Positions 1 to 64,000 are shown, counted from the stretch's first letter. The stretch: 64,000 nucleotides of DNA from Candidatus Heimdallarchaeum aukensis (GCA_021513695.1 CP084166.1:576001-640000), one strand, 5' to 3'. The notes: a model not told the origin generated them from the letters alone. Numbers and translations are program-made.

Positions 1-41
1 CTAAGTATGGAATCTCACCACCATAAGGAGAGAAAAAAAGT

Positions 42-1466
42 ATGAAACTAAATAAAAAAGTGTTGACTATAATATTGTGCACAATCATCTTACTGTTAGT
101 AGGTACTTCAAATACAACTAGAGCAGTTCATCAAGAAAAGAACAGATTCGCACATACATTACACACCAATATTAGTTTAATCACTCCAATTAATATCACC
201 TCTGATGAAGATTTCTCTAAGTATGCATATGATGGTTCAGGAAGAGAAGAGGATCCATATATAATTGAGGGATATGAAATAACAGGGCAGGATGTTACAG
301 GGATATACATAGCGAATACTACGAAATATTTCATCATACGTGACTGTGTTATTGAAGGTACTAGTCAAGGAATTCATATTGTAAATGTGTCGGATGGGAC
401 AGCATTAATCACAAATAATATTTGTAAAAATATAGTAAACCAAGGTATAATCGTTGAAAACACTAATTATGCGATATTACATAACAATACTTGTAGTGAA
501 TCTAATATGTATGGCATCCATAGCCGATTCTCAGATTACCTTATATTGGAACAGAATACTTGTAATAAAAACGGAATGTGTGGAATTTTTGTAGATTACT
601 CAACTTCGACTGTGATTAGGAAGAATATTGTTATTGATAATGTGCTCTCAGGTATTATTGTACAAGATACAGTAAAAACTCTCATCTCCCAGAATTATTG
701 TTTTGATAATGATGGCATGGGTGGAATAGTGCTCTCAAGATCTCTAAATGCGACAATTATAAACAATATTTGTGTTGATGACTTTCAAGTTCAAGATGGT
801 ATTAATCTTTACAATTCAGATGGTTTTATTATAAAAAATAATACCATTTCCTATGGCAGGTATGGAATATTTGTATCTGAATCTTCACACGGGGTATATA
901 CTAATAATACTTGTATAGAAAATAGCAAATATGCTGTTTATATAAAATATGGATACAACATTTCTATCAATGAAAACAACTGCAGCGCTAATGAGCAAGG
1001 AATAAATCTTTACAACTCTTCAACAATTTATATCCACAATAATAGTATAAGTAAAAACACTATTGGACTGACTTTTGATCTCACGAATCATTCAATCATC
1101 ACTTTTAATTCATTTGAGGAGAATGAACAATATGCAATAATTATAGATTCTTCATCTTCTTCTAATCTCATCCACCATAATACGTTTGTTGACAACAACT
1201 TGCAAGGAACATCTCAAGCTTGTGACAATGGCAATAATAATACCTGGTATGACCAATCGACAAAAACTGGTAATTATTGGTCTGATAAAAAAGGAGGAAA
1301 ATATTACATAGATGGTAGTAGTAAATCGTATGATAAATATCCCCTAAAAAATCCCCCTCAACAATTTGCTGAAAAAACTTCTATTGATTTTTTCATCATT
1401 CTTATATCTTTTCTCTCTTCTACAGTTATTATGTCTTATGTCAAAAGAAACAAGTATGCTTTATGA
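42..1466 (+). CDS. Envelope protein with right-handed parallel beta-helix (NosD/PbH1-like) repeats
   Basis: 474-aa ORF. N-terminal hydrophobic signal/anchor (VLTIILCTIILLLVG). Many ~22-aa repeats with Asn/Cys ladders (NNICKN, NNTCSE, QNTCNKN, NNTISY, NNTCIEN, ENNCSAN). NTWYD..GNYWSD motif. C-terminal TM plus KRNK tail. Paralog of 54577..56934. Confidence 0.75.
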   Translation: MKLNKKVLTIILCTIILLLVGTSNTTRAVHQEKNRFAHTLHTNISLITPINITSDEDFSKYAYDGSGREEDPYIIEGYEITGQDVTGIYIANTTKYFIIRDCVIEGTSQGIHIVNVSDGTALITNNICKNIVNQGIIVENTNYAILHNNTCSESNMYGIHSRFSDYLILEQNTCNKNGMCGIFVDYSTSTVIRKNIVIDNVLSGIIVQDTVKTLISQNYCFDNDGMGGIVLSRSLNATIINNICVDDFQVQDGINLYNSDGFIIKNNTISYGRYGIFVSESSHGVYTNNTCIENSKYAVYIKYGYNISINENNCSANEQGINLYNSSTIYIHNNSISKNTIGLTFDLTNHSIITFNSFEENEQYAIIIDSSSSSNLIHHNTFVDNNLQGTSQACDNGNNNTWYDQSTKTGNYWSDKKGGKYYIDGSSKSYDKYPLKNPPQQFAEKTSIDFFIILISFLSSTVIMSYVKRNKYAL

Positions 1467-1727
1467 CAATTATGAGTGATTCGAATGTTAAGGTTATTAC
1501 CCAGATGTTAAATTCTAGTTAAGCTAGTTATTCAGCTAGTGCAGCTGCTTTAGGAAGCATTAAATCTTTGTTTATTGTTCTTCTTTTAGTTTTCTACTTT
1601 GGCTTAAAGTTTAAATATTCTATATGAATGAAAAAAATCAATTTTACTCTTGTAGGACTTGCAATCATTTTATCTGGATGCGATTAAGAATTTTTTAATA
1701 ATACATATGAATGTATATGTGATTAAG

Positions 1728-1937
1728 ATGGCTAAGAATATAGCAATCTCTGATGAACTCTACAAATTGCTGAAACGTTTAAAACGCCCTGGTGAAAGTT
1801 TTACTGATGTGATTTTAAGATCAATAAAACATTCTACCTCTATAATGGATATTACAGGTAAAAAAACAATACCCCTAGAAGAATGGGAAAAACTCAAGAA
1901 ATTATTTGAAATGAAAGAAATAGAGTTACAAGCGTAA
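1728..1937 (+). CDS. Small ribbon-helix-helix / VapB-type putative antitoxin with no cognate toxin nearby
   Basis: ATG at 1728 inside the 1659..1937 ORF gives MAKNIAISDELYKLLKRLKRPGESFTDVILRSI. This is the typical N-terminus of archaeal RHH antitoxin-like proteins. No PIN/VapC ORF follows. Confidence 0.55.
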   Translation: MAKNIAISDELYKLLKRLKRPGESFTDVILRSIKHSTSIMDITGKKTIPLEEWEKLKKLFEMKEIELQA

Positions 1938-2166
1938 AAGAGATTTGCTTGAGCAGACGATAAAAGATTTCAATTGGTTTATTATTAGCAATAATAACAA
2001 ATCCAATCGGAAATGAATCTGAAATTCCATTGGGAAAAAATTTTTCTTTAATAGAGACACCTATTTTTATTTTTGTTTTTGGACTTTTTTCAATTCTAAT
2101 TTATTTTCAGTAAAACAAAAATTATGTGGAACTGTTGCAAAATTAACATTGACATCAAAAGAATTA

Positions 2167-3501
2167 TTATTTTAGTAATAACTGTAAAGCTGAAATTTGT
2201 TTCTGTTTAGGGTCTATAGTCTTATTTTTAAAGAAAATCCCACTATTTAACATCTCTTCATAGATAATTACTCCCAATATGTGTTTATTTATTGTTTCTG
2301 TTTTTTCGAAACATTTGTCTACTATTGGTTTAATCTCTTTGTAAAGTTCATACTTTCTAATTTCATCAGAACTATAATTGTGAAAATAGTAATCAATAAA
2401 TTGTATTATAATTACTGCATTTTTTTGGTTTAACATTTGATTCTTTTCTAATTTTTCCATTAATCTTCGTTTCAATTGACCTAATTTTGCCTTTATTCGT
2501 TTAGTCTCAACAGTTGATGGAAATTTTATTTGATTTGAAATTTGAATACATTTCTTACTTTTAATTTCGAAGACAAAACAAGATTTAATTGGAGATTCAA
2601 GAAGTTTTGTAACAGAAATTTCTTTTAAGAATTTTTTACCTTTTTCTGATTTTTTTAGTTTATATAATGTGTTTAATAAACTCACTTTATCTGACGAAAA
2701 GTAATTTTCGCCAAAGATTCTTTCCATACTATTTAGATATTGATATAAGGATAAATTTTTAGAACCCATAAAATCTTCTTCAAATAATTCCCAAGAATTT
2801 TCCAAAATTAATAGAAGAAGTTTGTCTATTTCTTCTAATACTAGCTTAGTTATGTACTCTTTATCAAACTTATTTTTATAAATTATTTTTTCTAAATCAA
2901 CTTCTAAGCTGACAGAATAATTGAGAGGGATTTTTTGAATGGCTTTTCTACATATTTCATCAAAACTCTCTTCTAATATTTTATCAACCTTATTCTCATA
3001 AAGTGAAGTGACTTCTAAATTAAATTCAATATTTTGAATGAAAATTCGAAAATCATGATTGAAATCTGAAATATCTCCATAAATAATCTTTGATACATGT
3101 TTATTTTTTAATAATTGGATATAAAGTTGGAACTCAATATATTTACTAAAGTTATTATTTCTAGTAAAACTCCTCATTTTTGATATTATTTTCTTCTGAA
3201 TTCTGCTACTTCTTTCAAACAGATTTATTTCTTTTGTAAGAAGATTTTCTATTTCGTCTAGAATATATTTATACTTTGAAGAATTACGAGTATTTTTATT
3301 TGATAAGGTCTTATTTTCAGTATAAGCTAAATTAGCTATGTTAAAAAAAATATTATGATTATAATGTTTTATAGGTACATCAACATCAGAAAAAACTCTA
3401 TCCAAACTTGGATATTTTATTATCACATCTTTTGCCTTTGTAATAAATTCATTTCGATATAACTTATCATTTTTTTTACCGCAATATGAAGAAACAACCA
3501 T
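2167..3501 (-). CDS. Hypothetical protein (444 aa), no domain recognised
   Basis: Long uninterrupted ORF, co-directional with and downstream of hsdR. K/N/I/E-rich. No catalytic motif could be assigned. Confidence 0.5.
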   Translation of the reverse strand: MVVSSYCGKKNDKLYRNEFITKAKDVIIKYPSLDRVFSDVDVPIKHYNHNIFFNIANLAYTENKTLSNKNTRNSSKYKYILDEIENLLTKEINLFERSSRIQKKIISKMRSFTRNNNFSKYIEFQLYIQLLKNKHVSKIIYGDISDFNHDFRIFIQNIEFNLEVTSLYENKVDKILEESFDEICRKAIQKIPLNYSVSLEVDLEKIIYKNKFDKEYITKLVLEEIDKLLLLILENSWELFEEDFMGSKNLSLYQYLNSMERIFGENYFSSDKVSLLNTLYKLKKSEKGKKFLKEISVTKLLESPIKSCFVFEIKSKKCIQISNQIKFPSTVETKRIKAKLGQLKRRLMEKLEKNQMLNQKNAVIIIQFIDYYFHNYSSDEIRKYELYKEIKPIVDKCFEKTETINKHILGVIIYEEMLNSGIFFKNKTIDPKQKQISALQLLLK

Positions 3502-3645
3502 ATAACCACTTTATACATCTATTTTCTTGATAACTACTGTTTAAAACTTTACTAAAAATGTTTCAAAAGTTTCATGTAGTTATTAAATACTGAAATTTTA
3601 TTTTTTTGAATTTATTAGAAAAAATGAATATGTAAGAGAAATTAT

Positions 3646-4056
3646 TTATTTTCTATTGTATTTTTCTGTTAGCATTCTTTTTAACCACAAATTTAGGAAT
3701 GAATTTAGTGAATCTCTACTTTCAGTATCTACCATGCTTTTTGATGGATAAACAACACTAAACAAATACTGATCTTTATAAGATAAAACTTCTGCAATTT
3801 TTTTTAATGAATCTATACGAATTACTACCTCTGGGTCAGGAACCAAATCATCATTTTGTAAAAAATAGTGACCCATTGATAGTATCATCTCGCTTTCATC
3901 ACGAGATAAAATACTAATATGTAACTCCATCAAATTTCCAGAATACAAAATTAGTTTTTCTTCAATTTCTTCAACATTTGGAATTAATTTCATCAAGAGG
4001 TCATAGTTTTTATGAAAGATAGTTTCAATTGTTGTAATTATCTGTTTATCTGACAC
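3646..4056 (-). CDS. Small protein resembling the DUF1249 (YqiB-like) family
   Basis: 136 aa. From memory it parallels YqiB: NYDLLMKLIP, a central VVIRID...IAEV segment and C-terminal LNSFLNLWLKRML. Lies 60 nt downstream of hsdR on the same strand. Confidence 0.4.
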   Translation of the reverse strand: MSDKQIITTIETIFHKNYDLLMKLIPNVEEIEEKLILYSGNLMELHISILSRDESEMILSMGHYFLQNDDLVPDPEVVIRIDSLKKIAEVLSYKDQYLFSVVYPSKSMVDTESRDSLNSFLNLWLKRMLTEKYNRK

Positions 4057-4116
4057 AATAATAATAATTAAGATTAGTTTAAAAATACCAAAAATAAATT
4101 ATGAACGCATGAGATA

Positions 4117-7100
4117 TTACACCGCTGTTGCCCACTCTTCACCAAACAACTGTGCTTGCTCCATTATTAATTTAATCGCATTAGGAGTTTGATCTGGTGG
4201 ATATTTATACTTTCGCAATAGTTTACGAATCTCAATACGCATGCGAGCTTGAACACTTTTTCTTACTGTGAAATCAATTGTAGCAGAATTTCGAACCTTA
4301 GCAACTAACTCTTTTGCTATTTTCTTTAATGTTTCATCACCCATTTCTCTTACAGCACTTTCATTTGTAGCTAAAGCATCATAAAAAGCAACTTCATCAT
4401 CATTTAATCCAAGTTCTTCTCCCTTTTTGAAAGCTTTTTGCATATCTTTCGCTAATTGAATCAATTCCTCTAAAATTGCAGCAGAAGCTATTGTACGATT
4501 GATATATTTGTTAATAGATTTCTGAAGTAATTCCTCAAAAGAACGAGATTGAACTAAATTCTTTTTAGCTCTAGAACGAATTTGATCCTTCAACAATTTA
4601 TTTAAAACCTCAACAGCTAAATTCTTTTGTTTTAATCCTCTAACTTCTTCAAGAAATTTATCAGAAAGAATAGAAATTTCTGGTTTATCCAATCCTGCTG
4701 CAGAAAAAATGTCTATAACATCTTCTGAAATAACAGCTCTAGAGATTAATTGTCTAATTGCATAATCAACTCTTTCTTTACGTTCTTTGGAAGGAGTAGT
4801 AGCTTTTACAAAACCAGCACGTACAGCTTGGAAAAAAGCTAAATCATCTCGAATAGCTAAAGCTTCTTCATGAGGAATAGCAAGAGAAAAGGCTTTATTT
4901 AGTGCTGAAAGGTTATCTAAAAACCTTTTTTTAGCACTTTCTGGAGTTTCATTAGGTAAATTAAGAATATGTTCCATAGCAGCAGGAAGTAATTGTAATC
5001 TTTGTAAAGCACTTCCTGTTTTAAACAAAGAATAATCAAAATTGTAAAACATATCTGAAACAATTTCATAATATGTTTTCATTAATTCTACAGCTTTTTC
5101 TTGAGGAATAGCTGTTTGTTCTCTTGACTCTACATTAGAATACCTAGATAATGCTTGCTTAAGAAAATAACCTATACCAATATAATCGACAATAAGACCT
5201 CCAGGTTTATCTTTATATACTCTATTTACTCTAGCTATCGCTTGCATTAAATTGTGTCCTTGCATTGGCTTATCTACATACATTGTATGCATACTAGGCA
5301 CATTAAAACCTGTTAACCACATATCTCTTACAATAACAAGTTTAAGTTCGTCCTCAGGATCTTTCATTCGATTTTCAATAATTTTTCTTTTTCTTTTAGG
5401 CCTAATGTGTGAACGCAATAATTGATCATCAGCAGCAGAACCGCTAATTACAACTTTAATGAAACCTTTTTGATCATCATTAGAATGCCACTCAGGCCTT
5501 AGTTTTATTATTTCATTATACAATAAAGCACAAATCCTGCGAGACATACAAACAATCATACCCTTTCCATCTATAATCTCAAGTCTTTTTTCAAAATGAT
5601 TTACAATATCCTCAGCTACTTCACGTAACCTATCGGGATCAGAAACAAGCCTTTCGACTCTTGACCACTTAGATTTCAATTTTTCTCGAGCATATTCTTC
5701 TTCATCTTCTGTGATTTCATCAAATTCTTCATCGATTTGACCCTTCAATTCTTCATTAAACTTAATTTTAACTAACCTTGATTCATAATAAATAGGAACA
5801 GTAGTTTTATCTCTTATTGCTTGTGAAATATCATAAATGCTAATATAATTACCAAAAACATGAATCGTATTTCTGTCGACAAGTTCTACAGGAGTAGCAG
5901 TAAAAGCAATAAAAGAAGCATTAGGCAGAGCTTGACGAATATAAGCAGCAAAACCTTCTTTTAATGAACCTTTTTCAGAAAGTTTTTTTCCAAAAGAATA
6001 ATGACTTCTATGAGCCTCATCAGCAATAACAATGATATTCCTCCTCTCAGATAAAAGAGGATATTGTGCATTCTCTTCAGGAAGAAATTTTTGTATTGTA
6101 GTGAAAATTACACCACCACCGGTTGTTTTAAGCAAATCCTCAATATTATCTTTTGTCGCTTCATGATTTTTTGGATTGTACCTCCTTGCTGTGGCTTGAA
6201 TAGAAGTTTGACGAAGAAGATCCCTTGATAAAGTAAAAGTTGTAAAAAGTTGGTCATCTAAATCGTTTCTATCAGTAATAACAACGACAGTAGGATTGTT
6301 AAGTAGCTGGATTAACTTTGCGGTATAAAATAACATTGTAAGACTCTTACCAGAACCTTGAGTATGCCAAACAACACCAATCTTTTGATCACCATCACTT
6401 CCAGTAGCTCGTAAAGTTTCCTTAATAGCACGATTAACAGCATGATATTGATGATAAGCAGCAGATTTCTTGACTATTGTTCTACCATCGTCTTCAAAAG
6501 TAATAAAAAATCTGATGTAATCTAAAAAACGAGAAGGTTCTAAAATACCACGAAATAAAACTTCAAGAGATAAGATTGATTGGTCAGCTAATATCTCTCC
6601 CTCAATAGTGCGCCAGGGAGTAAAACGCTCCCAATTAGCAGATAAACTGCCAGCTTTAGATTCATAACCATCACTAATAACAATTAACTCATTAGTCCTA
6701 AATAAAGAAGGAATTTCTTTTTTATAAGTCTGAATTTGATTATAAGCATCTCTTGTAGTCGTTTCTTCTTTAGATGGGTTCTTAAGCTCAATAACTACTA
6801 AAGGAATACCATTAACAAAGAGAACAATATCAGGTCGGTGATTGTGTTTGTCAGAACCAACACCTTCTATAACAGTAAATTGATTTACAGCTAAAAAATC
6901 ATTATTCTCAGGATTCTCAAAATCAATAACTCGTACTATATCTCCCTTTACACGACCATCATGGTAATAAGAGACTTCTACACCATCAACTAACATTCTA
7001 TGAAAAGAACGATTGTTTGTTAATAAATCAGGAGAATCAATACGGTTGAGTTTCTGCAAAACATCTTCAAGCACTTCTTTAGGTTTATCAGGATTAAGTT

Positions 7101-7272
7101 TATGTAAAGCTGATTTTAGTCTATCTTTAAGAATAATCTCACTATATGATAACCTTTCAGGATTATTTCCTGTTGGTGCAATATCTGGACCAAACTTGGT
7201 ATCATAACCTAATTCTCTTAAAATTTCCATAGATGCTTCTTCTAACTCTTTTTCAGTTATTTTCATAATCAA
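4117..7272 (-). CDS. hsdR: Type I restriction enzyme, R (endonuclease/translocase) subunit
   Basis: 1051 aa. N-terminal PD-(D/E)xK nuclease motif (PDIVLFVNGIPLVVIELKN). Helicase motif I (TQGSGKSLT) and motif II (IADEAHRSH). Long helical C-terminal region typical of HsdR. Confidence 0.95.
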   Translation of the reverse strand: MIMKITEKELEEASMEILRELGYDTKFGPDIAPTGNNPERLSYSEIILKDRLKSALHKLNPDKPKEVLEDVLQKLNRIDSPDLLTNNRSFHRMLVDGVEVSYYHDGRVKGDIVRVIDFENPENNDFLAVNQFTVIEGVGSDKHNHRPDIVLFVNGIPLVVIELKNPSKEETTTRDAYNQIQTYKKEIPSLFRTNELIVISDGYESKAGSLSANWERFTPWRTIEGEILADQSILSLEVLFRGILEPSRFLDYIRFFITFEDDGRTIVKKSAAYHQYHAVNRAIKETLRATGSDGDQKIGVVWHTQGSGKSLTMLFYTAKLIQLLNNPTVVVITDRNDLDDQLFTTFTLSRDLLRQTSIQATARRYNPKNHEATKDNIEDLLKTTGGGVIFTTIQKFLPEENAQYPLLSERRNIIVIADEAHRSHYSFGKKLSEKGSLKEGFAAYIRQALPNASFIAFTATPVELVDRNTIHVFGNYISIYDISQAIRDKTTVPIYYESRLVKIKFNEELKGQIDEEFDEITEDEEEYAREKLKSKWSRVERLVSDPDRLREVAEDIVNHFEKRLEIIDGKGMIVCMSRRICALLYNEIIKLRPEWHSNDDQKGFIKVVISGSAADDQLLRSHIRPKRKRKIIENRMKDPEDELKLVIVRDMWLTGFNVPSMHTMYVDKPMQGHNLMQAIARVNRVYKDKPGGLIVDYIGIGYFLKQALSRYSNVESREQTAIPQEKAVELMKTYYEIVSDMFYNFDYSLFKTGSALQRLQLLPAAMEHILNLPNETPESAKKRFLDNLSALNKAFSLAIPHEEALAIRDDLAFFQAVRAGFVKATTPSKERKERVDYAIRQLISRAVISEDVIDIFSAAGLDKPEISILSDKFLEEVRGLKQKNLAVEVLNKLLKDQIRSRAKKNLVQSRSFEELLQKSINKYINRTIASAAILEELIQLAKDMQKAFKKGEELGLNDDEVAFYDALATNESAVREMGDETLKKIAKELVAKVRNSATIDFTVRKSVQARMRIEIRKLLRKYKYPPDQTPNAIKLIMEQAQLFGEEWATAV

Positions 7273-8092
7273 TTTCCGCCAAAAATTTTTCTATATTAGT
7301 AATTCGAAGCCTACCTGAGATAAGTTGAGGAAGTAGAATATCTCTTAATTTAATTAAAATATTAATTTCATCCTTATTTTTTCTAATTTTTTCAAAGATT
7401 GGGTCAATTATTTCTCTAAACTTTAGTAAAGTAGTCTTATCAGGTTTTATAATCGGAATCCTAAAAAGGTTACTTTGATTAATTTTTAATTGTACTGCAC
7501 CAGTTATATAAGGTCTAATGTTTATATTCATGAGATGTAACATAACAAATTCTGTACAAAATTCATTTTTTCCTTGTATTACATGAACATGATTATTCGC
7601 CCAAAATTTTCCATGTACATATTGTAAGATGGGTTTTTCATTGTTATCAATAACTGAACCATCTTCTGCCATTAAGAGAAAAATGCCATCAAAAATGTAA
7701 TCATCAATATAGTCTAAAATACTAGCTGCCCCATAATATGGATAAATACCTTTTCTTACCTTTCTTTCTATTTTTGATAAAGGAATTCTTTTTGAATCAT
7801 ATATACTTATGACTTCTTTGAGCGTCCCAACTTCCCATCCTTTTGGTATTTCTTTATCTACTTCCTCATTATATTCAAATTCGCCATCTTTGAAAGGTTC
7901 AAAATCAATAAACCAAGATCTGAAGATAGTTTGGGCTATCTCTTCTAAAACTTTGTTCATCTTCTGATTGAGTTCAATTTTTTGATCTATAGAGCTTAAT
8001 AATTTACTAATAAATTTTTGTATTCTTAAATTAGGTATAGGAAGTGGGATATTTTCAATAATTGAGGTATTTAAGGAAGGTCTAGTAGTACC
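7253..8092 (-). pseudogene. hsdS: 5'-truncated type I R-M specificity subunit (central conserved region + TRD2 + C-terminal conserved region only)
   Basis: The listed ORF 7253..7960 begins in the central conserved region (FRSWFIDFEPF). I translated upstream and the frame stays open to 8092 (GTTRPSLNTSIIENIPLPIPNLRIQKFISKLLSSIDQKIELNQK). It stops exactly at the IS left inverted repeat. Overlaps the hsdR start by 20 nt. Confidence 0.8.
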
Positions 8093-8855
8093 GGTAGTGT
8101 CTAGTTTTCTTCCGACAAAAATATTTGTGGGGACTCTAATAGTAAGATATGAACATTCAAAAACTATCTACTCTTTTTAAGAGATGCAGAGTCCCCAAAA
8201 AAATAATAATAAAAGCTATTTATGAATATATTGGTTCAAAGAATGGGTTGAGGACAGTAGCATGGAAGAATGGTTTAACGCATCAAACATTATGGTATTG
8301 GGTAAAGAAGTTCAGGCTCTTTAGGGAAAGTTTACATAGAGTTGTAGCAGAGAGAGGGGGAATACCAGAGATTATAGTAGTAGATGAAACAGAGATTAGG
8401 ACCTCTCAAGGCTCAATATATCTGTGGTTCGCGTTAGATCCTTACAACAAGACTTTACTGGGTTTTAGTATTACTAAAGGACGGAGTAATCTTGAATGTT
8501 TACTAACTTTCCGTTATTGGCTCAAATGTTGGGGTTTTAAGCCTCGTATTGTCGTTACAGATGCAGGAGTATGGTATCCTGTCTTACTTCGTCTAGGTAT
8601 CAAAATCTCCGTTATCAAAGGTGGTTTACGCTCCTATATTGAACGTTTTAATGCTACTCTTAAGAGTTATCGTTGGTTTCATTCTATTCTCCACTGCACT
8701 TGTCCTATCCGTGCCGTCTATGGCTCTACTCATCTTTCTGGTTTTCTTACTCTCTTTATGCTCTATTATAATTTCGTTCGTCCTCATCAGAGCTTAGGAC
8801 ATCCTCCCCTTAGTTCCTTTTTACCTAGGAGGTGGTATAAAAACTAGACACTACC
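8093..8855 (+). mobile_element. IS6-family-like insertion sequence (763 bp)
   Basis: Perfect 16-bp terminal inverted repeats, GGTAGTGTCTAGTTTT at 8093-8108 and its reverse complement at 8840-8855. Single transposase ORF. Size, GG-starting IRs and DDE layout fit IS6. Flanks (GTAGTACC / AGTCAAAA) show no target-site duplication. Confidence 0.8.
8149..8847 (+). CDS. DDE transposase (IS6-like) with N-terminal HTH
   Basis: 232 aa. Candidate DDE triad in VVDETEI, VVTDAGVWY and YIERFNATLK. The stop codon lies inside the right IR. Confidence 0.8.
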   Translation: MNIQKLSTLFKRCRVPKKIIIKAIYEYIGSKNGLRTVAWKNGLTHQTLWYWVKKFRLFRESLHRVVAERGGIPEIIVVDETEIRTSQGSIYLWFALDPYNKTLLGFSITKGRSNLECLLTFRYWLKCWGFKPRIVVTDAGVWYPVLLRLGIKISVIKGGLRSYIERFNATLKSYRWFHSILHCTCPIRAVYGSTHLSGFLTLFMLYYNFVRPHQSLGHPPLSSFLPRRWYKN

Positions 8856-9122
8856 AGTCAAAAATAGAAAAAAAATATAAAAGGCTTTTCTAAATAACAA
8901 CATTAGTTAAAGTATGTGGATTCTTACTAACAACCTTTGAATATAATTCATTTTTTATTTTTTGAATTATCTTCGCTCTATATTCCTCTTCTTTTTTGAA
9001 TCTAAATTAAACAATATAATTTTGTTCAACAGATAATTTTATATTGGGTTATAACCCATTACCGCCCAGAAGTCTAAAAAATAAAATAAGAGGCGATAAA
9101 AATAGGATATGGATCAGGAAGA

Positions 9123-9524
9123 ATGCGTGGTGGAGGAAGAGGAAGAGGAGGAGGATTTGGATTAGGAGCAGGAGGAGCATGTATTTGTCCAGTGTGTGGT
9201 ACAAAAGCTGCTCATGCAAGAGGGGTACCTTGTTTTCAATCTCGATGCCCACAATGTGGAGCACCAATGACTAGAGCAGAAGCTTATGCCGGCCCCCAAC
9301 CACAGAATAGTAAAAACGTACAAGAAGAGAAAGAATACAAATTTGATACAGCAGCAAAACCGCATATAGACCAATCTAGATGTAAGGGGTGTGCTTTATG
9401 CATTAATAGTTGTCCTTTTAATGTTATTAGAATGGAAAATGGTCATGCAATTATTGATTCTTCACGCTGCAGAAGTTGCGGAGTATGTATTTCTTCTTGT
9501 CCTGAAGGGGCGATAGTTTATTAG
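9123..9524 (+). CDS. 2x[4Fe-4S] ferredoxin-domain protein with Gly/Arg-rich N-terminus and a 4-Cys zinc-ribbon-like segment
   Basis: MRGGGRGRGGGFGLGAGG, then CICPVCG..x..CPQCG, then CKGCALCINSCP and CRSCGVCISSCP. Locally purine/GC-rich start in an AT-rich genome. Confidence 0.7.
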   Translation: MRGGGRGRGGGFGLGAGGACICPVCGTKAAHARGVPCFQSRCPQCGAPMTRAEAYAGPQPQNSKNVQEEKEYKFDTAAKPHIDQSRCKGCALCINSCPFNVIRMENGHAIIDSSRCRSCGVCISSCPEGAIVY

Positions 9525-9556
9525 AAAATGTAAAAAAAAATTAAAAAATACTCTTT

Positions 9557-9934
9557 TTATATTTTTAGTGGATCAATAATTATACTTTCTTTATCAAAAG
9601 TTGCCAAGTAAAAGTCTTCTGTTAAAGTGAGACAACCAGTTGGACAAATATCTTGACATAGTGCACAGAAGCAACATTTTCCTAAATCTATTTGTGGATA
9701 AGTTTTTGGGTATTTCTCTTTATATTCTTCTTTTACTTCTACCATCTTTATCGCTTTATTTAAACAAATTTTGGCACAAGATCCACAAGAGATGCAGTTA
9801 TCGATGTCAAACTTATGTTTTGCTCTCTCTCTTTCTGATATCTCTACTTTCTCCATTGGAAAAAGAACAGTCATTGGTCTTTTGAACAAATTCTTGAATA
9901 TTTCTGAAATAATACTTAGTTTCATTGTTATCAC
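9557..9934 (-). CDS. 2x[4Fe-4S] subunit of a complex-I/group-4-hydrogenase-like module (NuoI/MbhN/EchF-like)
   Basis: CISCGSCAKIC and CCFCALCQDICP motifs. Starts 2 nt after the upstream NuoD-like gene ends. Confidence 0.8.
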   Translation of the reverse strand: MITMKLSIISEIFKNLFKRPMTVLFPMEKVEISERERAKHKFDIDNCISCGSCAKICLNKAIKMVEVKEEYKEKYPKTYPQIDLGKCCFCALCQDICPTGCLTLTEDFYLATFDKESIIIDPLKI

Positions 9935-9935
9935 C

Positions 9936-11048
9936 TCATCTATCTACATCAGCAGGACATTGGTTTAAACTCCAATAAATAGCAGGGACGTCAGCATAAT
10001 AAGAATCAGTAAGTAAATGCTTTAAAATAGGTATCATGTGAGTAAAAGAAGGTCCTCTGATCTTAACTCTATAAGGAGTCTTTTTTCCTGTAGCAATCAT
10101 ATAAATAGCTCCTTCTCCTCTTGATAGTTCATTACGTGTATAGGTTTCTCCTTTAGCTTTGCGGAAGTGAACAATAGGTTTCATATTAGACGTTTTTACT
10201 TCCCCTTTTGGCATTCTGTCAATTGCTTGCTTAACTATCTTCTTGCTTTCTTCTATTTCTTGCATAGCTATCAAATATCTTGAATAAGCATCTCCTTCAT
10301 CAAAAACTGGAATTTCAAACTCCAATTCATCATAAATTTCATAAGGATCATCTCTTCTAACATCTGAAGCAACCCCGCTAGCCCTTAAAATAGGTCCTGT
10401 TGCACCTAGTTTAATAGCTTCTTCTTTCGTTAACACTCCTACTTCTTTGAATCTTTCCAACCATACAGGATTTTCTTTTTTTGCGAATTTATGCATATAG
10501 TCAATCTTTTCAAATAAAGTAAGAATCTTTTTTTCTGCTTTCTCTGGTAAATCTTTTCTTACTCCTCCAGGGCAGATATATCCAGCTGGATAAAGTCTTC
10601 CTCCAGTAATATAATCGAACACATCTAGCATATAGTCTCTGTATCCCATTGCAACATTAAATCCAGTAGTAAATCCTGTTCCCATTGACATTACAGCGTA
10701 CCATATAAAGTGCGATTGTATTCTTGACAGTTCTGCAAGTATAACTCTGATGTATTTAGCTCTTTCTGGGATATCATAACCCATTAAAGTATCAACAGCT
10801 TCTGCATGGAGAAGATTCCACTGAAGAGGTTCTAAAACACATATTCTATCTGATAATACAGAGTTTTGCATTGGTTCTCTATATTCCATTAACTTCTCAA
10901 AACCCCTATGTAAATATCCTGGATCAACTACAGCTTTCATCACTCTTTCTCCACGAAGCTGAACTCTCACTGAAAAGTTTCCTGAACCAGGGTGAGCTGG
11001 TCCAAAGTACATTTCAAAATCTCCTTGTCTTTCTTCTATTTCAGTCAT
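9936..11048 (-). CDS. NuoD / [NiFe]-hydrogenase large-subunit-like protein with degenerate metal site
   Basis: 370 aa. GPAHPGSG, GYLHRGFEKL. RICVLE where hydrogenases have RxCGxC. C-terminus NQCPADVDR where hydrogenases have DPCxxCxxR. Confidence 0.85.
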   Translation of the reverse strand: MTEIEERQGDFEMYFGPAHPGSGNFSVRVQLRGERVMKAVVDPGYLHRGFEKLMEYREPMQNSVLSDRICVLEPLQWNLLHAEAVDTLMGYDIPERAKYIRVILAELSRIQSHFIWYAVMSMGTGFTTGFNVAMGYRDYMLDVFDYITGGRLYPAGYICPGGVRKDLPEKAEKKILTLFEKIDYMHKFAKKENPVWLERFKEVGVLTKEEAIKLGATGPILRASGVASDVRRDDPYEIYDELEFEIPVFDEGDAYSRYLIAMQEIEESKKIVKQAIDRMPKGEVKTSNMKPIVHFRKAKGETYTRNELSRGEGAIYMIATGKKTPYRVKIRGPSFTHMIPILKHLLTDSYYADVPAIYWSLNQCPADVDR

Positions 11049-11593
11049 TTTTTCACCTCAAAATAAATATCTTCTCGGGGATTACTTTCATCATAATATT
11101 CTTGTTGTACATATTTTCGCCAGTCGAAGTCCTTTCTAAACGGAGGAGGGCCAGTCCAGTCTTCCAACATTAGTGGAGTAAGATTAACGTTTCCTTCAAA
11201 AATCACGCCATAAAACTCATGGCATTCTCTTTCACATAATTCTGCATTTTTACTCCATAGAGAAGTAACAGAAGATATTGTAGGATTTTCTCTATTTATC
11301 CTTGTTTTTATCGTTAAAAGCATTTTTTCTTTATAGGACCATAAATGGTAAGCAATTTCAAAATTATTCTTTTCAATCCAATCTGTAACACTTATTGTAG
11401 AAAGATGTTCAAAACCCATATCATAAGCAATCGAACAAGCATCTACTATTTCTTTAGGTTCAATAGATACCCAAAGTCTTTTTTTTCTTTGGATATTAAC
11501 CTTCTTGTTTAATTTCTTACTTAAAGCCGTTACAATTTTTTCTTCTTTATCCAAATTATTCTTCTCTTTCTCTACTACACTCATTTTACTCAC
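11045..11593 (-). CDS. NuoC / MbhK / EchD-like 30-kDa subunit
   Basis: ERECHEFYGVIFEGN motif. 4-nt overlaps with both neighbours indicate translational coupling. Confidence 0.8.
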   Translation of the reverse strand: MSKMSVVEKEKNNLDKEEKIVTALSKKLNKKVNIQRKKRLWVSIEPKEIVDACSIAYDMGFEHLSTISVTDWIEKNNFEIAYHLWSYKEKMLLTIKTRINRENPTISSVTSLWSKNAELCERECHEFYGVIFEGNVNLTPLMLEDWTGPPPFRKDFDWRKYVQQEYYDESNPREDIYFEVKK

Positions 11594-12030
11594 TCATCCG
11601 GCATTCCATGAACATGTTGAACTATTTTGAAAACAGCATCAAAAACAGCTTCAGGTCTGGGAGGACAACCAGGAATATACATGGTTACAGGAAGATAATC
11701 TTCAAGCTTCTTAACAGTGTTATATGAATCCCAATACATCCCACCTGTTATTGGACATGAACCCAATGCTAAGACAAACTTTGGATCAGGCATTTGCTCA
11801 TAAATCTTTTGTGCTCTCTTCATTGATTTTGGTGTCTGAAAACCAGCAATAAACAACACATCAGCCTTTCTTGGTGAATTAACTGTTATCATTCCAAAAC
11901 GTTCCATATCCCATCTTGAACCTACAACTGGAACAAGTTCAGTAAATCCACAAGAGTTAAACCAATTAAAAACCCAAATAGCTTTTACAAAATATTTCAT
12001 CACAGTTTTCTTCTTAACCATCCTTTCCAC
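11590..12030 (-). CDS. NuoB / hydrogenase small-subunit-like protein
   Basis: GSCPITGG and PGCPPRPE motifs. The first cluster motif reads NSCGFTE, so only one Cys where CxxC or CC is expected. Confidence 0.85.
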   Translation of the reverse strand: MERMVKKKTVMKYFVKAIWVFNWFNSCGFTELVPVVGSRWDMERFGMITVNSPRKADVLFIAGFQTPKSMKRAQKIYEQMPDPKFVLALGSCPITGGMYWDSYNTVKKLEDYLPVTMYIPGCPPRPEAVFDAVFKIVQHVHGMPDE

Positions 12031-12398
12031 TTTCTTCTCTTTTGTTTAGAAACACTATACACGAATTCTTGCTATAATTATTTAAAAAAAAATTTACTTA
12101 CATATATCTTTTAGGGTAAGAATTTAATCGTGTTGCTATACTTACAAGCCCAAAAATGATAAAATAGGTCAAGGACTTTTCGGATAACCGAACATTAATC
12201 AGTATAAATACTTGCCTAATCATGTGAATAATTATGCACATGGTCAAAATGGTGATAACTGCGAATTAATCAATGAAATAGGTGTTTAAGAAAAAGCACT
12301 TCTACTTTGAAAAAGAAAAATAAATGAAAATAGTAAATCCAAAAAGTTACAGTAAATAGATAAAAATATAATAAAAAAGAAAATAAAAGACATCTAAG

Positions 12399-14156
12399 TT
12401 ATGATTTATAACTCCCATATAGATAAAGAAATCGTTCTAAATAGTACAAGAAAACTTGATTGAAATAACCGGGAAAATAAATATCAGCTGCGTGACCTGC
12501 ATATGGAAAAGTTAGTAAAGCACAATCTGTTTTTCCAGTGCCTAAATAAGCATTTTTTATTATCTCTGACTCTTCAATCAATCTATCTTTTTCTCCTTGA
12601 AATATCAAACAAGGAGGAGAGCTCTCATTGATCAATATACTTGGATTGACCCATTCGTCCTTACTTTTTGTTGCAAACTCATATTTAACATTGTTTGCAG
12701 GATAATAAGGAATTATTCCTTTTATCCTTAATTTATTTGAAAAAATTTCAGTATAATTTCCAGAATCTATGCTTAGCGCAGTAGCTAAAGCGAGTTGCCC
12801 TCCTGCAGAACTTCCAGAAATAAATACTTTATCTAAATTTGCTCCGTATTCTTCCGCATGCTCTTCCAAGTAAAAAGTGAAATTACCTATTTGTCGAATC
12901 ATATCGTCAATAGTAAATTGTCCATAAACATTTTCTGGTCCGATTTTTAGCTTTCCAAAAACTGGTGTCTCATTATTTAGTCCGTATTGGATGTCAAAAA
13001 CACAGTATCCTTGTGCTGCAAGATATCTATTCATCATTTGTACATTAAGCTGTCCCTTATCTCCAAGAACCCACCCTCCTCCGTGAATTCTTATAATTGT
13101 TGAATTTTTTCCAGGTAAGGTTTCACTTGTTTGTTTCGGTAAGTAAGCATCAAAATAGAGTTTAATATCTTTATCAACTGAATAATTACTTTTGCTACCA
13201 TTAAAGTAAAGCACATCTGTTATAACTTGAACATCAAATTTTCCAATGCCAAAAAAGTATCCTGTTAGTTGAAAAGGATCATCGAGAAAATAATCTGTAA
13301 AACTAGAATTTTCTATAACTTTTTTCCAATCACCATCAAAATAAGGATTAAAAGCGTTTGAGAATTCTAATTCTGCTTGTTTTATTGTATAAGGAGTATA
13401 AGCTACTGGAACAAAAGAGAGAGAAGTAAAGGTTAACCCAAAAACTGCTATTAAGGCAATTTTTGCCTTAAAATATTTAGATCTCTTATTTGAAATGTTG
13501 ATGAGTGTAGATGAAGAGTTTAAAACTATTAAACCAATAAAAATCCCTGCAGGAGCAACAAAAACGCTTAACAAAAAGAAGAAAGTGTTTTGCATTCTTG
13601 GAGCAAAAAATATTATCGATGTAACTATCCCTAAACTCAACCCCAATAACGCCAAAATTAAAAGAATGACTTTAGCTATTTTACAAACTATTGTACCCTT
13701 TTCTTTTTCTTTTTCTTTTTCTTTTTCTGTGTTTTCTAGTTGATCTTTTATTCTTCTTTTTTTCACTAACCAGTAAAGACTTATAAAAGCAGGAAAAGAA
13801 AATAAAAACAATAAACTAAGAACAATCGCAACAGAAAAGATCACATTTATAGATTTGACAGGTGTGAAACCTGTAAAATTAACAAAAAATAGTACAATAA
13901 AGGAAAGAAAAGAGAAAACAAAGTAAAGGTATGATAGAATTCTAATATCACTTTTTTGTTTCGGCGATTCTAATTGTTTTGAGTTCAGGAAAGACAAAAA
14001 GAAGTAATTAAACATAATTGTAAATATAATGAATAATCCATTAATATTCCAAATTAAAGAATTTGAGGGATTTGCTAAATAAATTGAGCCTGTGATAATA
14101 TTTAGAACATTGATTATAATTGAAAATATGGTTATGTACAAAGGAAACTGTTTCAT
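12399..14156 (-). CDS. Membrane-anchored alpha/beta-hydrolase (HSL-type esterase/lipase)
   Basis: N-terminal half is polytopic TM. C-terminal half has the HGGGW oxyanion motif and GSSAGG nucleophile elbow. (EK)6 linker. Confidence 0.75.
   Translation of the reverse strand: MKQFPLYITIFSIIINVLNIITGSIYLANPSNSLIWNINGLFIIFTIMFNYFFLSFLNSKQLESPKQKSDIRILSYLYFVFSFLSFIVLFFVNFTGFTPVKSINVIFSVAIVLSLLFLFSFPAFISLYWLVKKRRIKDQLENTEKEKEKEKEKGTIVCKIAKVILLILALLGLSLGIVTSIIFFAPRMQNTFFFLLSVFVAPAGIFIGLIVLNSSSTLINISNKRSKYFKAKIALIAVFGLTFTSLSFVPVAYTPYTIKQAELEFSNAFNPYFDGDWKKVIENSSFTDYFLDDPFQLTGYFFGIGKFDVQVITDVLYFNGSKSNYSVDKDIKLYFDAYLPKQTSETLPGKNSTIIRIHGGGWVLGDKGQLNVQMMNRYLAAQGYCVFDIQYGLNNETPVFGKLKIGPENVYGQFTIDDMIRQIGNFTFYLEEHAEEYGANLDKVFISGSSAGGQLALATALSIDSGNYTEIFSNKLRIKGIIPYYPANNVKYEFATKSKDEWVNPSILINESSPPCLIFQGEKDRLIEESEIIKNAYLGTGKTDCALLTFPYAGHAADIYFPGYFNQVFLYYLERFLYLYGSYKS
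13698..13727. repeat. Hexanucleotide microsatellite (TTTTTC)n encoding (EK)n on the minus strand
   Basis: Read directly: c ttttc tttttc tttttc tttttc tttttc. Lies in-frame inside the esterase linker. Confidence 0.6.
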
Positions 14157-14357
14157 AGAAGTTTTAATTCTTGTTTAATTTATTTATTTTTCTACTGTTA
14201 TTGCAAAAGTTTGTCCAATAGATGTACAATCAGTTCCTATTTGTGATTTTGTTACTAAGAAACAAATGAAATGCTCTTTTTTCTTTCACAAATTATTAAC
14301 ATTCAGTCTTAAAAATAGTTGAAAAAATAAAAAAAGAAAGTAAGAATCAGCTGTTAT

Positions 14358-16733
14358 CTAATTTATTTCTTCTTTTGTAACTTCGGGCATTTTCTTTGGC
14401 CACCAGTTCCATTTCTGAGCTAATGACATTATTGCTGGAACTAAAATTGTTCTAATAAAGAAAGTATCAACTAATACTGAAATACAGAGGATAAAACCTA
14501 CCTGATTCAATATCATTTCAGAGCTAATTAATAATCCTGAGAAAGCTATCGCCATTATTATTCCAGCAGCCGTAATTATTGTTCCTGTTTTTTCTACTCC
14601 CTTTATTATTGCGGATCTATCTGAATATCCCTTTTTCCTATATTCACTTATTCTGCTTAATAAGAATATATCATAGTCTAGTCCTAAACCCAGAACTATT
14701 GAAAAGGTAATTATTGGAACTATCCAATAAAGTGAATTCACCCCTCTTAAGACATTTGGGAACAACCAATCTAATACATTTTGCTCAAAAACTAGAACGG
14801 CAAGACCAAAAATCCAACTTAAGGTTAATCCAATAGTTATTAGCAGTCTTAAAGGGATGAAGAAAGAACCAAACATTATTACTATTAGGACATAGACTAT
14901 AAGAATTACAGTTAGAATCATATAGGGGAAAAGGTTTGTTGTTACTTCTAGAGAATCAATCCAGAATATAGCTCCACCAGCAAGGTAAATTTCGTATCCA
15001 AACTCTTTCTCAAAGTCCTTCAATAATTTTCTTGTATGTTTCACCCAATCTAATGCTTCTTTTCCTTGAGGGTCAAAAGGAGTAATTATTTCAAAGAGTG
15101 CAGAAGAATTGTCTGATGTAGCATAATTAGTCCACATTTGTTTATACAAATCAGAATTACTATCTGATGAAGATGGATTTAAGAGTATAGAGGCATAGAA
15201 CCATGGAATGGCTTGACCGTTCAACCAAGAGATTCCTGTTATAGATTCGTTAGTTAACTTCGTCTCAAGAGAAAGATTGGCTATGATCTTCTGACTATTT
15301 TCAAAAAATGTGGGATTCCTAACTCCATTAGTTTCATTGGTCTGAATAATTAAATAATAAGGTAACAATTGTCCAGCGTCAAAATCCTCTTCCAAGATAG
15401 CATAAGCAGCCCATGTTTGTGAATTTCTAGGTAGAAGATGTTTGTTTTCTAGACTAAGTTCCATTTTCATTACGTTCACAGATATCGGTACTGCGATAAC
15501 AAGAATTAACAAGATTATTGGAACAGCATATTTTTGAGAAAACTTTGTAATTGTAACCCAATTTAATTTCTTTCTTGCATCTTTGATATTTTCTTTAATT
15601 TTTTTGTTTTTACCATTGTTCTTTATTTTCTCCAGTTTCTGTTCTATTTTCTTAATGTATTTCTCATTATAGAAAAACTTACCAAAAGTAAGCAAAGCTG
15701 CAGGTGTAAAAGTTAGATTTGTAACTAAAGTAACAACAACTGTAATCCCTGCAGATAAGCCCAAAGAAGCAATGGCATTAACAGGAAAGAACATTAAACC
15801 TAAGAAACAAACAGCAAGAGTTAAACCAGAGACAAGTATTGTATGGCCAGAATGTTCATTCATTAATGAAACAGCTGTAAAATTATCTTTACCCTTCTCC
15901 ACTTCTTCTCTGTATCTAGTGAGTAAGAAAAGACTATAATCAATAGATATGGCTATAACTAACGACATAACAATACTTGGAGCAAAAGAAAGAATAGTGT
16001 AGATGTATGTAAACCCGTAAAGAATGAGAAAAGTAGTAAAGATACTAATTGCTATACTAATTAAAGGCAAAATCATAAGTTTAAGTCTTCTGATAACTAT
16101 AGCTAATACAATTAAAGCAATAGGTAAAATGAACGAATCCATGCGTTTTAGATTATCAACTATTGCTGTGCTGAAATCTCTATCCATAACTGCTAAGCCT
16201 GTAAGATATACAGAATACTCTTCTTCATTCAAATGAATCTCAAAAGCAGTGTCTTCAACATATTCAATAAAATCTTCCTCTACATCTTTATTCTCGGTTT
16301 CATAGATCACAATAATTAGAGTTGAAGTTAGATTCTCAGAAACGAATGATTTTGCAACATCCGATTGATTAATGGCTTGTAACCCATAATAACTGTAAAT
16401 TCCCTTAATTATCTGACTATTTTCAAAATTATTTAATTTTTCAATTAAAGCAAAAGTATAGTTCTGAACTTCAGGATTAAGAACAGAATTATTATTATTT
16501 GATTTTATAATAATGATTAAGCTTGTACTATTTGCTCTTTCAGGAAATACTTGCTCTAAAACTTGTTGAGCTTTATATCCATCAGTATACTCAGGAGGTT
16601 CAAACACATTTTCAGTTTTATCAAAAAAATTGAAACCATATGTTATTCCCAAAACTAGTATAATTATCCAAAAAACAAGTATTGGTACTCTAAATTTTTT
16701 TATGTATTTGTTATATCTATCAACAATCCCCAT
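14358..16733 (-). CDS. MMPL/RND-superfamily exporter
   Basis: 791 aa. Two blocks of about 6 TM helices, each preceded by a large soluble loop. Divergent TetR gene alongside. Confidence 0.85.
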   Translation of the reverse strand: MGIVDRYNKYIKKFRVPILVFWIIILVLGITYGFNFFDKTENVFEPPEYTDGYKAQQVLEQVFPERANSTSLIIIIKSNNNNSVLNPEVQNYTFALIEKLNNFENSQIIKGIYSYYGLQAINQSDVAKSFVSENLTSTLIIVIYETENKDVEEDFIEYVEDTAFEIHLNEEEYSVYLTGLAVMDRDFSTAIVDNLKRMDSFILPIALIVLAIVIRRLKLMILPLISIAISIFTTFLILYGFTYIYTILSFAPSIVMSLVIAISIDYSLFLLTRYREEVEKGKDNFTAVSLMNEHSGHTILVSGLTLAVCFLGLMFFPVNAIASLGLSAGITVVVTLVTNLTFTPAALLTFGKFFYNEKYIKKIEQKLEKIKNNGKNKKIKENIKDARKKLNWVTITKFSQKYAVPIILLILVIAVPISVNVMKMELSLENKHLLPRNSQTWAAYAILEEDFDAGQLLPYYLIIQTNETNGVRNPTFFENSQKIIANLSLETKLTNESITGISWLNGQAIPWFYASILLNPSSSDSNSDLYKQMWTNYATSDNSSALFEIITPFDPQGKEALDWVKHTRKLLKDFEKEFGYEIYLAGGAIFWIDSLEVTTNLFPYMILTVILIVYVLIVIMFGSFFIPLRLLITIGLTLSWIFGLAVLVFEQNVLDWLFPNVLRGVNSLYWIVPIITFSIVLGLGLDYDIFLLSRISEYRKKGYSDRSAIIKGVEKTGTIITAAGIIMAIAFSGLLISSEMILNQVGFILCISVLVDTFFIRTILVPAIMSLAQKWNWWPKKMPEVTKEEIN

Positions 16734-16803
16734 TTCATATCACCCACGTTTTGTTTATTAATATGCGTTTTTTGTTGTCAGTATCCTAAACATAACAACA
16801 CCC

Positions 16804-16812
16804 TTATATAAA
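16804..16812 (+). promoter_or_regulatory. Candidate TATA box for the TetR gene
   Basis: TTATATAAA lies about 30 nt upstream of the ATG at 16841, consistent with a short-leader or leaderless archaeal promoter. Confidence 0.35.
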
Positions 16813-16840
16813 CATAACCTAATAACTATTCTGAGAAGAG

Positions 16841-17530
16841 ATGAATGATAGTTTCAGGATGAGAAAAGATCAAAGAAAAGAATTAATTAAACAAGTAGCA
16901 ATACAAAAAATGGTTGAAGAGGGTATAGAAAACGTAAGTATGAAATCTATTGCAGAAGAAGCAGAAATATCAGATACGCTACTCTACCGCTATTATCCCA
17001 GTAAATATGTGATATTATATGACTTCTTCTTATGTGAATTTGATAAAATAAATGATCGAATTGAAGAAATCTTTGAAACAATCAAAATAATGATTACTGA
17101 CCTTTCTCAATCAATTCCAATTCTAGTTAAAATATTGAAAAAACTTCTAAGAGAGTTCAAGTATGGATTACTCTTATTAATAAATGAAGAGGAAAAAATA
17201 TTTACTTACTTGGAAGAAGGAAGAAAAATTTGGGAAGAGAAAGGAGAAAACGTTCCTACTCTTTCATTAGAATATTTCCTAAATAAGCAAACAGTGGAAG
17301 TTATCGCAGAATATTTCTTAAGATGTAAAAAGGACGGGTTCTTTAAAGAAACAATTGACCCAAAAGTTGCTTCAATGATGCTTATAACAATAATCTGGCA
17401 AACAATAATAAAAAGACCATACAAGTTCTTAGAACCAGAAATGAAAGAAGAAGAATATGATAGATTACTTGATGCACAAATAGATATCATAATCAAGGCT
17501 TTAACTCCAAAGTCTAAAAGTGAAAAATAG
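16841..17530 (+). CDS. TetR/AcrR-family transcriptional regulator
   Basis: N-terminal HTH (MKSIAEEAEISDTLLYRYYPSK). Divergent from the MMPL exporter. Confidence 0.8.
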   Translation: MNDSFRMRKDQRKELIKQVAIQKMVEEGIENVSMKSIAEEAEISDTLLYRYYPSKYVILYDFFLCEFDKINDRIEEIFETIKIMITDLSQSIPILVKILKKLLREFKYGLLLLINEEEKIFTYLEEGRKIWEEKGENVPTLSLEYFLNKQTVEVIAEYFLRCKKDGFFKETIDPKVASMMLITIIWQTIIKRPYKFLEPEMKEEEYDRLLDAQIDIIIKALTPKSKSEK

Positions 17531-17575
17531 AATTAAAATTTTAAAGATATAAAGAAAAAGTGGGTCTATTATTAC

Positions 17576-18151
17576 TTAAGCTATGATAAGCTCGATAAAA
17601 TCGTTTGCAAATTTTTCTACTTTTTTCCAATCTCTGAAGTCAACAATATTGTTTTTCATATCTGGTTCATGTTCTTTGGCCACTACAGAAGCAATTTTCT
17701 TATCTAGCCAGCCCATTCTACTATTATCTGACAGATCAAGTTTTCCTCCAAATGCTTCAATTAGTTGAAATTCTAAACCTAGTTTTTCAATTCGTTCAAT
17801 TATGTATTGTTTTTTAATTTCATCATATCTTTCTTGCTGTGCAGCAAAAGCTGAACTAATGAAAAATGCCTTTTTTCCGCTATATTGTTTTAGTTTTTCT
17901 TTCTCCTTATTCAGATAATTTTTTACTTCTTTTACCCACATTGACATCTTAATTCCTGTACCTATAACAACACCATCGTAATTATTAATTTTAGGAAGAT
18001 TTTTGTTTTTGACTTTTTTTAAATCAAAAATGTCTGTTTTAATTTCTTTTTTCTCAAACATCTCCTTTAATTTCTCAGCTACTTCTTCTGTTGCTCCAAA
18101 TCTTGTTCCATATAGGATTAAAACTTTCTTATCAGTAATTTTATTCACCAA
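17576..18151 (-). CDS. Flavodoxin-domain protein
   Basis: KVLILYGTRFGATEEVAEKL N-terminus and an alpha/beta pattern of about 190 aa. Confidence 0.7.
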   Translation of the reverse strand: MVNKITDKKVLILYGTRFGATEEVAEKLKEMFEKKEIKTDIFDLKKVKNKNLPKINNYDGVVIGTGIKMSMWVKEVKNYLNKEKEKLKQYSGKKAFFISSAFAAQQERYDEIKKQYIIERIEKLGLEFQLIEAFGGKLDLSDNSRMGWLDKKIASVVAKEHEPDMKNNIVDFRDWKKVEKFANDFIELIIA

Positions 18152-18211
18152 TTTGATTTACAAAATGCATAGAATATAACTTTTTGCTTTTACAAAACAG
18201 AAATAAAATAA

Positions 18212-18270
18212 GTCTTGAGAACTGAGAACTAAGGTGAAAAATAGTGTCACTTTGATACAACTCTCAAGAC
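18212..18270 (-). other. Intergenic hairpin (9-bp perfect stem, 41-nt loop)
   Basis: GTCTTGAGA at 18212-18220 pairs with TCTCAAGAC at 18262-18270. Lies between two minus-strand genes. Confidence 0.25.
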
Positions 18271-18397
18271 AAGAAAAACATAAACAACACAGAAATTAAA
18301 AATTAATTCTATATTATTGGACTTAACCCCTATCTCCATTTCAACGCTTTTTTTCAATAATTAATAAAAGAACAAGAAAAAAGAGTAAGAAGGTATT

Positions 18398-18826
18398 TTA
18401 TAATATAATGAAGAAATAGAGAACAATTTGTGATATGGTGAAGGATAGAATAGACAAAACGAGGAAAAACCTACATAAATACTTGAAAAATAGTTGTTTT
18501 CGGTTTTGGGGATTAATTCTGTGAAATAATCGCGTAGAAATGTTTGGCTCTTCTTTTTTTGATAAGCTAATTAAATGTGGAATAGCAAAGGTTGCAGCAA
18601 GATCTGTGCTTATTGTTACAAAGGGTATTAATACTAACACAAAATATAGCACACTCAGGGTCAAGTCTTCTGTAAAGATAGATTTTTCAAAAAAAGTAAA
18701 TGGAATCACTACTCCTACAAAAGTGAACAAAAACAATATCAGTACTTCAAATATAAAACTACCTTTCCACGATATTTGCTCGGGAGAGCTGATAATGATT
18801 TTTTTGTTTTTCTTATTAGGTTGCAT
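18398..18826 (-). CDS. Small polytopic membrane protein
   Basis: 142 aa with 3-4 hydrophobic helices. Starts 5 nt after the stop of the upstream peptidase gene. Confidence 0.5.
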   Translation of the reverse strand: MQPNKKNKKIIISSPEQISWKGSFIFEVLILFLFTFVGVVIPFTFFEKSIFTEDLTLSVLYFVLVLIPFVTISTDLAATFAIPHLISLSKKEEPNISTRLFHRINPQNRKQLFFKYLCRFFLVLSILSFTISQIVLYFFIIL

Positions 18827-18830
18827 AGTT

Positions 18831-20348
18831 TCAATCCTTTGAAGTGAGATGATATTTATATTCTTTTCCGAATATTTTTAGAAATTTTGCGATATATAAT
18901 TCAAAATCTATTATCCCACCTACTTGTTTATTATCTGCCTTAATAACTGCATATTCTAAAGGAGCATGCGCTCTTCCACTATGTCCCATTCCTGCTACTA
19001 TAAAAGGTATTTTCAATTTTTGCTGGAATAAAGAAAATGGAGCTGAACCTGCAAGTAGAGGTAGGACCATTACTTCTTTTTTGAATTCCTTGTACAACCT
19101 GTAAGAAATTTGAGCTAATGGATGTGAGAAAGGTATTTTTGCTGGCTCATATCCTCCTTTTTCAAATTCATATTCTATCATTGGAAAGTTTCTATCAAGA
19201 AATTCACTATATTTCTGTATCACATAAGATCTTGACTGAAATGGAGGGATTCTTATATCTAAATTTGCTTTTACTTCATGAGGGATTATTGTCATTGTTC
19301 CTTCTCCATAATATCCTCCTTCTATCCCATTTACTGATAACCCAGGTTTAAACAATATTTCTATTACTGCTTCTTTTCCCTTTAGTTCTTCTCCTTCTTT
19401 ATTGTTTCTAAATCTTTGAATTAGTCCTCCCCGCTTCATATTTTCTTCAAGAGAGTATTTTTTTAGATACTCCTCAATTATTTTTTCATCTTCCTCATTA
19501 GGATTTATTATTGCGGGATCATCCATTATTCCAGGAACAAGTATCTCATTTGTTTTATCATTTTTGAGCGAATGAATACATTCTATCAGTTTAAAGATCG
19601 GATTTTCTATTAACCCTGACAACGATGAATGCATATTGATTTTTGCTGGTCCTCCCCACTCTCCTCCTTTACACCGAAGTTTTAAAGCTACTATTCCTTT
19701 CACTCCTAAAGGCATACTTATCCTACCTAATTCATCTTCCCAAAAAGCAGGAAAAAGCAAAGCATCAGCTTTTTCTAGTTTTTCTTTATATTGTTCTATA
19801 AAGGGACCAATGTGTGTTGAACCTAGTTCTTCTTCTCCTTCTAGAGCAAAGATTATATTTACTGGTAATTCTCCATACAGTTCCTTATATACTTCTAAGA
19901 CATTAAAAAAAGCTATCGTTGGGCCTTTCTGATTACATACTCCTCTACCAAGAAGACATTTTCCTTTATATCCTTCTATCCACTCAAAATCAATTATTTC
20001 TGCGCCAAAGGGGTCAATCATTTTTTCTTCATAAACCCATTTTTCTGGAAATACAGGTTGAACATCATACATGCTGTAAAATAGAATAGTAGGTTTAGTT
20101 TCATCATGAACTAATTCTCCATAAACTACAGGGTGACCAAATTCACCTTTAGTCAAATCAACTAAATGAACGTCTTCTCCTCCTAAATGGACAATTTTCT
20201 CCATTAACATTTCTGTCATTTTTTCTATTCCGTTTCCATCAGCAGATACCGAAGGTTGTTTAATAAATCGTCTAATTTCTTCAATATGTTTAGTTTCAAA
20301 ATCTGTTTTTATTTTTGAATAAATTTCTTCAATATTCAATTTAATCAC
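18831..20348 (-). CDS. M20-family metallopeptidase (ArgE/DapE/dipeptidase type)
   Basis: PSVSADG..., HPVVYGE, LFYSMYDVQP and EGEEELGS motifs. The longest ORF runs to a GTG at 20405. I prefer the GTG at 20348 (MIKLNIEEIY) because a TTTATA box lies about 22-25 nt upstream of it, inside the longer ORF. Confidence 0.8.
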   Translation of the reverse strand: MIKLNIEEIYSKIKTDFETKHIEEIRRFIKQPSVSADGNGIEKMTEMLMEKIVHLGGEDVHLVDLTKGEFGHPVVYGELVHDETKPTILFYSMYDVQPVFPEKWVYEEKMIDPFGAEIIDFEWIEGYKGKCLLGRGVCNQKGPTIAFFNVLEVYKELYGELPVNIIFALEGEEELGSTHIGPFIEQYKEKLEKADALLFPAFWEDELGRISMPLGVKGIVALKLRCKGGEWGGPAKINMHSSLSGLIENPIFKLIECIHSLKNDKTNEILVPGIMDDPAIINPNEEDEKIIEEYLKKYSLEENMKRGGLIQRFRNNKEGEELKGKEAVIEILFKPGLSVNGIEGGYYGEGTMTIIPHEVKANLDIRIPPFQSRSYVIQKYSEFLDRNFPMIEYEFEKGGYEPAKIPFSHPLAQISYRLYKEFKKEVMVLPLLAGSAPFSLFQQKLKIPFIVAGMGHSGRAHAPLEYAVIKADNKQVGGIIDFELYIAKFLKIFGKEYKYHLTSKD

Positions 20349-20404
20349 TAATAATTTACATTGTTTGTATAAATAGCTTTTGAGACTTTTTACTAAAAAT
20401 ACCA

Positions 20405-20429
20405 CTACAATATTTTAGTAGTATTGTAG
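20405..20429. promoter_or_regulatory. Inverted repeat in a divergent promoter region
   Basis: CTACAATA-N9-TATTGTAG (8-bp arms), between the peptidase and cupin genes. Confidence 0.2.
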
Positions 20430-20489
20430 AGAAAACTGTCTTTGAGTAAAAAATAAAAGATACAGGTGTAAATTAATTTAGGTGAGTAT

Positions 20490-20831
20490 ATGATCAAAAA
20501 ACATTATGATCAAGTTGAAAAACTAGACGTAACAGACTACGGTTCTACAGGAACAACAATTAGATGGTTGATAACAAAAGAAGATGGTGCACCTAGATTT
20601 ACCATGCGAAGATTTGAAATTGAACCAAATGGTCAAATTGGAATGCATAGTCACCCACAAGAGCACGAAATTTACATTTTACAAGGAACTGGAATAGTTT
20701 ACAATGATAAAGAAGAATTTAATGTAAAAGCTCACGATGTATTGTTTGTTCCTCCAGATGAACCCCATGGCTATAAGAATACTGGAAATGAAAACTTCAC
20801 TTTTATCTGTGTCATTCCGTATTTAGAATAA
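20490..20831 (+). CDS. Cupin-domain protein
   Basis: GMHSHPQEHEIYILQGTG and PHGYKNTG motifs. AGGTGA ribosome-binding site 6 nt upstream. Confidence 0.8.
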   Translation: MIKKHYDQVEKLDVTDYGSTGTTIRWLITKEDGAPRFTMRRFEIEPNGQIGMHSHPQEHEIYILQGTGIVYNDKEEFNVKAHDVLFVPPDEPHGYKNTGNENFTFICVIPYLE

Positions 20832-21283
20832 AAAAATTAACTTTCTTTTACATTTTCAATCCATTTTTTCATTTCATCTATTGTAGGCATAGAACATTTT
20901 GAAACTATCCTTGGACTAGGCTTTTTAGCTACTTCAGTTGCTTTCTATAGTAACTCTTCTGGTTCATGAAATTGCTTATCTGGAGCTTTTGAACTATTAA
21001 GATAAACTTCTATATTTTTTAAGAACAATTTCTTCCATTTTGGTTTAATAAGTTGTAATGTTTCTACTGCTACTTTGTGATTACAGAACGACTCATTGAT
21101 TTTAATGCTATATTAAAATATGATGTCTAAAATTACATTTAAATAAAGAAAGCTTTTCAGTTTGTGGTTGTTCAATTTCTATACAGTGCAAAAAAAATCA
21201 ATAATTATATTTTCAGCTAAAAAAGTCATTGATTAAAATAGTTGTTAGAAAAACCTTAAATTTTATTATTTTCATTAAAAATT

Positions 21284-22066
21284 ATGGGAAAAGCTGAAAA
21301 AGATTATATTGATCGACTAGATGCCCAGTACAAACGTCAATCTGTATGGACGAAAGATTATAGAAATAAGATTTACCGTCAGATTGGTATTAAAGGGGCT
21401 AGAAGAATACTAGAAGTTGGTTGCGGAACAGGGGCCATTACCAAAGAAATTCGAGAAAAAAGCTCTGCTCAAATAACAGCCATCGATAGAGATCATTTAG
21501 TTATTGCTACTGCTCAAGAAAATATTACTGAGGTAGAATTTTATCGTATGAGCGTTGAAGAGATGTCCTTTCGGGATGAAACATTTGATATTGTTTTGTG
21601 TAACTATTTCTTTATGTGGCTTAATAAACCTTTCAAGTCTCTTATGGAGATGGTTAGAGTTTGTAAAACTGGAGGATATATTGTTGCTCTTGCAGAACCT
21701 GATTATGGAGGATGGATAGAACATCCTGATTTTGGTTTGGGAAAAAAACACATAGAAGGAATAAAAAAGCAAGGGGCTGACCCATTTATAGGGAGAAAAC
21801 TTCTTTCATTATTTGAATCTGGAGGGTTAGAAACAACTCTCTCTGTTGTTGCTAATGTCTGGGGAAAAGAAAGATTATTAGAACAAATTAAGAATGAATG
21901 GAAACTTGTTTTAGAAACAGAACAGATAAATGATGAAGAATACCAAGAAATAATAACCAAAGAAGTAAAGACTATAGAAGATAACATGAGAATGATTTTC
22001 TTACCTATATTTTCTGCTATAGGTAAAAAAATAAAATGTGTGCAAAAGCCCTCAACTCCTCCATAA
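21284..22066 (+). CDS. Class I SAM-dependent methyltransferase
   Basis: ILEVGCGTGAIT (motif I), followed by AIDRD and a Rossmann-like pattern. Confidence 0.85.
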   Translation: MGKAEKDYIDRLDAQYKRQSVWTKDYRNKIYRQIGIKGARRILEVGCGTGAITKEIREKSSAQITAIDRDHLVIATAQENITEVEFYRMSVEEMSFRDETFDIVLCNYFFMWLNKPFKSLMEMVRVCKTGGYIVALAEPDYGGWIEHPDFGLGKKHIEGIKKQGADPFIGRKLLSLFESGGLETTLSVVANVWGKERLLEQIKNEWKLVLETEQINDEEYQEIITKEVKTIEDNMRMIFLPIFSAIGKKIKCVQKPSTPP

Positions 22067-22146
22067 ACTCTTTTTTTACTATTAAGTAGGCAACACTTAA
22101 TATCCCTACAAAGGATTTTTTTATAAGAAGTTAGAGTGGAAGTCAA

Positions 22147-22845
22147 ATGGATACTAGTTCAAAAATTTTTTTAGTTTTGTTTACATTAACATCGATTCTT
22201 CATATTATAGAAGAGCTTAAAATAGATCTAAAGAAAAAACAAAATTCTATTTTGAGCTCAATTACTAAACTTCTTCTTATTCCATTTTTATTAGTATTTT
22301 ACATAATTTCAGCAATTACAGTATATCCTCTCATAGTCACAGCATTAGTTTCAGGGTTCTTAGGTGATTTATTTTTACTTTTACAAAGATTATATAGAAA
22401 AGAACGCTTCTTCTATTTAGGACTAGGTTCTTTTGCCCTTGGACATGTTTTCTATATTTTTAACTTCATAATTTTGACTTCTTTCCACAATTTTAGATGG
22501 TACTCTATTTTCCTTACATTTCCATTTATTTTAGGAGGAATAATAATAACTAAAATTCTATTAGTGCATATTAAAAAGAAAGAAGAGAAGATTTCAGTAG
22601 TTTTTTACATTTTAATGATGGTTATTTTAGGGATTAGTTCTTCCATACTTTTCGCTTCAAGTTATCGAACAAGTGAATTACTAATCTATCTCGGAGCTAT
22701 ATTTTTCGCAATTTCAGATGGAACAAACGGATATTGCAGATTTGTTAAACCGATTAAATACAAAGGAACTATAATTATGAGCACTTATATTGTAGCTCAA
22801 TTTTTGATTATTTATGGAATGTCCTCACTTACTAACATCATTTAG
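22147..22845 (+). CDS. YhhN-family (lysoplasmalogenase-like) membrane protein
   Basis: About 8 TM helices. Contains the two family signatures as I remember them: GFLGDLFLL and GAIFFAISDG. Confidence 0.6.
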   Translation: MDTSSKIFLVLFTLTSILHIIEELKIDLKKKQNSILSSITKLLLIPFLLVFYIISAITVYPLIVTALVSGFLGDLFLLLQRLYRKERFFYLGLGSFALGHVFYIFNFIILTSFHNFRWYSIFLTFPFILGGIIITKILLVHIKKKEEKISVVFYILMMVILGISSSILFASSYRTSELLIYLGAIFFAISDGTNGYCRFVKPIKYKGTIIMSTYIVAQFLIIYGMSSLTNII

Positions 22846-22903
22846 ACACTCTTTCTTTTTCTATTCTGACAACTTTAAATAATACCTTTTTTCGAATTAA
22901 AAT

Positions 22904-23278
22904 ATGAAAGATCTTGATGAATTTAAAGAATTCAGAAAAAAGATGAATGAAAGAATCTTTTCTTATGGAAACAAACAAATAAACAGATTTTTCTCTTTAG
23001 ACTCCCAGTCTTATCGTGAAGGAGCTTTATCTGAAAAAGTAAAAGAACTCTTAGGTTTAGCTACTTCCACAGTTTTGAGATGTGAAGACTGTATTACTTA
23101 TCATATTATAAGAGCTGTTCAAGTTGGATGTACCGATGATGAGATAATAGAAGCACTCGAAATAGCTTTAATCGTTGGGGGGTCAATTGTTATTCCCGAA
23201 TTGCGGAGAGCGGTGTCCACACTAGAAGATTTGAGAGAAAGACAAAAGAAAGGATTATCTATAGATGAATTAGTTTAA
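22904..23278 (+). CDS. Carboxymuconolactone decarboxylase / AhpD-like family protein
   Basis: LRCEDCITYHI (CxxC..H) core motif in a 124-aa all-helical protein. Confidence 0.8.
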   Translation: MKDLDEFKEFRKKMNERIFSYGNKQINRFFSLDSQSYREGALSEKVKELLGLATSTVLRCEDCITYHIIRAVQVGCTDDEIIEALEIALIVGGSIVIPELRRAVSTLEDLRERQKKGLSIDELV

Positions 23279-23344
23279 CACCCCTTCTTTTTTTCATAAC
23301 GTTCTCTTTTTACTGTTAAAAACGAAGAGAAGTAGTTTTGTATC

Positions 23345-23875
23345 TTAACTGTATGTTTTTAGTTTATCTAATTCCATATGTAACAATTTTTTAGCTTCTG
23401 TATTCTTGGAATTTAACCTTAAAGCTTTTTGGAAACACCTAATTGCTTCTTCTCCAGCAAGTACCTTTCCCAAACTGATCCAATCTCTTTCAGATTGGGG
23501 TCTTTGTTCGCCTAAGACAAATTTTAATCCTTCTTCAGGTTTCCCAAAATCTACAAAAACTACATGTTGTTGTATTAGTCCTGTAGATTGGATATTTGGT
23601 AAAATCGTTTTTAACAACGTTTCTTTATAAGTTGGCTCTTGATGTTTTTTTGAAACCAACCAGTACCACTCTGTTACATCTTCTTTTATTTTTGTTACCA
23701 ATATATGAGACTTATATTTTACTTCAGTTTTACACTTTGGGCATTTGTATACATTTATTTTTCCATTTATAATCTGTTTCAGCCTAAACGGTTCTTCATT
23801 CAAATTAATTGAAGAGCAAGCTCGAATTTCAAATTCTTTCGAACAATTTGGACAAATTATAACCTCTCTTTCCAT
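23345..23875 (-). CDS. CpXC zinc-ribbon protein with C-terminal TPR-like helix pair
   Basis: CPNCSKEF ... CPKCKTE, and a C-terminal AIRCFQKALRLNSKNTEAKKLL segment. Confidence 0.6.
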   Translation of the reverse strand: MEREVIICPNCSKEFEIRACSSINLNEEPFRLKQIINGKINVYKCPKCKTEVKYKSHILVTKIKEDVTEWYWLVSKKHQEPTYKETLLKTILPNIQSTGLIQQHVVFVDFGKPEEGLKFVLGEQRPQSERDWISLGKVLAGEEAIRCFQKALRLNSKNTEAKKLLHMELDKLKTYS

Positions 23876-24015
23876 TGAGCCCCCCTTTTTCAGACTCTAA
23901 ATATAACATATATAAAATAACTTTATAAATCTACTCATTCACAAAAAAAGTCAATTATTACGAAAATAAGCATTTGAAGGAGTATAATAGAGTATTTTTG
24001 AATGAAAGGTTTTTT

Positions 24016-24071
24016 TTGTCGATATTTTTTTCGACACAAATAATAAATTGTCGATATTTTTTTCGACACAA
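24016..24071. promoter_or_regulatory. Two perfect 24-nt direct repeats, each an inverted repeat (TGTCGA-N8-TCGACA); candidate operator pair
   Basis: TTGTCGATATTTTTTTCGACACAA occurs at 24016-24039 and 24048-24071, a 32-nt period. Lies in a divergent intergenic region. Confidence 0.45.
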
Positions 24072-24216
24072 GTATATTTTCAATCAATTTATTATAGTAT
24101 AAAAAATACTCAGATAGTTTTTCTTTATAATTTAAAGCTCTAAATTATAAAAAAGATGCTGATTGGTTTTTATTGGTACAGAAAAAATCTTTTTAAACTG
24201 AAAAATCTCTTTTAAA

Positions 24217-24846
24217 TTGAATTCAATGATTTCAAGAACATCGATGCTTAAACCAGAATTGCTTAAAAAAATGATGGCTGAAAGTGAAAAGAAAATCAGA
24301 GTAGAAAAAGAGTCTATTAACGCAATTAATGTTTTTCCAGTTGCTGATGGAGACACAGGAGCAAATATGTATTTTACGATAAAGAAAATAGTAGAAGAAG
24401 TTCAAAACGTAACAGATGAAGAAAAAATTCTTTCAGCTATTAATAGAGGAGCATTTTTAGGTGCTAAAGGAAATTCAGGTGTTATTTACTCTCAATTTTT
24501 AATAGGTATAGTTGAGAGCCTGGAAGAACAACAAGAAATTACAATAAATTCATTTTCTAAGGGGCTAGAGCAAGGAGTAGAATATGCTTATGACGCAGTA
24601 ATGAACCCTGTAGAAGGGACAATATTAACTGTTATGCGTAAAGTGGCTGAAAAAGCTGCACAAATAGCAAAAACAAATGAAGAAATTGGGTGGGTAGAGT
24701 TTTTTGATGAATTAATTGAAACAGCTTACAAATCTTTAGAAGAAACTCCAGAACAACTCGAAGTGTTAAAAAACGCAGGAGTAGTAGATGCAGGAGCAAA
24801 AGGTTTTGTTCATATATTAGAATCATGGAGAAAAGCTTTGGAATAA
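24217..24846 (+). CDS. DAK2 (DhaL-like) domain protein
   Basis: INVFPVADGDTGANM motif. The track start is TTG at 24217. ATG at 24226 sits about 28 nt after a TTTTAAAC box and may be the real start. Confidence 0.75.
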   Translation: MNSMISRTSMLKPELLKKMMAESEKKIRVEKESINAINVFPVADGDTGANMYFTIKKIVEEVQNVTDEEKILSAINRGAFLGAKGNSGVIYSQFLIGIVESLEEQQEITINSFSKGLEQGVEYAYDAVMNPVEGTILTVMRKVAEKAAQIAKTNEEIGWVEFFDELIETAYKSLEETPEQLEVLKNAGVVDAGAKGFVHILESWRKALE

Positions 24847-24906
24847 ACCTAAATGCTCATAGTTTTCATTTTTCATTTAATTACCTTTAAATAATATTAG
24901 ATTCCT

Positions 24907-26205
24907 TTGCTTGTTATGACTACTTCAGAAGAGTCAATACCAAGTGATAAATTTCTGAACTTAGAAAAAAATAAGATAGTAGAGGGAGAGATATTAAAAG
25001 AAACGGATAAGGAAAAAATAACACTAACTCCTAAAACAGGAAAAACAAGAAGTAAATTTGAATTGTATTTCTTTAGTACAGAAGTAATACTTATGATCGC
25101 GGGTATTGTTATTCTAATTTTAGTTTCAATTAGTCCTTGGCTTTTCTTTGAACACAATTTAATAATAAATAGAGATGAGTATGGAACAGTAATCAGCACA
25201 AGTATGTATATTGGAGATTTATCCCCATTGGCATTAGGATTAACTACTGTTTGCTTGATGTTTCCTTTATTAAACAACTATTTGTACATTTTTGTATTAG
25301 AAAGTGAAAAAAGATTAAAAGCTTATATTATACGATCTGCTACAAATGCAATAGCTTTAGCAGTAATGCTTGCTGTAAAAGCAAATGGAATTTATTTTAA
25401 AAGCAATTATTCACAGGCAGTTTTTTTTGCAATTTATACACTTTTTGGAAACTTTTACTTGAGAACAGCCTTATTGTTTACAAGAAAAAAATCAAAGAGT
25501 ATCTTATTCAGCAGAATAGAATCAGCTTCTCCAGCAGAAATAGAATGGAAAAAATACAACAAAATTTCAGGTTATCTAGCAGTAATATTAGGAATATTCA
25601 TGCTGCAGTTTATTTGGTTAATATACCATCTCATAATTAGACCTGCAAAAATAAACAAAACAAAGGATCAACTAATCATTGAATTTTTGGATTTTGGCCA
25701 AGAAGTAAACTGTAGTAAAATAGCCTTAGAGCTCGCCATTTCGCTTGAAGAAGTAATTTATAGAATAAAAAAGCTAGTATTTAAAGAACAAATCTCTGGA
25801 GAGTTTTCACGTTATGGTTTTATTTTACATGAGATAAAAAATCCAAAATGGTTCTCAAATAAAGTATCCGAGAAATACGAAGCATTTATTCTGACAGTGA
25901 AAATGTCAGAAAAAGAAAAGCATGTTAACAGATTCTTTGATATAGCGGAAAGAAAGAAGATTAGTGTTAATGAATTTAGAAGAATATTTAAGATCAAAGA
26001 TGATTATATCATAAGTGATTTTGTTCTATTACTACCTCCCCATACTGTTAAATTGAGAAAAAACATTGTATTAGGAAAGCAATTCCTTTTATTTAACTAT
26101 GATTTGATCTTGATGAAAAGAAAGCAAATCAAAGAAAGTTTGCTTTACCACTTTGACGAAGTATTTAACCTAAAGATTACTGAAAAGGTAAAAACAAAAA
26201 AATAA
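24907..26205 (+). CDS. Polytopic membrane protein with C-terminal winged-helix-like segments
   Basis: 432 aa. Hydrophobic helices at about residues 55-250. Then CSKIALELAISLEEVIYRIKKLV and ISVNEFRRIFKIKDDYI segments resembling wHTH. Confidence 0.5.
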   Translation: MLVMTTSEESIPSDKFLNLEKNKIVEGEILKETDKEKITLTPKTGKTRSKFELYFFSTEVILMIAGIVILILVSISPWLFFEHNLIINRDEYGTVISTSMYIGDLSPLALGLTTVCLMFPLLNNYLYIFVLESEKRLKAYIIRSATNAIALAVMLAVKANGIYFKSNYSQAVFFAIYTLFGNFYLRTALLFTRKKSKSILFSRIESASPAEIEWKKYNKISGYLAVILGIFMLQFIWLIYHLIIRPAKINKTKDQLIIEFLDFGQEVNCSKIALELAISLEEVIYRIKKLVFKEQISGEFSRYGFILHEIKNPKWFSNKVSEKYEAFILTVKMSEKEKHVNRFFDIAERKKISVNEFRRIFKIKDDYIISDFVLLLPPHTVKLRKNIVLGKQFLLFNYDLILMKRKQIKESLLYHFDEVFNLKITEKVKTKK

Positions 26206-26355
26206 ACTACTTATCTATTATACATTTTTTCTTTTTCGATCTTCTTTTTGCTTTTTATTTTTTCATAGAAATTTGTATTCTGAGTCTTTTTTAAAAGAAA
26301 CAATTTTTAGATTTTTTAGATAAAATTTATTTAGTAGCATTACATTTGGATTTTT

Positions 26356-27426
26356 ATGATATGGCTTTCTTTATCTTATTCAATTTTTTCTTTAATAATT
26401 TTAACAATGTTTCTGATTGTTATTATTATAAAACAACTTGAACTTCGATGTACAGCAGTTTATTTTCTAATCATGATCATTGTATCTATTATTGGATGGA
26501 TAGTTGGAGATATGTTACAGATCATTTTTAGCAGCTTGGAAAATAAAGAATTGGTTCTCCTATTTTCACGAATAGCTACTATAAGTAGCATGATTGCAAT
26601 GATTAGCACAGTCTTATTTGCTAGAGTTCTAACTGCTCGTCAAACTTTGAATTCAACAATCGTAATTATTGCTTTCATGTTGTTTAGTGCTGTCGTTGCT
26701 CTCACTTTAAGTTCTAGTTATAAAGTAATTGATCCACCTAAAGATGTAGAATTTTACAAGACCGAAGCAGAACTCTTATGGGTAATTTTTGATGGAGTTT
26801 TGGTAATATTTGCTGGTTCTGTTTTCCTTTACTATCTTATTCGACAAAGAAAAATTGTACAAAAAAGATACTTACCTGTTTTAACTTTAATGAGCGTAGG
26901 AGTCATAATCGCTTTCTTTGTTAGCACTATCCTTTACACAATTTATGCGATATGGTTTATTGTTCCTTTATTACATTTAGAACTGGTAAGCGCTAGTTTA
27001 GGCGCAATAATAATAGGAATAGCAATGATCAAAGGAGGAAAAGAAGCAATTTACTATTCATCAAGAGTTTTCTCATTACATATTTTTGATGAAGTAGGAA
27101 TAAGCTATTATGCTAGTGTTTTTCAAGCAGGATATATAGTTGATGAGCAATTAATCTCAGGAGTAGCATCAGCTATTATAAGTTTTGCAAAAGAACTAAT
27201 CGGAAAAGAGGTTTTTCCACGAGAAATAGATCTTGACGATTACTCATTATTACTAGCTAAAAAAGACAATATAATTATTCTAATAAGCGTGGAATATCCT
27301 ACTGCACATCTAAGACAGACGATGAACAATATTATTGAAAAATTCAGTATGGATATGAGTGAAGAGGAAATAGGAAATCTTGTTGAAAACTATATATGCT
27401 TTGAACCAAGAAAACTAGTCCACTAA
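26356..27426 (+). CDS. 7-TM-like membrane domain fused to a cytoplasmic longin/roadblock-type domain
   Basis: N-terminal 230 aa are polytopic. The C-terminal 120 aa share the pattern seen in 46018..48018 and 57494..59419 (h-h-h-x-x-x-G-I-x-h-x-S-x-x-F ... L-I-S-G-h-x-S-A-I-I-x-F-x-x-E-L). Confidence 0.6.
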   Translation: MIWLSLSYSIFSLIILTMFLIVIIIKQLELRCTAVYFLIMIIVSIIGWIVGDMLQIIFSSLENKELVLLFSRIATISSMIAMISTVLFARVLTARQTLNSTIVIIAFMLFSAVVALTLSSSYKVIDPPKDVEFYKTEAELLWVIFDGVLVIFAGSVFLYYLIRQRKIVQKRYLPVLTLMSVGVIIAFFVSTILYTIYAIWFIVPLLHLELVSASLGAIIIGIAMIKGGKEAIYYSSRVFSLHIFDEVGISYYASVFQAGYIVDEQLISGVASAIISFAKELIGKEVFPREIDLDDYSLLLAKKDNIIILISVEYPTAHLRQTMNNIIEKFSMDMSEEEIGNLVENYICFEPRKLVH

Positions 27427-27634
27427 TTCTTTCTTTTTTCATTTTTTGCCTAATTTTCGTAAATTTTTATAAGAAAAGCAAGTAAAAATTCTTTAAGCTC
27501 CAATTATTTGTAAAAAATGAGAAAAAAAGAGAATATTAGAGATAAATTCTTAAAAAGGCAAAAATTGAGACAACAATAAAAAAGAAGTTTTAGCATAACA
27601 AGAAAAAGAATCAAATTGAGAGAGAGGTAAAGTA

Positions 27635-28102
27635 ATGAAAAATTACTCAAAATTAATTAAATTTTCTACAGTAATAGCACTACTAGGATTCTTAGTTTCA
27701 CTTTTTCTTTTGTATTCTGAACTAACAAATTCATTTTATTGCGTAATTGAAAAACAATTTTTTGACTGTGCAGAAGTAAATAGAAGCTCTTATGCTACTA
27801 TTCTTGGAATACCAATAAGTCTTATGGGAGCTGTTTACTACTTATTTATTATTATAACTGCAATAATGATAACTAAACAGGTAAAAGAAAAGCTCTTACT
27901 TGATATTTTACTTCCTGTAACTACAACTGCTGGGTTAATTTTCTCTGTCTATTTGACTTTAATAGAAGCATTGGTAATAAAAAAATTCTGTGAATATTGT
28001 TTAACATCAGCAATTTGTAGCCTTATCTTGGCTTTAATTTACTTAATAAGACCTATTGCTAAACTAAAAAAATTCACAGCTAGAAAGGTAAATACAAGCT
28101 AA
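27635..28102 (+). CDS. VKOR (vitamin K epoxide reductase) family membrane oxidoreductase
   Basis: Loop cysteines C..x8..C followed by SSYATILGIPISLMG, and CEYC in the last TM. Confidence 0.75.
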   Translation: MKNYSKLIKFSTVIALLGFLVSLFLLYSELTNSFYCVIEKQFFDCAEVNRSSYATILGIPISLMGAVYYLFIIITAIMITKQVKEKLLLDILLPVTTTAGLIFSVYLTLIEALVIKKFCEYCLTSAICSLILALIYLIRPIAKLKKFTARKVNTS

Positions 28103-28160
28103 AGTTAATCTAATCGAAATAATCAAAAACTTAAAATAGGCTAAAATTTTTTATTTATAT

Positions 28161-28200
28161 GGCTGAAGCAATAATATATTTTTGTATTTCCGCTTCAGCC
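28161..28200. terminator. GC-rich hairpin between convergent genes
   Basis: GGCTGAAGC at 28161-28169 pairs with GCTTCAGCC at 28192-28200 (22-nt AT loop). Followed by CTCCCTCCCTC. Confidence 0.3.
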
Positions 28201-28313
28201 CTCCCTCCCTCAATTTTGCATATTAATAATTAAATTCTCAAATTTTTTGAACATTCAAAATTAAAAAAAGTTAAGGAACTGTTTGTGATAAAAAAAGAAA
28301 AAATGTAGTTAGT

Positions 28314-30413
28314 TTATAGTAAAGGAATTAATCCTGCTCCACCGTTAATGAGCATTAGTAATCCCATAAAGATGGATGAGGTTAGACTCATTACTACTAG
28401 TAAAGTGTTTATTGATGGTCCTGCTGTATCTTTGAATGGATCTCCTACAGTATCTCCAGTTATTGCTGCTTTATGAGTTTGTGTTCCTTTTCCTCCTAGG
28501 TTTCCATCTTCTATCCATTTCTTTGCGTTATCCCAAGCTCCTCCTGCATTACTCATGAATATAGCAAACACGAAACCAGAGAGTATTGACCCTGCTAGAA
28601 ATGCACCTAAGGAAGCTACTCCGAAGAATATTCCTACAAGTAGTGGTAACATAATTGATATTATACTTGGTAGTATTAACTGTTTTAATGATCCTTTTGT
28701 AGCAATTGCGATTGTTTTTGAGAAATCTGCAGGTTCTTCTCCTGTTAGAATCTTTGGATTTTCTTTGAACTGTCTTCTTATCTCATCAACCATCTTTGCT
28801 GCGTTCTTCTGTACTCCTAAAATCAGTACTGCACTAAATAATGCTGGAGCCATAACTCCAAAGAATGCGCCTATTAACACATTTACTGATAGCAAGTTTA
28901 TTCCACTTTCTACTATTCCAGCTTCTTGAGCATATGAGAACATTAGTGCTACTACAGCTAGATTTGCAGCTCCTATTGCAAAACCTTTAGTAATTGCTTT
29001 GGCTGTGTTTCCTGCAGAGTCTAATCTATCAGCAATGCGAATAGTTTCTTCTCCTAAACCACCTTGTTCAGCGATAGCTCTTGAATTGTCTACAATTGGG
29101 CCATAGGCATCATTTGAAACAATGGTTCCTACAATAGCCAACATTCCTACTGCAGCCATTGCTACTCCAAATTGTGCATCAAGTAAGTAAGCTAAGAACA
29201 TAGCGATAATTATACCTACTCCTGGAGGCACAACGCTTATAAGTCCATAGGAAAATCCAGAAAGGATTACTAGTGCATCTCCCTCTTCAGCTGCTTTAGC
29301 AATGTTTCTTGTTGGAGGAAGATCATCTCTAGTAAAGTAGTCACTTGTCCAACCAATGACAATTCCGCTAGCAAGACCTAGTATAACAGCAAGATAGTTT
29401 CTCCACAGGCGACTAATATCTTCTTGAGTTAAGGAATTGTTCAAAGTCATAAGCCAGACAATAAATGCACCTAAAGCTGCAAATATCAAAGTAGCTAAAT
29501 AAGTTCCAAGGTTTAGAGAACGTCCAGGGTTATCAGAACTTATTATTTTGATAATGAAAATACCAATTAATGAAGCGATGAGTCCAATTCCTGAAAGCAC
29601 GAGAGGATAGACAATAAAAGTTTCTTTAGCAGCAGACAGAATAAGAGAATTAGCTAAAATCATAGCGGCAACAATGGAAGCTACATAAGAGTCAAATAGA
29701 TCAGAACCCATTCCAGCTAGATCTCCGACGTTATCTCCTACATTATCTGCAATTGTAGCAGGATTTCTTACATCGTCTTCAGGTAAGTCGAATTCACTCT
29801 TACCAACTAAATCTGCACCTACATCAGCTGTTTTAGTATATATTCCTCCACCACATTTCATGAACAGTGCAATTGTACTAGCTCCAAAACTGAACCCTAG
29901 TACCACATATGGTGATTGGAATATCCAGTACAATCCTGAAACACCTATTAGTGCAGCACCTACTACTGCTAAACCCATTACAGCTCCTCCGAAGAAAGCA
30001 ATGTCAAAACCTTTCTTTGTTCCTACAGTACAACCTTGTGCAGCTCTTGTATTTGCTTTTACTCCAACCATCATTCCTAACCAACCAGCAATCATACTTG
30101 CTGCTGAACCTATGAGATAAGATATAGCTTGCTCCCAGTTTAGATCTCCAGCAACAACAGGAACTTTATATTCTGTCATTTCAGAAGGTAAGAATAGTAG
30201 AATTACTAAGAATAGTATGAATACAAAGATGCTAAGCACTGTGTATTGAACCTTCAAGTAAGTTTCTGCCCCTTTTTCTATATAACCTGAAACTTCTTGC
30301 ATTTTTTCATTTCCAGGGTCTTCTTTCATGACTAAGAATGCGAAGAAAACCGCCATTCCTATCGAAATTACCCCTGCTATTAGCGATACAAGTAAAATTA
30401 ACGGTACAGCCAT
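28314..30413 (-). CDS. hppA: Membrane-integral proton-translocating pyrophosphatase
   Basis: 699 aa. DNVGDNVGDLAGMGSDLF, GNTAKAITKGFAIG and DTVGDPFKDTAGPSIN motifs. Confidence 0.95.
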   Translation of the reverse strand: MAVPLILLVSLIAGVISIGMAVFFAFLVMKEDPGNEKMQEVSGYIEKGAETYLKVQYTVLSIFVFILFLVILLFLPSEMTEYKVPVVAGDLNWEQAISYLIGSAASMIAGWLGMMVGVKANTRAAQGCTVGTKKGFDIAFFGGAVMGLAVVGAALIGVSGLYWIFQSPYVVLGFSFGASTIALFMKCGGGIYTKTADVGADLVGKSEFDLPEDDVRNPATIADNVGDNVGDLAGMGSDLFDSYVASIVAAMILANSLILSAAKETFIVYPLVLSGIGLIASLIGIFIIKIISSDNPGRSLNLGTYLATLIFAALGAFIVWLMTLNNSLTQEDISRLWRNYLAVILGLASGIVIGWTSDYFTRDDLPPTRNIAKAAEEGDALVILSGFSYGLISVVPPGVGIIIAMFLAYLLDAQFGVAMAAVGMLAIVGTIVSNDAYGPIVDNSRAIAEQGGLGEETIRIADRLDSAGNTAKAITKGFAIGAANLAVVALMFSYAQEAGIVESGINLLSVNVLIGAFFGVMAPALFSAVLILGVQKNAAKMVDEIRRQFKENPKILTGEEPADFSKTIAIATKGSLKQLILPSIISIMLPLLVGIFFGVASLGAFLAGSILSGFVFAIFMSNAGGAWDNAKKWIEDGNLGGKGTQTHKAAITGDTVGDPFKDTAGPSINTLLVVMSLTSSIFMGLLMLINGGAGLIPLL

Positions 30414-30577
30414 TTTTTATACTCCTATTTTTTTCTTCTTTTCCGTATCATACACCCGTATTTAAAATTTGTGCAAATAAAAATTAATATGATTAACAGT
30501 TTTTTTAATAAAATAATTCATGTTAAATGGTTCAAAGATGAAGAAAAAAAGCGTTTAGGATATATGAAAAGAAAAAA

Positions 30578-31834
30578 TCATTTTAGTTTTTTCTTTAACT
30601 CTCTTACAAATAAAAATACAGTTAATACTGTAGCCCCCAAGGCAAGTAAAAACAAATAAATTAAAGTTATCTCAAATGGAGAATTATCTAGAAAATATCC
30701 AAAAGACCAAGGAAATACGGCTGCTAAAGTATTAGGTATTGCAAACAAGAAACCAAGTGCCGTTGATCTATTCCTTTGATGTACTTCTTCTGTTACATAT
30801 TTTGTACTTGCTGCACTACTAAAGTGTAAAAAGGCTATAAAAGTAAAGTACAACATTATTATTCCCCATGTACCAGCATTTTTTCCTAATAGAAAAATAA
30901 GTAAAATCGATACTGATGAACCTGCTAAAGAGATTAACATTGTTAAAGGAGCGTTCTTTTTATCACTTAATATTCCTCCAAAAATTGCAGTTAAACCTCC
31001 AATAATTAGCATAACAGAAGATAACCATCCAGCATTTAGAATACTATAATTGTAATAATCCACAAATATTATGCTTAGAAATTGTGTAACTATTTTATAC
31101 AACCCTGATCTGAGTGAGGAATAAGCTAAACATGTAATCACTGCTAATGTAAGTACTGCAAAGAACTCAAATTTTAGCCAATAAAGAATTCTTTCTTTTG
31201 TTGATAACGAACTTCTTCTCTTCTCAATTTCTTCTAGTTCTTCTTTTTCAAAACTGTAATTAATTAATTTATTAAATCCTATAAACATCAGAAAAGCTAA
31301 AACAATTGCTCCTGTTCCAAAAAAGAGAAAGAATTTCCTCCATCCAATCCATTCACTAAATGAAGCTACTATTCCTGGGGTAAGTGCTGTTCCTATCATT
31401 CCTAATGCTGCATTTAGAGCCATTGTCAATCCTTTTTTATTCTCATAAAGATCAGCTATTGCTGCATAAGCTACAGGATGATAAAATGATGCACCAAAAC
31501 CTACAGTTGCTGCTGCAAGAGCTAATGTAGAATAGTTTTGAGCTACTGAAGCTATTATTAGATGTAAAGCCATGAAAAATACACCTAAAGGAACAAACAG
31601 TTTTTTACTTGCTAGCCATTTATCGCCTAGTACTCCTACAGCAAAAGTACAAAGTGCAAAAACTACCATCTGAATAGTTGCCAACAAACCAATTTGTTTA
31701 TTGTTCATTACTATATCATTTCTTATGACAAACATTGCTGCTCCAAATACATAAGCATAGAAATGGTTTAGGAAATGACCAAAAATCAAGATACTTAATG
31801 AAGCAATAGGATTTTTACTGTGTATCCGCGACAT
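30578..31834 (-). CDS. MFS transporter
   Basis: 418 aa, 12 predicted TM helices in a 6+6 arrangement with a central charged loop. Confidence 0.85.
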   Translation of the reverse strand: MSRIHSKNPIASLSILIFGHFLNHFYAYVFGAAMFVIRNDIVMNNKQIGLLATIQMVVFALCTFAVGVLGDKWLASKKLFVPLGVFFMALHLIIASVAQNYSTLALAAATVGFGASFYHPVAYAAIADLYENKKGLTMALNAALGMIGTALTPGIVASFSEWIGWRKFFLFFGTGAIVLAFLMFIGFNKLINYSFEKEELEEIEKRRSSLSTKERILYWLKFEFFAVLTLAVITCLAYSSLRSGLYKIVTQFLSIIFVDYYNYSILNAGWLSSVMLIIGGLTAIFGGILSDKKNAPLTMLISLAGSSVSILLIFLLGKNAGTWGIIMLYFTFIAFLHFSSAASTKYVTEEVHQRNRSTALGFLFAIPNTLAAVFPWSFGYFLDNSPFEITLIYLFLLALGATVLTVFLFVRELKKKLK

Positions 31835-31983
31835 TCTATCTCTTCCACTACTTTTGATGTTAATTTTTGAATATTATTTTTAAACTTTTTTTTGAACGAA
31901 GTTTCCTAGATAAAAAAATTTAAACATGCAAAGAAGAGAATATATTAGAAACAATTGATTAACTACGATATTGGTTGAACTCC

Positions 31984-32547
31984 ATGACAGAAAAACAGTT
32001 TATTTTCAAAATTGTACTTATTGGTGATGGCGCAGTAGGAAAAACTTCTATTAGAATGCAATATATGGGATACGGATTCAATACCAGTCATCTTATGACC
32101 CTGGGAGCAGATTTTTCATCTATTGATAAAGAAATTATTCCTAACGAAAAATGGAAATTTCAAATTTGGGATTTAGCAGGACAACAAATGTTTGAACAAG
32201 TTCGAGCTCGTTTTTACAAAGGAGCTCAGGGTGCCTTACTTGTCTTTGATATCACTCGCCCTTCCTCTTTTCAAAACCTTCCCATGTGGTTAAACGAATT
32301 GTATAAATTCAACGGATCAGGAGTTGTCCCTGTTGTAGTCCTTGCTAATAAGAGTGATTTGAGAGATAGAAAAAGTGTTAAATTCAAACATGTAGAAAAA
32401 TATGTTTCTGAATTAAATCTGCGTACCCAACGCTATGGTGTAACTAATTATTGTTTAGAAACAAGTGCCAAGACTGGATTAAACATCGATAGAGCTTTTG
32501 AAATTCTCGGGAGAAGCATTCGAGATAAATCAAGCAAAAAAACATAA
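31984..32547 (+). CDS. Ras/Rab-like small GTPase with canonical G1-G5 motifs
   Basis: GDGAVGKTS (G1), TLGADF (G2), WDLAGQQ (G3), NKSD (G4), SAK (G5). No C-terminal Cys lipidation motif. The track ORF starts at TTG 31975; I prefer ATG 31984. Confidence 0.9.
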   Translation: MTEKQFIFKIVLIGDGAVGKTSIRMQYMGYGFNTSHLMTLGADFSSIDKEIIPNEKWKFQIWDLAGQQMFEQVRARFYKGAQGALLVFDITRPSSFQNLPMWLNELYKFNGSGVVPVVVLANKSDLRDRKSVKFKHVEKYVSELNLRTQRYGVTNYCLETSAKTGLNIDRAFEILGRSIRDKSSKKT

Positions 32548-32628
32548 TACCCAATACATTAATTTTTTATACTTTAAGTGATTCTTTTAAGTATATACTA
32601 ATAAACGAAAGATTCTGAGGAAAAACCA

Positions 32629-33195
32629 ATGCTCACATTTAAGATCCTTTTTATAGGCGATAATAGCGTAGGTAAAACTACTTTATTTAAAAAAATTGTT
32701 CAAAATGAAAAAAATAAAGAAAAGATCCCTTCTCTAAAAGCAGAAATAGTAAAAGTTTATCGTACAATCCAAGGAGAAGAAGTAGCTTTTGAACTATATG
32801 ATTTACCTGCGAGAGAACTTTTATCATCTCCTCAAAGAACAAAATGGTATTTAGGGACTGATGGAGCGTTTATAGTTTTTGACATTACAAAAGCAGAAAC
32901 GTTCAGAAGAGTAACATTCTGGCTAGAACAATTAATAAATTATAACAGAAAAGGGAAGATACCTATAGTATTAGTAGGTAATAAAATAGATATGAGAGAC
33001 AATCCTAATGTGAGAAATAGGACACTAAACCCTATAGATGCTCAAGCTTTCTGTCTTCGACTAAATCGTACATCAGCTAGAGAAGGAATTAATAATGAAT
33101 TCTTCGAAGTCTCAGCAATCTCAGGGAAAGGTTTAACTCAATTACTTGATGCATTAGCTAAAAATATTTATAACCATCACAAAAAAATAAAATAG
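32629..33195 (+). CDS. Divergent small GTPase-like protein with degenerate switch I/II
   Basis: GDNSVGKTT (G1), NKID (G4) and SAI (G5) are retained. G3 reads YDLPARE instead of DxxGQ, and no switch-I Thr is evident. Confidence 0.8.
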   Translation: MLTFKILFIGDNSVGKTTLFKKIVQNEKNKEKIPSLKAEIVKVYRTIQGEEVAFELYDLPARELLSSPQRTKWYLGTDGAFIVFDITKAETFRRVTFWLEQLINYNRKGKIPIVLVGNKIDMRDNPNVRNRTLNPIDAQAFCLRLNRTSAREGINNEFFEVSAISGKGLTQLLDALAKNIYNHHKKIK

Positions 33196-33227
33196 GAAAC
33201 ATAGCTCTACTCGGAGATAAGATTTGA

Positions 33228-33773
33228 ATGTTTTTAGTCGCTCACATTGGATATACTTTATTAACTGCTGAAATACTCGCACACCTATATTATTGGTTGT
33301 TCTTAAAGAAAAAGAATTTGGAGCCTACAGATAGTTGGGGAATAGTTCATTTTGCTTTTCTACCCCTCATAATAGGTGCTCTTGGTCCAGACATTATTGA
33401 TAAATTAATTTCAGAACCTATAACAGGTTATGGCAGGTATATTGGACATTCTATTCCGTTCGCTATATTGATATTTATTTTATTTATAGCCATTTTTTGG
33501 AAGAAACCAACAGTTTATTCAGCTTTGATTCTTGGGTGGATAATGCACATCATTCTGGATACAGCAGGTTTTATTCCCTGGTTTTTCCCTTTTGTAGAAT
33601 ACAACTTTCAATCAAAAACTCAAACATATATTGAGCTTCTTTTTCAACCATATGTTTACAATAACGAAATTGGAGGATTCCTGTGCATACTTTTTCTCGC
33701 AGTTCTTTACTTTAGAAGAGGTTTTACTCTCAGATCTTTTATTCAACATATCTTTACTTTCTCTCCTAAATAA
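33228..33773 (+). CDS. Membrane-bound metal-dependent hydrolase-like protein (DUF457/YdjM type)
   Basis: Starts MFLVAHIGYT, then GPDIIDK, GHSIPF and HIILD motifs on TM helices. Confidence 0.55.
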   Translation: MFLVAHIGYTLLTAEILAHLYYWLFLKKKNLEPTDSWGIVHFAFLPLIIGALGPDIIDKLISEPITGYGRYIGHSIPFAILIFILFIAIFWKKPTVYSALILGWIMHIILDTAGFIPWFFPFVEYNFQSKTQTYIELLFQPYVYNNEIGGFLCILFLAVLYFRRGFTLRSFIQHIFTFSPK

Positions 33774-33825
33774 TTTGAATAGATTTAAATAGTAGTCCAT
33801 TACTACTATAGTAGTAATAGGGCGA

Positions 33826-35067
33826 TTGAGTATGAAATATTGCACAAAATGTGGAACAAAAACACCAGAAGATGCAGTTTTTTGTTATGTATGTGGAACA
33901 AAAATTGATGATCTATCTGTTGATTTACAAAAATCAACAAAGGACAAAGTAAGCGATCACAGACATTACTATCCTCACTCTTCACAACAAATAGATGATA
34001 AATACTACAAAGATTATACCCACAAAGAACACGTTTTTCTTAAAATCTTAGCTATTGTCTTTATAATTGGAATGATCACTGCTTCTATTTCTTTATTTGC
34101 TGTTTTCAGCTCTTTCAGAATGGATGTCATTGGTACTCAAAATTACTATTTAGAAGAAGCAAACTCTAATGAAGTTTTTCTAAATATTTACAACGGTATT
34201 GGAGACATAGACATTATCTTTACTGATGATACAGACATAATGGTCGAAATAAATGTAATCGTATTAGGCAGAAAAAATGTTGATGAGTCAGAATTTGCGG
34301 AATTTAAAATAAATGATTATGAGAAAAATCTTACCATTGAGTTTGATTCTGGAGAACAAATCTTTTCTTTCTTTAATAAGAAAATTCTTGAATATGATAT
34401 TAGCATTACTTTAAACTCTAAACTAGTTCTATATGCAGATGTTCAGATGGAAACGGGAGACTTTTACTTGGACATCAATTGCCAAACAGCTAATATAAAC
34501 AATTTAAATATTGTAACAAAGACAGGTGATGTTAGCATTTATGCATATTCCACGGAAAATGTAACAATCAACAACGTATATCTAGTTTCCACAACTGGAC
34601 AAATTCAGTTTAGTTTAAGTGATGAAGGAGCAAATTACATCAGCAATGTATTTGCAACCACAACCACAGGAAAAATATTTTTCGATTTTGGTAGGAATAG
34701 TATATACAATGGAAATGAAATAGAACTTACAACAACTACAGGAAAAATAGTCCTATACTGCACTAACATGCAATATTTAGAAAATGTTACTTGGTTAATT
34801 TCTACAAGTACAGGTTCGGTTTATGCAAATATCACTCAAGATTTTATCATTGAAAAACAATTACAAATTTCTTTCTTTATTACAGTTAATACTGGGTCAA
34901 TAGAAATTCTTGCTGAATTCCACGATGATATTGGTTACCTTTTCGAAGCAACAACTGATACTGGAACAATTACAATTCCTGAACAATCTCCAAATTATGA
35001 TACTGCTTTAAACAAGTATTATTTTTCCTTAAGCACTGACACTGGAAACATAATGGCAGAATTGTAA
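33826..35067 (+). CDS. Zinc-ribbon / TM / DUF4097-like beta-helical (putative adhesin) protein
   Basis: CTKCGTK..CYVCGTK, one TM helix, then repeated TxTG(D/K/S)I motifs (TKTGDVSI, TTTGQIQF, TTTGKIFF, TTTGKIVL, STSTGSVY, VNTGSIEI, TDTGTITI, TDTGNIMA). Confidence 0.6.
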   Translation: MSMKYCTKCGTKTPEDAVFCYVCGTKIDDLSVDLQKSTKDKVSDHRHYYPHSSQQIDDKYYKDYTHKEHVFLKILAIVFIIGMITASISLFAVFSSFRMDVIGTQNYYLEEANSNEVFLNIYNGIGDIDIIFTDDTDIMVEINVIVLGRKNVDESEFAEFKINDYEKNLTIEFDSGEQIFSFFNKKILEYDISITLNSKLVLYADVQMETGDFYLDINCQTANINNLNIVTKTGDVSIYAYSTENVTINNVYLVSTTGQIQFSLSDEGANYISNVFATTTTGKIFFDFGRNSIYNGNEIELTTTTGKIVLYCTNMQYLENVTWLISTSTGSVYANITQDFIIEKQLQISFFITVNTGSIEILAEFHDDIGYLFEATTDTGTITIPEQSPNYDTALNKYYFSLSTDTGNIMAEL

Positions 35068-35136
35068 TCTTATGCAGCATTTTTTTCTTTTTTTTGATTA
35101 CAATAAATTAAAAAATGTTCAAAATTAGTTTTTCAT

Positions 35137-36282
35137 ATGACCGATAAATACATTGAACAAATTAGAGAAGATTCTCCTACTTTGAACCAAGTAGCTTTTT
35201 TGAATCATGCGAGCACAGCTCCTTTACATGGAAGAACACAGCAAGCTTTCTATGATTATTTGAATCAATGGTCTAAATACAATTTTACTGAATCAAGAGA
35301 AAAAAGTCAACTCGCTCGTGAAGAATTTGCTAAATTAATTGGAGCTTCAAAAGAAGAAATTCTTTTTACTTCTGATGTTACTCAAGGAACTAATTTAGCA
35401 GTTCACATGTTAGATTATGATGAAAAAAGCAATATTGTCTGCTATTGGAATGATTATGCAGGACAAGTACATAGTGCCCTTTTCTTGCAAAAAAAGAAAA
35501 ATATAGAGTATAGACCTGTTCCAGATCGAGATGGATACATTTATCCTGAGGACTTTGCAGAAAAAATAGACAAAAACACTAAAATTGTTCTTTTGTCTCA
35601 TGTTCAATGGATTACTGGATTTAAGTCTGATATCAAGGAGATAGCTAAAATCGCTCACGAAAACGGTGCAATGATTTTAGTCGATGTAATTCAAAGTTCG
35701 GGTGTTCTCAAGATCGATGTTAGAGATTGGGATATTGATTTTCTTACTTCGGGTGTAGCTAAATGGCTTTTAGGACCTAATCAAACAGGTTTTTTCTATA
35801 TGAGAAAAAGATTCATTGATGAATACGATCCTCCTTTTCCAGGTTACCAAGGAGCAGATTATGGCTCTATTGAGTCTCCTTATTGGAATGTTAAAAAAAT
35901 ACAATACAGAGAAGGGATAGATAAGTTTCAAATTGCAAACATAGGTCCAATGATGTATCAAATTGCCTACGAAGGAATGAAAATAATCACTGATTATGGA
36001 ATAGAAAAAGTAGAGAAAAGAGTTTTAGAACTAACTGCTTATCTTATTAAGAGAATCCAAAATTTAGGCAATTATGAGCTTTTAAGTCCTGTTGAAGATA
36101 AGTATAGAGCTGGGATTGTTAATTTCAAAGTTGATAAAAACATTGAGATAGCCAAAAAACTTGCAGAAGAAAAGATAGTTGTTTCTCCAAGATATGGAGG
36201 AATCAGGATTAGTCCTCATTTCTATAATACAAAGGAAGACTTAGACAAATTTATTGAAAAATTCAAATCTATAAAGAAATAG
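35137..36282 (+). CDS. Class V aminotransferase-fold PLP enzyme (cysteine desulfurase-like)
   Basis: 381 aa with fold-type I pattern. Candidate PLP-lysine in TSGVAKWLLGP. Confidence 0.75.
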   Translation: MTDKYIEQIREDSPTLNQVAFLNHASTAPLHGRTQQAFYDYLNQWSKYNFTESREKSQLAREEFAKLIGASKEEILFTSDVTQGTNLAVHMLDYDEKSNIVCYWNDYAGQVHSALFLQKKKNIEYRPVPDRDGYIYPEDFAEKIDKNTKIVLLSHVQWITGFKSDIKEIAKIAHENGAMILVDVIQSSGVLKIDVRDWDIDFLTSGVAKWLLGPNQTGFFYMRKRFIDEYDPPFPGYQGADYGSIESPYWNVKKIQYREGIDKFQIANIGPMMYQIAYEGMKIITDYGIEKVEKRVLELTAYLIKRIQNLGNYELLSPVEDKYRAGIVNFKVDKNIEIAKKLAEEKIVVSPRYGGIRISPHFYNTKEDLDKFIEKFKSIKK

Positions 36283-36380
36283 AAGTAGATTATCTCTATC
36301 TTACTTTTTTTGATGCTTACTAATTTTTCTGCCTAAATTTTATATAGTAGTACCATTTTATCCTCTTAATACAAATACAT

Positions 36381-46017: not shown

Positions 46018-48018
46018 ATGAAAAGTTTTTTACCTAAATTTCTGCTTAATGAAATCGATCTTTATTTAGATGATTCTCAGAAGTCTATTTTTGAAGAGAA
46101 GGTTAAAAGTATTGTAAGTAATGCTTCTGACTATGATACGATTTCCAAGGACATTACTGCCTTTCTTTTGAATGAAGATTTTACTGATTTAACGACTTAT
46201 GATCAAATGCTTATTCTTGTTTCAATTCTTCTAAATTACTGGAAAAAGGATTATTCTCTTATTTTTAGCATCTATGACAAATTTCATTCTTTTGATTTAC
46301 CTCTTAGCGTTATGATTTGTTTTCTTCTATTTTTTCAAGAATCTTTTGATTTAACCACTTTTAACCTTTGGAGAGAGAAGATAGAAGAGTACATTACAAA
46401 CATTTCTGATTCTACTGAAAAAGAATTTCTTAAAACTGCTATTGAGCAATTTGCTTCTAAGCTTGAGCAAAGGCCTGAGGTTGGTTATCGTTCTATGAAT
46501 CAGCTTATTCGTTCTCTTGAGGAGAATGAGCATATTTCTTATCGATATCCTTTTGTTTTCGAGGCTTTAGAGATTGATCTTATTCAGTACTCTAACATTT
46601 TAGCTGATGAAGTTTTTTCTGAAATCTGGATTGAGTCCGCTAGAAGAAGAGCTGAAGTTATGGAAAACTATGGCATGTTAGTTCAAGTTAACAGCCTTCT
46701 TGCTAGTATTTTAGTTAAAGAGTATCATCTTGAAAAAGCTAAAGAGAAAATTGAGGAGGGGTTAGAGATTGCTAAGAGGATCAATTCTCCTATTTTAGCT
46801 GCTCAAATTGAGTTGAACAAGGCCTTGTTATTGAAGATGCAAGGTAAGTTGGACGAAGCTTTGAAGTTATATGAAAAAATTGCTAAAGTTAAGAATCTTC
46901 CTCAAACTTTTCAATTGGATATTTACAGTAAAATAGGTGAAATTTATCTCAACAAGGACGAGATAGTTAAAGCTGAAGAATACTACCTTAAAGCTCACGA
47001 GATTAATAAGAAACTTAATTTTATCAATCCTCTTGTTGAAATAGTTATAGGTTACATTAACCTGATTTTAGAGAAAGATAAGGGGGAAGCTTTAGATGAG
47101 GGGTTGAAGATTGCTGAAGAACAGTTTGATTTTTCTTCTATTCCTTACTACTACTTCTACAAAGGTATTTATGAGCAACAAAGGGTTAACTTATCCTTAT
47201 CTATTGAATACCTTGAACAAGCTTTGAACTCTTTTGAGCACCAAAAGAACTTTGAGGGTATTGTTTATACTAACGGTGCATTGGCAGAGTCTTATCTTCA
47301 GATTTACAAGCTTCTTCACGATAACAAATATTCTTCTCGGTTCCTCTATTATATTGACAATCTTATTGAAATACTAAAGGAGTTAAACAATCCTTTGTAT
47401 GTTGAAGCAATAAAGACTAAAGCAGGTTACTATTTAGATAAAGGTTTAATTAAAAATGCTGAAGATCTGTTTATTGATGGAATAGAATTTGCTAGGACAC
47501 GAGGATTAAAAGAGGAAGAAATATATCTTAAGGAATCGCTTACTAACAAGAAGAATTTAACAAAAATAACTTTAGAAGGTACTCAAATACTCTTTAGAAA
47601 AATAAGGATGTTCAGCTTTGGTAAGCATAAAACTGTTCCCACCAAATTATACTTACTTTTAGCCATTAATGAAGCTGGAATTCCTTTAGTTTCTCACTCT
47701 TTTACTGAAGAAGAGATGGTAGATGATCTTTTAGTTTCAGGGTTAATTTCAGCTATAATTAATTTCTCTTCTGAAGTTCTAGGAAAAGGAGGAGAAACCT
47801 TACGATCAATAAATCATGAGGGCAAAGCTGTTATAGTAGAGAAAAAGGACAATGTGATGGGTATCTTAGTTGCTGAAGATGAGAATTTCGAGATGAGACT
47901 GGAACTTAGACAGTTTTTGCAGAAAGCGCTTGATAAGTTAGTTTCTGGACTTCCTATTGTCAGAGAAAACGACAGTGAGATTTTTTCTATTATAGAAGAA
48001 GTTTTTGAGAGAAAATAA
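46018..48018 (+). CDS. TPR-rich scaffold protein with C-terminal longin (Bet5/sybindin-like) / roadblock-type domain
   Basis: 666 aa. Helical/TPR repeats through about residue 520. C-terminal KLYLLLAINEAGIPLVSHSF..DDLLVSGLISAIINFSSEVL..INHEGKAVIVEKKDNVMGILV. Confidence 0.75.
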   Translation: MKSFLPKFLLNEIDLYLDDSQKSIFEEKVKSIVSNASDYDTISKDITAFLLNEDFTDLTTYDQMLILVSILLNYWKKDYSLIFSIYDKFHSFDLPLSVMICFLLFFQESFDLTTFNLWREKIEEYITNISDSTEKEFLKTAIEQFASKLEQRPEVGYRSMNQLIRSLEENEHISYRYPFVFEALEIDLIQYSNILADEVFSEIWIESARRRAEVMENYGMLVQVNSLLASILVKEYHLEKAKEKIEEGLEIAKRINSPILAAQIELNKALLLKMQGKLDEALKLYEKIAKVKNLPQTFQLDIYSKIGEIYLNKDEIVKAEEYYLKAHEINKKLNFINPLVEIVIGYINLILEKDKGEALDEGLKIAEEQFDFSSIPYYYFYKGIYEQQRVNLSLSIEYLEQALNSFEHQKNFEGIVYTNGALAESYLQIYKLLHDNKYSSRFLYYIDNLIEILKELNNPLYVEAIKTKAGYYLDKGLIKNAEDLFIDGIEFARTRGLKEEEIYLKESLTNKKNLTKITLEGTQILFRKIRMFSFGKHKTVPTKLYLLLAINEAGIPLVSHSFTEEEMVDDLLVSGLISAIINFSSEVLGKGGETLRSINHEGKAVIVEKKDNVMGILVAEDENFEMRLELRQFLQKALDKLVSGLPIVRENDSEIFSIIEEVFERK

Positions 48019-48101
48019 AACTAAAATTAAAACTAAAATTGAAATTAAAAGCAAAATTGAAATTATAAAATCAAAGAAGGTAAAAATTAGGAAAAAAGAG
48101 A

Positions 48102-50084
48102 TTAGGAAACTAAAGGTCTAACTTGATACTTTAGTCCTATAATTTTCATTATATCTACTGCATCTTCAATGGTGTTTGCTGATACTTCTAGTTCTTCAAT
48201 TATTTGATCTATATAGAGTATTTCTACTGTACTCATCTTTTCTGTCTCTGGAAGAAGTTTTTCTAGAGCTTTATGATTATTTATGTCTAATTCATGTTCT
48301 ATAGCATGTACATCGTTAAATATTGGATGAGAAGCAAGTGGTTGAATGCATACTACTTCTAATACTTCTACTGCTTTGTCGATCAAGTCGCATAGTAAAT
48401 CACACTCTTTTCTCAAGTATTGGGCAAAATAATCTTCTATTTTCTCTCTTGGAATATAGAGTATTTTCCTTAGAGAGCGTAAGATGTAACCTATCGCTTT
48501 ATCGAGTGTTGTTGTAAGTTTGTAAAAGTGGTAGTCATCTGGAGCAGGTCTAACACTGCTGTACATTACTTGAGTAACCTTAAATACAAGATCATCTGCA
48601 CGCCTTTCTTCTTCTTTTGCTTCCCTCATAAGTTTAATGGCTTGTTCTTTATCGCCATCCAAATATTTCTTAAATGACTGAGCTAGTAAATGAATTGTTT
48701 TCTGTACTTTTTCTGCGTGTTTTATTGAATGAGAGGCTTGCACCCATCCTGGTCTTGTTTCTATTGCTAATATTAAGAATGATAAGCCAAGAATGATTAA
48801 TAGTATTCCACTTACTAAGAAAGGAAATTTGAAGACATTACTAACTACACTATTGCCTAGAAACTGTAATGATTCAAAATTTACTACTAGTCCTGCTAAA
48901 CCGAGTACAAGTAAAGGTCCAGTGAAGTAGCCTGAATCTAAAGATGAGCGATAAACACCTATACTTTTTTCTCTTTTTATTATAGGAACAACATCCTTTG
49001 TTATACTTGGAAGAGAAGGATAATACAGAGAAGTACCTAGTCCAGCAAGCAAAGTTAATAATACTACAACTCCAAAAACATCAGTGAATATAATCAGTAT
49101 AATACTAGATCCAGCAAGAATAAATCCAAGTATCATAGGTGTTTTTCTTCCAATTCTATCGCTTAATTTACCCGTGAAAGGCATACTTATTGACCAAGCT
49201 AAAGTGAAAACTGAGGTGGCTATACCAATTTGTACATTAGAAAAACCGTAAACAGTTGATAATAGGAGCGGAAAAATCAAAACTAGAATACTATCTGTTA
49301 TTCTAGAAATGTGTCCTCCCAAATTTGCTAAGATTAGTGTTGGAACTCTAAAAATATTTTTTGTACTCCATCTACTTTCCACTTTTGTTGCATCCAACAG
49401 TACTGAATCTTTTGTTCCTGCAACCAGATCTGTAGTTTCTACATTCTTAATAAATACAAAACCAAAAGCTAGAGCTGTTCCTGCAATTATTAAAGCAAAG
49501 ATGAAAGTTTCAGCAAAACCTAAGTTATTTGCTATCACACCTGCTAAGAATGAACCTAAACTTGAGCCTAAGTACACTGAAAATTCCATTGAACCCACTG
49601 AAAAAGCTGCTCCTTCGTAACCTGCAATATCAGTGAGTGCTGACATAGTCGAAGTAAAGAGTAAACCTAATCCCCCTCCGATGAAAGCGTTACCTAAAGG
49701 TAAAGCCCATAAGTTTCTTGAAAATGCTAAAGCGAATGAACCACAAAGAAGCAATATTAGTCCTATTCTAATAGTCCATTTTCGTTGATATTTGTCACTA
49801 ATAGATGAGCTAAAGAATCCTGCTATACCTTTAAATAGCCCATAAGCTATTACAGCAGAAGATATTTGGAGAAAAACTATGAAACTTTTTTGGAAATTTT
49901 CTTTTGATTCAAAGAGAGGAAAATCGGTAAATGATTCACCAAAGAGAGAAAGAGAGGTTCTTTGAACACCATAAGCTATACCTGCAAAAAGTAGTACAGT
50001 AATTATTGGTCCCCACTTGGAGATAGACTTTAAAAATGAGAAACTTTCCAGCTTTTTTTCTTTCATTTCCATACAATTATTCAA
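48102..50084 (-). CDS. MFS transporter fused to a C-terminal DUF47/PhoU-like helical domain
   Basis: About 12 TM helices in the first 450 aa. The C-terminal 200 aa carry repeated E..(R)ADD/E.ELD/E..AN.IED helices like PhoU-related DUF47. Confidence 0.7.
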   Translation of the reverse strand: MNNCMEMKEKKLESFSFLKSISKWGPIITVLLFAGIAYGVQRTSLSLFGESFTDFPLFESKENFQKSFIVFLQISSAVIAYGLFKGIAGFFSSSISDKYQRKWTIRIGLILLLCGSFALAFSRNLWALPLGNAFIGGGLGLLFTSTMSALTDIAGYEGAAFSVGSMEFSVYLGSSLGSFLAGVIANNLGFAETFIFALIIAGTALAFGFVFIKNVETTDLVAGTKDSVLLDATKVESRWSTKNIFRVPTLILANLGGHISRITDSILVLIFPLLLSTVYGFSNVQIGIATSVFTLAWSISMPFTGKLSDRIGRKTPMILGFILAGSSIILIIFTDVFGVVVLLTLLAGLGTSLYYPSLPSITKDVVPIIKREKSIGVYRSSLDSGYFTGPLLVLGLAGLVVNFESLQFLGNSVVSNVFKFPFLVSGILLIILGLSFLILAIETRPGWVQASHSIKHAEKVQKTIHLLAQSFKKYLDGDKEQAIKLMREAKEEERRADDLVFKVTQVMYSSVRPAPDDYHFYKLTTTLDKAIGYILRSLRKILYIPREKIEDYFAQYLRKECDLLCDLIDKAVEVLEVVCIQPLASHPIFNDVHAIEHELDINNHKALEKLLPETEKMSTVEILYIDQIIEELEVSANTIEDAVDIMKIIGLKYQVRPLVS

Positions 50085-50179
50085 AAAAAATAAATAATAA
50101 AGGTTGTTATCTGAATAAAAAGAAAAATCAAAGAAAATGCAATAAATTTAAATTAAAAAATGAGTTTGCCAAATCGGAA

Positions 50180-51007
50180 ATGACGAGACAAAAAAAGAAA
50201 AAGGATTATTTTGTAAAGAAATTCTCTGTTAGCAGACAAATTTTAGCAGATTATAACGATGTCGCAGCTACTTTCCCCAGAGTAAGAGGACATTTAGAAT
50301 ACGACATTACAAATGCAAAGAAAAGAATAGAAGAGATAAAAAAAGTAGATAAGTACGACATTTCTTATACTGCTTGGATTGCAAAATGTATTAGTCGAGC
50401 AGTTAAAGAAGATTTAAGATTCAACTCCTATAGAAAAGGCAGAAAAATCATTGTCTTTGAAAAAATTGATATTAGTATAATCGTGGAAATTACAACTAAA
50501 GAAGGAAAGAAAGTGCCTTTTAACTATGTTATTAGAGATGTAGAGAGTAAAAGTGTAAAGGAGATAACAGAGGAAATACGTGCAGTTCAAAAGAGAAAAA
50601 TAGAAGAGACAGAACAGCTCACAAGAGATAACTCGAGTAAATTTTCTTCTCTTTACTTGCTTATTCCACGCTTTATAAGAAAAATGGTCATAAAATCAAT
50701 TTTGAAGAACCCATTTAAATTAAAGAAACTAATAGGTACAGTAGGTATAACTTCTCTTGGAATGTTCGTTCAAAACTTTGCAGGATGGGCTATTCCTTTT
50801 GCTGACAAAACCTTAAATGTAGCAGTTGGGGGAATGAAAAAAACTGTAGGTCTAGAAAATGGAGAATTAAAAGAAAAAACATTATTGTGTATAACCTTTT
50901 TAGTAGATCATAACCTTATAGATGGAGCGCCAATAGCTAGATTTGTTGCTAGAGTTGGTGATTTAATGAAAGAAGCAACTTTTCTTGAGGATATAAGCAA
51001 ACCTTAA
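50180..51007 (+). CDS. Stand-alone 2-oxoacid dehydrogenase E2-type acyltransferase catalytic domain
   Basis: VDHNLIDGAPIARF matches the DHRxxDG catalytic motif. There is no lipoyl or E1/E3-binding domain. The track ORF from 50036 overlaps the convergent-start MFS gene, so I use ATG 50180. Confidence 0.7.
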   Translation: MTRQKKKKDYFVKKFSVSRQILADYNDVAATFPRVRGHLEYDITNAKKRIEEIKKVDKYDISYTAWIAKCISRAVKEDLRFNSYRKGRKIIVFEKIDISIIVEITTKEGKKVPFNYVIRDVESKSVKEITEEIRAVQKRKIEETEQLTRDNSSKFSSLYLLIPRFIRKMVIKSILKNPFKLKKLIGTVGITSLGMFVQNFAGWAIPFADKTLNVAVGGMKKTVGLENGELKEKTLLCITFLVDHNLIDGAPIARFVARVGDLMKEATFLEDISKP

Positions 51008-51493
51008 TCACCTTCACAACTCTTTTTTTCGAAAATAACAAAACAAATTTTTTTTCTCAATTTCTGAAATTAGCAATCTATACAAAAATTAAAAGAAAAA
51101 GTTATTAAAACAGAAATAAGGTTACAGGTTCTGATAGGAAAATAGAAAAAGACTCTACGTTATTGGAATATTTTCTGTTTAACAAAAATCTACTTTTGAA
51201 AAATAAAGTGTAGTTTTCAAGAAAAACAAAGAGAAGCCTTACAAGAGAACTTTGAATAAAGAACTTCTAAAAATTGTAATCAACTCAAAAAAATCTAATT
51301 CTTTTATTATTTTCTTCAATTTTTATCCTTTTTCTTCATATTCTTAGAGTATATCTCTTCTATCTTGTAAACAATTTTCTTAAAATCTAAGAATTCTATC
51401 TTTCTATTTTAACCATAAGTATTTGTAAAAAAGAAACTTTAATATAAGGATTACCAGATAGAGTAACAGTAACAAACTTGTTAGTGGAGCAGA

Positions 51494-52171
51494 ATGAACA
51501 AACAATATGAAGATGTATTACATTTTAATCAGAAGCAAATATTGGTTCTAAATGAAAAACAAACAGAATTAATTCGTGACCCCCAATACTCTCCTATAAC
51601 AAGAGTTCTTCGTTCTGGTCCTTTAACAGTTCAAGAAATAACTGAAGAATATAACAAACTAATACTCATGAATTGCCAAATTGATAACGAAAATAATGGT
51701 AATTTTGAAAAATTAAAAAGATCAGAGAAATCTATCTATAGATATCTTCGAGATCTTGAGGAATCAGGATTAGTTACTGTAGCTGGTCAAAGAGTCATTT
51801 TTGGTCAAACAGCTACACAAAAGCTATGGTCGAGAACAGCAAAAATTTTTGTTTTTAAAACACAAACTGTTAATTTTTGGAAAACAGAAGAAGGTTTGAA
51901 ATACGCAGAGAAAATTAATGATTTACTGCATATTATTTTTGAAGATTATGACAAAGAGTGTAAATACACCCAGGAGTTATTAATTCGCTTAAATAAAATC
52001 GCTGAAGAATCAATTTTAAATATTTTTACAAAAAATCCCAAGAAAATTGATGAAATAATTGGGGGGTGTGATTTCGAAGATCTAAATCACATTCTTAAAG
52101 AACTTCATCTTTTAATTTTATTACTAAAAAAGGATGAAGTTGAAGCTTTACTACAAAGTTGTTTTGACTAA
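51494..52171 (+). CDS. Winged-helix (ArsR-like) transcription-factor-like protein
   Basis: ITRVLRSGPLTVQEITEEY ... SIYRYLRDLEESGLVTVAGQRV. Confidence 0.6.
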   Translation: MNKQYEDVLHFNQKQILVLNEKQTELIRDPQYSPITRVLRSGPLTVQEITEEYNKLILMNCQIDNENNGNFEKLKRSEKSIYRYLRDLEESGLVTVAGQRVIFGQTATQKLWSRTAKIFVFKTQTVNFWKTEEGLKYAEKINDLLHIIFEDYDKECKYTQELLIRLNKIAEESILNIFTKNPKKIDEIIGGCDFEDLNHILKELHLLILLLKKDEVEALLQSCFD

Positions 52172-52182
52172 TTTGAATTTAT

Positions 52183-54399
52183 TTACCCTAATACTAGTTC
52201 TTTTTCTGGTTTTGACTTCTGTTTAGTCTTTTTTGTATCTATTGTTTTTTTCTCTATTTCTGTATCTTTTTTCTTAACTATATCATCTTTCTGTTGATCT
52301 AGGGATGTTTCTACTTTCTCTTTCTTTTCTTTAATATACTTAGCTTCTTCTACACTTACTTCTTCTGTCTCTTTTGTATCATTTTGTTGTTTTTTCTCTT
52401 TGATTTCTTCTTTAGAAGGAACAACTTTTTTTGAAATCCTCTCTTTTCTAGTATCTTTTGCTTCTTGTCTCGTTTCTTTTTTTACCTTTGTCATTATTTT
52501 AGGTTCTGACTTTTGTTCTTTCTCTTTTTCTAGTTCTTCAACTATTTTAATTTGCATTTCTTTTTTGACTCTTTCATATAAATTGACTGACCAAGGTAAA
52601 TTCTCTTGAATTGAAATATTAGAGAGAGAACGAAGAATCTCTATAACAAATTTTTTCTGTGTTTCCTTGTTACTTGAAAGCTTGTTATATGCATTTGACA
52701 AAATAGAATAAACTTTTTCTTCCTCAGTGTAAAGAAACAACATATTTCTGATTACTGTTGAAAGATCTCTATTTTTCTCAAATTGGAAAATGTTCTTGCA
52801 TATTATATCTTCAAATACTTTTTTAAGGGTAGAATCATTTTTTTCTACTGTTTTTAGATCAAAACAAGTTTGAATACTTTCAATAGTTAAGTTTTGTAAA
52901 GAGTTAGAAATGAAACCCTTTTTTTGATTTAATGTTGTGATTACTCCATTTAGGAAGTTTGTGCTCAAGGTTTCTGCGCAAATAGATAACAGTTCATTTT
53001 TTTGATTAGTAAAAACTAATTCACTCTTTAGATTTTGTAAAATGACTACAACTTCTTCTACATCAAAGTCTCCTGAAATCTTGTTTTTTATTGATTCCTC
53101 TGAAAAGAATACTGAATAATAATAGAATTTTTCACTTAACTCTGATAACGTAGGATCTTTACTTTTATTCATATCTTTTATATTCATTGAAAGTGCAACT
53201 AACAACCCTCGAATAATTTTTTCAAAATCTCTTTTTTCTTCTTCTTTTGAAACTTGGAGTTTAAATAACATTATAATTAGTTTATTGATTTGTAAAAGAA
53301 CTAGTTCTTTTTCTTTTAATGTTAAATCTGATAACTCGGTATCTATTGCAATTACTGATTTATCTAATAAAAAGTTTAGATTTTCTCTTGTCTTTGAATT
53401 AAGTTTGCTTTCTTTACCTAAAGCATGAAAATAAGCAAAAGTGCTAATAGCAAATAAATTAATTCTCTCTTCTAGTCTATTTAAAAAAACTTCAAAGTTT
53501 CTAACTATTTTATCTAATTTTTCTTCAGGTTTATCTTGCTGCTCTAAACCTATTTTAAAGCTATTTAGGTAGTCTATTGAACATTTTGAAGAAAAGATGT
53601 ACAATATTGTTGGATAAAAAGTTAGATATTCAAGGAGCTCTTTCTTAATCAAATTAATGTCAAAGAAATAGTTAGATGCTCCCATTAAAAGTGCAAAATC
53701 AGTAAGAAATTGTGCTTTCTCAATAGGTAAAAATTTTAACAAATCGTTTTCTAAATACTCAAATCGAATGAGTTTTCTTCCGCAAGAAGGGCAAGACTCT
53801 TCATTAACTATTTTTTGTCCACATATTGAGCATAAAACAGTCTTTTTTCTTATTTGTATTCCACATTGATTACAATAATTGCTGTCAGGGTGATTAGAAG
53901 AATCACAGTTTAAACATTTAACAACCTTAAAAGAAGGTTTTTCTTTTCTTTCAAAGTATTCTTCTTTTTGTTCTTGTTCGATACTTGTCTCTTTCTGGTG
54001 AATGTCAAATTTTAAACCACAATATTTACAAAAACGAGCGTTTGGAGGATTAACAGTTTGACAGTTTGAACAAATCAAAATGTTTGGTTCACTTTTTTTC
54101 TCTGTAAATCTTGCACCACATTGGGTACAAAATTTTGCATCAATTTTTTGCATAGATCTACAAAAAGGACAAGCTTTTGTCTGTGAGCTACTTTTATTTT
54201 TCTTGTTTCTTTCATTAGCAAAGTTGTATCCACATTTAGAACAAAACAGAGCTTCATTTCGAACATATTTCTGACAAACAGGACATTGTTTAAGAAGTGT
54301 ATATTCAGTAGGAGTATCGATTTTATTTCCACAGTGAGTACAATAAGAAACTTCTTTTTTATTCAGAAGACCACATCTATTGCACATCTTTTGTATCAT
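52183..54399 (-). CDS. Six tandem zinc ribbons, long helical domain and K/E-rich tail
   Basis: Six CxxC-x10/11-CxxC units in residues 6-207, then about 400 aa helical and a C-terminal low-complexity K/E/T region. Confidence 0.75.
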   Translation of the reverse strand: MIQKMCNRCGLLNKKEVSYCTHCGNKIDTPTEYTLLKQCPVCQKYVRNEALFCSKCGYNFANERNKKNKSSSQTKACPFCRSMQKIDAKFCTQCGARFTEKKSEPNILICSNCQTVNPPNARFCKYCGLKFDIHQKETSIEQEQKEEYFERKEKPSFKVVKCLNCDSSNHPDSNYCNQCGIQIRKKTVLCSICGQKIVNEESCPSCGRKLIRFEYLENDLLKFLPIEKAQFLTDFALLMGASNYFFDINLIKKELLEYLTFYPTILYIFSSKCSIDYLNSFKIGLEQQDKPEEKLDKIVRNFEVFLNRLEERINLFAISTFAYFHALGKESKLNSKTRENLNFLLDKSVIAIDTELSDLTLKEKELVLLQINKLIIMLFKLQVSKEEEKRDFEKIIRGLLVALSMNIKDMNKSKDPTLSELSEKFYYYSVFFSEESIKNKISGDFDVEEVVVILQNLKSELVFTNQKNELLSICAETLSTNFLNGVITTLNQKKGFISNSLQNLTIESIQTCFDLKTVEKNDSTLKKVFEDIICKNIFQFEKNRDLSTVIRNMLFLYTEEEKVYSILSNAYNKLSSNKETQKKFVIEILRSLSNISIQENLPWSVNLYERVKKEMQIKIVEELEKEKEQKSEPKIMTKVKKETRQEAKDTRKERISKKVVPSKEEIKEKKQQNDTKETEEVSVEEAKYIKEKKEKVETSLDQQKDDIVKKKDTEIEKKTIDTKKTKQKSKPEKELVLG

Positions 54400-54498
54400 A
54401 GAACCCCAGCGCTAACTTCTATTTAGAAAGTACCATACAAGTATATATAACTAGTTTTTTAAGATTGGATTTAGAATTAGATTTATCACAATTTTTGT

Positions 54499-54537
54499 TG
54501 TACAATCACTTGTACAAACTATTAATCACGATGTACA
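54499..54537. promoter_or_regulatory. Three TGTACAA (palindromic core TGTACA) sites; candidate operator
   Basis: At 54499, 54511 and 54532. The last two are preceded by AATCAC. The third abuts the TATA box of the beta-helix gene. Confidence 0.3.
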
Positions 54538-54542
54538 AAGTC

Positions 54543-54552
54543 TTTATATAAA
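54543..54552 (+). promoter_or_regulatory. Candidate TATA box
   Basis: TTTATATAAA lies about 27 nt upstream of the ATG at 54577. Confidence 0.35.
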
Positions 54553-54576
54553 TAGAATGAAATTTCAAAGTAATAT

Positions 54577-56934
54577 ATGAAAAAACGAACGAACATTAAA
54601 AAAATAAATTTCATATTGTTCTTAATTTTTGTTCTTTTTGCAAGTTTTGCAATTGAACATGTTACAATAAAAGCTTCAGATAGCACCAACATAGGAAACC
54701 AGAAACATTTCGTTGATGACAACGCTGAGATCTTAATTATTTCAGATAATGATTTTGTTAAATATGGTTTTCCAGGGGATGGTTCTGTAGATAATCCATA
54801 TATTATCAGCAACCTAGATTTAAATACATCGAAAATGTTTGGTATATTTATTTCTAATGTAAGTTCATATTTTGTAATAGAAAACTGTTTTATTAGATCT
54901 TCTTATTACGGAATATCAGTTAGTGGTCTTGAAGAAAACAGAGCTACTATAAGAAACAATACCTTTTACAAAAGTATTGTAGCTGTTGAAATTAGCCATT
55001 CTCCAGGAATAACAATAATTAACAATAATTTCACTGAAAACAGAGATTATGGGATTTTTATTGAATATTCACCTGATTCCGTTTTGAACTCAAATTACTT
55101 TTTCAAGAATGGCGTGGGTTATTCCGGAAATGGTCTAATTATTAAAGAATCTGAAAATTCAACAATTACCAATAACTCTTTTGTTAGGGATGGTTTAGCT
55201 ATAGAGCCCTCAAATTTTGACATTAAATTGAGCTTATTTAATAATACAGTTAATAATAAACTAATTGGCTACTTCACTAAACAGAACAATATAGTAGTAG
55301 ATCAGTCTATTTATGGTCAAATACTTATCATTGAATGCTCAAATGTTTTTATTTCAAATCAAACGATTTCAGAAACTAATGTTGCTATTTCTGTTTATAA
55401 CTCAAATAGTATACTTATTTCAAATAATACTCTTATGAGCAATGATAAAGGGATTTTCTTATTTCAAACCTATGACTTTGCAATAGAGAGAAACTTTCTA
55501 GAAAATAATTCATTGAATGGATTAGAAATCAACGATTGTACTAAATTCAACATCGTAGATAATGAGATAATCAACAACAGGAAAGGGATTGAGTTATTTA
55601 TTGTCGATGGTTACTCAATTTCTAACATTAATAAGAACACAATTAAGGAGAATTTAGAAGAAGGACTTTCATTAAACACTGTAAATAATTTAAACATAAG
55701 CGAGAATTTCATATACAAAAATTTAGTAGGAATATATGCTTATTATTCTTCTAATGTCTATATAGTTGCTAATTCATTTGAAGTTAATTACCTTTATGCT
55801 ATAACTTTAATGGAAAGTGTAAACAACTTCTATATTTATTATAATCTCTTTGCAACCAATAATCTTGAAAACAAAAACGAATCCCAGTGTTTAGATAATG
55901 GAGTAAATAATCTATGGTACAATCCAGATACAGAAAAAGGAAATTATTGGACAGATCTTAATGACCAAAAGGTTTACTCAATAGGAGGTTCTGCAGGAAG
56001 TATTGATGCATATCCTATGGACCCATTTATAGTCGATTATCCTCCTTTATTTAATTGGCAACTTTACCTGATTCTTCCACTTACTTTAACAACCCTTTTA
56101 TCTGCAGGAGCTTATTTCTTGATCAAAAAAAGAGAAAGAAGAAATTCCAATCTTTCTGATTACAAGAAAGAGCTGAAAAAAGAGAAAGAGTGGGCTAGTG
56201 CTATTACAGAGAAAAAAGATAAAGTAGGTTCTCCAATTAGTAATCTAAACAAACAGATTAGAAAACATTTGGTAAAGAACTTTTCTAAATGGTTTATAGT
56301 AGGTTCAATTTCAGTACTTGTTATTAGCTCTGGATTTTTAGCTTACAAACTTTCGGTCTCTCCTGATAATACTAACCAAAACGGTGCAATGGTAAAATAT
56401 GCCCAAGCTCTTCAACAATCTATTCCTGAAGCTGTCTATATAGAGATTATAGGTAATGCTACATCGGCAATACATGAGAGTTTAATGGATGCACATATTT
56501 ATCGTATAAGCCCCTATCCAGATTTGACTTGGGAAGTTACAGCTAATATTCTCAAATTTGATGATGAAGGAAGAGCTTACCTTGAAGAAATTTCTTTCAC
56601 TCTCGACAGTTATGTAATTGATGAAATCGGACAAAATCTCTTCGAATCTCTCAACAACACCGTGATTTTAGGACATTACGGAGAAAAACCCTACAACGAT
56701 GAAGATACTTACAACATAAATATTAAATGGGGTTTAAGATTTTTCTTGGAAAATACTACAATAATTGAGTTGATTGTACTAGAGAATGGTCTTGTAGTAT
56801 ATGCAAAAGGCTACTGGGTAACTTTTTCTAATTATTCAACAAACATGATCGGAGCTTTAATTATTGGACCAGAATCTGCTTTTGACAATACTATTCGAAT
56901 TCTAAGAGAGATTTTTGAGGAAAATATAAATTAG
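54577..56934 (+). CDS. Envelope beta-helix (NosD/PbH1-like) protein with two TM helices and an extra C-terminal domain
   Basis: 785 aa. Signal/anchor, beta-helix repeats, NLWYNPDTEKGNYWTD. TM at about residue 500, a second TM at about residue 575, then roughly 200 aa unassigned. Confidence 0.8.
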   Translation: MKKRTNIKKINFILFLIFVLFASFAIEHVTIKASDSTNIGNQKHFVDDNAEILIISDNDFVKYGFPGDGSVDNPYIISNLDLNTSKMFGIFISNVSSYFVIENCFIRSSYYGISVSGLEENRATIRNNTFYKSIVAVEISHSPGITIINNNFTENRDYGIFIEYSPDSVLNSNYFFKNGVGYSGNGLIIKESENSTITNNSFVRDGLAIEPSNFDIKLSLFNNTVNNKLIGYFTKQNNIVVDQSIYGQILIIECSNVFISNQTISETNVAISVYNSNSILISNNTLMSNDKGIFLFQTYDFAIERNFLENNSLNGLEINDCTKFNIVDNEIINNRKGIELFIVDGYSISNINKNTIKENLEEGLSLNTVNNLNISENFIYKNLVGIYAYYSSNVYIVANSFEVNYLYAITLMESVNNFYIYYNLFATNNLENKNESQCLDNGVNNLWYNPDTEKGNYWTDLNDQKVYSIGGSAGSIDAYPMDPFIVDYPPLFNWQLYLILPLTLTTLLSAGAYFLIKKRERRNSNLSDYKKELKKEKEWASAITEKKDKVGSPISNLNKQIRKHLVKNFSKWFIVGSISVLVISSGFLAYKLSVSPDNTNQNGAMVKYAQALQQSIPEAVYIEIIGNATSAIHESLMDAHIYRISPYPDLTWEVTANILKFDDEGRAYLEEISFTLDSYVIDEIGQNLFESLNNTVILGHYGEKPYNDEDTYNINIKWGLRFFLENTTIIELIVLENGLVVYAKGYWVTFSNYSTNMIGALIIGPESAFDNTIRILREIFEENIN

Positions 56935-56946
56935 AAGGTGCGTATA

Positions 56947-57423
56947 ATGAATATTGTGGCAAAAGAGAAACAAGATATCATCGCTGAACTTAACGGAACA
57001 GCGCTACGTATTTTCCTTTTTCTTTTAAAAAACAATGAAATAGGAATACGAGACGCTCAAAGAAAATTAGGCCTTAAGAGTGCTAGCCATGTACAGTACC
57101 ATCTACAAAGATTTGAGCATTTAGGTATAGTGGAAAAGATGCCTAATAGCAGATATTGTCTTACAGAAAAATATTCTGAACTTCGAAGCATAAAACTAGG
57201 TCTTTTAACTGAAATATACATCTACAAAGGTGTTATAATTCCTTCTATTGGTTTTTTTTCTGGTGCTCTATTTACAACATTAATTATTTCTTTAATTTTT
57301 TACTTTCAAGTAAACAAGCTTTCAGGATTTCTAATTAGTATAATCGGAGTCTTTGCTACAGCAGTATATTTTCTAATCCAAGCTATTCAAATACTTAAAA
57401 ACTTTAGAGAGAATGAAAAATAA
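56947..57423 (+). CDS. Winged-helix protein with two C-terminal TM helices
   Basis: ALRIFLFLLKNNEIGIRDAQRKLGLKSASHVQYHLQRFEHLGIVEK, then two hydrophobic helices. AAGGTG ribosome-binding site 7 nt upstream of ATG 56947; the track starts at GTG 56938. Confidence 0.65.
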   Translation: MNIVAKEKQDIIAELNGTALRIFLFLLKNNEIGIRDAQRKLGLKSASHVQYHLQRFEHLGIVEKMPNSRYCLTEKYSELRSIKLGLLTEIYIYKGVIIPSIGFFSGALFTTLIISLIFYFQVNKLSGFLISIIGVFATAVYFLIQAIQILKNFRENEK

Positions 57424-57493
57424 CCACAATATTTGAATTGACCAAACGATAAAAAAATACAAAAAAGAATGAGAAACTTTCTCTTTTTTTGAA

Positions 57494-59419
57494 TTAATTA
57501 ATATATGTTAGAATGAAAGAATCTTGTATAAGATCTTCTATTTTCTTTTCTTCTATTTTGTCAAAAAACTTACCTGTTTTTGGAATGGAAGTTAGTTTAT
57601 GCCATAATTCCTCGAATTTTCCAATGTTATTAACAAAGTTATCTATCTTTTTATTGGCAGTGAAAGAAGAGCCTTTGAACACATAACAAAAGATTATTCC
57701 TTCCTTGTTTTTGAACGTCAAAAAGTAGTCATGATATTCTACTTGCTTGATTGAACCTTCTGTTGCTAAAACCTCTTTTAATATGTTATTTAAAGCAGAA
57801 AGGAATCCTGAAAATAGAATACTGTCATATTTCTCCTCACTAAAGTTATAACTGTAAAGTGGTATTCCATGTTCATTTAGAATAAGCAACATAACTGGAG
57901 TGTCTTTTTCTATTACTTCGAGTTCGTAGCTAACCCTTTGTATCATCTGCGAAACTAAAGTGTCAACTTGTGTTTTTTCTATTCTTTTCTTTATACTCAC
58001 ATCAGAATTAAGAATTGCTTTCCATTTATTATGTTCTCTTACAATTGAATCATATTCTAAACTTATTTTTTGAGCTAAATTGTCTAATCCTTGAGAAAAA
58101 GCTATCTCCTGCGCTTTTAATAAATCCTCTTGAGCTTCATCAAGATTTAGTTGAATTAGATTAATCTTTCCTTTTAACCAGTAAGCTTCTGCTAAGAGAG
58201 ACCTAGATATTTGCATTTCTGCAATTTTTAATAGCTGAATGTTTATATCCTTTAGTTCATCTATAATTTCGCTTTCATTAAAAATAGTAAGCTCTTCTAG
58301 CAATATTTCAGTAAGGTTTAACATCGCATGAATATTTATCTCATTGTAAATTTCATTCGTTCTAATAATAGAATGAAGAAGAGAGATAGCTTTCGCTTGT
58401 GAAACAAATCTTTTTCGCTCTTTTAATACACTTGCTTCTGTTAGTTTAGCATAAAAACTCAAAAACTTGTTTTTTTCCTTTCTAGATAATTTTTTTAATT
58501 CTTTCAAGTATTCCTGAGCTTTCGATATTTGCCCTAGTAAAATGTGTAACTTAGTCAAATAATAGGTGGATTCAGCTATAATATAGTTAAATTTAACTAA
58601 TTTTGCATAATTTATACTTTTATCGAAAAAATCTAAAGCTAGATTAAACTCTCCTTTACTGAAATAAACGATGCCTATATTATTGAAAACTTGTGAAATT
58701 CCAAAAATATTTTCTTTTTCTTGATAGTTAATTAAAGCATCGTTATATAGTTCAACCGCTTTATTTAGATTTCCTTTTAATCTATAAATCTCACCTATAG
58801 AAATTAAAGTATTGTTAATTATTTGCTTCGAGTTTAAAAATTCACCATAAACAAGACACTCTTCAAAACAAGCAAGGCTTTGATTTAGATTTCCTTTTTG
58901 GGCATTTATTTTTCCTTCTCTATATTTTAAAAAAGCATAAATTTTGGTCTCATTCTTCTCTTTAACTAATTGTAAAGATTTTTTTACTAAATTCAGTGCT
59001 CGTGGTAGATCTTTATAGATAACCAGTAAAGCTTGGCAGAGATTGAAAATGGCATTAACTTCATTTTTATCTTTCTTAATTACCTTTGATTTTGTTTTTT
59101 TGAAGTGTAATAAAATTTCTTCACTTTTTTTGTTTTGTGATAAAAGGAGAGAAAAAACCTCTATCAAATAATAGTAAACATAGAAATCATTAGCCATAAG
59201 TTCTTTCTCATTTTCAAGGTAACTTAAAAGTTGAAGGCCAAATACTTTGCAATCCTCTACTTTACCAAACTCATAAGCTGTTTCAACTTTGTGATTTAAT
59301 AAACTTCTTTTTTCAATTGAAGGTTGTTTTCTCTCTTCTTCATGGTTATTTATTTGGGTAATAATTTCAGAATATTTGGTTGAATCTAGAATTTTTTCGT
59401 TTTCTATGAAATCTATCAC
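57494..59419 (-). CDS. TPR-rich scaffold protein with C-terminal longin (Bet5/sybindin-like) / roadblock-type domain (paralog of 46018..48018)
   Basis: 641 aa. TPR repeats (IGEIYRLKGNLNKAVELY, IGIVYFSKGEFNLALDFF ...). C-terminal VMLLILNEHGIPLYSYNFSEEKYDSILFSGFLSALNNILKEVL..VEYHDYFLTFKNKEGIIFCYVF. Confidence 0.75.
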   Translation of the reverse strand: MIDFIENEKILDSTKYSEIITQINNHEEERKQPSIEKRSLLNHKVETAYEFGKVEDCKVFGLQLLSYLENEKELMANDFYVYYYLIEVFSLLLSQNKKSEEILLHFKKTKSKVIKKDKNEVNAIFNLCQALLVIYKDLPRALNLVKKSLQLVKEKNETKIYAFLKYREGKINAQKGNLNQSLACFEECLVYGEFLNSKQIINNTLISIGEIYRLKGNLNKAVELYNDALINYQEKENIFGISQVFNNIGIVYFSKGEFNLALDFFDKSINYAKLVKFNYIIAESTYYLTKLHILLGQISKAQEYLKELKKLSRKEKNKFLSFYAKLTEASVLKERKRFVSQAKAISLLHSIIRTNEIYNEINIHAMLNLTEILLEELTIFNESEIIDELKDINIQLLKIAEMQISRSLLAEAYWLKGKINLIQLNLDEAQEDLLKAQEIAFSQGLDNLAQKISLEYDSIVREHNKWKAILNSDVSIKKRIEKTQVDTLVSQMIQRVSYELEVIEKDTPVMLLILNEHGIPLYSYNFSEEKYDSILFSGFLSALNNILKEVLATEGSIKQVEYHDYFLTFKNKEGIIFCYVFKGSSFTANKKIDNFVNNIGKFEELWHKLTSIPKTGKFFDKIEEKKIEDLIQDSFILTYIN

Positions 59420-59679
59420 CTTAACAAAGAATTTAATAAATTCGCTTCCTTCAACTTAAAGAATATTTCTATTTACGTGCGTGATTTGTATTATAATGAA
59501 ATTATTGATTTTTAAACCTATAACTAAATTATTCTTAAGCTTCTACTTCTCTTTTTTTAATTTGAAAGATTTAAATAGATTCAAGTCACAAAATTACCAA
59601 TAAATTGGAAAAAATAAATAAATGCATCTAAAAATTGGATTTTATTCAGTTAAAAATAGAATTTTAAAGAGTTGATAAG

Positions 59680-62600
59680 ATGAAAAAGAAGACAATAACT
59701 TTGATCTTTATACTGTTAATAATGATTCAAGTATCTTCTTTATTTATAGAAACAGAAGCTTCAAATTACATATATACTCAACTTAAGTGGAGAAAAATAT
59801 CAAGCTACAATTATGGAGAAGCTTCTTTCTTTGACTATGATAAAGACGGAAAATTAGATGTTTTTTTTAAAACAGCAGAAGGCATAGAAATTTACAATCA
59901 TAAAGGAAATCTATTAAAGAAAATTCATGGTTATTTCCAATATACCCCCACAATTACAGACCTAGAAAAAGATGGAGATTTAGAGTTTATTACTCAAAAC
60001 TACTATGGAATAGAAATATACGATTCTACCGGACAATTAAAAGAACAGAACTTAACTTTATATAGTGCCTACGCGAGAATTGTGGTTGCAGACATTAACA
60101 ATGACGGGATACAAGAAATAATTTATCATTCCACAGGTGATATAATATGCTTCAACAATCAATTAGAAGAAATTTGGAGCTATAAATTTGAAAATCCAGA
60201 CTATTATGGAAGTATTTATGATCTCGTAGTTAATTCAGATGCAGATTCTGAAAAAGAAATTGTAGTTTATTATGACAACTCGATTTATCTATTTAATACA
60301 GATGGTGAAAAAAAATGGTCAAAATCCTTACCTTCTGAAGGAATTGTCGCTTATGATTTTAATGATGATGGTATAGATGAAATAATTGGAACCAAATCAT
60401 CAGATTACACAATTTACTCTTTAAACAGTCAAGATGGTTCTGAATTGTGGATTAATGAAATGGCTGTAAACTTAAACCCTTTGCCTATTGACCTTGATCA
60501 AGATGGAATTGTAGAATTAATAGCTCTTTCTACTGATAATGACAAGTCTGAATCTTATATTAATTATATCAATGGAAAAACAGGAGAAGTAGAAGAACAG
60601 GTAACTGTAGATCAAAGATTCTTTACTAATTCATATTACGAATTCTTTCCTGAAACTCCAGCTGTAGGAGATTTTGATGGTAATGGGGTGTTGGACCTTA
60701 TCTTTCTTGCTTTTTCATATGCTTATAGTGTTGCTACACTGATTTATTCTGCAGATGGGTATAGAATAGCAGAATTTGACGAGGGTTCACTAACAACTCC
60801 AACAATTGTTGACCTGGATGGTAATGGAAGAACAGAAATAATGATACGTGATTATTCAGGAATATTCTGCTATGAGGTTACTGGATCAACTTCTGGAAAA
60901 AATATCTGGTATAAAGAAAGAGGAAATATAGCTAATACAATGGTAGTAGATACAGATGGAGACTTGCTAGATGATATAAGCGAAGAATTTTATGGTTCAG
61001 ATAAAGGAAAAGAAGATACTGACGGTGATACCCTTTTAGACGGAATAGAGATAATTGGTTCTGGTTCTTCACCTATAAAACAAGACACTGATGGAGATGG
61101 TTTAACAGATGATGTTGAATATGAATTAGGTTTCAACCCAAGATTAAATGACTTAGATTTGGATTATGATGATGATAGTTTAACCAATTATGATGAAGTA
61201 TTTGTTTATTCAACAAATCCTATGTCTAATGATACAGATAACGATTTACTACTTGATAATGAAGAAATTAATACTTATGGAACGTCTCCAACAAACAACG
61301 ACACAGATGCAGATGGTGTTATTGATGGAGAAGAAGTACATACTTACGGAACATCACCATTAGATAATGATTCAGATGACGATGGAATGGAAGACGGATA
61401 TGAAGTCTTATACAACTTAGATCCTCTTGTAAATGATAGTTATGGAGATATTGACTCAGATGGTTTGTTAAATATTGAAGAGTTTACATACAATTCAAAC
61501 AGTTCAAATGTAGACACAGATAATGACACAATTTCAGATGGTGATGAAGTTCATACTTATGGAACGTCTCCAACAAACAATGATTCTGATGGAGATAATC
61601 TCACAGATAATGAAGAAATTTATACTTATGGAACGTCTCCAACAAACAACGACACAGACGCAGATATTATGTGGGATGGTTGGGAGATTGAATATGGATT
61701 TAATCCCTTAATCGACGATGGAGATGAAGATTTAGATTCTGACGGTCTTTCCAATGCTGAAGAATTTATTTATTCAACAGAGCCTAACAATACTGACTCA
61801 GATTCTGACCAACTCCTTGATGGAGAAGAAGTACATACTTATGGAACAGACCCTGCTAAAATTGATAGTGACGAGGATGAGCTTACTGATTATGAAGAAG
61901 TTATAGTTTATACAACAAATCCTGTGTCTAACGATACTGATAATGACTTAATGGGTGATTATTATGAGGTTAATCATGGTTTAAACCCCCTTGTAAACGA
62001 TACTTTAGGCGATCTTGACAATGATACTCTAACAAATTATGAAGAATTTTTACTTGGTACTTTACCTAATAACAATGATACTGATGGAGATGGAATGAGT
62101 GATGGTTTTGAGTATCAATATGGACTAATTTTAACTGACAATGATTCTTCATTGGACAAGGATAAGGATGGTTTATCTAACCTTGACGAATTTTTACATA
62201 ATACCAACCCTCTCTCTAATGATACTGATGGAGATGGAATGTTTGATGGTTTTGAAGTGCAATATAACCTTAACCCAAATTTAAATGATTCTGCAGGAGA
62301 CCCTGATGCTGATGGAATATCAAATATTGATGAAATGAAATATGGTTCATCACCAATTAGCTCTGATACAGACAGTGACCGTCTAACCGATCCTGAAGAG
62401 ATATTCATCTATCACTCTAATCCTGCAATAAAAGATACAGATGGAGATGGTTTAGAAGATGGAGAAGAAGTACTTGATTTTGGTACAAGCCCAACTAACG
62501 AGGATACAGACGGGGACACTCTTAGTGACTATGTAGAGATTTATGTTTTCCTCACTGACCCAACAGACCCTGATACAGATAACGATGGAATGAATGATGG

Positions 62601-63624
62601 AGAAGAAATAGAAATAGGAAAAGATCCGCTTACTAAAAACTACTACACACCACTTTCTAAACTTCTACTTATATTGCCTATTGTTGGAGGAATAGTCCTC
62701 TTTGGTGGCTTAATATATGGAGCTATGATTTTTTCTAAGAAAATTAAAGAGAGAAAGCGTAAAGAGATAGTAGAAAAAGAGATTCTGTTGCTTAAATCTG
62801 AGCATCTAAATTTAGATGACAGGATAAACATTCTAGCAAAAAAAGAATCTATTTTTACTGATAAAATCACTTTTCGCTCTTTGGTTGATGTGACTAAACT
62901 CTATTTCAACTTTCTTGCAAAATTTGACGATAAATACACTTTAATTACTAAATTCAAAGAAGTTGGTAATCTTCAGGAATGGAATGAAGTGAAGGAGAAA
63001 GCTTTTTCATCCTTTGAACGGCTATTAAATACAATAAAAGACAATCTCCATTCCTTTGACATAAACGACATAATAAAGAATCAGTATCCTTCACTAATAA
63101 ATCTTGAAAAGAAAGGCGAACTAACAGCAAAAGAACTCTTACAAGTTCATTCTGATGGAAAAGATTTACACCTCTATGTTGAAGAATTCAAAAAATATCT
63201 AAAGATTTTACTAAGAAGATTGAACGCTTTAGAATCTCTCTTTTCAACTAAAGATGAGCTTTTGGATATTGTTGCTTCAAGTTCAATTATTACTGCTCTA
63301 AAAGAAAAAGATTCATTAATTACTCAACTAGAGAGGAACGAGATCAAATATGTTCGAGAAAAAATAAATGCAGAAAATCATTGTATTTACTGTGGTATTC
63401 AACTACATGATGATGCTAAAACATGTTCAAACTGCCAACGCACTCTTCCTTCTTGCCCTATTTGTAAAAATACTTTCAGATTCTTTGATGAAGTCTATAC
63501 TTGTCCCGAATGCTTTTCAAAGATTCATAAAGATGAACTGGAGATTTGGTTAGGAGATAAAGGAACTTGTCCTAAATGTAACAAATCTATTACTTTATAC
63601 AACTTAGATGTTGAAATAATCTAA
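59680..63624 (+). CDS. Giant type-I membrane receptor: FG-GAP beta-propeller, about 24 TSP3-like Ca-binding repeats, TM, helical cytoplasmic region, zinc ribbon and RING-like finger
   Basis: 1314 aa. Signal peptide. Seven DxDxDG-type FG-GAP blades (DYDKDGKLDV ... DLDGNGRTEI). Repeated DTDGDG/DSDxD motifs. TM LLLILPIVGGIVLFGGLIYGAMIF. C-terminal CxxC clusters. Confidence 0.85.
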   Translation: MKKKTITLIFILLIMIQVSSLFIETEASNYIYTQLKWRKISSYNYGEASFFDYDKDGKLDVFFKTAEGIEIYNHKGNLLKKIHGYFQYTPTITDLEKDGDLEFITQNYYGIEIYDSTGQLKEQNLTLYSAYARIVVADINNDGIQEIIYHSTGDIICFNNQLEEIWSYKFENPDYYGSIYDLVVNSDADSEKEIVVYYDNSIYLFNTDGEKKWSKSLPSEGIVAYDFNDDGIDEIIGTKSSDYTIYSLNSQDGSELWINEMAVNLNPLPIDLDQDGIVELIALSTDNDKSESYINYINGKTGEVEEQVTVDQRFFTNSYYEFFPETPAVGDFDGNGVLDLIFLAFSYAYSVATLIYSADGYRIAEFDEGSLTTPTIVDLDGNGRTEIMIRDYSGIFCYEVTGSTSGKNIWYKERGNIANTMVVDTDGDLLDDISEEFYGSDKGKEDTDGDTLLDGIEIIGSGSSPIKQDTDGDGLTDDVEYELGFNPRLNDLDLDYDDDSLTNYDEVFVYSTNPMSNDTDNDLLLDNEEINTYGTSPTNNDTDADGVIDGEEVHTYGTSPLDNDSDDDGMEDGYEVLYNLDPLVNDSYGDIDSDGLLNIEEFTYNSNSSNVDTDNDTISDGDEVHTYGTSPTNNDSDGDNLTDNEEIYTYGTSPTNNDTDADIMWDGWEIEYGFNPLIDDGDEDLDSDGLSNAEEFIYSTEPNNTDSDSDQLLDGEEVHTYGTDPAKIDSDEDELTDYEEVIVYTTNPVSNDTDNDLMGDYYEVNHGLNPLVNDTLGDLDNDTLTNYEEFLLGTLPNNNDTDGDGMSDGFEYQYGLILTDNDSSLDKDKDGLSNLDEFLHNTNPLSNDTDGDGMFDGFEVQYNLNPNLNDSAGDPDADGISNIDEMKYGSSPISSDTDSDRLTDPEEIFIYHSNPAIKDTDGDGLEDGEEVLDFGTSPTNEDTDGDTLSDYVEIYVFLTDPTDPDTDNDGMNDGEEIEIGKDPLTKNYYTPLSKLLLILPIVGGIVLFGGLIYGAMIFSKKIKERKRKEIVEKEILLLKSEHLNLDDRINILAKKESIFTDKITFRSLVDVTKLYFNFLAKFDDKYTLITKFKEVGNLQEWNEVKEKAFSSFERLLNTIKDNLHSFDINDIIKNQYPSLINLEKKGELTAKELLQVHSDGKDLHLYVEEFKKYLKILLRRLNALESLFSTKDELLDIVASSSIITALKEKDSLITQLERNEIKYVREKINAENHCIYCGIQLHDDAKTCSNCQRTLPSCPICKNTFRFFDEVYTCPECFSKIHKDELEIWLGDKGTCPKCNKSITLYNLDVEII
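61261..61665 (+). repeat. Near-identical intragenic DNA repeats in the TSP3 region
   Basis: A 54-nt unit (GAAGAAATT.ATACTTATGGAACGTCTCCAACAAACAACGACACAGA.GCAGAT) occurs at 61261 and 61612 with 2 mismatches. A 29-nt core copy lies at about 61553. Confidence 0.7.
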
Positions 63625-63722
63625 CTTTTTCTTTTCTTTTATAGGTTTTATTACTTTCAGTTACCTCTCTCTCTGTTACTGAAAATAGGTAAATATTTAA
63701 CCTTAAAAAACTAATAACTCTT

Positions 63723-64000
63723 ATGCCTATCAAATTCGATTTTTCTGCTTATTATGCGTTTAAAGAATTAATAAAAAAGAAAGTAGGAAAAGAAAAAATC
63801 AACAAAGAGTTAGAAGAATTATTTTCGATAAAAGGATATGAGCTATTATTTGAACGAGAGTATAACAAAGAATTTTTCTCAAATGTATTTAAATTTGTCC
63901 TATATCCTGAATTAGCTGAAGTTACAGAGAAAAATCAACTAAAAAGATATGAAAGGTACATTAATCATTTTAATAATATTATTTCTATTCAAGAACAAAT
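63723..64000 (+). CDS. Partial ORF running off the window end (hypothetical)
   Basis: ATG at 63723. I translated 92 codons without a stop (MPIKFDFSAYYAFKELIKKK...). No domain recognised. Confidence 0.35.
   Translation, partial: MPIKFDFSAYYAFKELIKKKVGKEKINKELEELFSIKGYELLFEREYNKEFFSNVFKFVLYPELAEVTEKNQLKRYERYINHFNNIISIQEQ

What the first reader, a model, noticed from the sequence alone, without database searches (positions are those of the whole stretch)
59680..63624. Integrin-alpha-like propeller plus thrombospondin-type-3 repeats on a single-pass receptor with a zinc-finger tail
Seen in sequence: the order is a signal peptide, then seven FG-GAP-type Ca-binding blades (nt ~59812-60875; DYDKDGKLDV, DLEKDGDLEF, DINNDGIQEI, DFNDDGIDEI, DLDQDGIVEL, DFDGNGVLDL, DLDGNGRTEI). 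Next come about 24 Asp-rich DxDxDGxxDxxE repeats (nt ~60943-62634), one TM helix (nt ~62655-62735), a helical cytoplasmic region of about 300 aa and two Cys-rich fingers. Established knowledge: a seven-bladed FG-GAP propeller is the integrin-alpha head, and DxDxDG repeats are thrombospondin type 3 / calcium-binding repeats. Both occur in prokaryotic surface proteins. Combining them with a cytoplasmic signalling tail is a eukaryote-like receptor layout. Inference: this is a candidate adhesion or signalling receptor.
Basis: partly seen in the sequence, partly recalled or inferred. Interest (0 to 1): 0.65.

Follow-up and report, generated by a model that had tools for sequence, protein, structure and literature searches.

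The report
Asgard surface receptor with RING tail
This is a real 1314-residue membrane protein of a Heimdall-group Asgard archaeon that combines a calcium-binding propeller head on a long calcium-repeat stalk outside the cell with a ubiquitin-ligase-type RING zinc module inside, so it resembles eukaryotic transmembrane RING ligases in layout rather than an integrin.

Summary
The ORF 59680-63624 (+) is real and under purifying selection in every part (dN/dS 0.10-0.22 against a 76 % ortholog). Two corrections apply.

1. The propeller has eight blades, not seven. Its best structural matches are the 8-bladed Bap1, BamB and YxaL, and no integrin alpha appears in the top 50.
2. The "two fingers" are a zinc ribbon plus a RING-H2-like cross-brace domain.

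That 66-aa module defines a large family (929 clusters at E<=1e-3). Of the 14 members that carry a taxon name, 13 are Asgard. The module sits at the C-terminus of soluble, multipass and type-I receptor-like proteins with unrelated ectodomains. The positions that contact E2 in canonical RINGs are almost invariant in this family. The closest solved relatives are RING-H2 ligases and the C-terminal zinc domains of IFT-A and GATOR2 subunits.

Best reading: a Ca2+-dependent adhesion or ligand-binding receptor whose tail recruits the Asgard ubiquitin machinery, or alternatively acts as a zinc-mediated assembly module. It is not an integrin. The architecture is confined to a few Heimdallarchaeaceae, and I found no description of it in the searchable literature.

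The parts
59680..63624 (+). Complete ORF, 1314 aa plus stop codon
   Evidence: Orthologs P0002 (76 %, 1313 aa) and P0003 (44 %, 1321 aa) are found. dN/dS is 0.145 overall.
59680..59760 (+). Signal peptide (aa 1-27: MKKK, a hydrophobic core, then ETEA|S)
   Evidence: Kyte-Doolittle peak at aa 3-27. The cleavage site is inferred from the small residues at -3/-1. No dedicated predictor was available.
59761..60948 (+). Eight-bladed FG-GAP-type beta-propeller head (aa 28-423). Ca-loop motifs lie at aa 52, 95, 138, 226, 271, 331 and 378, with a degenerate loop at aa 185.
   Evidence: Pfam FG-GAP_3 E=9.3e-25 and FG-GAP E=4.1e-11. Eight repeats. AF2 model with pLDDT 83.9 and pTM 0.83. Foldseek best hits are Bap1 6mlt, BamB and YxaL.
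60949..62649 (+). Stalk of 24 TSP3-type Ca-binding repeats (DxDxDGxxDxxE, period 22-26 aa, aa 424-990). It is 20.5 % Asp and has no Cys.
   Evidence: Pfam TSP3_bac E=2.9e-23. NCBIfam partial matches to CglD and MtsD, far below their cut-offs. Repeat table.
62659..62736 (+). Single transmembrane helix (aa ~994-1019), followed by the basic stop-transfer KKIKERKRK (aa 1020-1028)
   Evidence: Hydropathy peak of 2.5 and the flanking charges.
62740..63369 (+). Cytoplasmic all-helical region (aa 1021-1230), modelled as tandem three-helix bundles
63382..63435 (+). C4 zinc ribbon (C1235, C1238, C1249, C1252)
   Evidence: Pfam DZR scores 30.6-32.3 bits, above the 27.3 cut-off, on the isolated module. 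All four Cys are invariant in 30 family members.
63454..63579 (+). RING-H2-like cross-brace domain (C1259, C1262, C1275, C1278, H1283, E1286 in place of the family's second His, C1297, C1300). The E2-contact-type residues I1261, W1290 and P1298 are present.
   Evidence: zf-RING_2 scores 22.7-23.9 bits, below the 27.3 cut-off, for the query, but matches 29 of 30 family members. PDB hits are EL5 at 2.4e-4 and WDR19 at 2e-4. The model superposes on EL5 RING-H2 at 2.2 A.
57494..59419 (-). Divergent neighbour: a 641-aa TPR protein with a C-terminal longin-like domain. It is a possible but unproven cytoplasmic partner.
   Evidence: TPR families. Weak Fuz_longin_1 hit, E=0.004. A gene of this kind lies 1-2 genes upstream of the receptor in L001, L002 and L004. 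Paralogs are common.

Best explanation
The gene encodes a type-I, single-pass cell-surface receptor or adhesin of a Heimdallarchaeaceae (Asgard) archaeon.

Outside the cell:
- An eight-bladed, Ca2+-binding FG-GAP propeller forms the binding head. It is the fastest-evolving part of the protein.
- A roughly 570-residue stalk of 24 Ca2+-loaded TSP3-type repeats holds the head away from the membrane.

Inside the cell:
- About 210 residues of three-helix bundles lead to a C-terminal zinc ribbon plus RING-H2-like domain.
- That module belongs to a large, mostly Asgard family. The family keeps the hydrophobic, Trp and Pro positions that correspond to the E2-contact surface of canonical RINGs.

Proposed mechanism (inferred, not shown): engagement or clustering of the ectodomain brings the RING tails together. 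The tails then recruit an Asgard E2~ubiquitin and ubiquitylate the receptor itself or nearby membrane-proximal proteins. This would couple events at the surface to the Asgard ubiquitin/ESCRT or proteasome machinery. In function it would be an archaeal counterpart of eukaryotic transmembrane RING ligases such as PA-TM-RING and ZNRF3/RNF43, built from prokaryotic ectodomain parts.
For: Shown by tools:
- ORF and topology.
- FG-GAP and TSP3_bac score above Pfam cut-offs.
- The head model is eight-bladed, and its best hits include the secreted Ca-binding biofilm adhesin Bap1.
- The tail model has pLDDT 94.3.
- The RING part superposes on EL5 RING-H2 (2.2 A), Rad18 RING (1.8 A) and Prp19 U-box (1.7 A), each with probability 1.0.
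- The family profile hits RNF4, RNF24, RNF126, Arkadia, EL5 and ZNRF3.
- The query module alone hits EL5 at 2.4e-4.
- 929 clusters carry the module. It ends a median of 13 aa from the C-terminus.
- In 137 modules, V/I follows the first Cys pair in 134, the helix Trp is present in 130, and Pro lies in the last knuckle in 135.
- 15 of 141 representatives have a signal peptide, a long ectodomain, a TM and the module. The ectodomains I scanned include beta-helix/DUF2341, Ig-like and SBP_bac_5.
- Named members are Heimdall-, Hod-, Loki-, Thor- and Freyarchaeota.
- Purifying selection acts on the module (dN/dS 0.10), and the head evolves faster (0.22).

From the literature:
- Asgard genomes encode the whole ubiquitylation cascade plus ESCRT (PMC9192718).
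- A Helarchaeial E1/E2/RING-E3 cascade works in vitro (bioRxiv 10.1101/2023.07.25.550441).
- A Caldiarchaeum cascade also works in vitro (PMC5654768).
Against: - No biochemical evidence exists for this protein or for its module family.
- The query and its 76 % ortholog carry Glu in place of the second His zinc ligand. Only 3 of 137 modules do so. This may weaken one zinc site.
- The query scores below Pfam's RING_2 cut-off (22.7-23.9 against 27.3 bits).
- The residue after the last Cys is Asn rather than the Lys/Arg 'linchpin' seen in 69 of 137 members.
- The best single-domain PDB match of the family profile is the IFT144/WDR19 C-terminal domain. To my knowledge that domain is structural, not catalytic.
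- No E1, E2 or ubiquitin gene lies in the 64-kb window.
- The ligand of the propeller is unknown.
Confidence: 0.45

Rival explanations
1. A structural adhesin or envelope protein. The ectodomain mediates Ca2+-dependent attachment to cells, partners or surfaces. The cytoplasmic helical bundles and the ZnR-RING module serve only as a zinc-stabilised oligomerisation or anchoring device, without ubiquitin-ligase activity. To my knowledge this is how the RING-like C-termini of GATOR2 and IFT-A subunits work, holding those complexes together.
For: - The family profile's strongest single-domain PDB match is WDR19/IFT144 (E=1.6e-8 over the whole module), followed by MIOS, WDR24, WDR59 and IFT122.
- Foldseek of the whole tail ranks IFT-A and GATOR2 chains first.
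- The query lineage has lost one canonical zinc ligand.
- The best hit for the head is the biofilm adhesin Bap1.
- Many of the TSP3-stalk hits have tails under 60 aa, so they look like plain anchored surface proteins.
Against: The I/V, Trp and Pro positions that match the E2-contact surface of canonical RINGs are nearly invariant across 137 modules. In the WDR19 alignment the His ligands and one RING Cys are missing. Such conservation is not needed for a purely structural zinc knot. The module is also found on 64 of 141 representatives with no predicted TM segment, where there is nothing to anchor.
Confidence: 0.3
2. An integrin-like bidirectional adhesion receptor. The propeller would be an integrin-alpha-type head, and the tail would transmit conformational signals to the cytoskeleton.
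For: FG-GAP repeats with DxDxDG Ca loops and type-I topology are present. Papers citing Liu et al. 2021 state that integrin repeats were identified in Asgard archaea (PMC9197732, PMC9258230).
Against: - The propeller has eight blades rather than seven.
- No integrin alpha appears among the top 50 structural matches.
- The closest sequence relatives of the head carry bacterial FG-GAP and BamB-type annotations.
- Pfam detects no thigh or calf domains.
- There is no GFFKR motif.
- No VWA or beta-I partner was found among the neighbours I scanned.
Confidence: 0.08
3. A membrane-tethered nucleic-acid-binding or transcription factor. The zinc ribbons would bind DNA or RNA after the tail is released by regulated proteolysis.
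For: Zinc ribbons (DZR) are frequent in nucleic-acid-binding proteins. Weak hits to the TFE and TFIIB zinc-ribbon families appear.
Against: The module matches RING-H2 ligases far better than nucleic-acid-binding fingers. The family consensus shows no basic patch typical of DNA binding. No site-2-protease-type feature was noted.
Confidence: 0.04

Closest known systems
Eukaryotic transmembrane RING-H2 ligases (PA-TM-RING family such as RNF13, and ZNRF3/RNF43)
   Same: The layout is the same: signal peptide, extracellular or luminal binding domain, one TM helix, and a cytoplasmic RING-H2-type domain near the C-terminus. ZNRF3 and RNF13 RING domains are among the profile's PDB hits.
   Different: The ectodomain is unrelated, being an FG-GAP propeller plus TSP3 stalk rather than a PA domain. 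A zinc ribbon precedes the RING. The ligand pattern is C4H2C2, with CPxC replacing CxH and 4 residues before the first His. The query has Glu at ligand 6. This is analogy of layout, not shown orthology.
C-terminal zinc-ribbon/RING-like domains of IFT-A (IFT144/WDR19, IFT122) and GATOR2/SEACAT (MIOS, WDR24, WDR59)
   Same: These are the best solved relatives of the whole ZnR+RING module by sequence profile (WDR19 E=1.6e-8 over 77 of 80 positions; query alone E=2e-4). They are also the best Foldseek matches of the whole helical-plus-zinc tail.
   Different: To my knowledge those proteins are cytosolic, with WD40 propellers, an alpha-solenoid and the zinc domain all on one side of the membrane. 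In the WDR19 alignment the His ligands and one RING Cys are missing. Here the propeller is of the FG-GAP type and extracellular. Global TM-scores are low (~0.24).
Vibrio cholerae Bap1 and other 8-bladed propellers (BamB, YxaL)
   Same: These are the best structural matches of the head (6mlt E=1.8e-12; BamB TM ~0.6). To my knowledge Bap1 also uses FG-GAP/VCBS-type Ca loops. Bap1 has a surface-adhesion role.
   Different: To my knowledge those proteins are secreted or lipid-anchored bacterial proteins. None has a TSP3 stalk, a TM helix or a RING tail. Sequence identity is 12-17 %.
Integrin alpha subunits
   Same: FG-GAP repeats with DxDxDG calcium loops, and type-I membrane topology.
   Different: From my own knowledge, integrin alpha has seven blades, Ig-like thigh and calf legs, a short tail with GFFKR and an obligate beta subunit. 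None of these is found here.
Bacterial TSP3-repeat surface proteins (Myxococcus CglD, MtsD) and eukaryotic thrombospondin/COMP type-3 repeats
   Same: The DxDxDGxxDxxE calcium-binding repeat is shared. TSP3_bac scores above its cut-off, and there are partial NCBIfam matches to CglD (1.2e-27) and MtsD.
   Different: Scores lie far below the equivalog cut-offs (96 against 400 bits), so this is not CglD or MtsD. The repeats contain no Cys, and there is no C-terminal lectin-like domain as in thrombospondins (from my own knowledge). Here the repeats act as a membrane-proximal stalk.
Small soluble RING E3s of archaeal ubiquitin operons (Caldiarchaeum; Helarchaeia)
   Same: They are RING-type domains in archaea that encode E1, E2 and ubiquitin. 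Activity has been shown in vitro for those proteins (PMC5654768; bioRxiv 10.1101/2023.07.25.550441).
   Different: Those are small cytosolic proteins encoded next to ubiquitin genes. This one is a 1314-aa membrane receptor with no ubiquitin-system gene in the window. I did not make a direct sequence comparison because those sequences were not at hand.

Membership tests
Integrin alpha | FG-GAP repeats with Ca-binding DxDxDG loops | tested here: met
   Pfam FG-GAP E=4.1e-11 and FG-GAP_3 E=9.3e-25 on aa 1-427. Seven canonical loops are present.
Integrin alpha | Seven-bladed propeller | tested here: not met
   There are eight sequence repeats. The AF2 model has about 33 strands. Top structural hits are 8-bladed Bap1, BamB, YxaL and tetrathionate hydrolase, and no integrin appears in the top 50.
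Integrin alpha | Thigh/calf Ig-like leg domains and the membrane-proximal GFFKR tail motif | tested here: not met
   No Ig-like family appears in the Pfam scan. The leg is made of TSP3 repeats. The sequence after the TM is KKIKERKRK.
Integrin alpha | Heterodimer with a beta subunit (beta-I/VWA domain) | not testable with these tools
   No VWA-type gene was found among the window ORFs I scanned. The rest of the genome is not available.
Bacterial TSP3 repeat (PF18884) / thrombospondin type-3 | Tandem DxDxDGxxDxxE calcium-binding motifs scoring above the Pfam gathering cut-off | tested here: met
   TSP3_bac scores 81.8 bits against a cut-off of 25. There are 24 repeats with a period of 22-26 aa.
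Eukaryotic thrombospondin signature domain | Disulfide-bonded Cys in each type-3 repeat and a C-terminal L-lectin-like domain | tested here: not met
   There is no Cys between aa 398 and 1234. The repeats are followed directly by the TM helix.
RING-H2 ubiquitin ligase domain | Eight zinc ligands in cross-brace spacing | tested here: inconclusive
   The family pattern is C-x2-C-x12-C-x2-C-x4-H-x2-H-x10-C-x2-C. His occupies ligand 6 in 133 of 137 modules. The query has Glu1286 there, giving 7 standard ligands.
RING-H2 ubiquitin ligase domain | Profile match above the curated cut-off | tested here: inconclusive
   The query scores 22.7-23.9 bits on zf-RING_2 against a cut-off of 27.3. 29 of 30 family members match, with a best E of 5.3e-9. 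P0142 scores 28.7 bits, above the cut-off. PDB profile hits to RNF4, RNF24, RNF126 and Arkadia range from 2.6e-9 to 2.6e-7.
RING-H2 ubiquitin ligase domain | RING beta-beta-alpha cross-brace fold | tested here: met
   The AF2 tail model has pLDDT >=92 over the module. Local superpositions give EL5 RING-H2 at 2.2 A over 49 columns (TMt 0.75), Rad18 at 1.8 A and Prp19 U-box at 1.7 A. This is a predicted structure, not a solved one.
RING-H2 ubiquitin ligase domain | E2-contact residues (hydrophobic residue in Zn loop 1, Trp on the helix, Pro in Zn loop 2) | tested here: met
   I1261, W1290 and P1298 are present in the query. Across 137 modules the counts are 134, 130 and 135. The role of these positions is taken from established RING-E2 structures (my own knowledge).
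RING-H2 ubiquitin ligase domain | E2-dependent ubiquitin transfer activity | not testable with these tools
   This needs biochemistry with cognate Asgard E1, E2 and ubiquitin.
IFT-A / GATOR2 C-terminal zinc domain | ZnR + RING-like module preceded by an alpha-solenoid and WD40 propellers in a cytosolic protein | tested here: not met
   Module similarity is met. The rest of the architecture is not. The propeller is of the FG-GAP type and extracellular, and it is separated from the tail by a TM helix.
CglD / MtsD (NCBIfam equivalogs) | Whole-protein score above the equivalog cut-off | tested here: not met
   The scores are 96.2 bits against a cut-off of 400 for CglD and 71.1 against 800 for MtsD. 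Only the TSP3 repeats match.

The most novel reading that the evidence does not exclude
The ZnR+RING module is an Asgard-wide ubiquitin-ligase output domain that is bolted onto many kinds of surface receptors: beta-helix, Ig-like, solute-binding, and this propeller-on-TSP3-stalk type. On this reading, ligand-coupled receptor ubiquitylation feeding the Asgard ubiquitin-ESCRT system existed before eukaryotes. The same module would also be the archaeal relative of the C-terminal zinc domains of the eukaryotic IFT-A, GATOR2 and SEACAT proteins.
Probability: 0.2. Interest if true: 0.85.

Novelty: new variant of a known kind. Interest (0 to 1): 0.58.

Why it matters
Every individual domain is known, but two things are not in the literature I could search.

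1. A large, mostly Asgard family carries a C-terminal zinc-ribbon+RING-H2 module. About half of its representatives have predicted TM segments, and roughly one in ten looks like a type-I receptor.
2. This particular fusion joins that module to a propeller head and a TSP3 stalk.

If the tail is an active E3, these proteins would be the first candidates for receptor-coupled ubiquitylation in the closest archaeal relatives of eukaryotes. That gives a concrete, testable entry point into when ubiquitin-dependent sorting of surface proteins arose.

The sequence and fold link of the module to the IFT-A and GATOR2 C-termini is a further lead on the origin of those eukaryotic zinc domains. If the tail is only structural, the protein is still a well-defined Ca2+-dependent Heimdallarchaeial adhesin, which may be relevant to cell-cell contact in these syntrophic archaea.

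Tried and rejected
- The word-indexed homolog search with the tail alone found nothing, not even the 76 % ortholog. I treat this as a tool limitation. The exhaustive profile search replaced it.
No genome-wide taxonomic scan was therefore made. Taxa come from 30 cluster look-ups, of which 14 carried a name.
- The conserved-neighbour idea (TPR + longin-like gene upstream) was checked in L001, L002 and L004. Adjacency recurs. However, the family is paralogous: a second window copy at 46018-48018 is closer to the L001/L004 genes than the adjacent copy is. I therefore do not count it as evidence of a functional pair.
- Rfam and tRNA scans of the window found nothing.
- tblastn of the tail against phage records found nothing.
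- Literature searches for Asgard plus thrombospondin, GATOR2, protocoatomer or transmembrane RING returned nothing relevant. Liu et al. 2021 (PMC11165668) is not held. Its 2020 preprint text does not mention integrin or RING.
- I considered and rejected an assembly artefact from repeats. There is only one 69-bp x1.9 tandem repeat.
- I also considered and rejected a pseudogene. dN/dS is 0.10-0.22.

Full report
**1. Observation**

The window has about 30 % G+C and no tRNA or Rfam hits. The stated coordinates hold one uninterrupted ORF, 59680-63624 (+), of 1314 aa.

A hydropathy scan finds only three hydrophobic peaks:
- An N-terminal segment at aa 3-27. It follows MKKK and precedes ETEA|S, as a Sec signal peptide would.
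- A weaker peak at aa 337-355, inside the propeller. I read this as buried blade strands, not a TM helix.
- A strong peak at aa ~994-1019, followed immediately by KKIKERKRK.

The ectodomain (aa 28-988) has a net charge of -191 and 18 N-X-S/T sequons, against one sequon in the tail. It has only two Cys (157, 397). The other ten Cys are all in the last 80 residues. No dedicated signal-peptide or topology predictor was available, so this rests on hydropathy and charge.

**2. Ectodomain**

Pfam gives FG-GAP_3 (E=9.3e-25) and FG-GAP (E=4.1e-11) on aa 1-427. It gives TSP3_bac (E=2.9e-23) on the whole protein. All are above the curated cut-offs.

The repeat register, however, shows an eighth unit with a degenerate loop (NSDADSEKEI, aa ~185) between the third and fourth.

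An AlphaFold2 model of aa 28-430 was built on 31 sequences. It has pLDDT 83.9 and pTM 0.83, and is all-beta with about 33 strands. Foldseek against the PDB ranks V. cholerae Bap1 first (E=1.8e-12). BamB, YxaL and tetrathionate hydrolase follow, all eight-bladed propellers. No integrin alpha chain appears among the first 50 hits. Outside its own small family, the head's sequence relatives are 21-28 % identical proteins with FG-GAP, PQQ and BamB-type annotations, and the named ones are bacterial.

The stalk has exactly 24 repeats of 22-26 aa (aa 424-990). It is 20.5 % Asp and contains no Cys. NCBIfam matches to the Myxococcus adhesion proteins CglD and MtsD cover only these repeats and lie far below the equivalog cut-offs. 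At the DNA level only one 69-bp x1.9 repeat survives. The array is therefore old and is not an assembly artefact.

**3. Who has it**

- The nearest database entry is a partial "hypothetical protein" of a Candidatus Heimdallarchaeaceae MAG at 99 % identity.
- Full-length orthologs are P0002 (76 %) and P0003 (44 %).
- A fourth copy, in L004, is split by a frameshift.
- The window also carries tandem Ras/Arf-family GTPases, as expected for an Asgard genome.
- Many of the named TSP3-rich hits are Heimdall-, Kari-, Hod- or Thorarchaeota proteins. These have other heads, a TSP3 stalk and a C-terminal hydrophobic segment.
- 51 of the best 120 hits have a hydrophobic segment after the last repeat, mostly with tails under 60 aa. 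Only the query's own family has a RING-type tail.

The stalk-plus-anchor design is thus common among these hits. The tail is what is special.

**4. The tail**

A profile of three tails was searched against 1.84 billion representatives. It found 929 proteins at E<=1e-3. Only P0001, P0003 and P0121 match over the whole 295 positions. All the others match only the last ~75 residues.

That module is a 66-aa unit: C-x2-C-G-x10-C-P-x-C-x6-C-x-[VI]-C-x12-C-P-x-C-x4-H-x2-H-L-x-E-W-x-K-x-K-G-x-C-P-x-C. It ends a median of 13 aa from the C-terminus.

Pfam, member by member, gives zf-RING_2 in 29 of 30, DZR in 28 of 30 and Prok-RING_1 in 26 of 30. The query's own module passes the DZR cut-off but stays under the RING_2 cut-off.

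Against PDB sequences, the RING half of the profile hits RING-H2 ligases. These include RNF4, RNF24, RNF126, Arkadia, EL5, RLIM, synoviolin, AMFR, RNF38, ZNRF3 and Rbx2. The whole module hits the C-terminal domains of IFT144/WDR19 (E=1.6e-8, the best single-domain match), IFT122, MIOS, WDR24 and WDR59. The query alone still finds WDR19 (2e-4) and EL5 (2.4e-4).

In the EL5 alignment, C1278 takes the ligand-3 position, H1283 ligand 5 and E1286 ligand 6. C1275 supplies the fourth ligand from a CPxC knuckle in place of CxH.

The AF2 model of the whole tail is very confident, with pLDDT 94.3 and pTM 0.85. Seven helices are followed by short strands and a helix at tail residues 264-273, the beta-beta-alpha core of a RING.
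- Foldseek ranks IFT-A and GATOR2 chains first for the whole tail, with E from 1.3e-4 and low global TM.
- Foldseek superposes the RING part on EL5 (2.2 A), Rad18 (1.8 A) and Prp19 U-box (1.7 A).

**5. Is the RING likely to be active?**

Across 137 modules:
- The hydrophobic residue after the first RING Cys is V or I in 134.
- The helix Trp is present in 130.
- The Pro of the last knuckle is present in 135.

By established RING-E2 structures (my own knowledge), these positions form the E2-binding surface. Ligand 5 is His in all 137. Ligand 6 is His in 133, Glu in 3 (the query's lineage) and Asp in 1.

The Glu variant is conserved between the query and its 76 % ortholog. The module there has dN/dS of 0.10, as low as any part of the protein. 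It is therefore a maintained state, not decay, although its effect on zinc binding is unknown.

Asgard genomes encode complete ubiquitylation cascades and ESCRT (PMC9192718). A Helarchaeial E1/E2/RING-E3 cascade has been reconstituted (bioRxiv 10.1101/2023.07.25.550441), as has a Caldiarchaeum one (PMC5654768). No ubiquitin-system gene lies in this window.

**6. Family context**

Of 141 representatives with a RING-type motif:

| Class | Count |
|---|---|
| No predicted TM | 64 |
| Two TM | 23 |
| One TM, internal or near the module | 17 |
| Three or more TM | 16 |
| Type-I receptor-like (signal peptide, >=200-aa ectodomain, TM, module) | 15 |
| One N-terminal hydrophobic segment only | 6 |

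The ectodomains of the receptor-like members I scanned include DUF2341 + NosD/beta-helix, Ig-like repeats and an SBP_bac_5 solute-binding domain. Others have no Pfam match.

Of the 14 members that carry a taxon name, 13 are Asgard (Heimdall-, Hod-, Loki-, Thor- and Freyarchaeota). One is labelled Bathyarchaeia. NCBI already calls one of them a "RING finger domain-containing protein".

**7. Mechanism**

Shown: the architecture, the topology (by hydropathy and charge), the fold assignments and the conservation pattern.

Inferred:
- The propeller is the binding head. It evolves fastest, with dN/dS 0.22 against 0.11 for the stalk.
- The TSP3 array is a Ca2+-stiffened spacer.
- The helical bundles position or dimerise the tails.
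- The RING module recruits E2~Ub to modify the receptor or its neighbours.

The main rival is that the zinc module is a structural assembly device, as I understand its IFT-A and GATOR2 relatives to be. I put the E3-receptor reading at about 0.45 and the structural-adhesin reading at about 0.3. The integrin-like reading is below 0.1.

**8. Comparison and novelty**

It is not an integrin. The blade number, legs and tail motif fail, and the partner could not be tested. It is not CglD or MtsD either.

In layout it resembles PA-TM-RING and ZNRF3-type ligases. Its module is closest to RING-H2 domains and to the IFT-A and GATOR2 C-termini.

Papers citing Liu et al. 2021 state that integrin-type repeats were identified in Asgard archaea (PMC9197732, PMC9258230). 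I found no description of TSP3-stalked Asgard surface proteins, of membrane-anchored Asgard RING proteins, or of the link to the IFT-A and GATOR2 zinc domains. The library does not hold most subscription papers.

I rate it a new variant of known kinds. Its interest lies mainly in the module family rather than in this one protein.

Noticed in passing
window 31975-32547 and 32629-33195 (+): Two tandem small GTPases of the Ras/Arf/Roc type (Ras E=4e-40 and 6e-26). This is a hallmark of Asgard genomes and fits the Heimdallarchaeaceae assignment.
   Followed up: no
window 57494-59419 (-) and 46018-48018 (+); L001 5739-7748; L002 657-2570; L004 2599-4608: A paralogous family of ~640-670-aa proteins with a TPR (MalT-like) region and a conserved ~125-aa C-terminal domain. 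That domain gives weak hits to the first longin domain of FUZ/MON1/HPS1 (E=0.004 and 0.03, below the cut-off). One copy lies 1-2 genes upstream of the receptor gene in every locus examined, but paralogy makes the linkage uncertain.
   Followed up: partly
window 52183-54399 (-): A 738-aa protein. Its first ~210 residues are a string of double zinc ribbons (DZR E=9e-23, 4 stretches). A long helical region and a Lys/Glu-rich C-terminus follow. It has no RING-type module and no TM.
   Followed up: no
window 54577-56934 (+) and 56938-57423 (+): A NosD/right-handed beta-helix surface protein (785 aa) with two internal hydrophobic segments. A 161-aa winged-helix (LexA-like, weak) protein with a hydrophobic C-terminal half follows 4 bp later. 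A 162-aa gene sits in the same position in L002.
   Followed up: no
window 4117-7960 (-) and 8149-8847 (+): Type I restriction-modification genes (HsdR 1051 aa, HsdS fragment) lie next to an integrase-core (rve_3) fragment. This may be a mobile or defence islet.
   Followed up: no
L004 5767-7860 and 8001-9788: The ortholog in another Heimdallarchaeaceae MAG is called as two genes. A frame change falls inside a TSP3 repeat, and the same DGWEVSYSLN peptide is readable in two frames. This is either a true frameshift or a repeat-collapse assembly error.
   Followed up: partly
window 63723-64000 (+): This is the start of a DUF5700-family gene that runs off the window. The same gene follows the receptor in L002 and L003, so local synteny (wHTH - TPR - receptor - DUF5700) is kept at 76 % identity.
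   Followed up: partly
P0209 (701 aa, Thorarchaeota) and P0137 / P0213 / P0254 (Freyarchaeum and Lokiarchaeia): Other members of the module family fuse the same ZnR+RING tail to different ectodomains. P0209 has an SBP_bac_5 solute-binding ectodomain. P0137 and P0213 have DUF2341 + beta-helix ectodomains. P0254 is annotated as a beta-helix repeat protein. This suggests a general sensor-with-RING-output design.
   Followed up: partly
window 61535-61666: This is the only DNA-level tandem repeat inside the gene (69 bp x 1.9, 82 % match). It spans TSP3 repeats 9-10 and marks the most recent duplication in the array.
   Followed up: no
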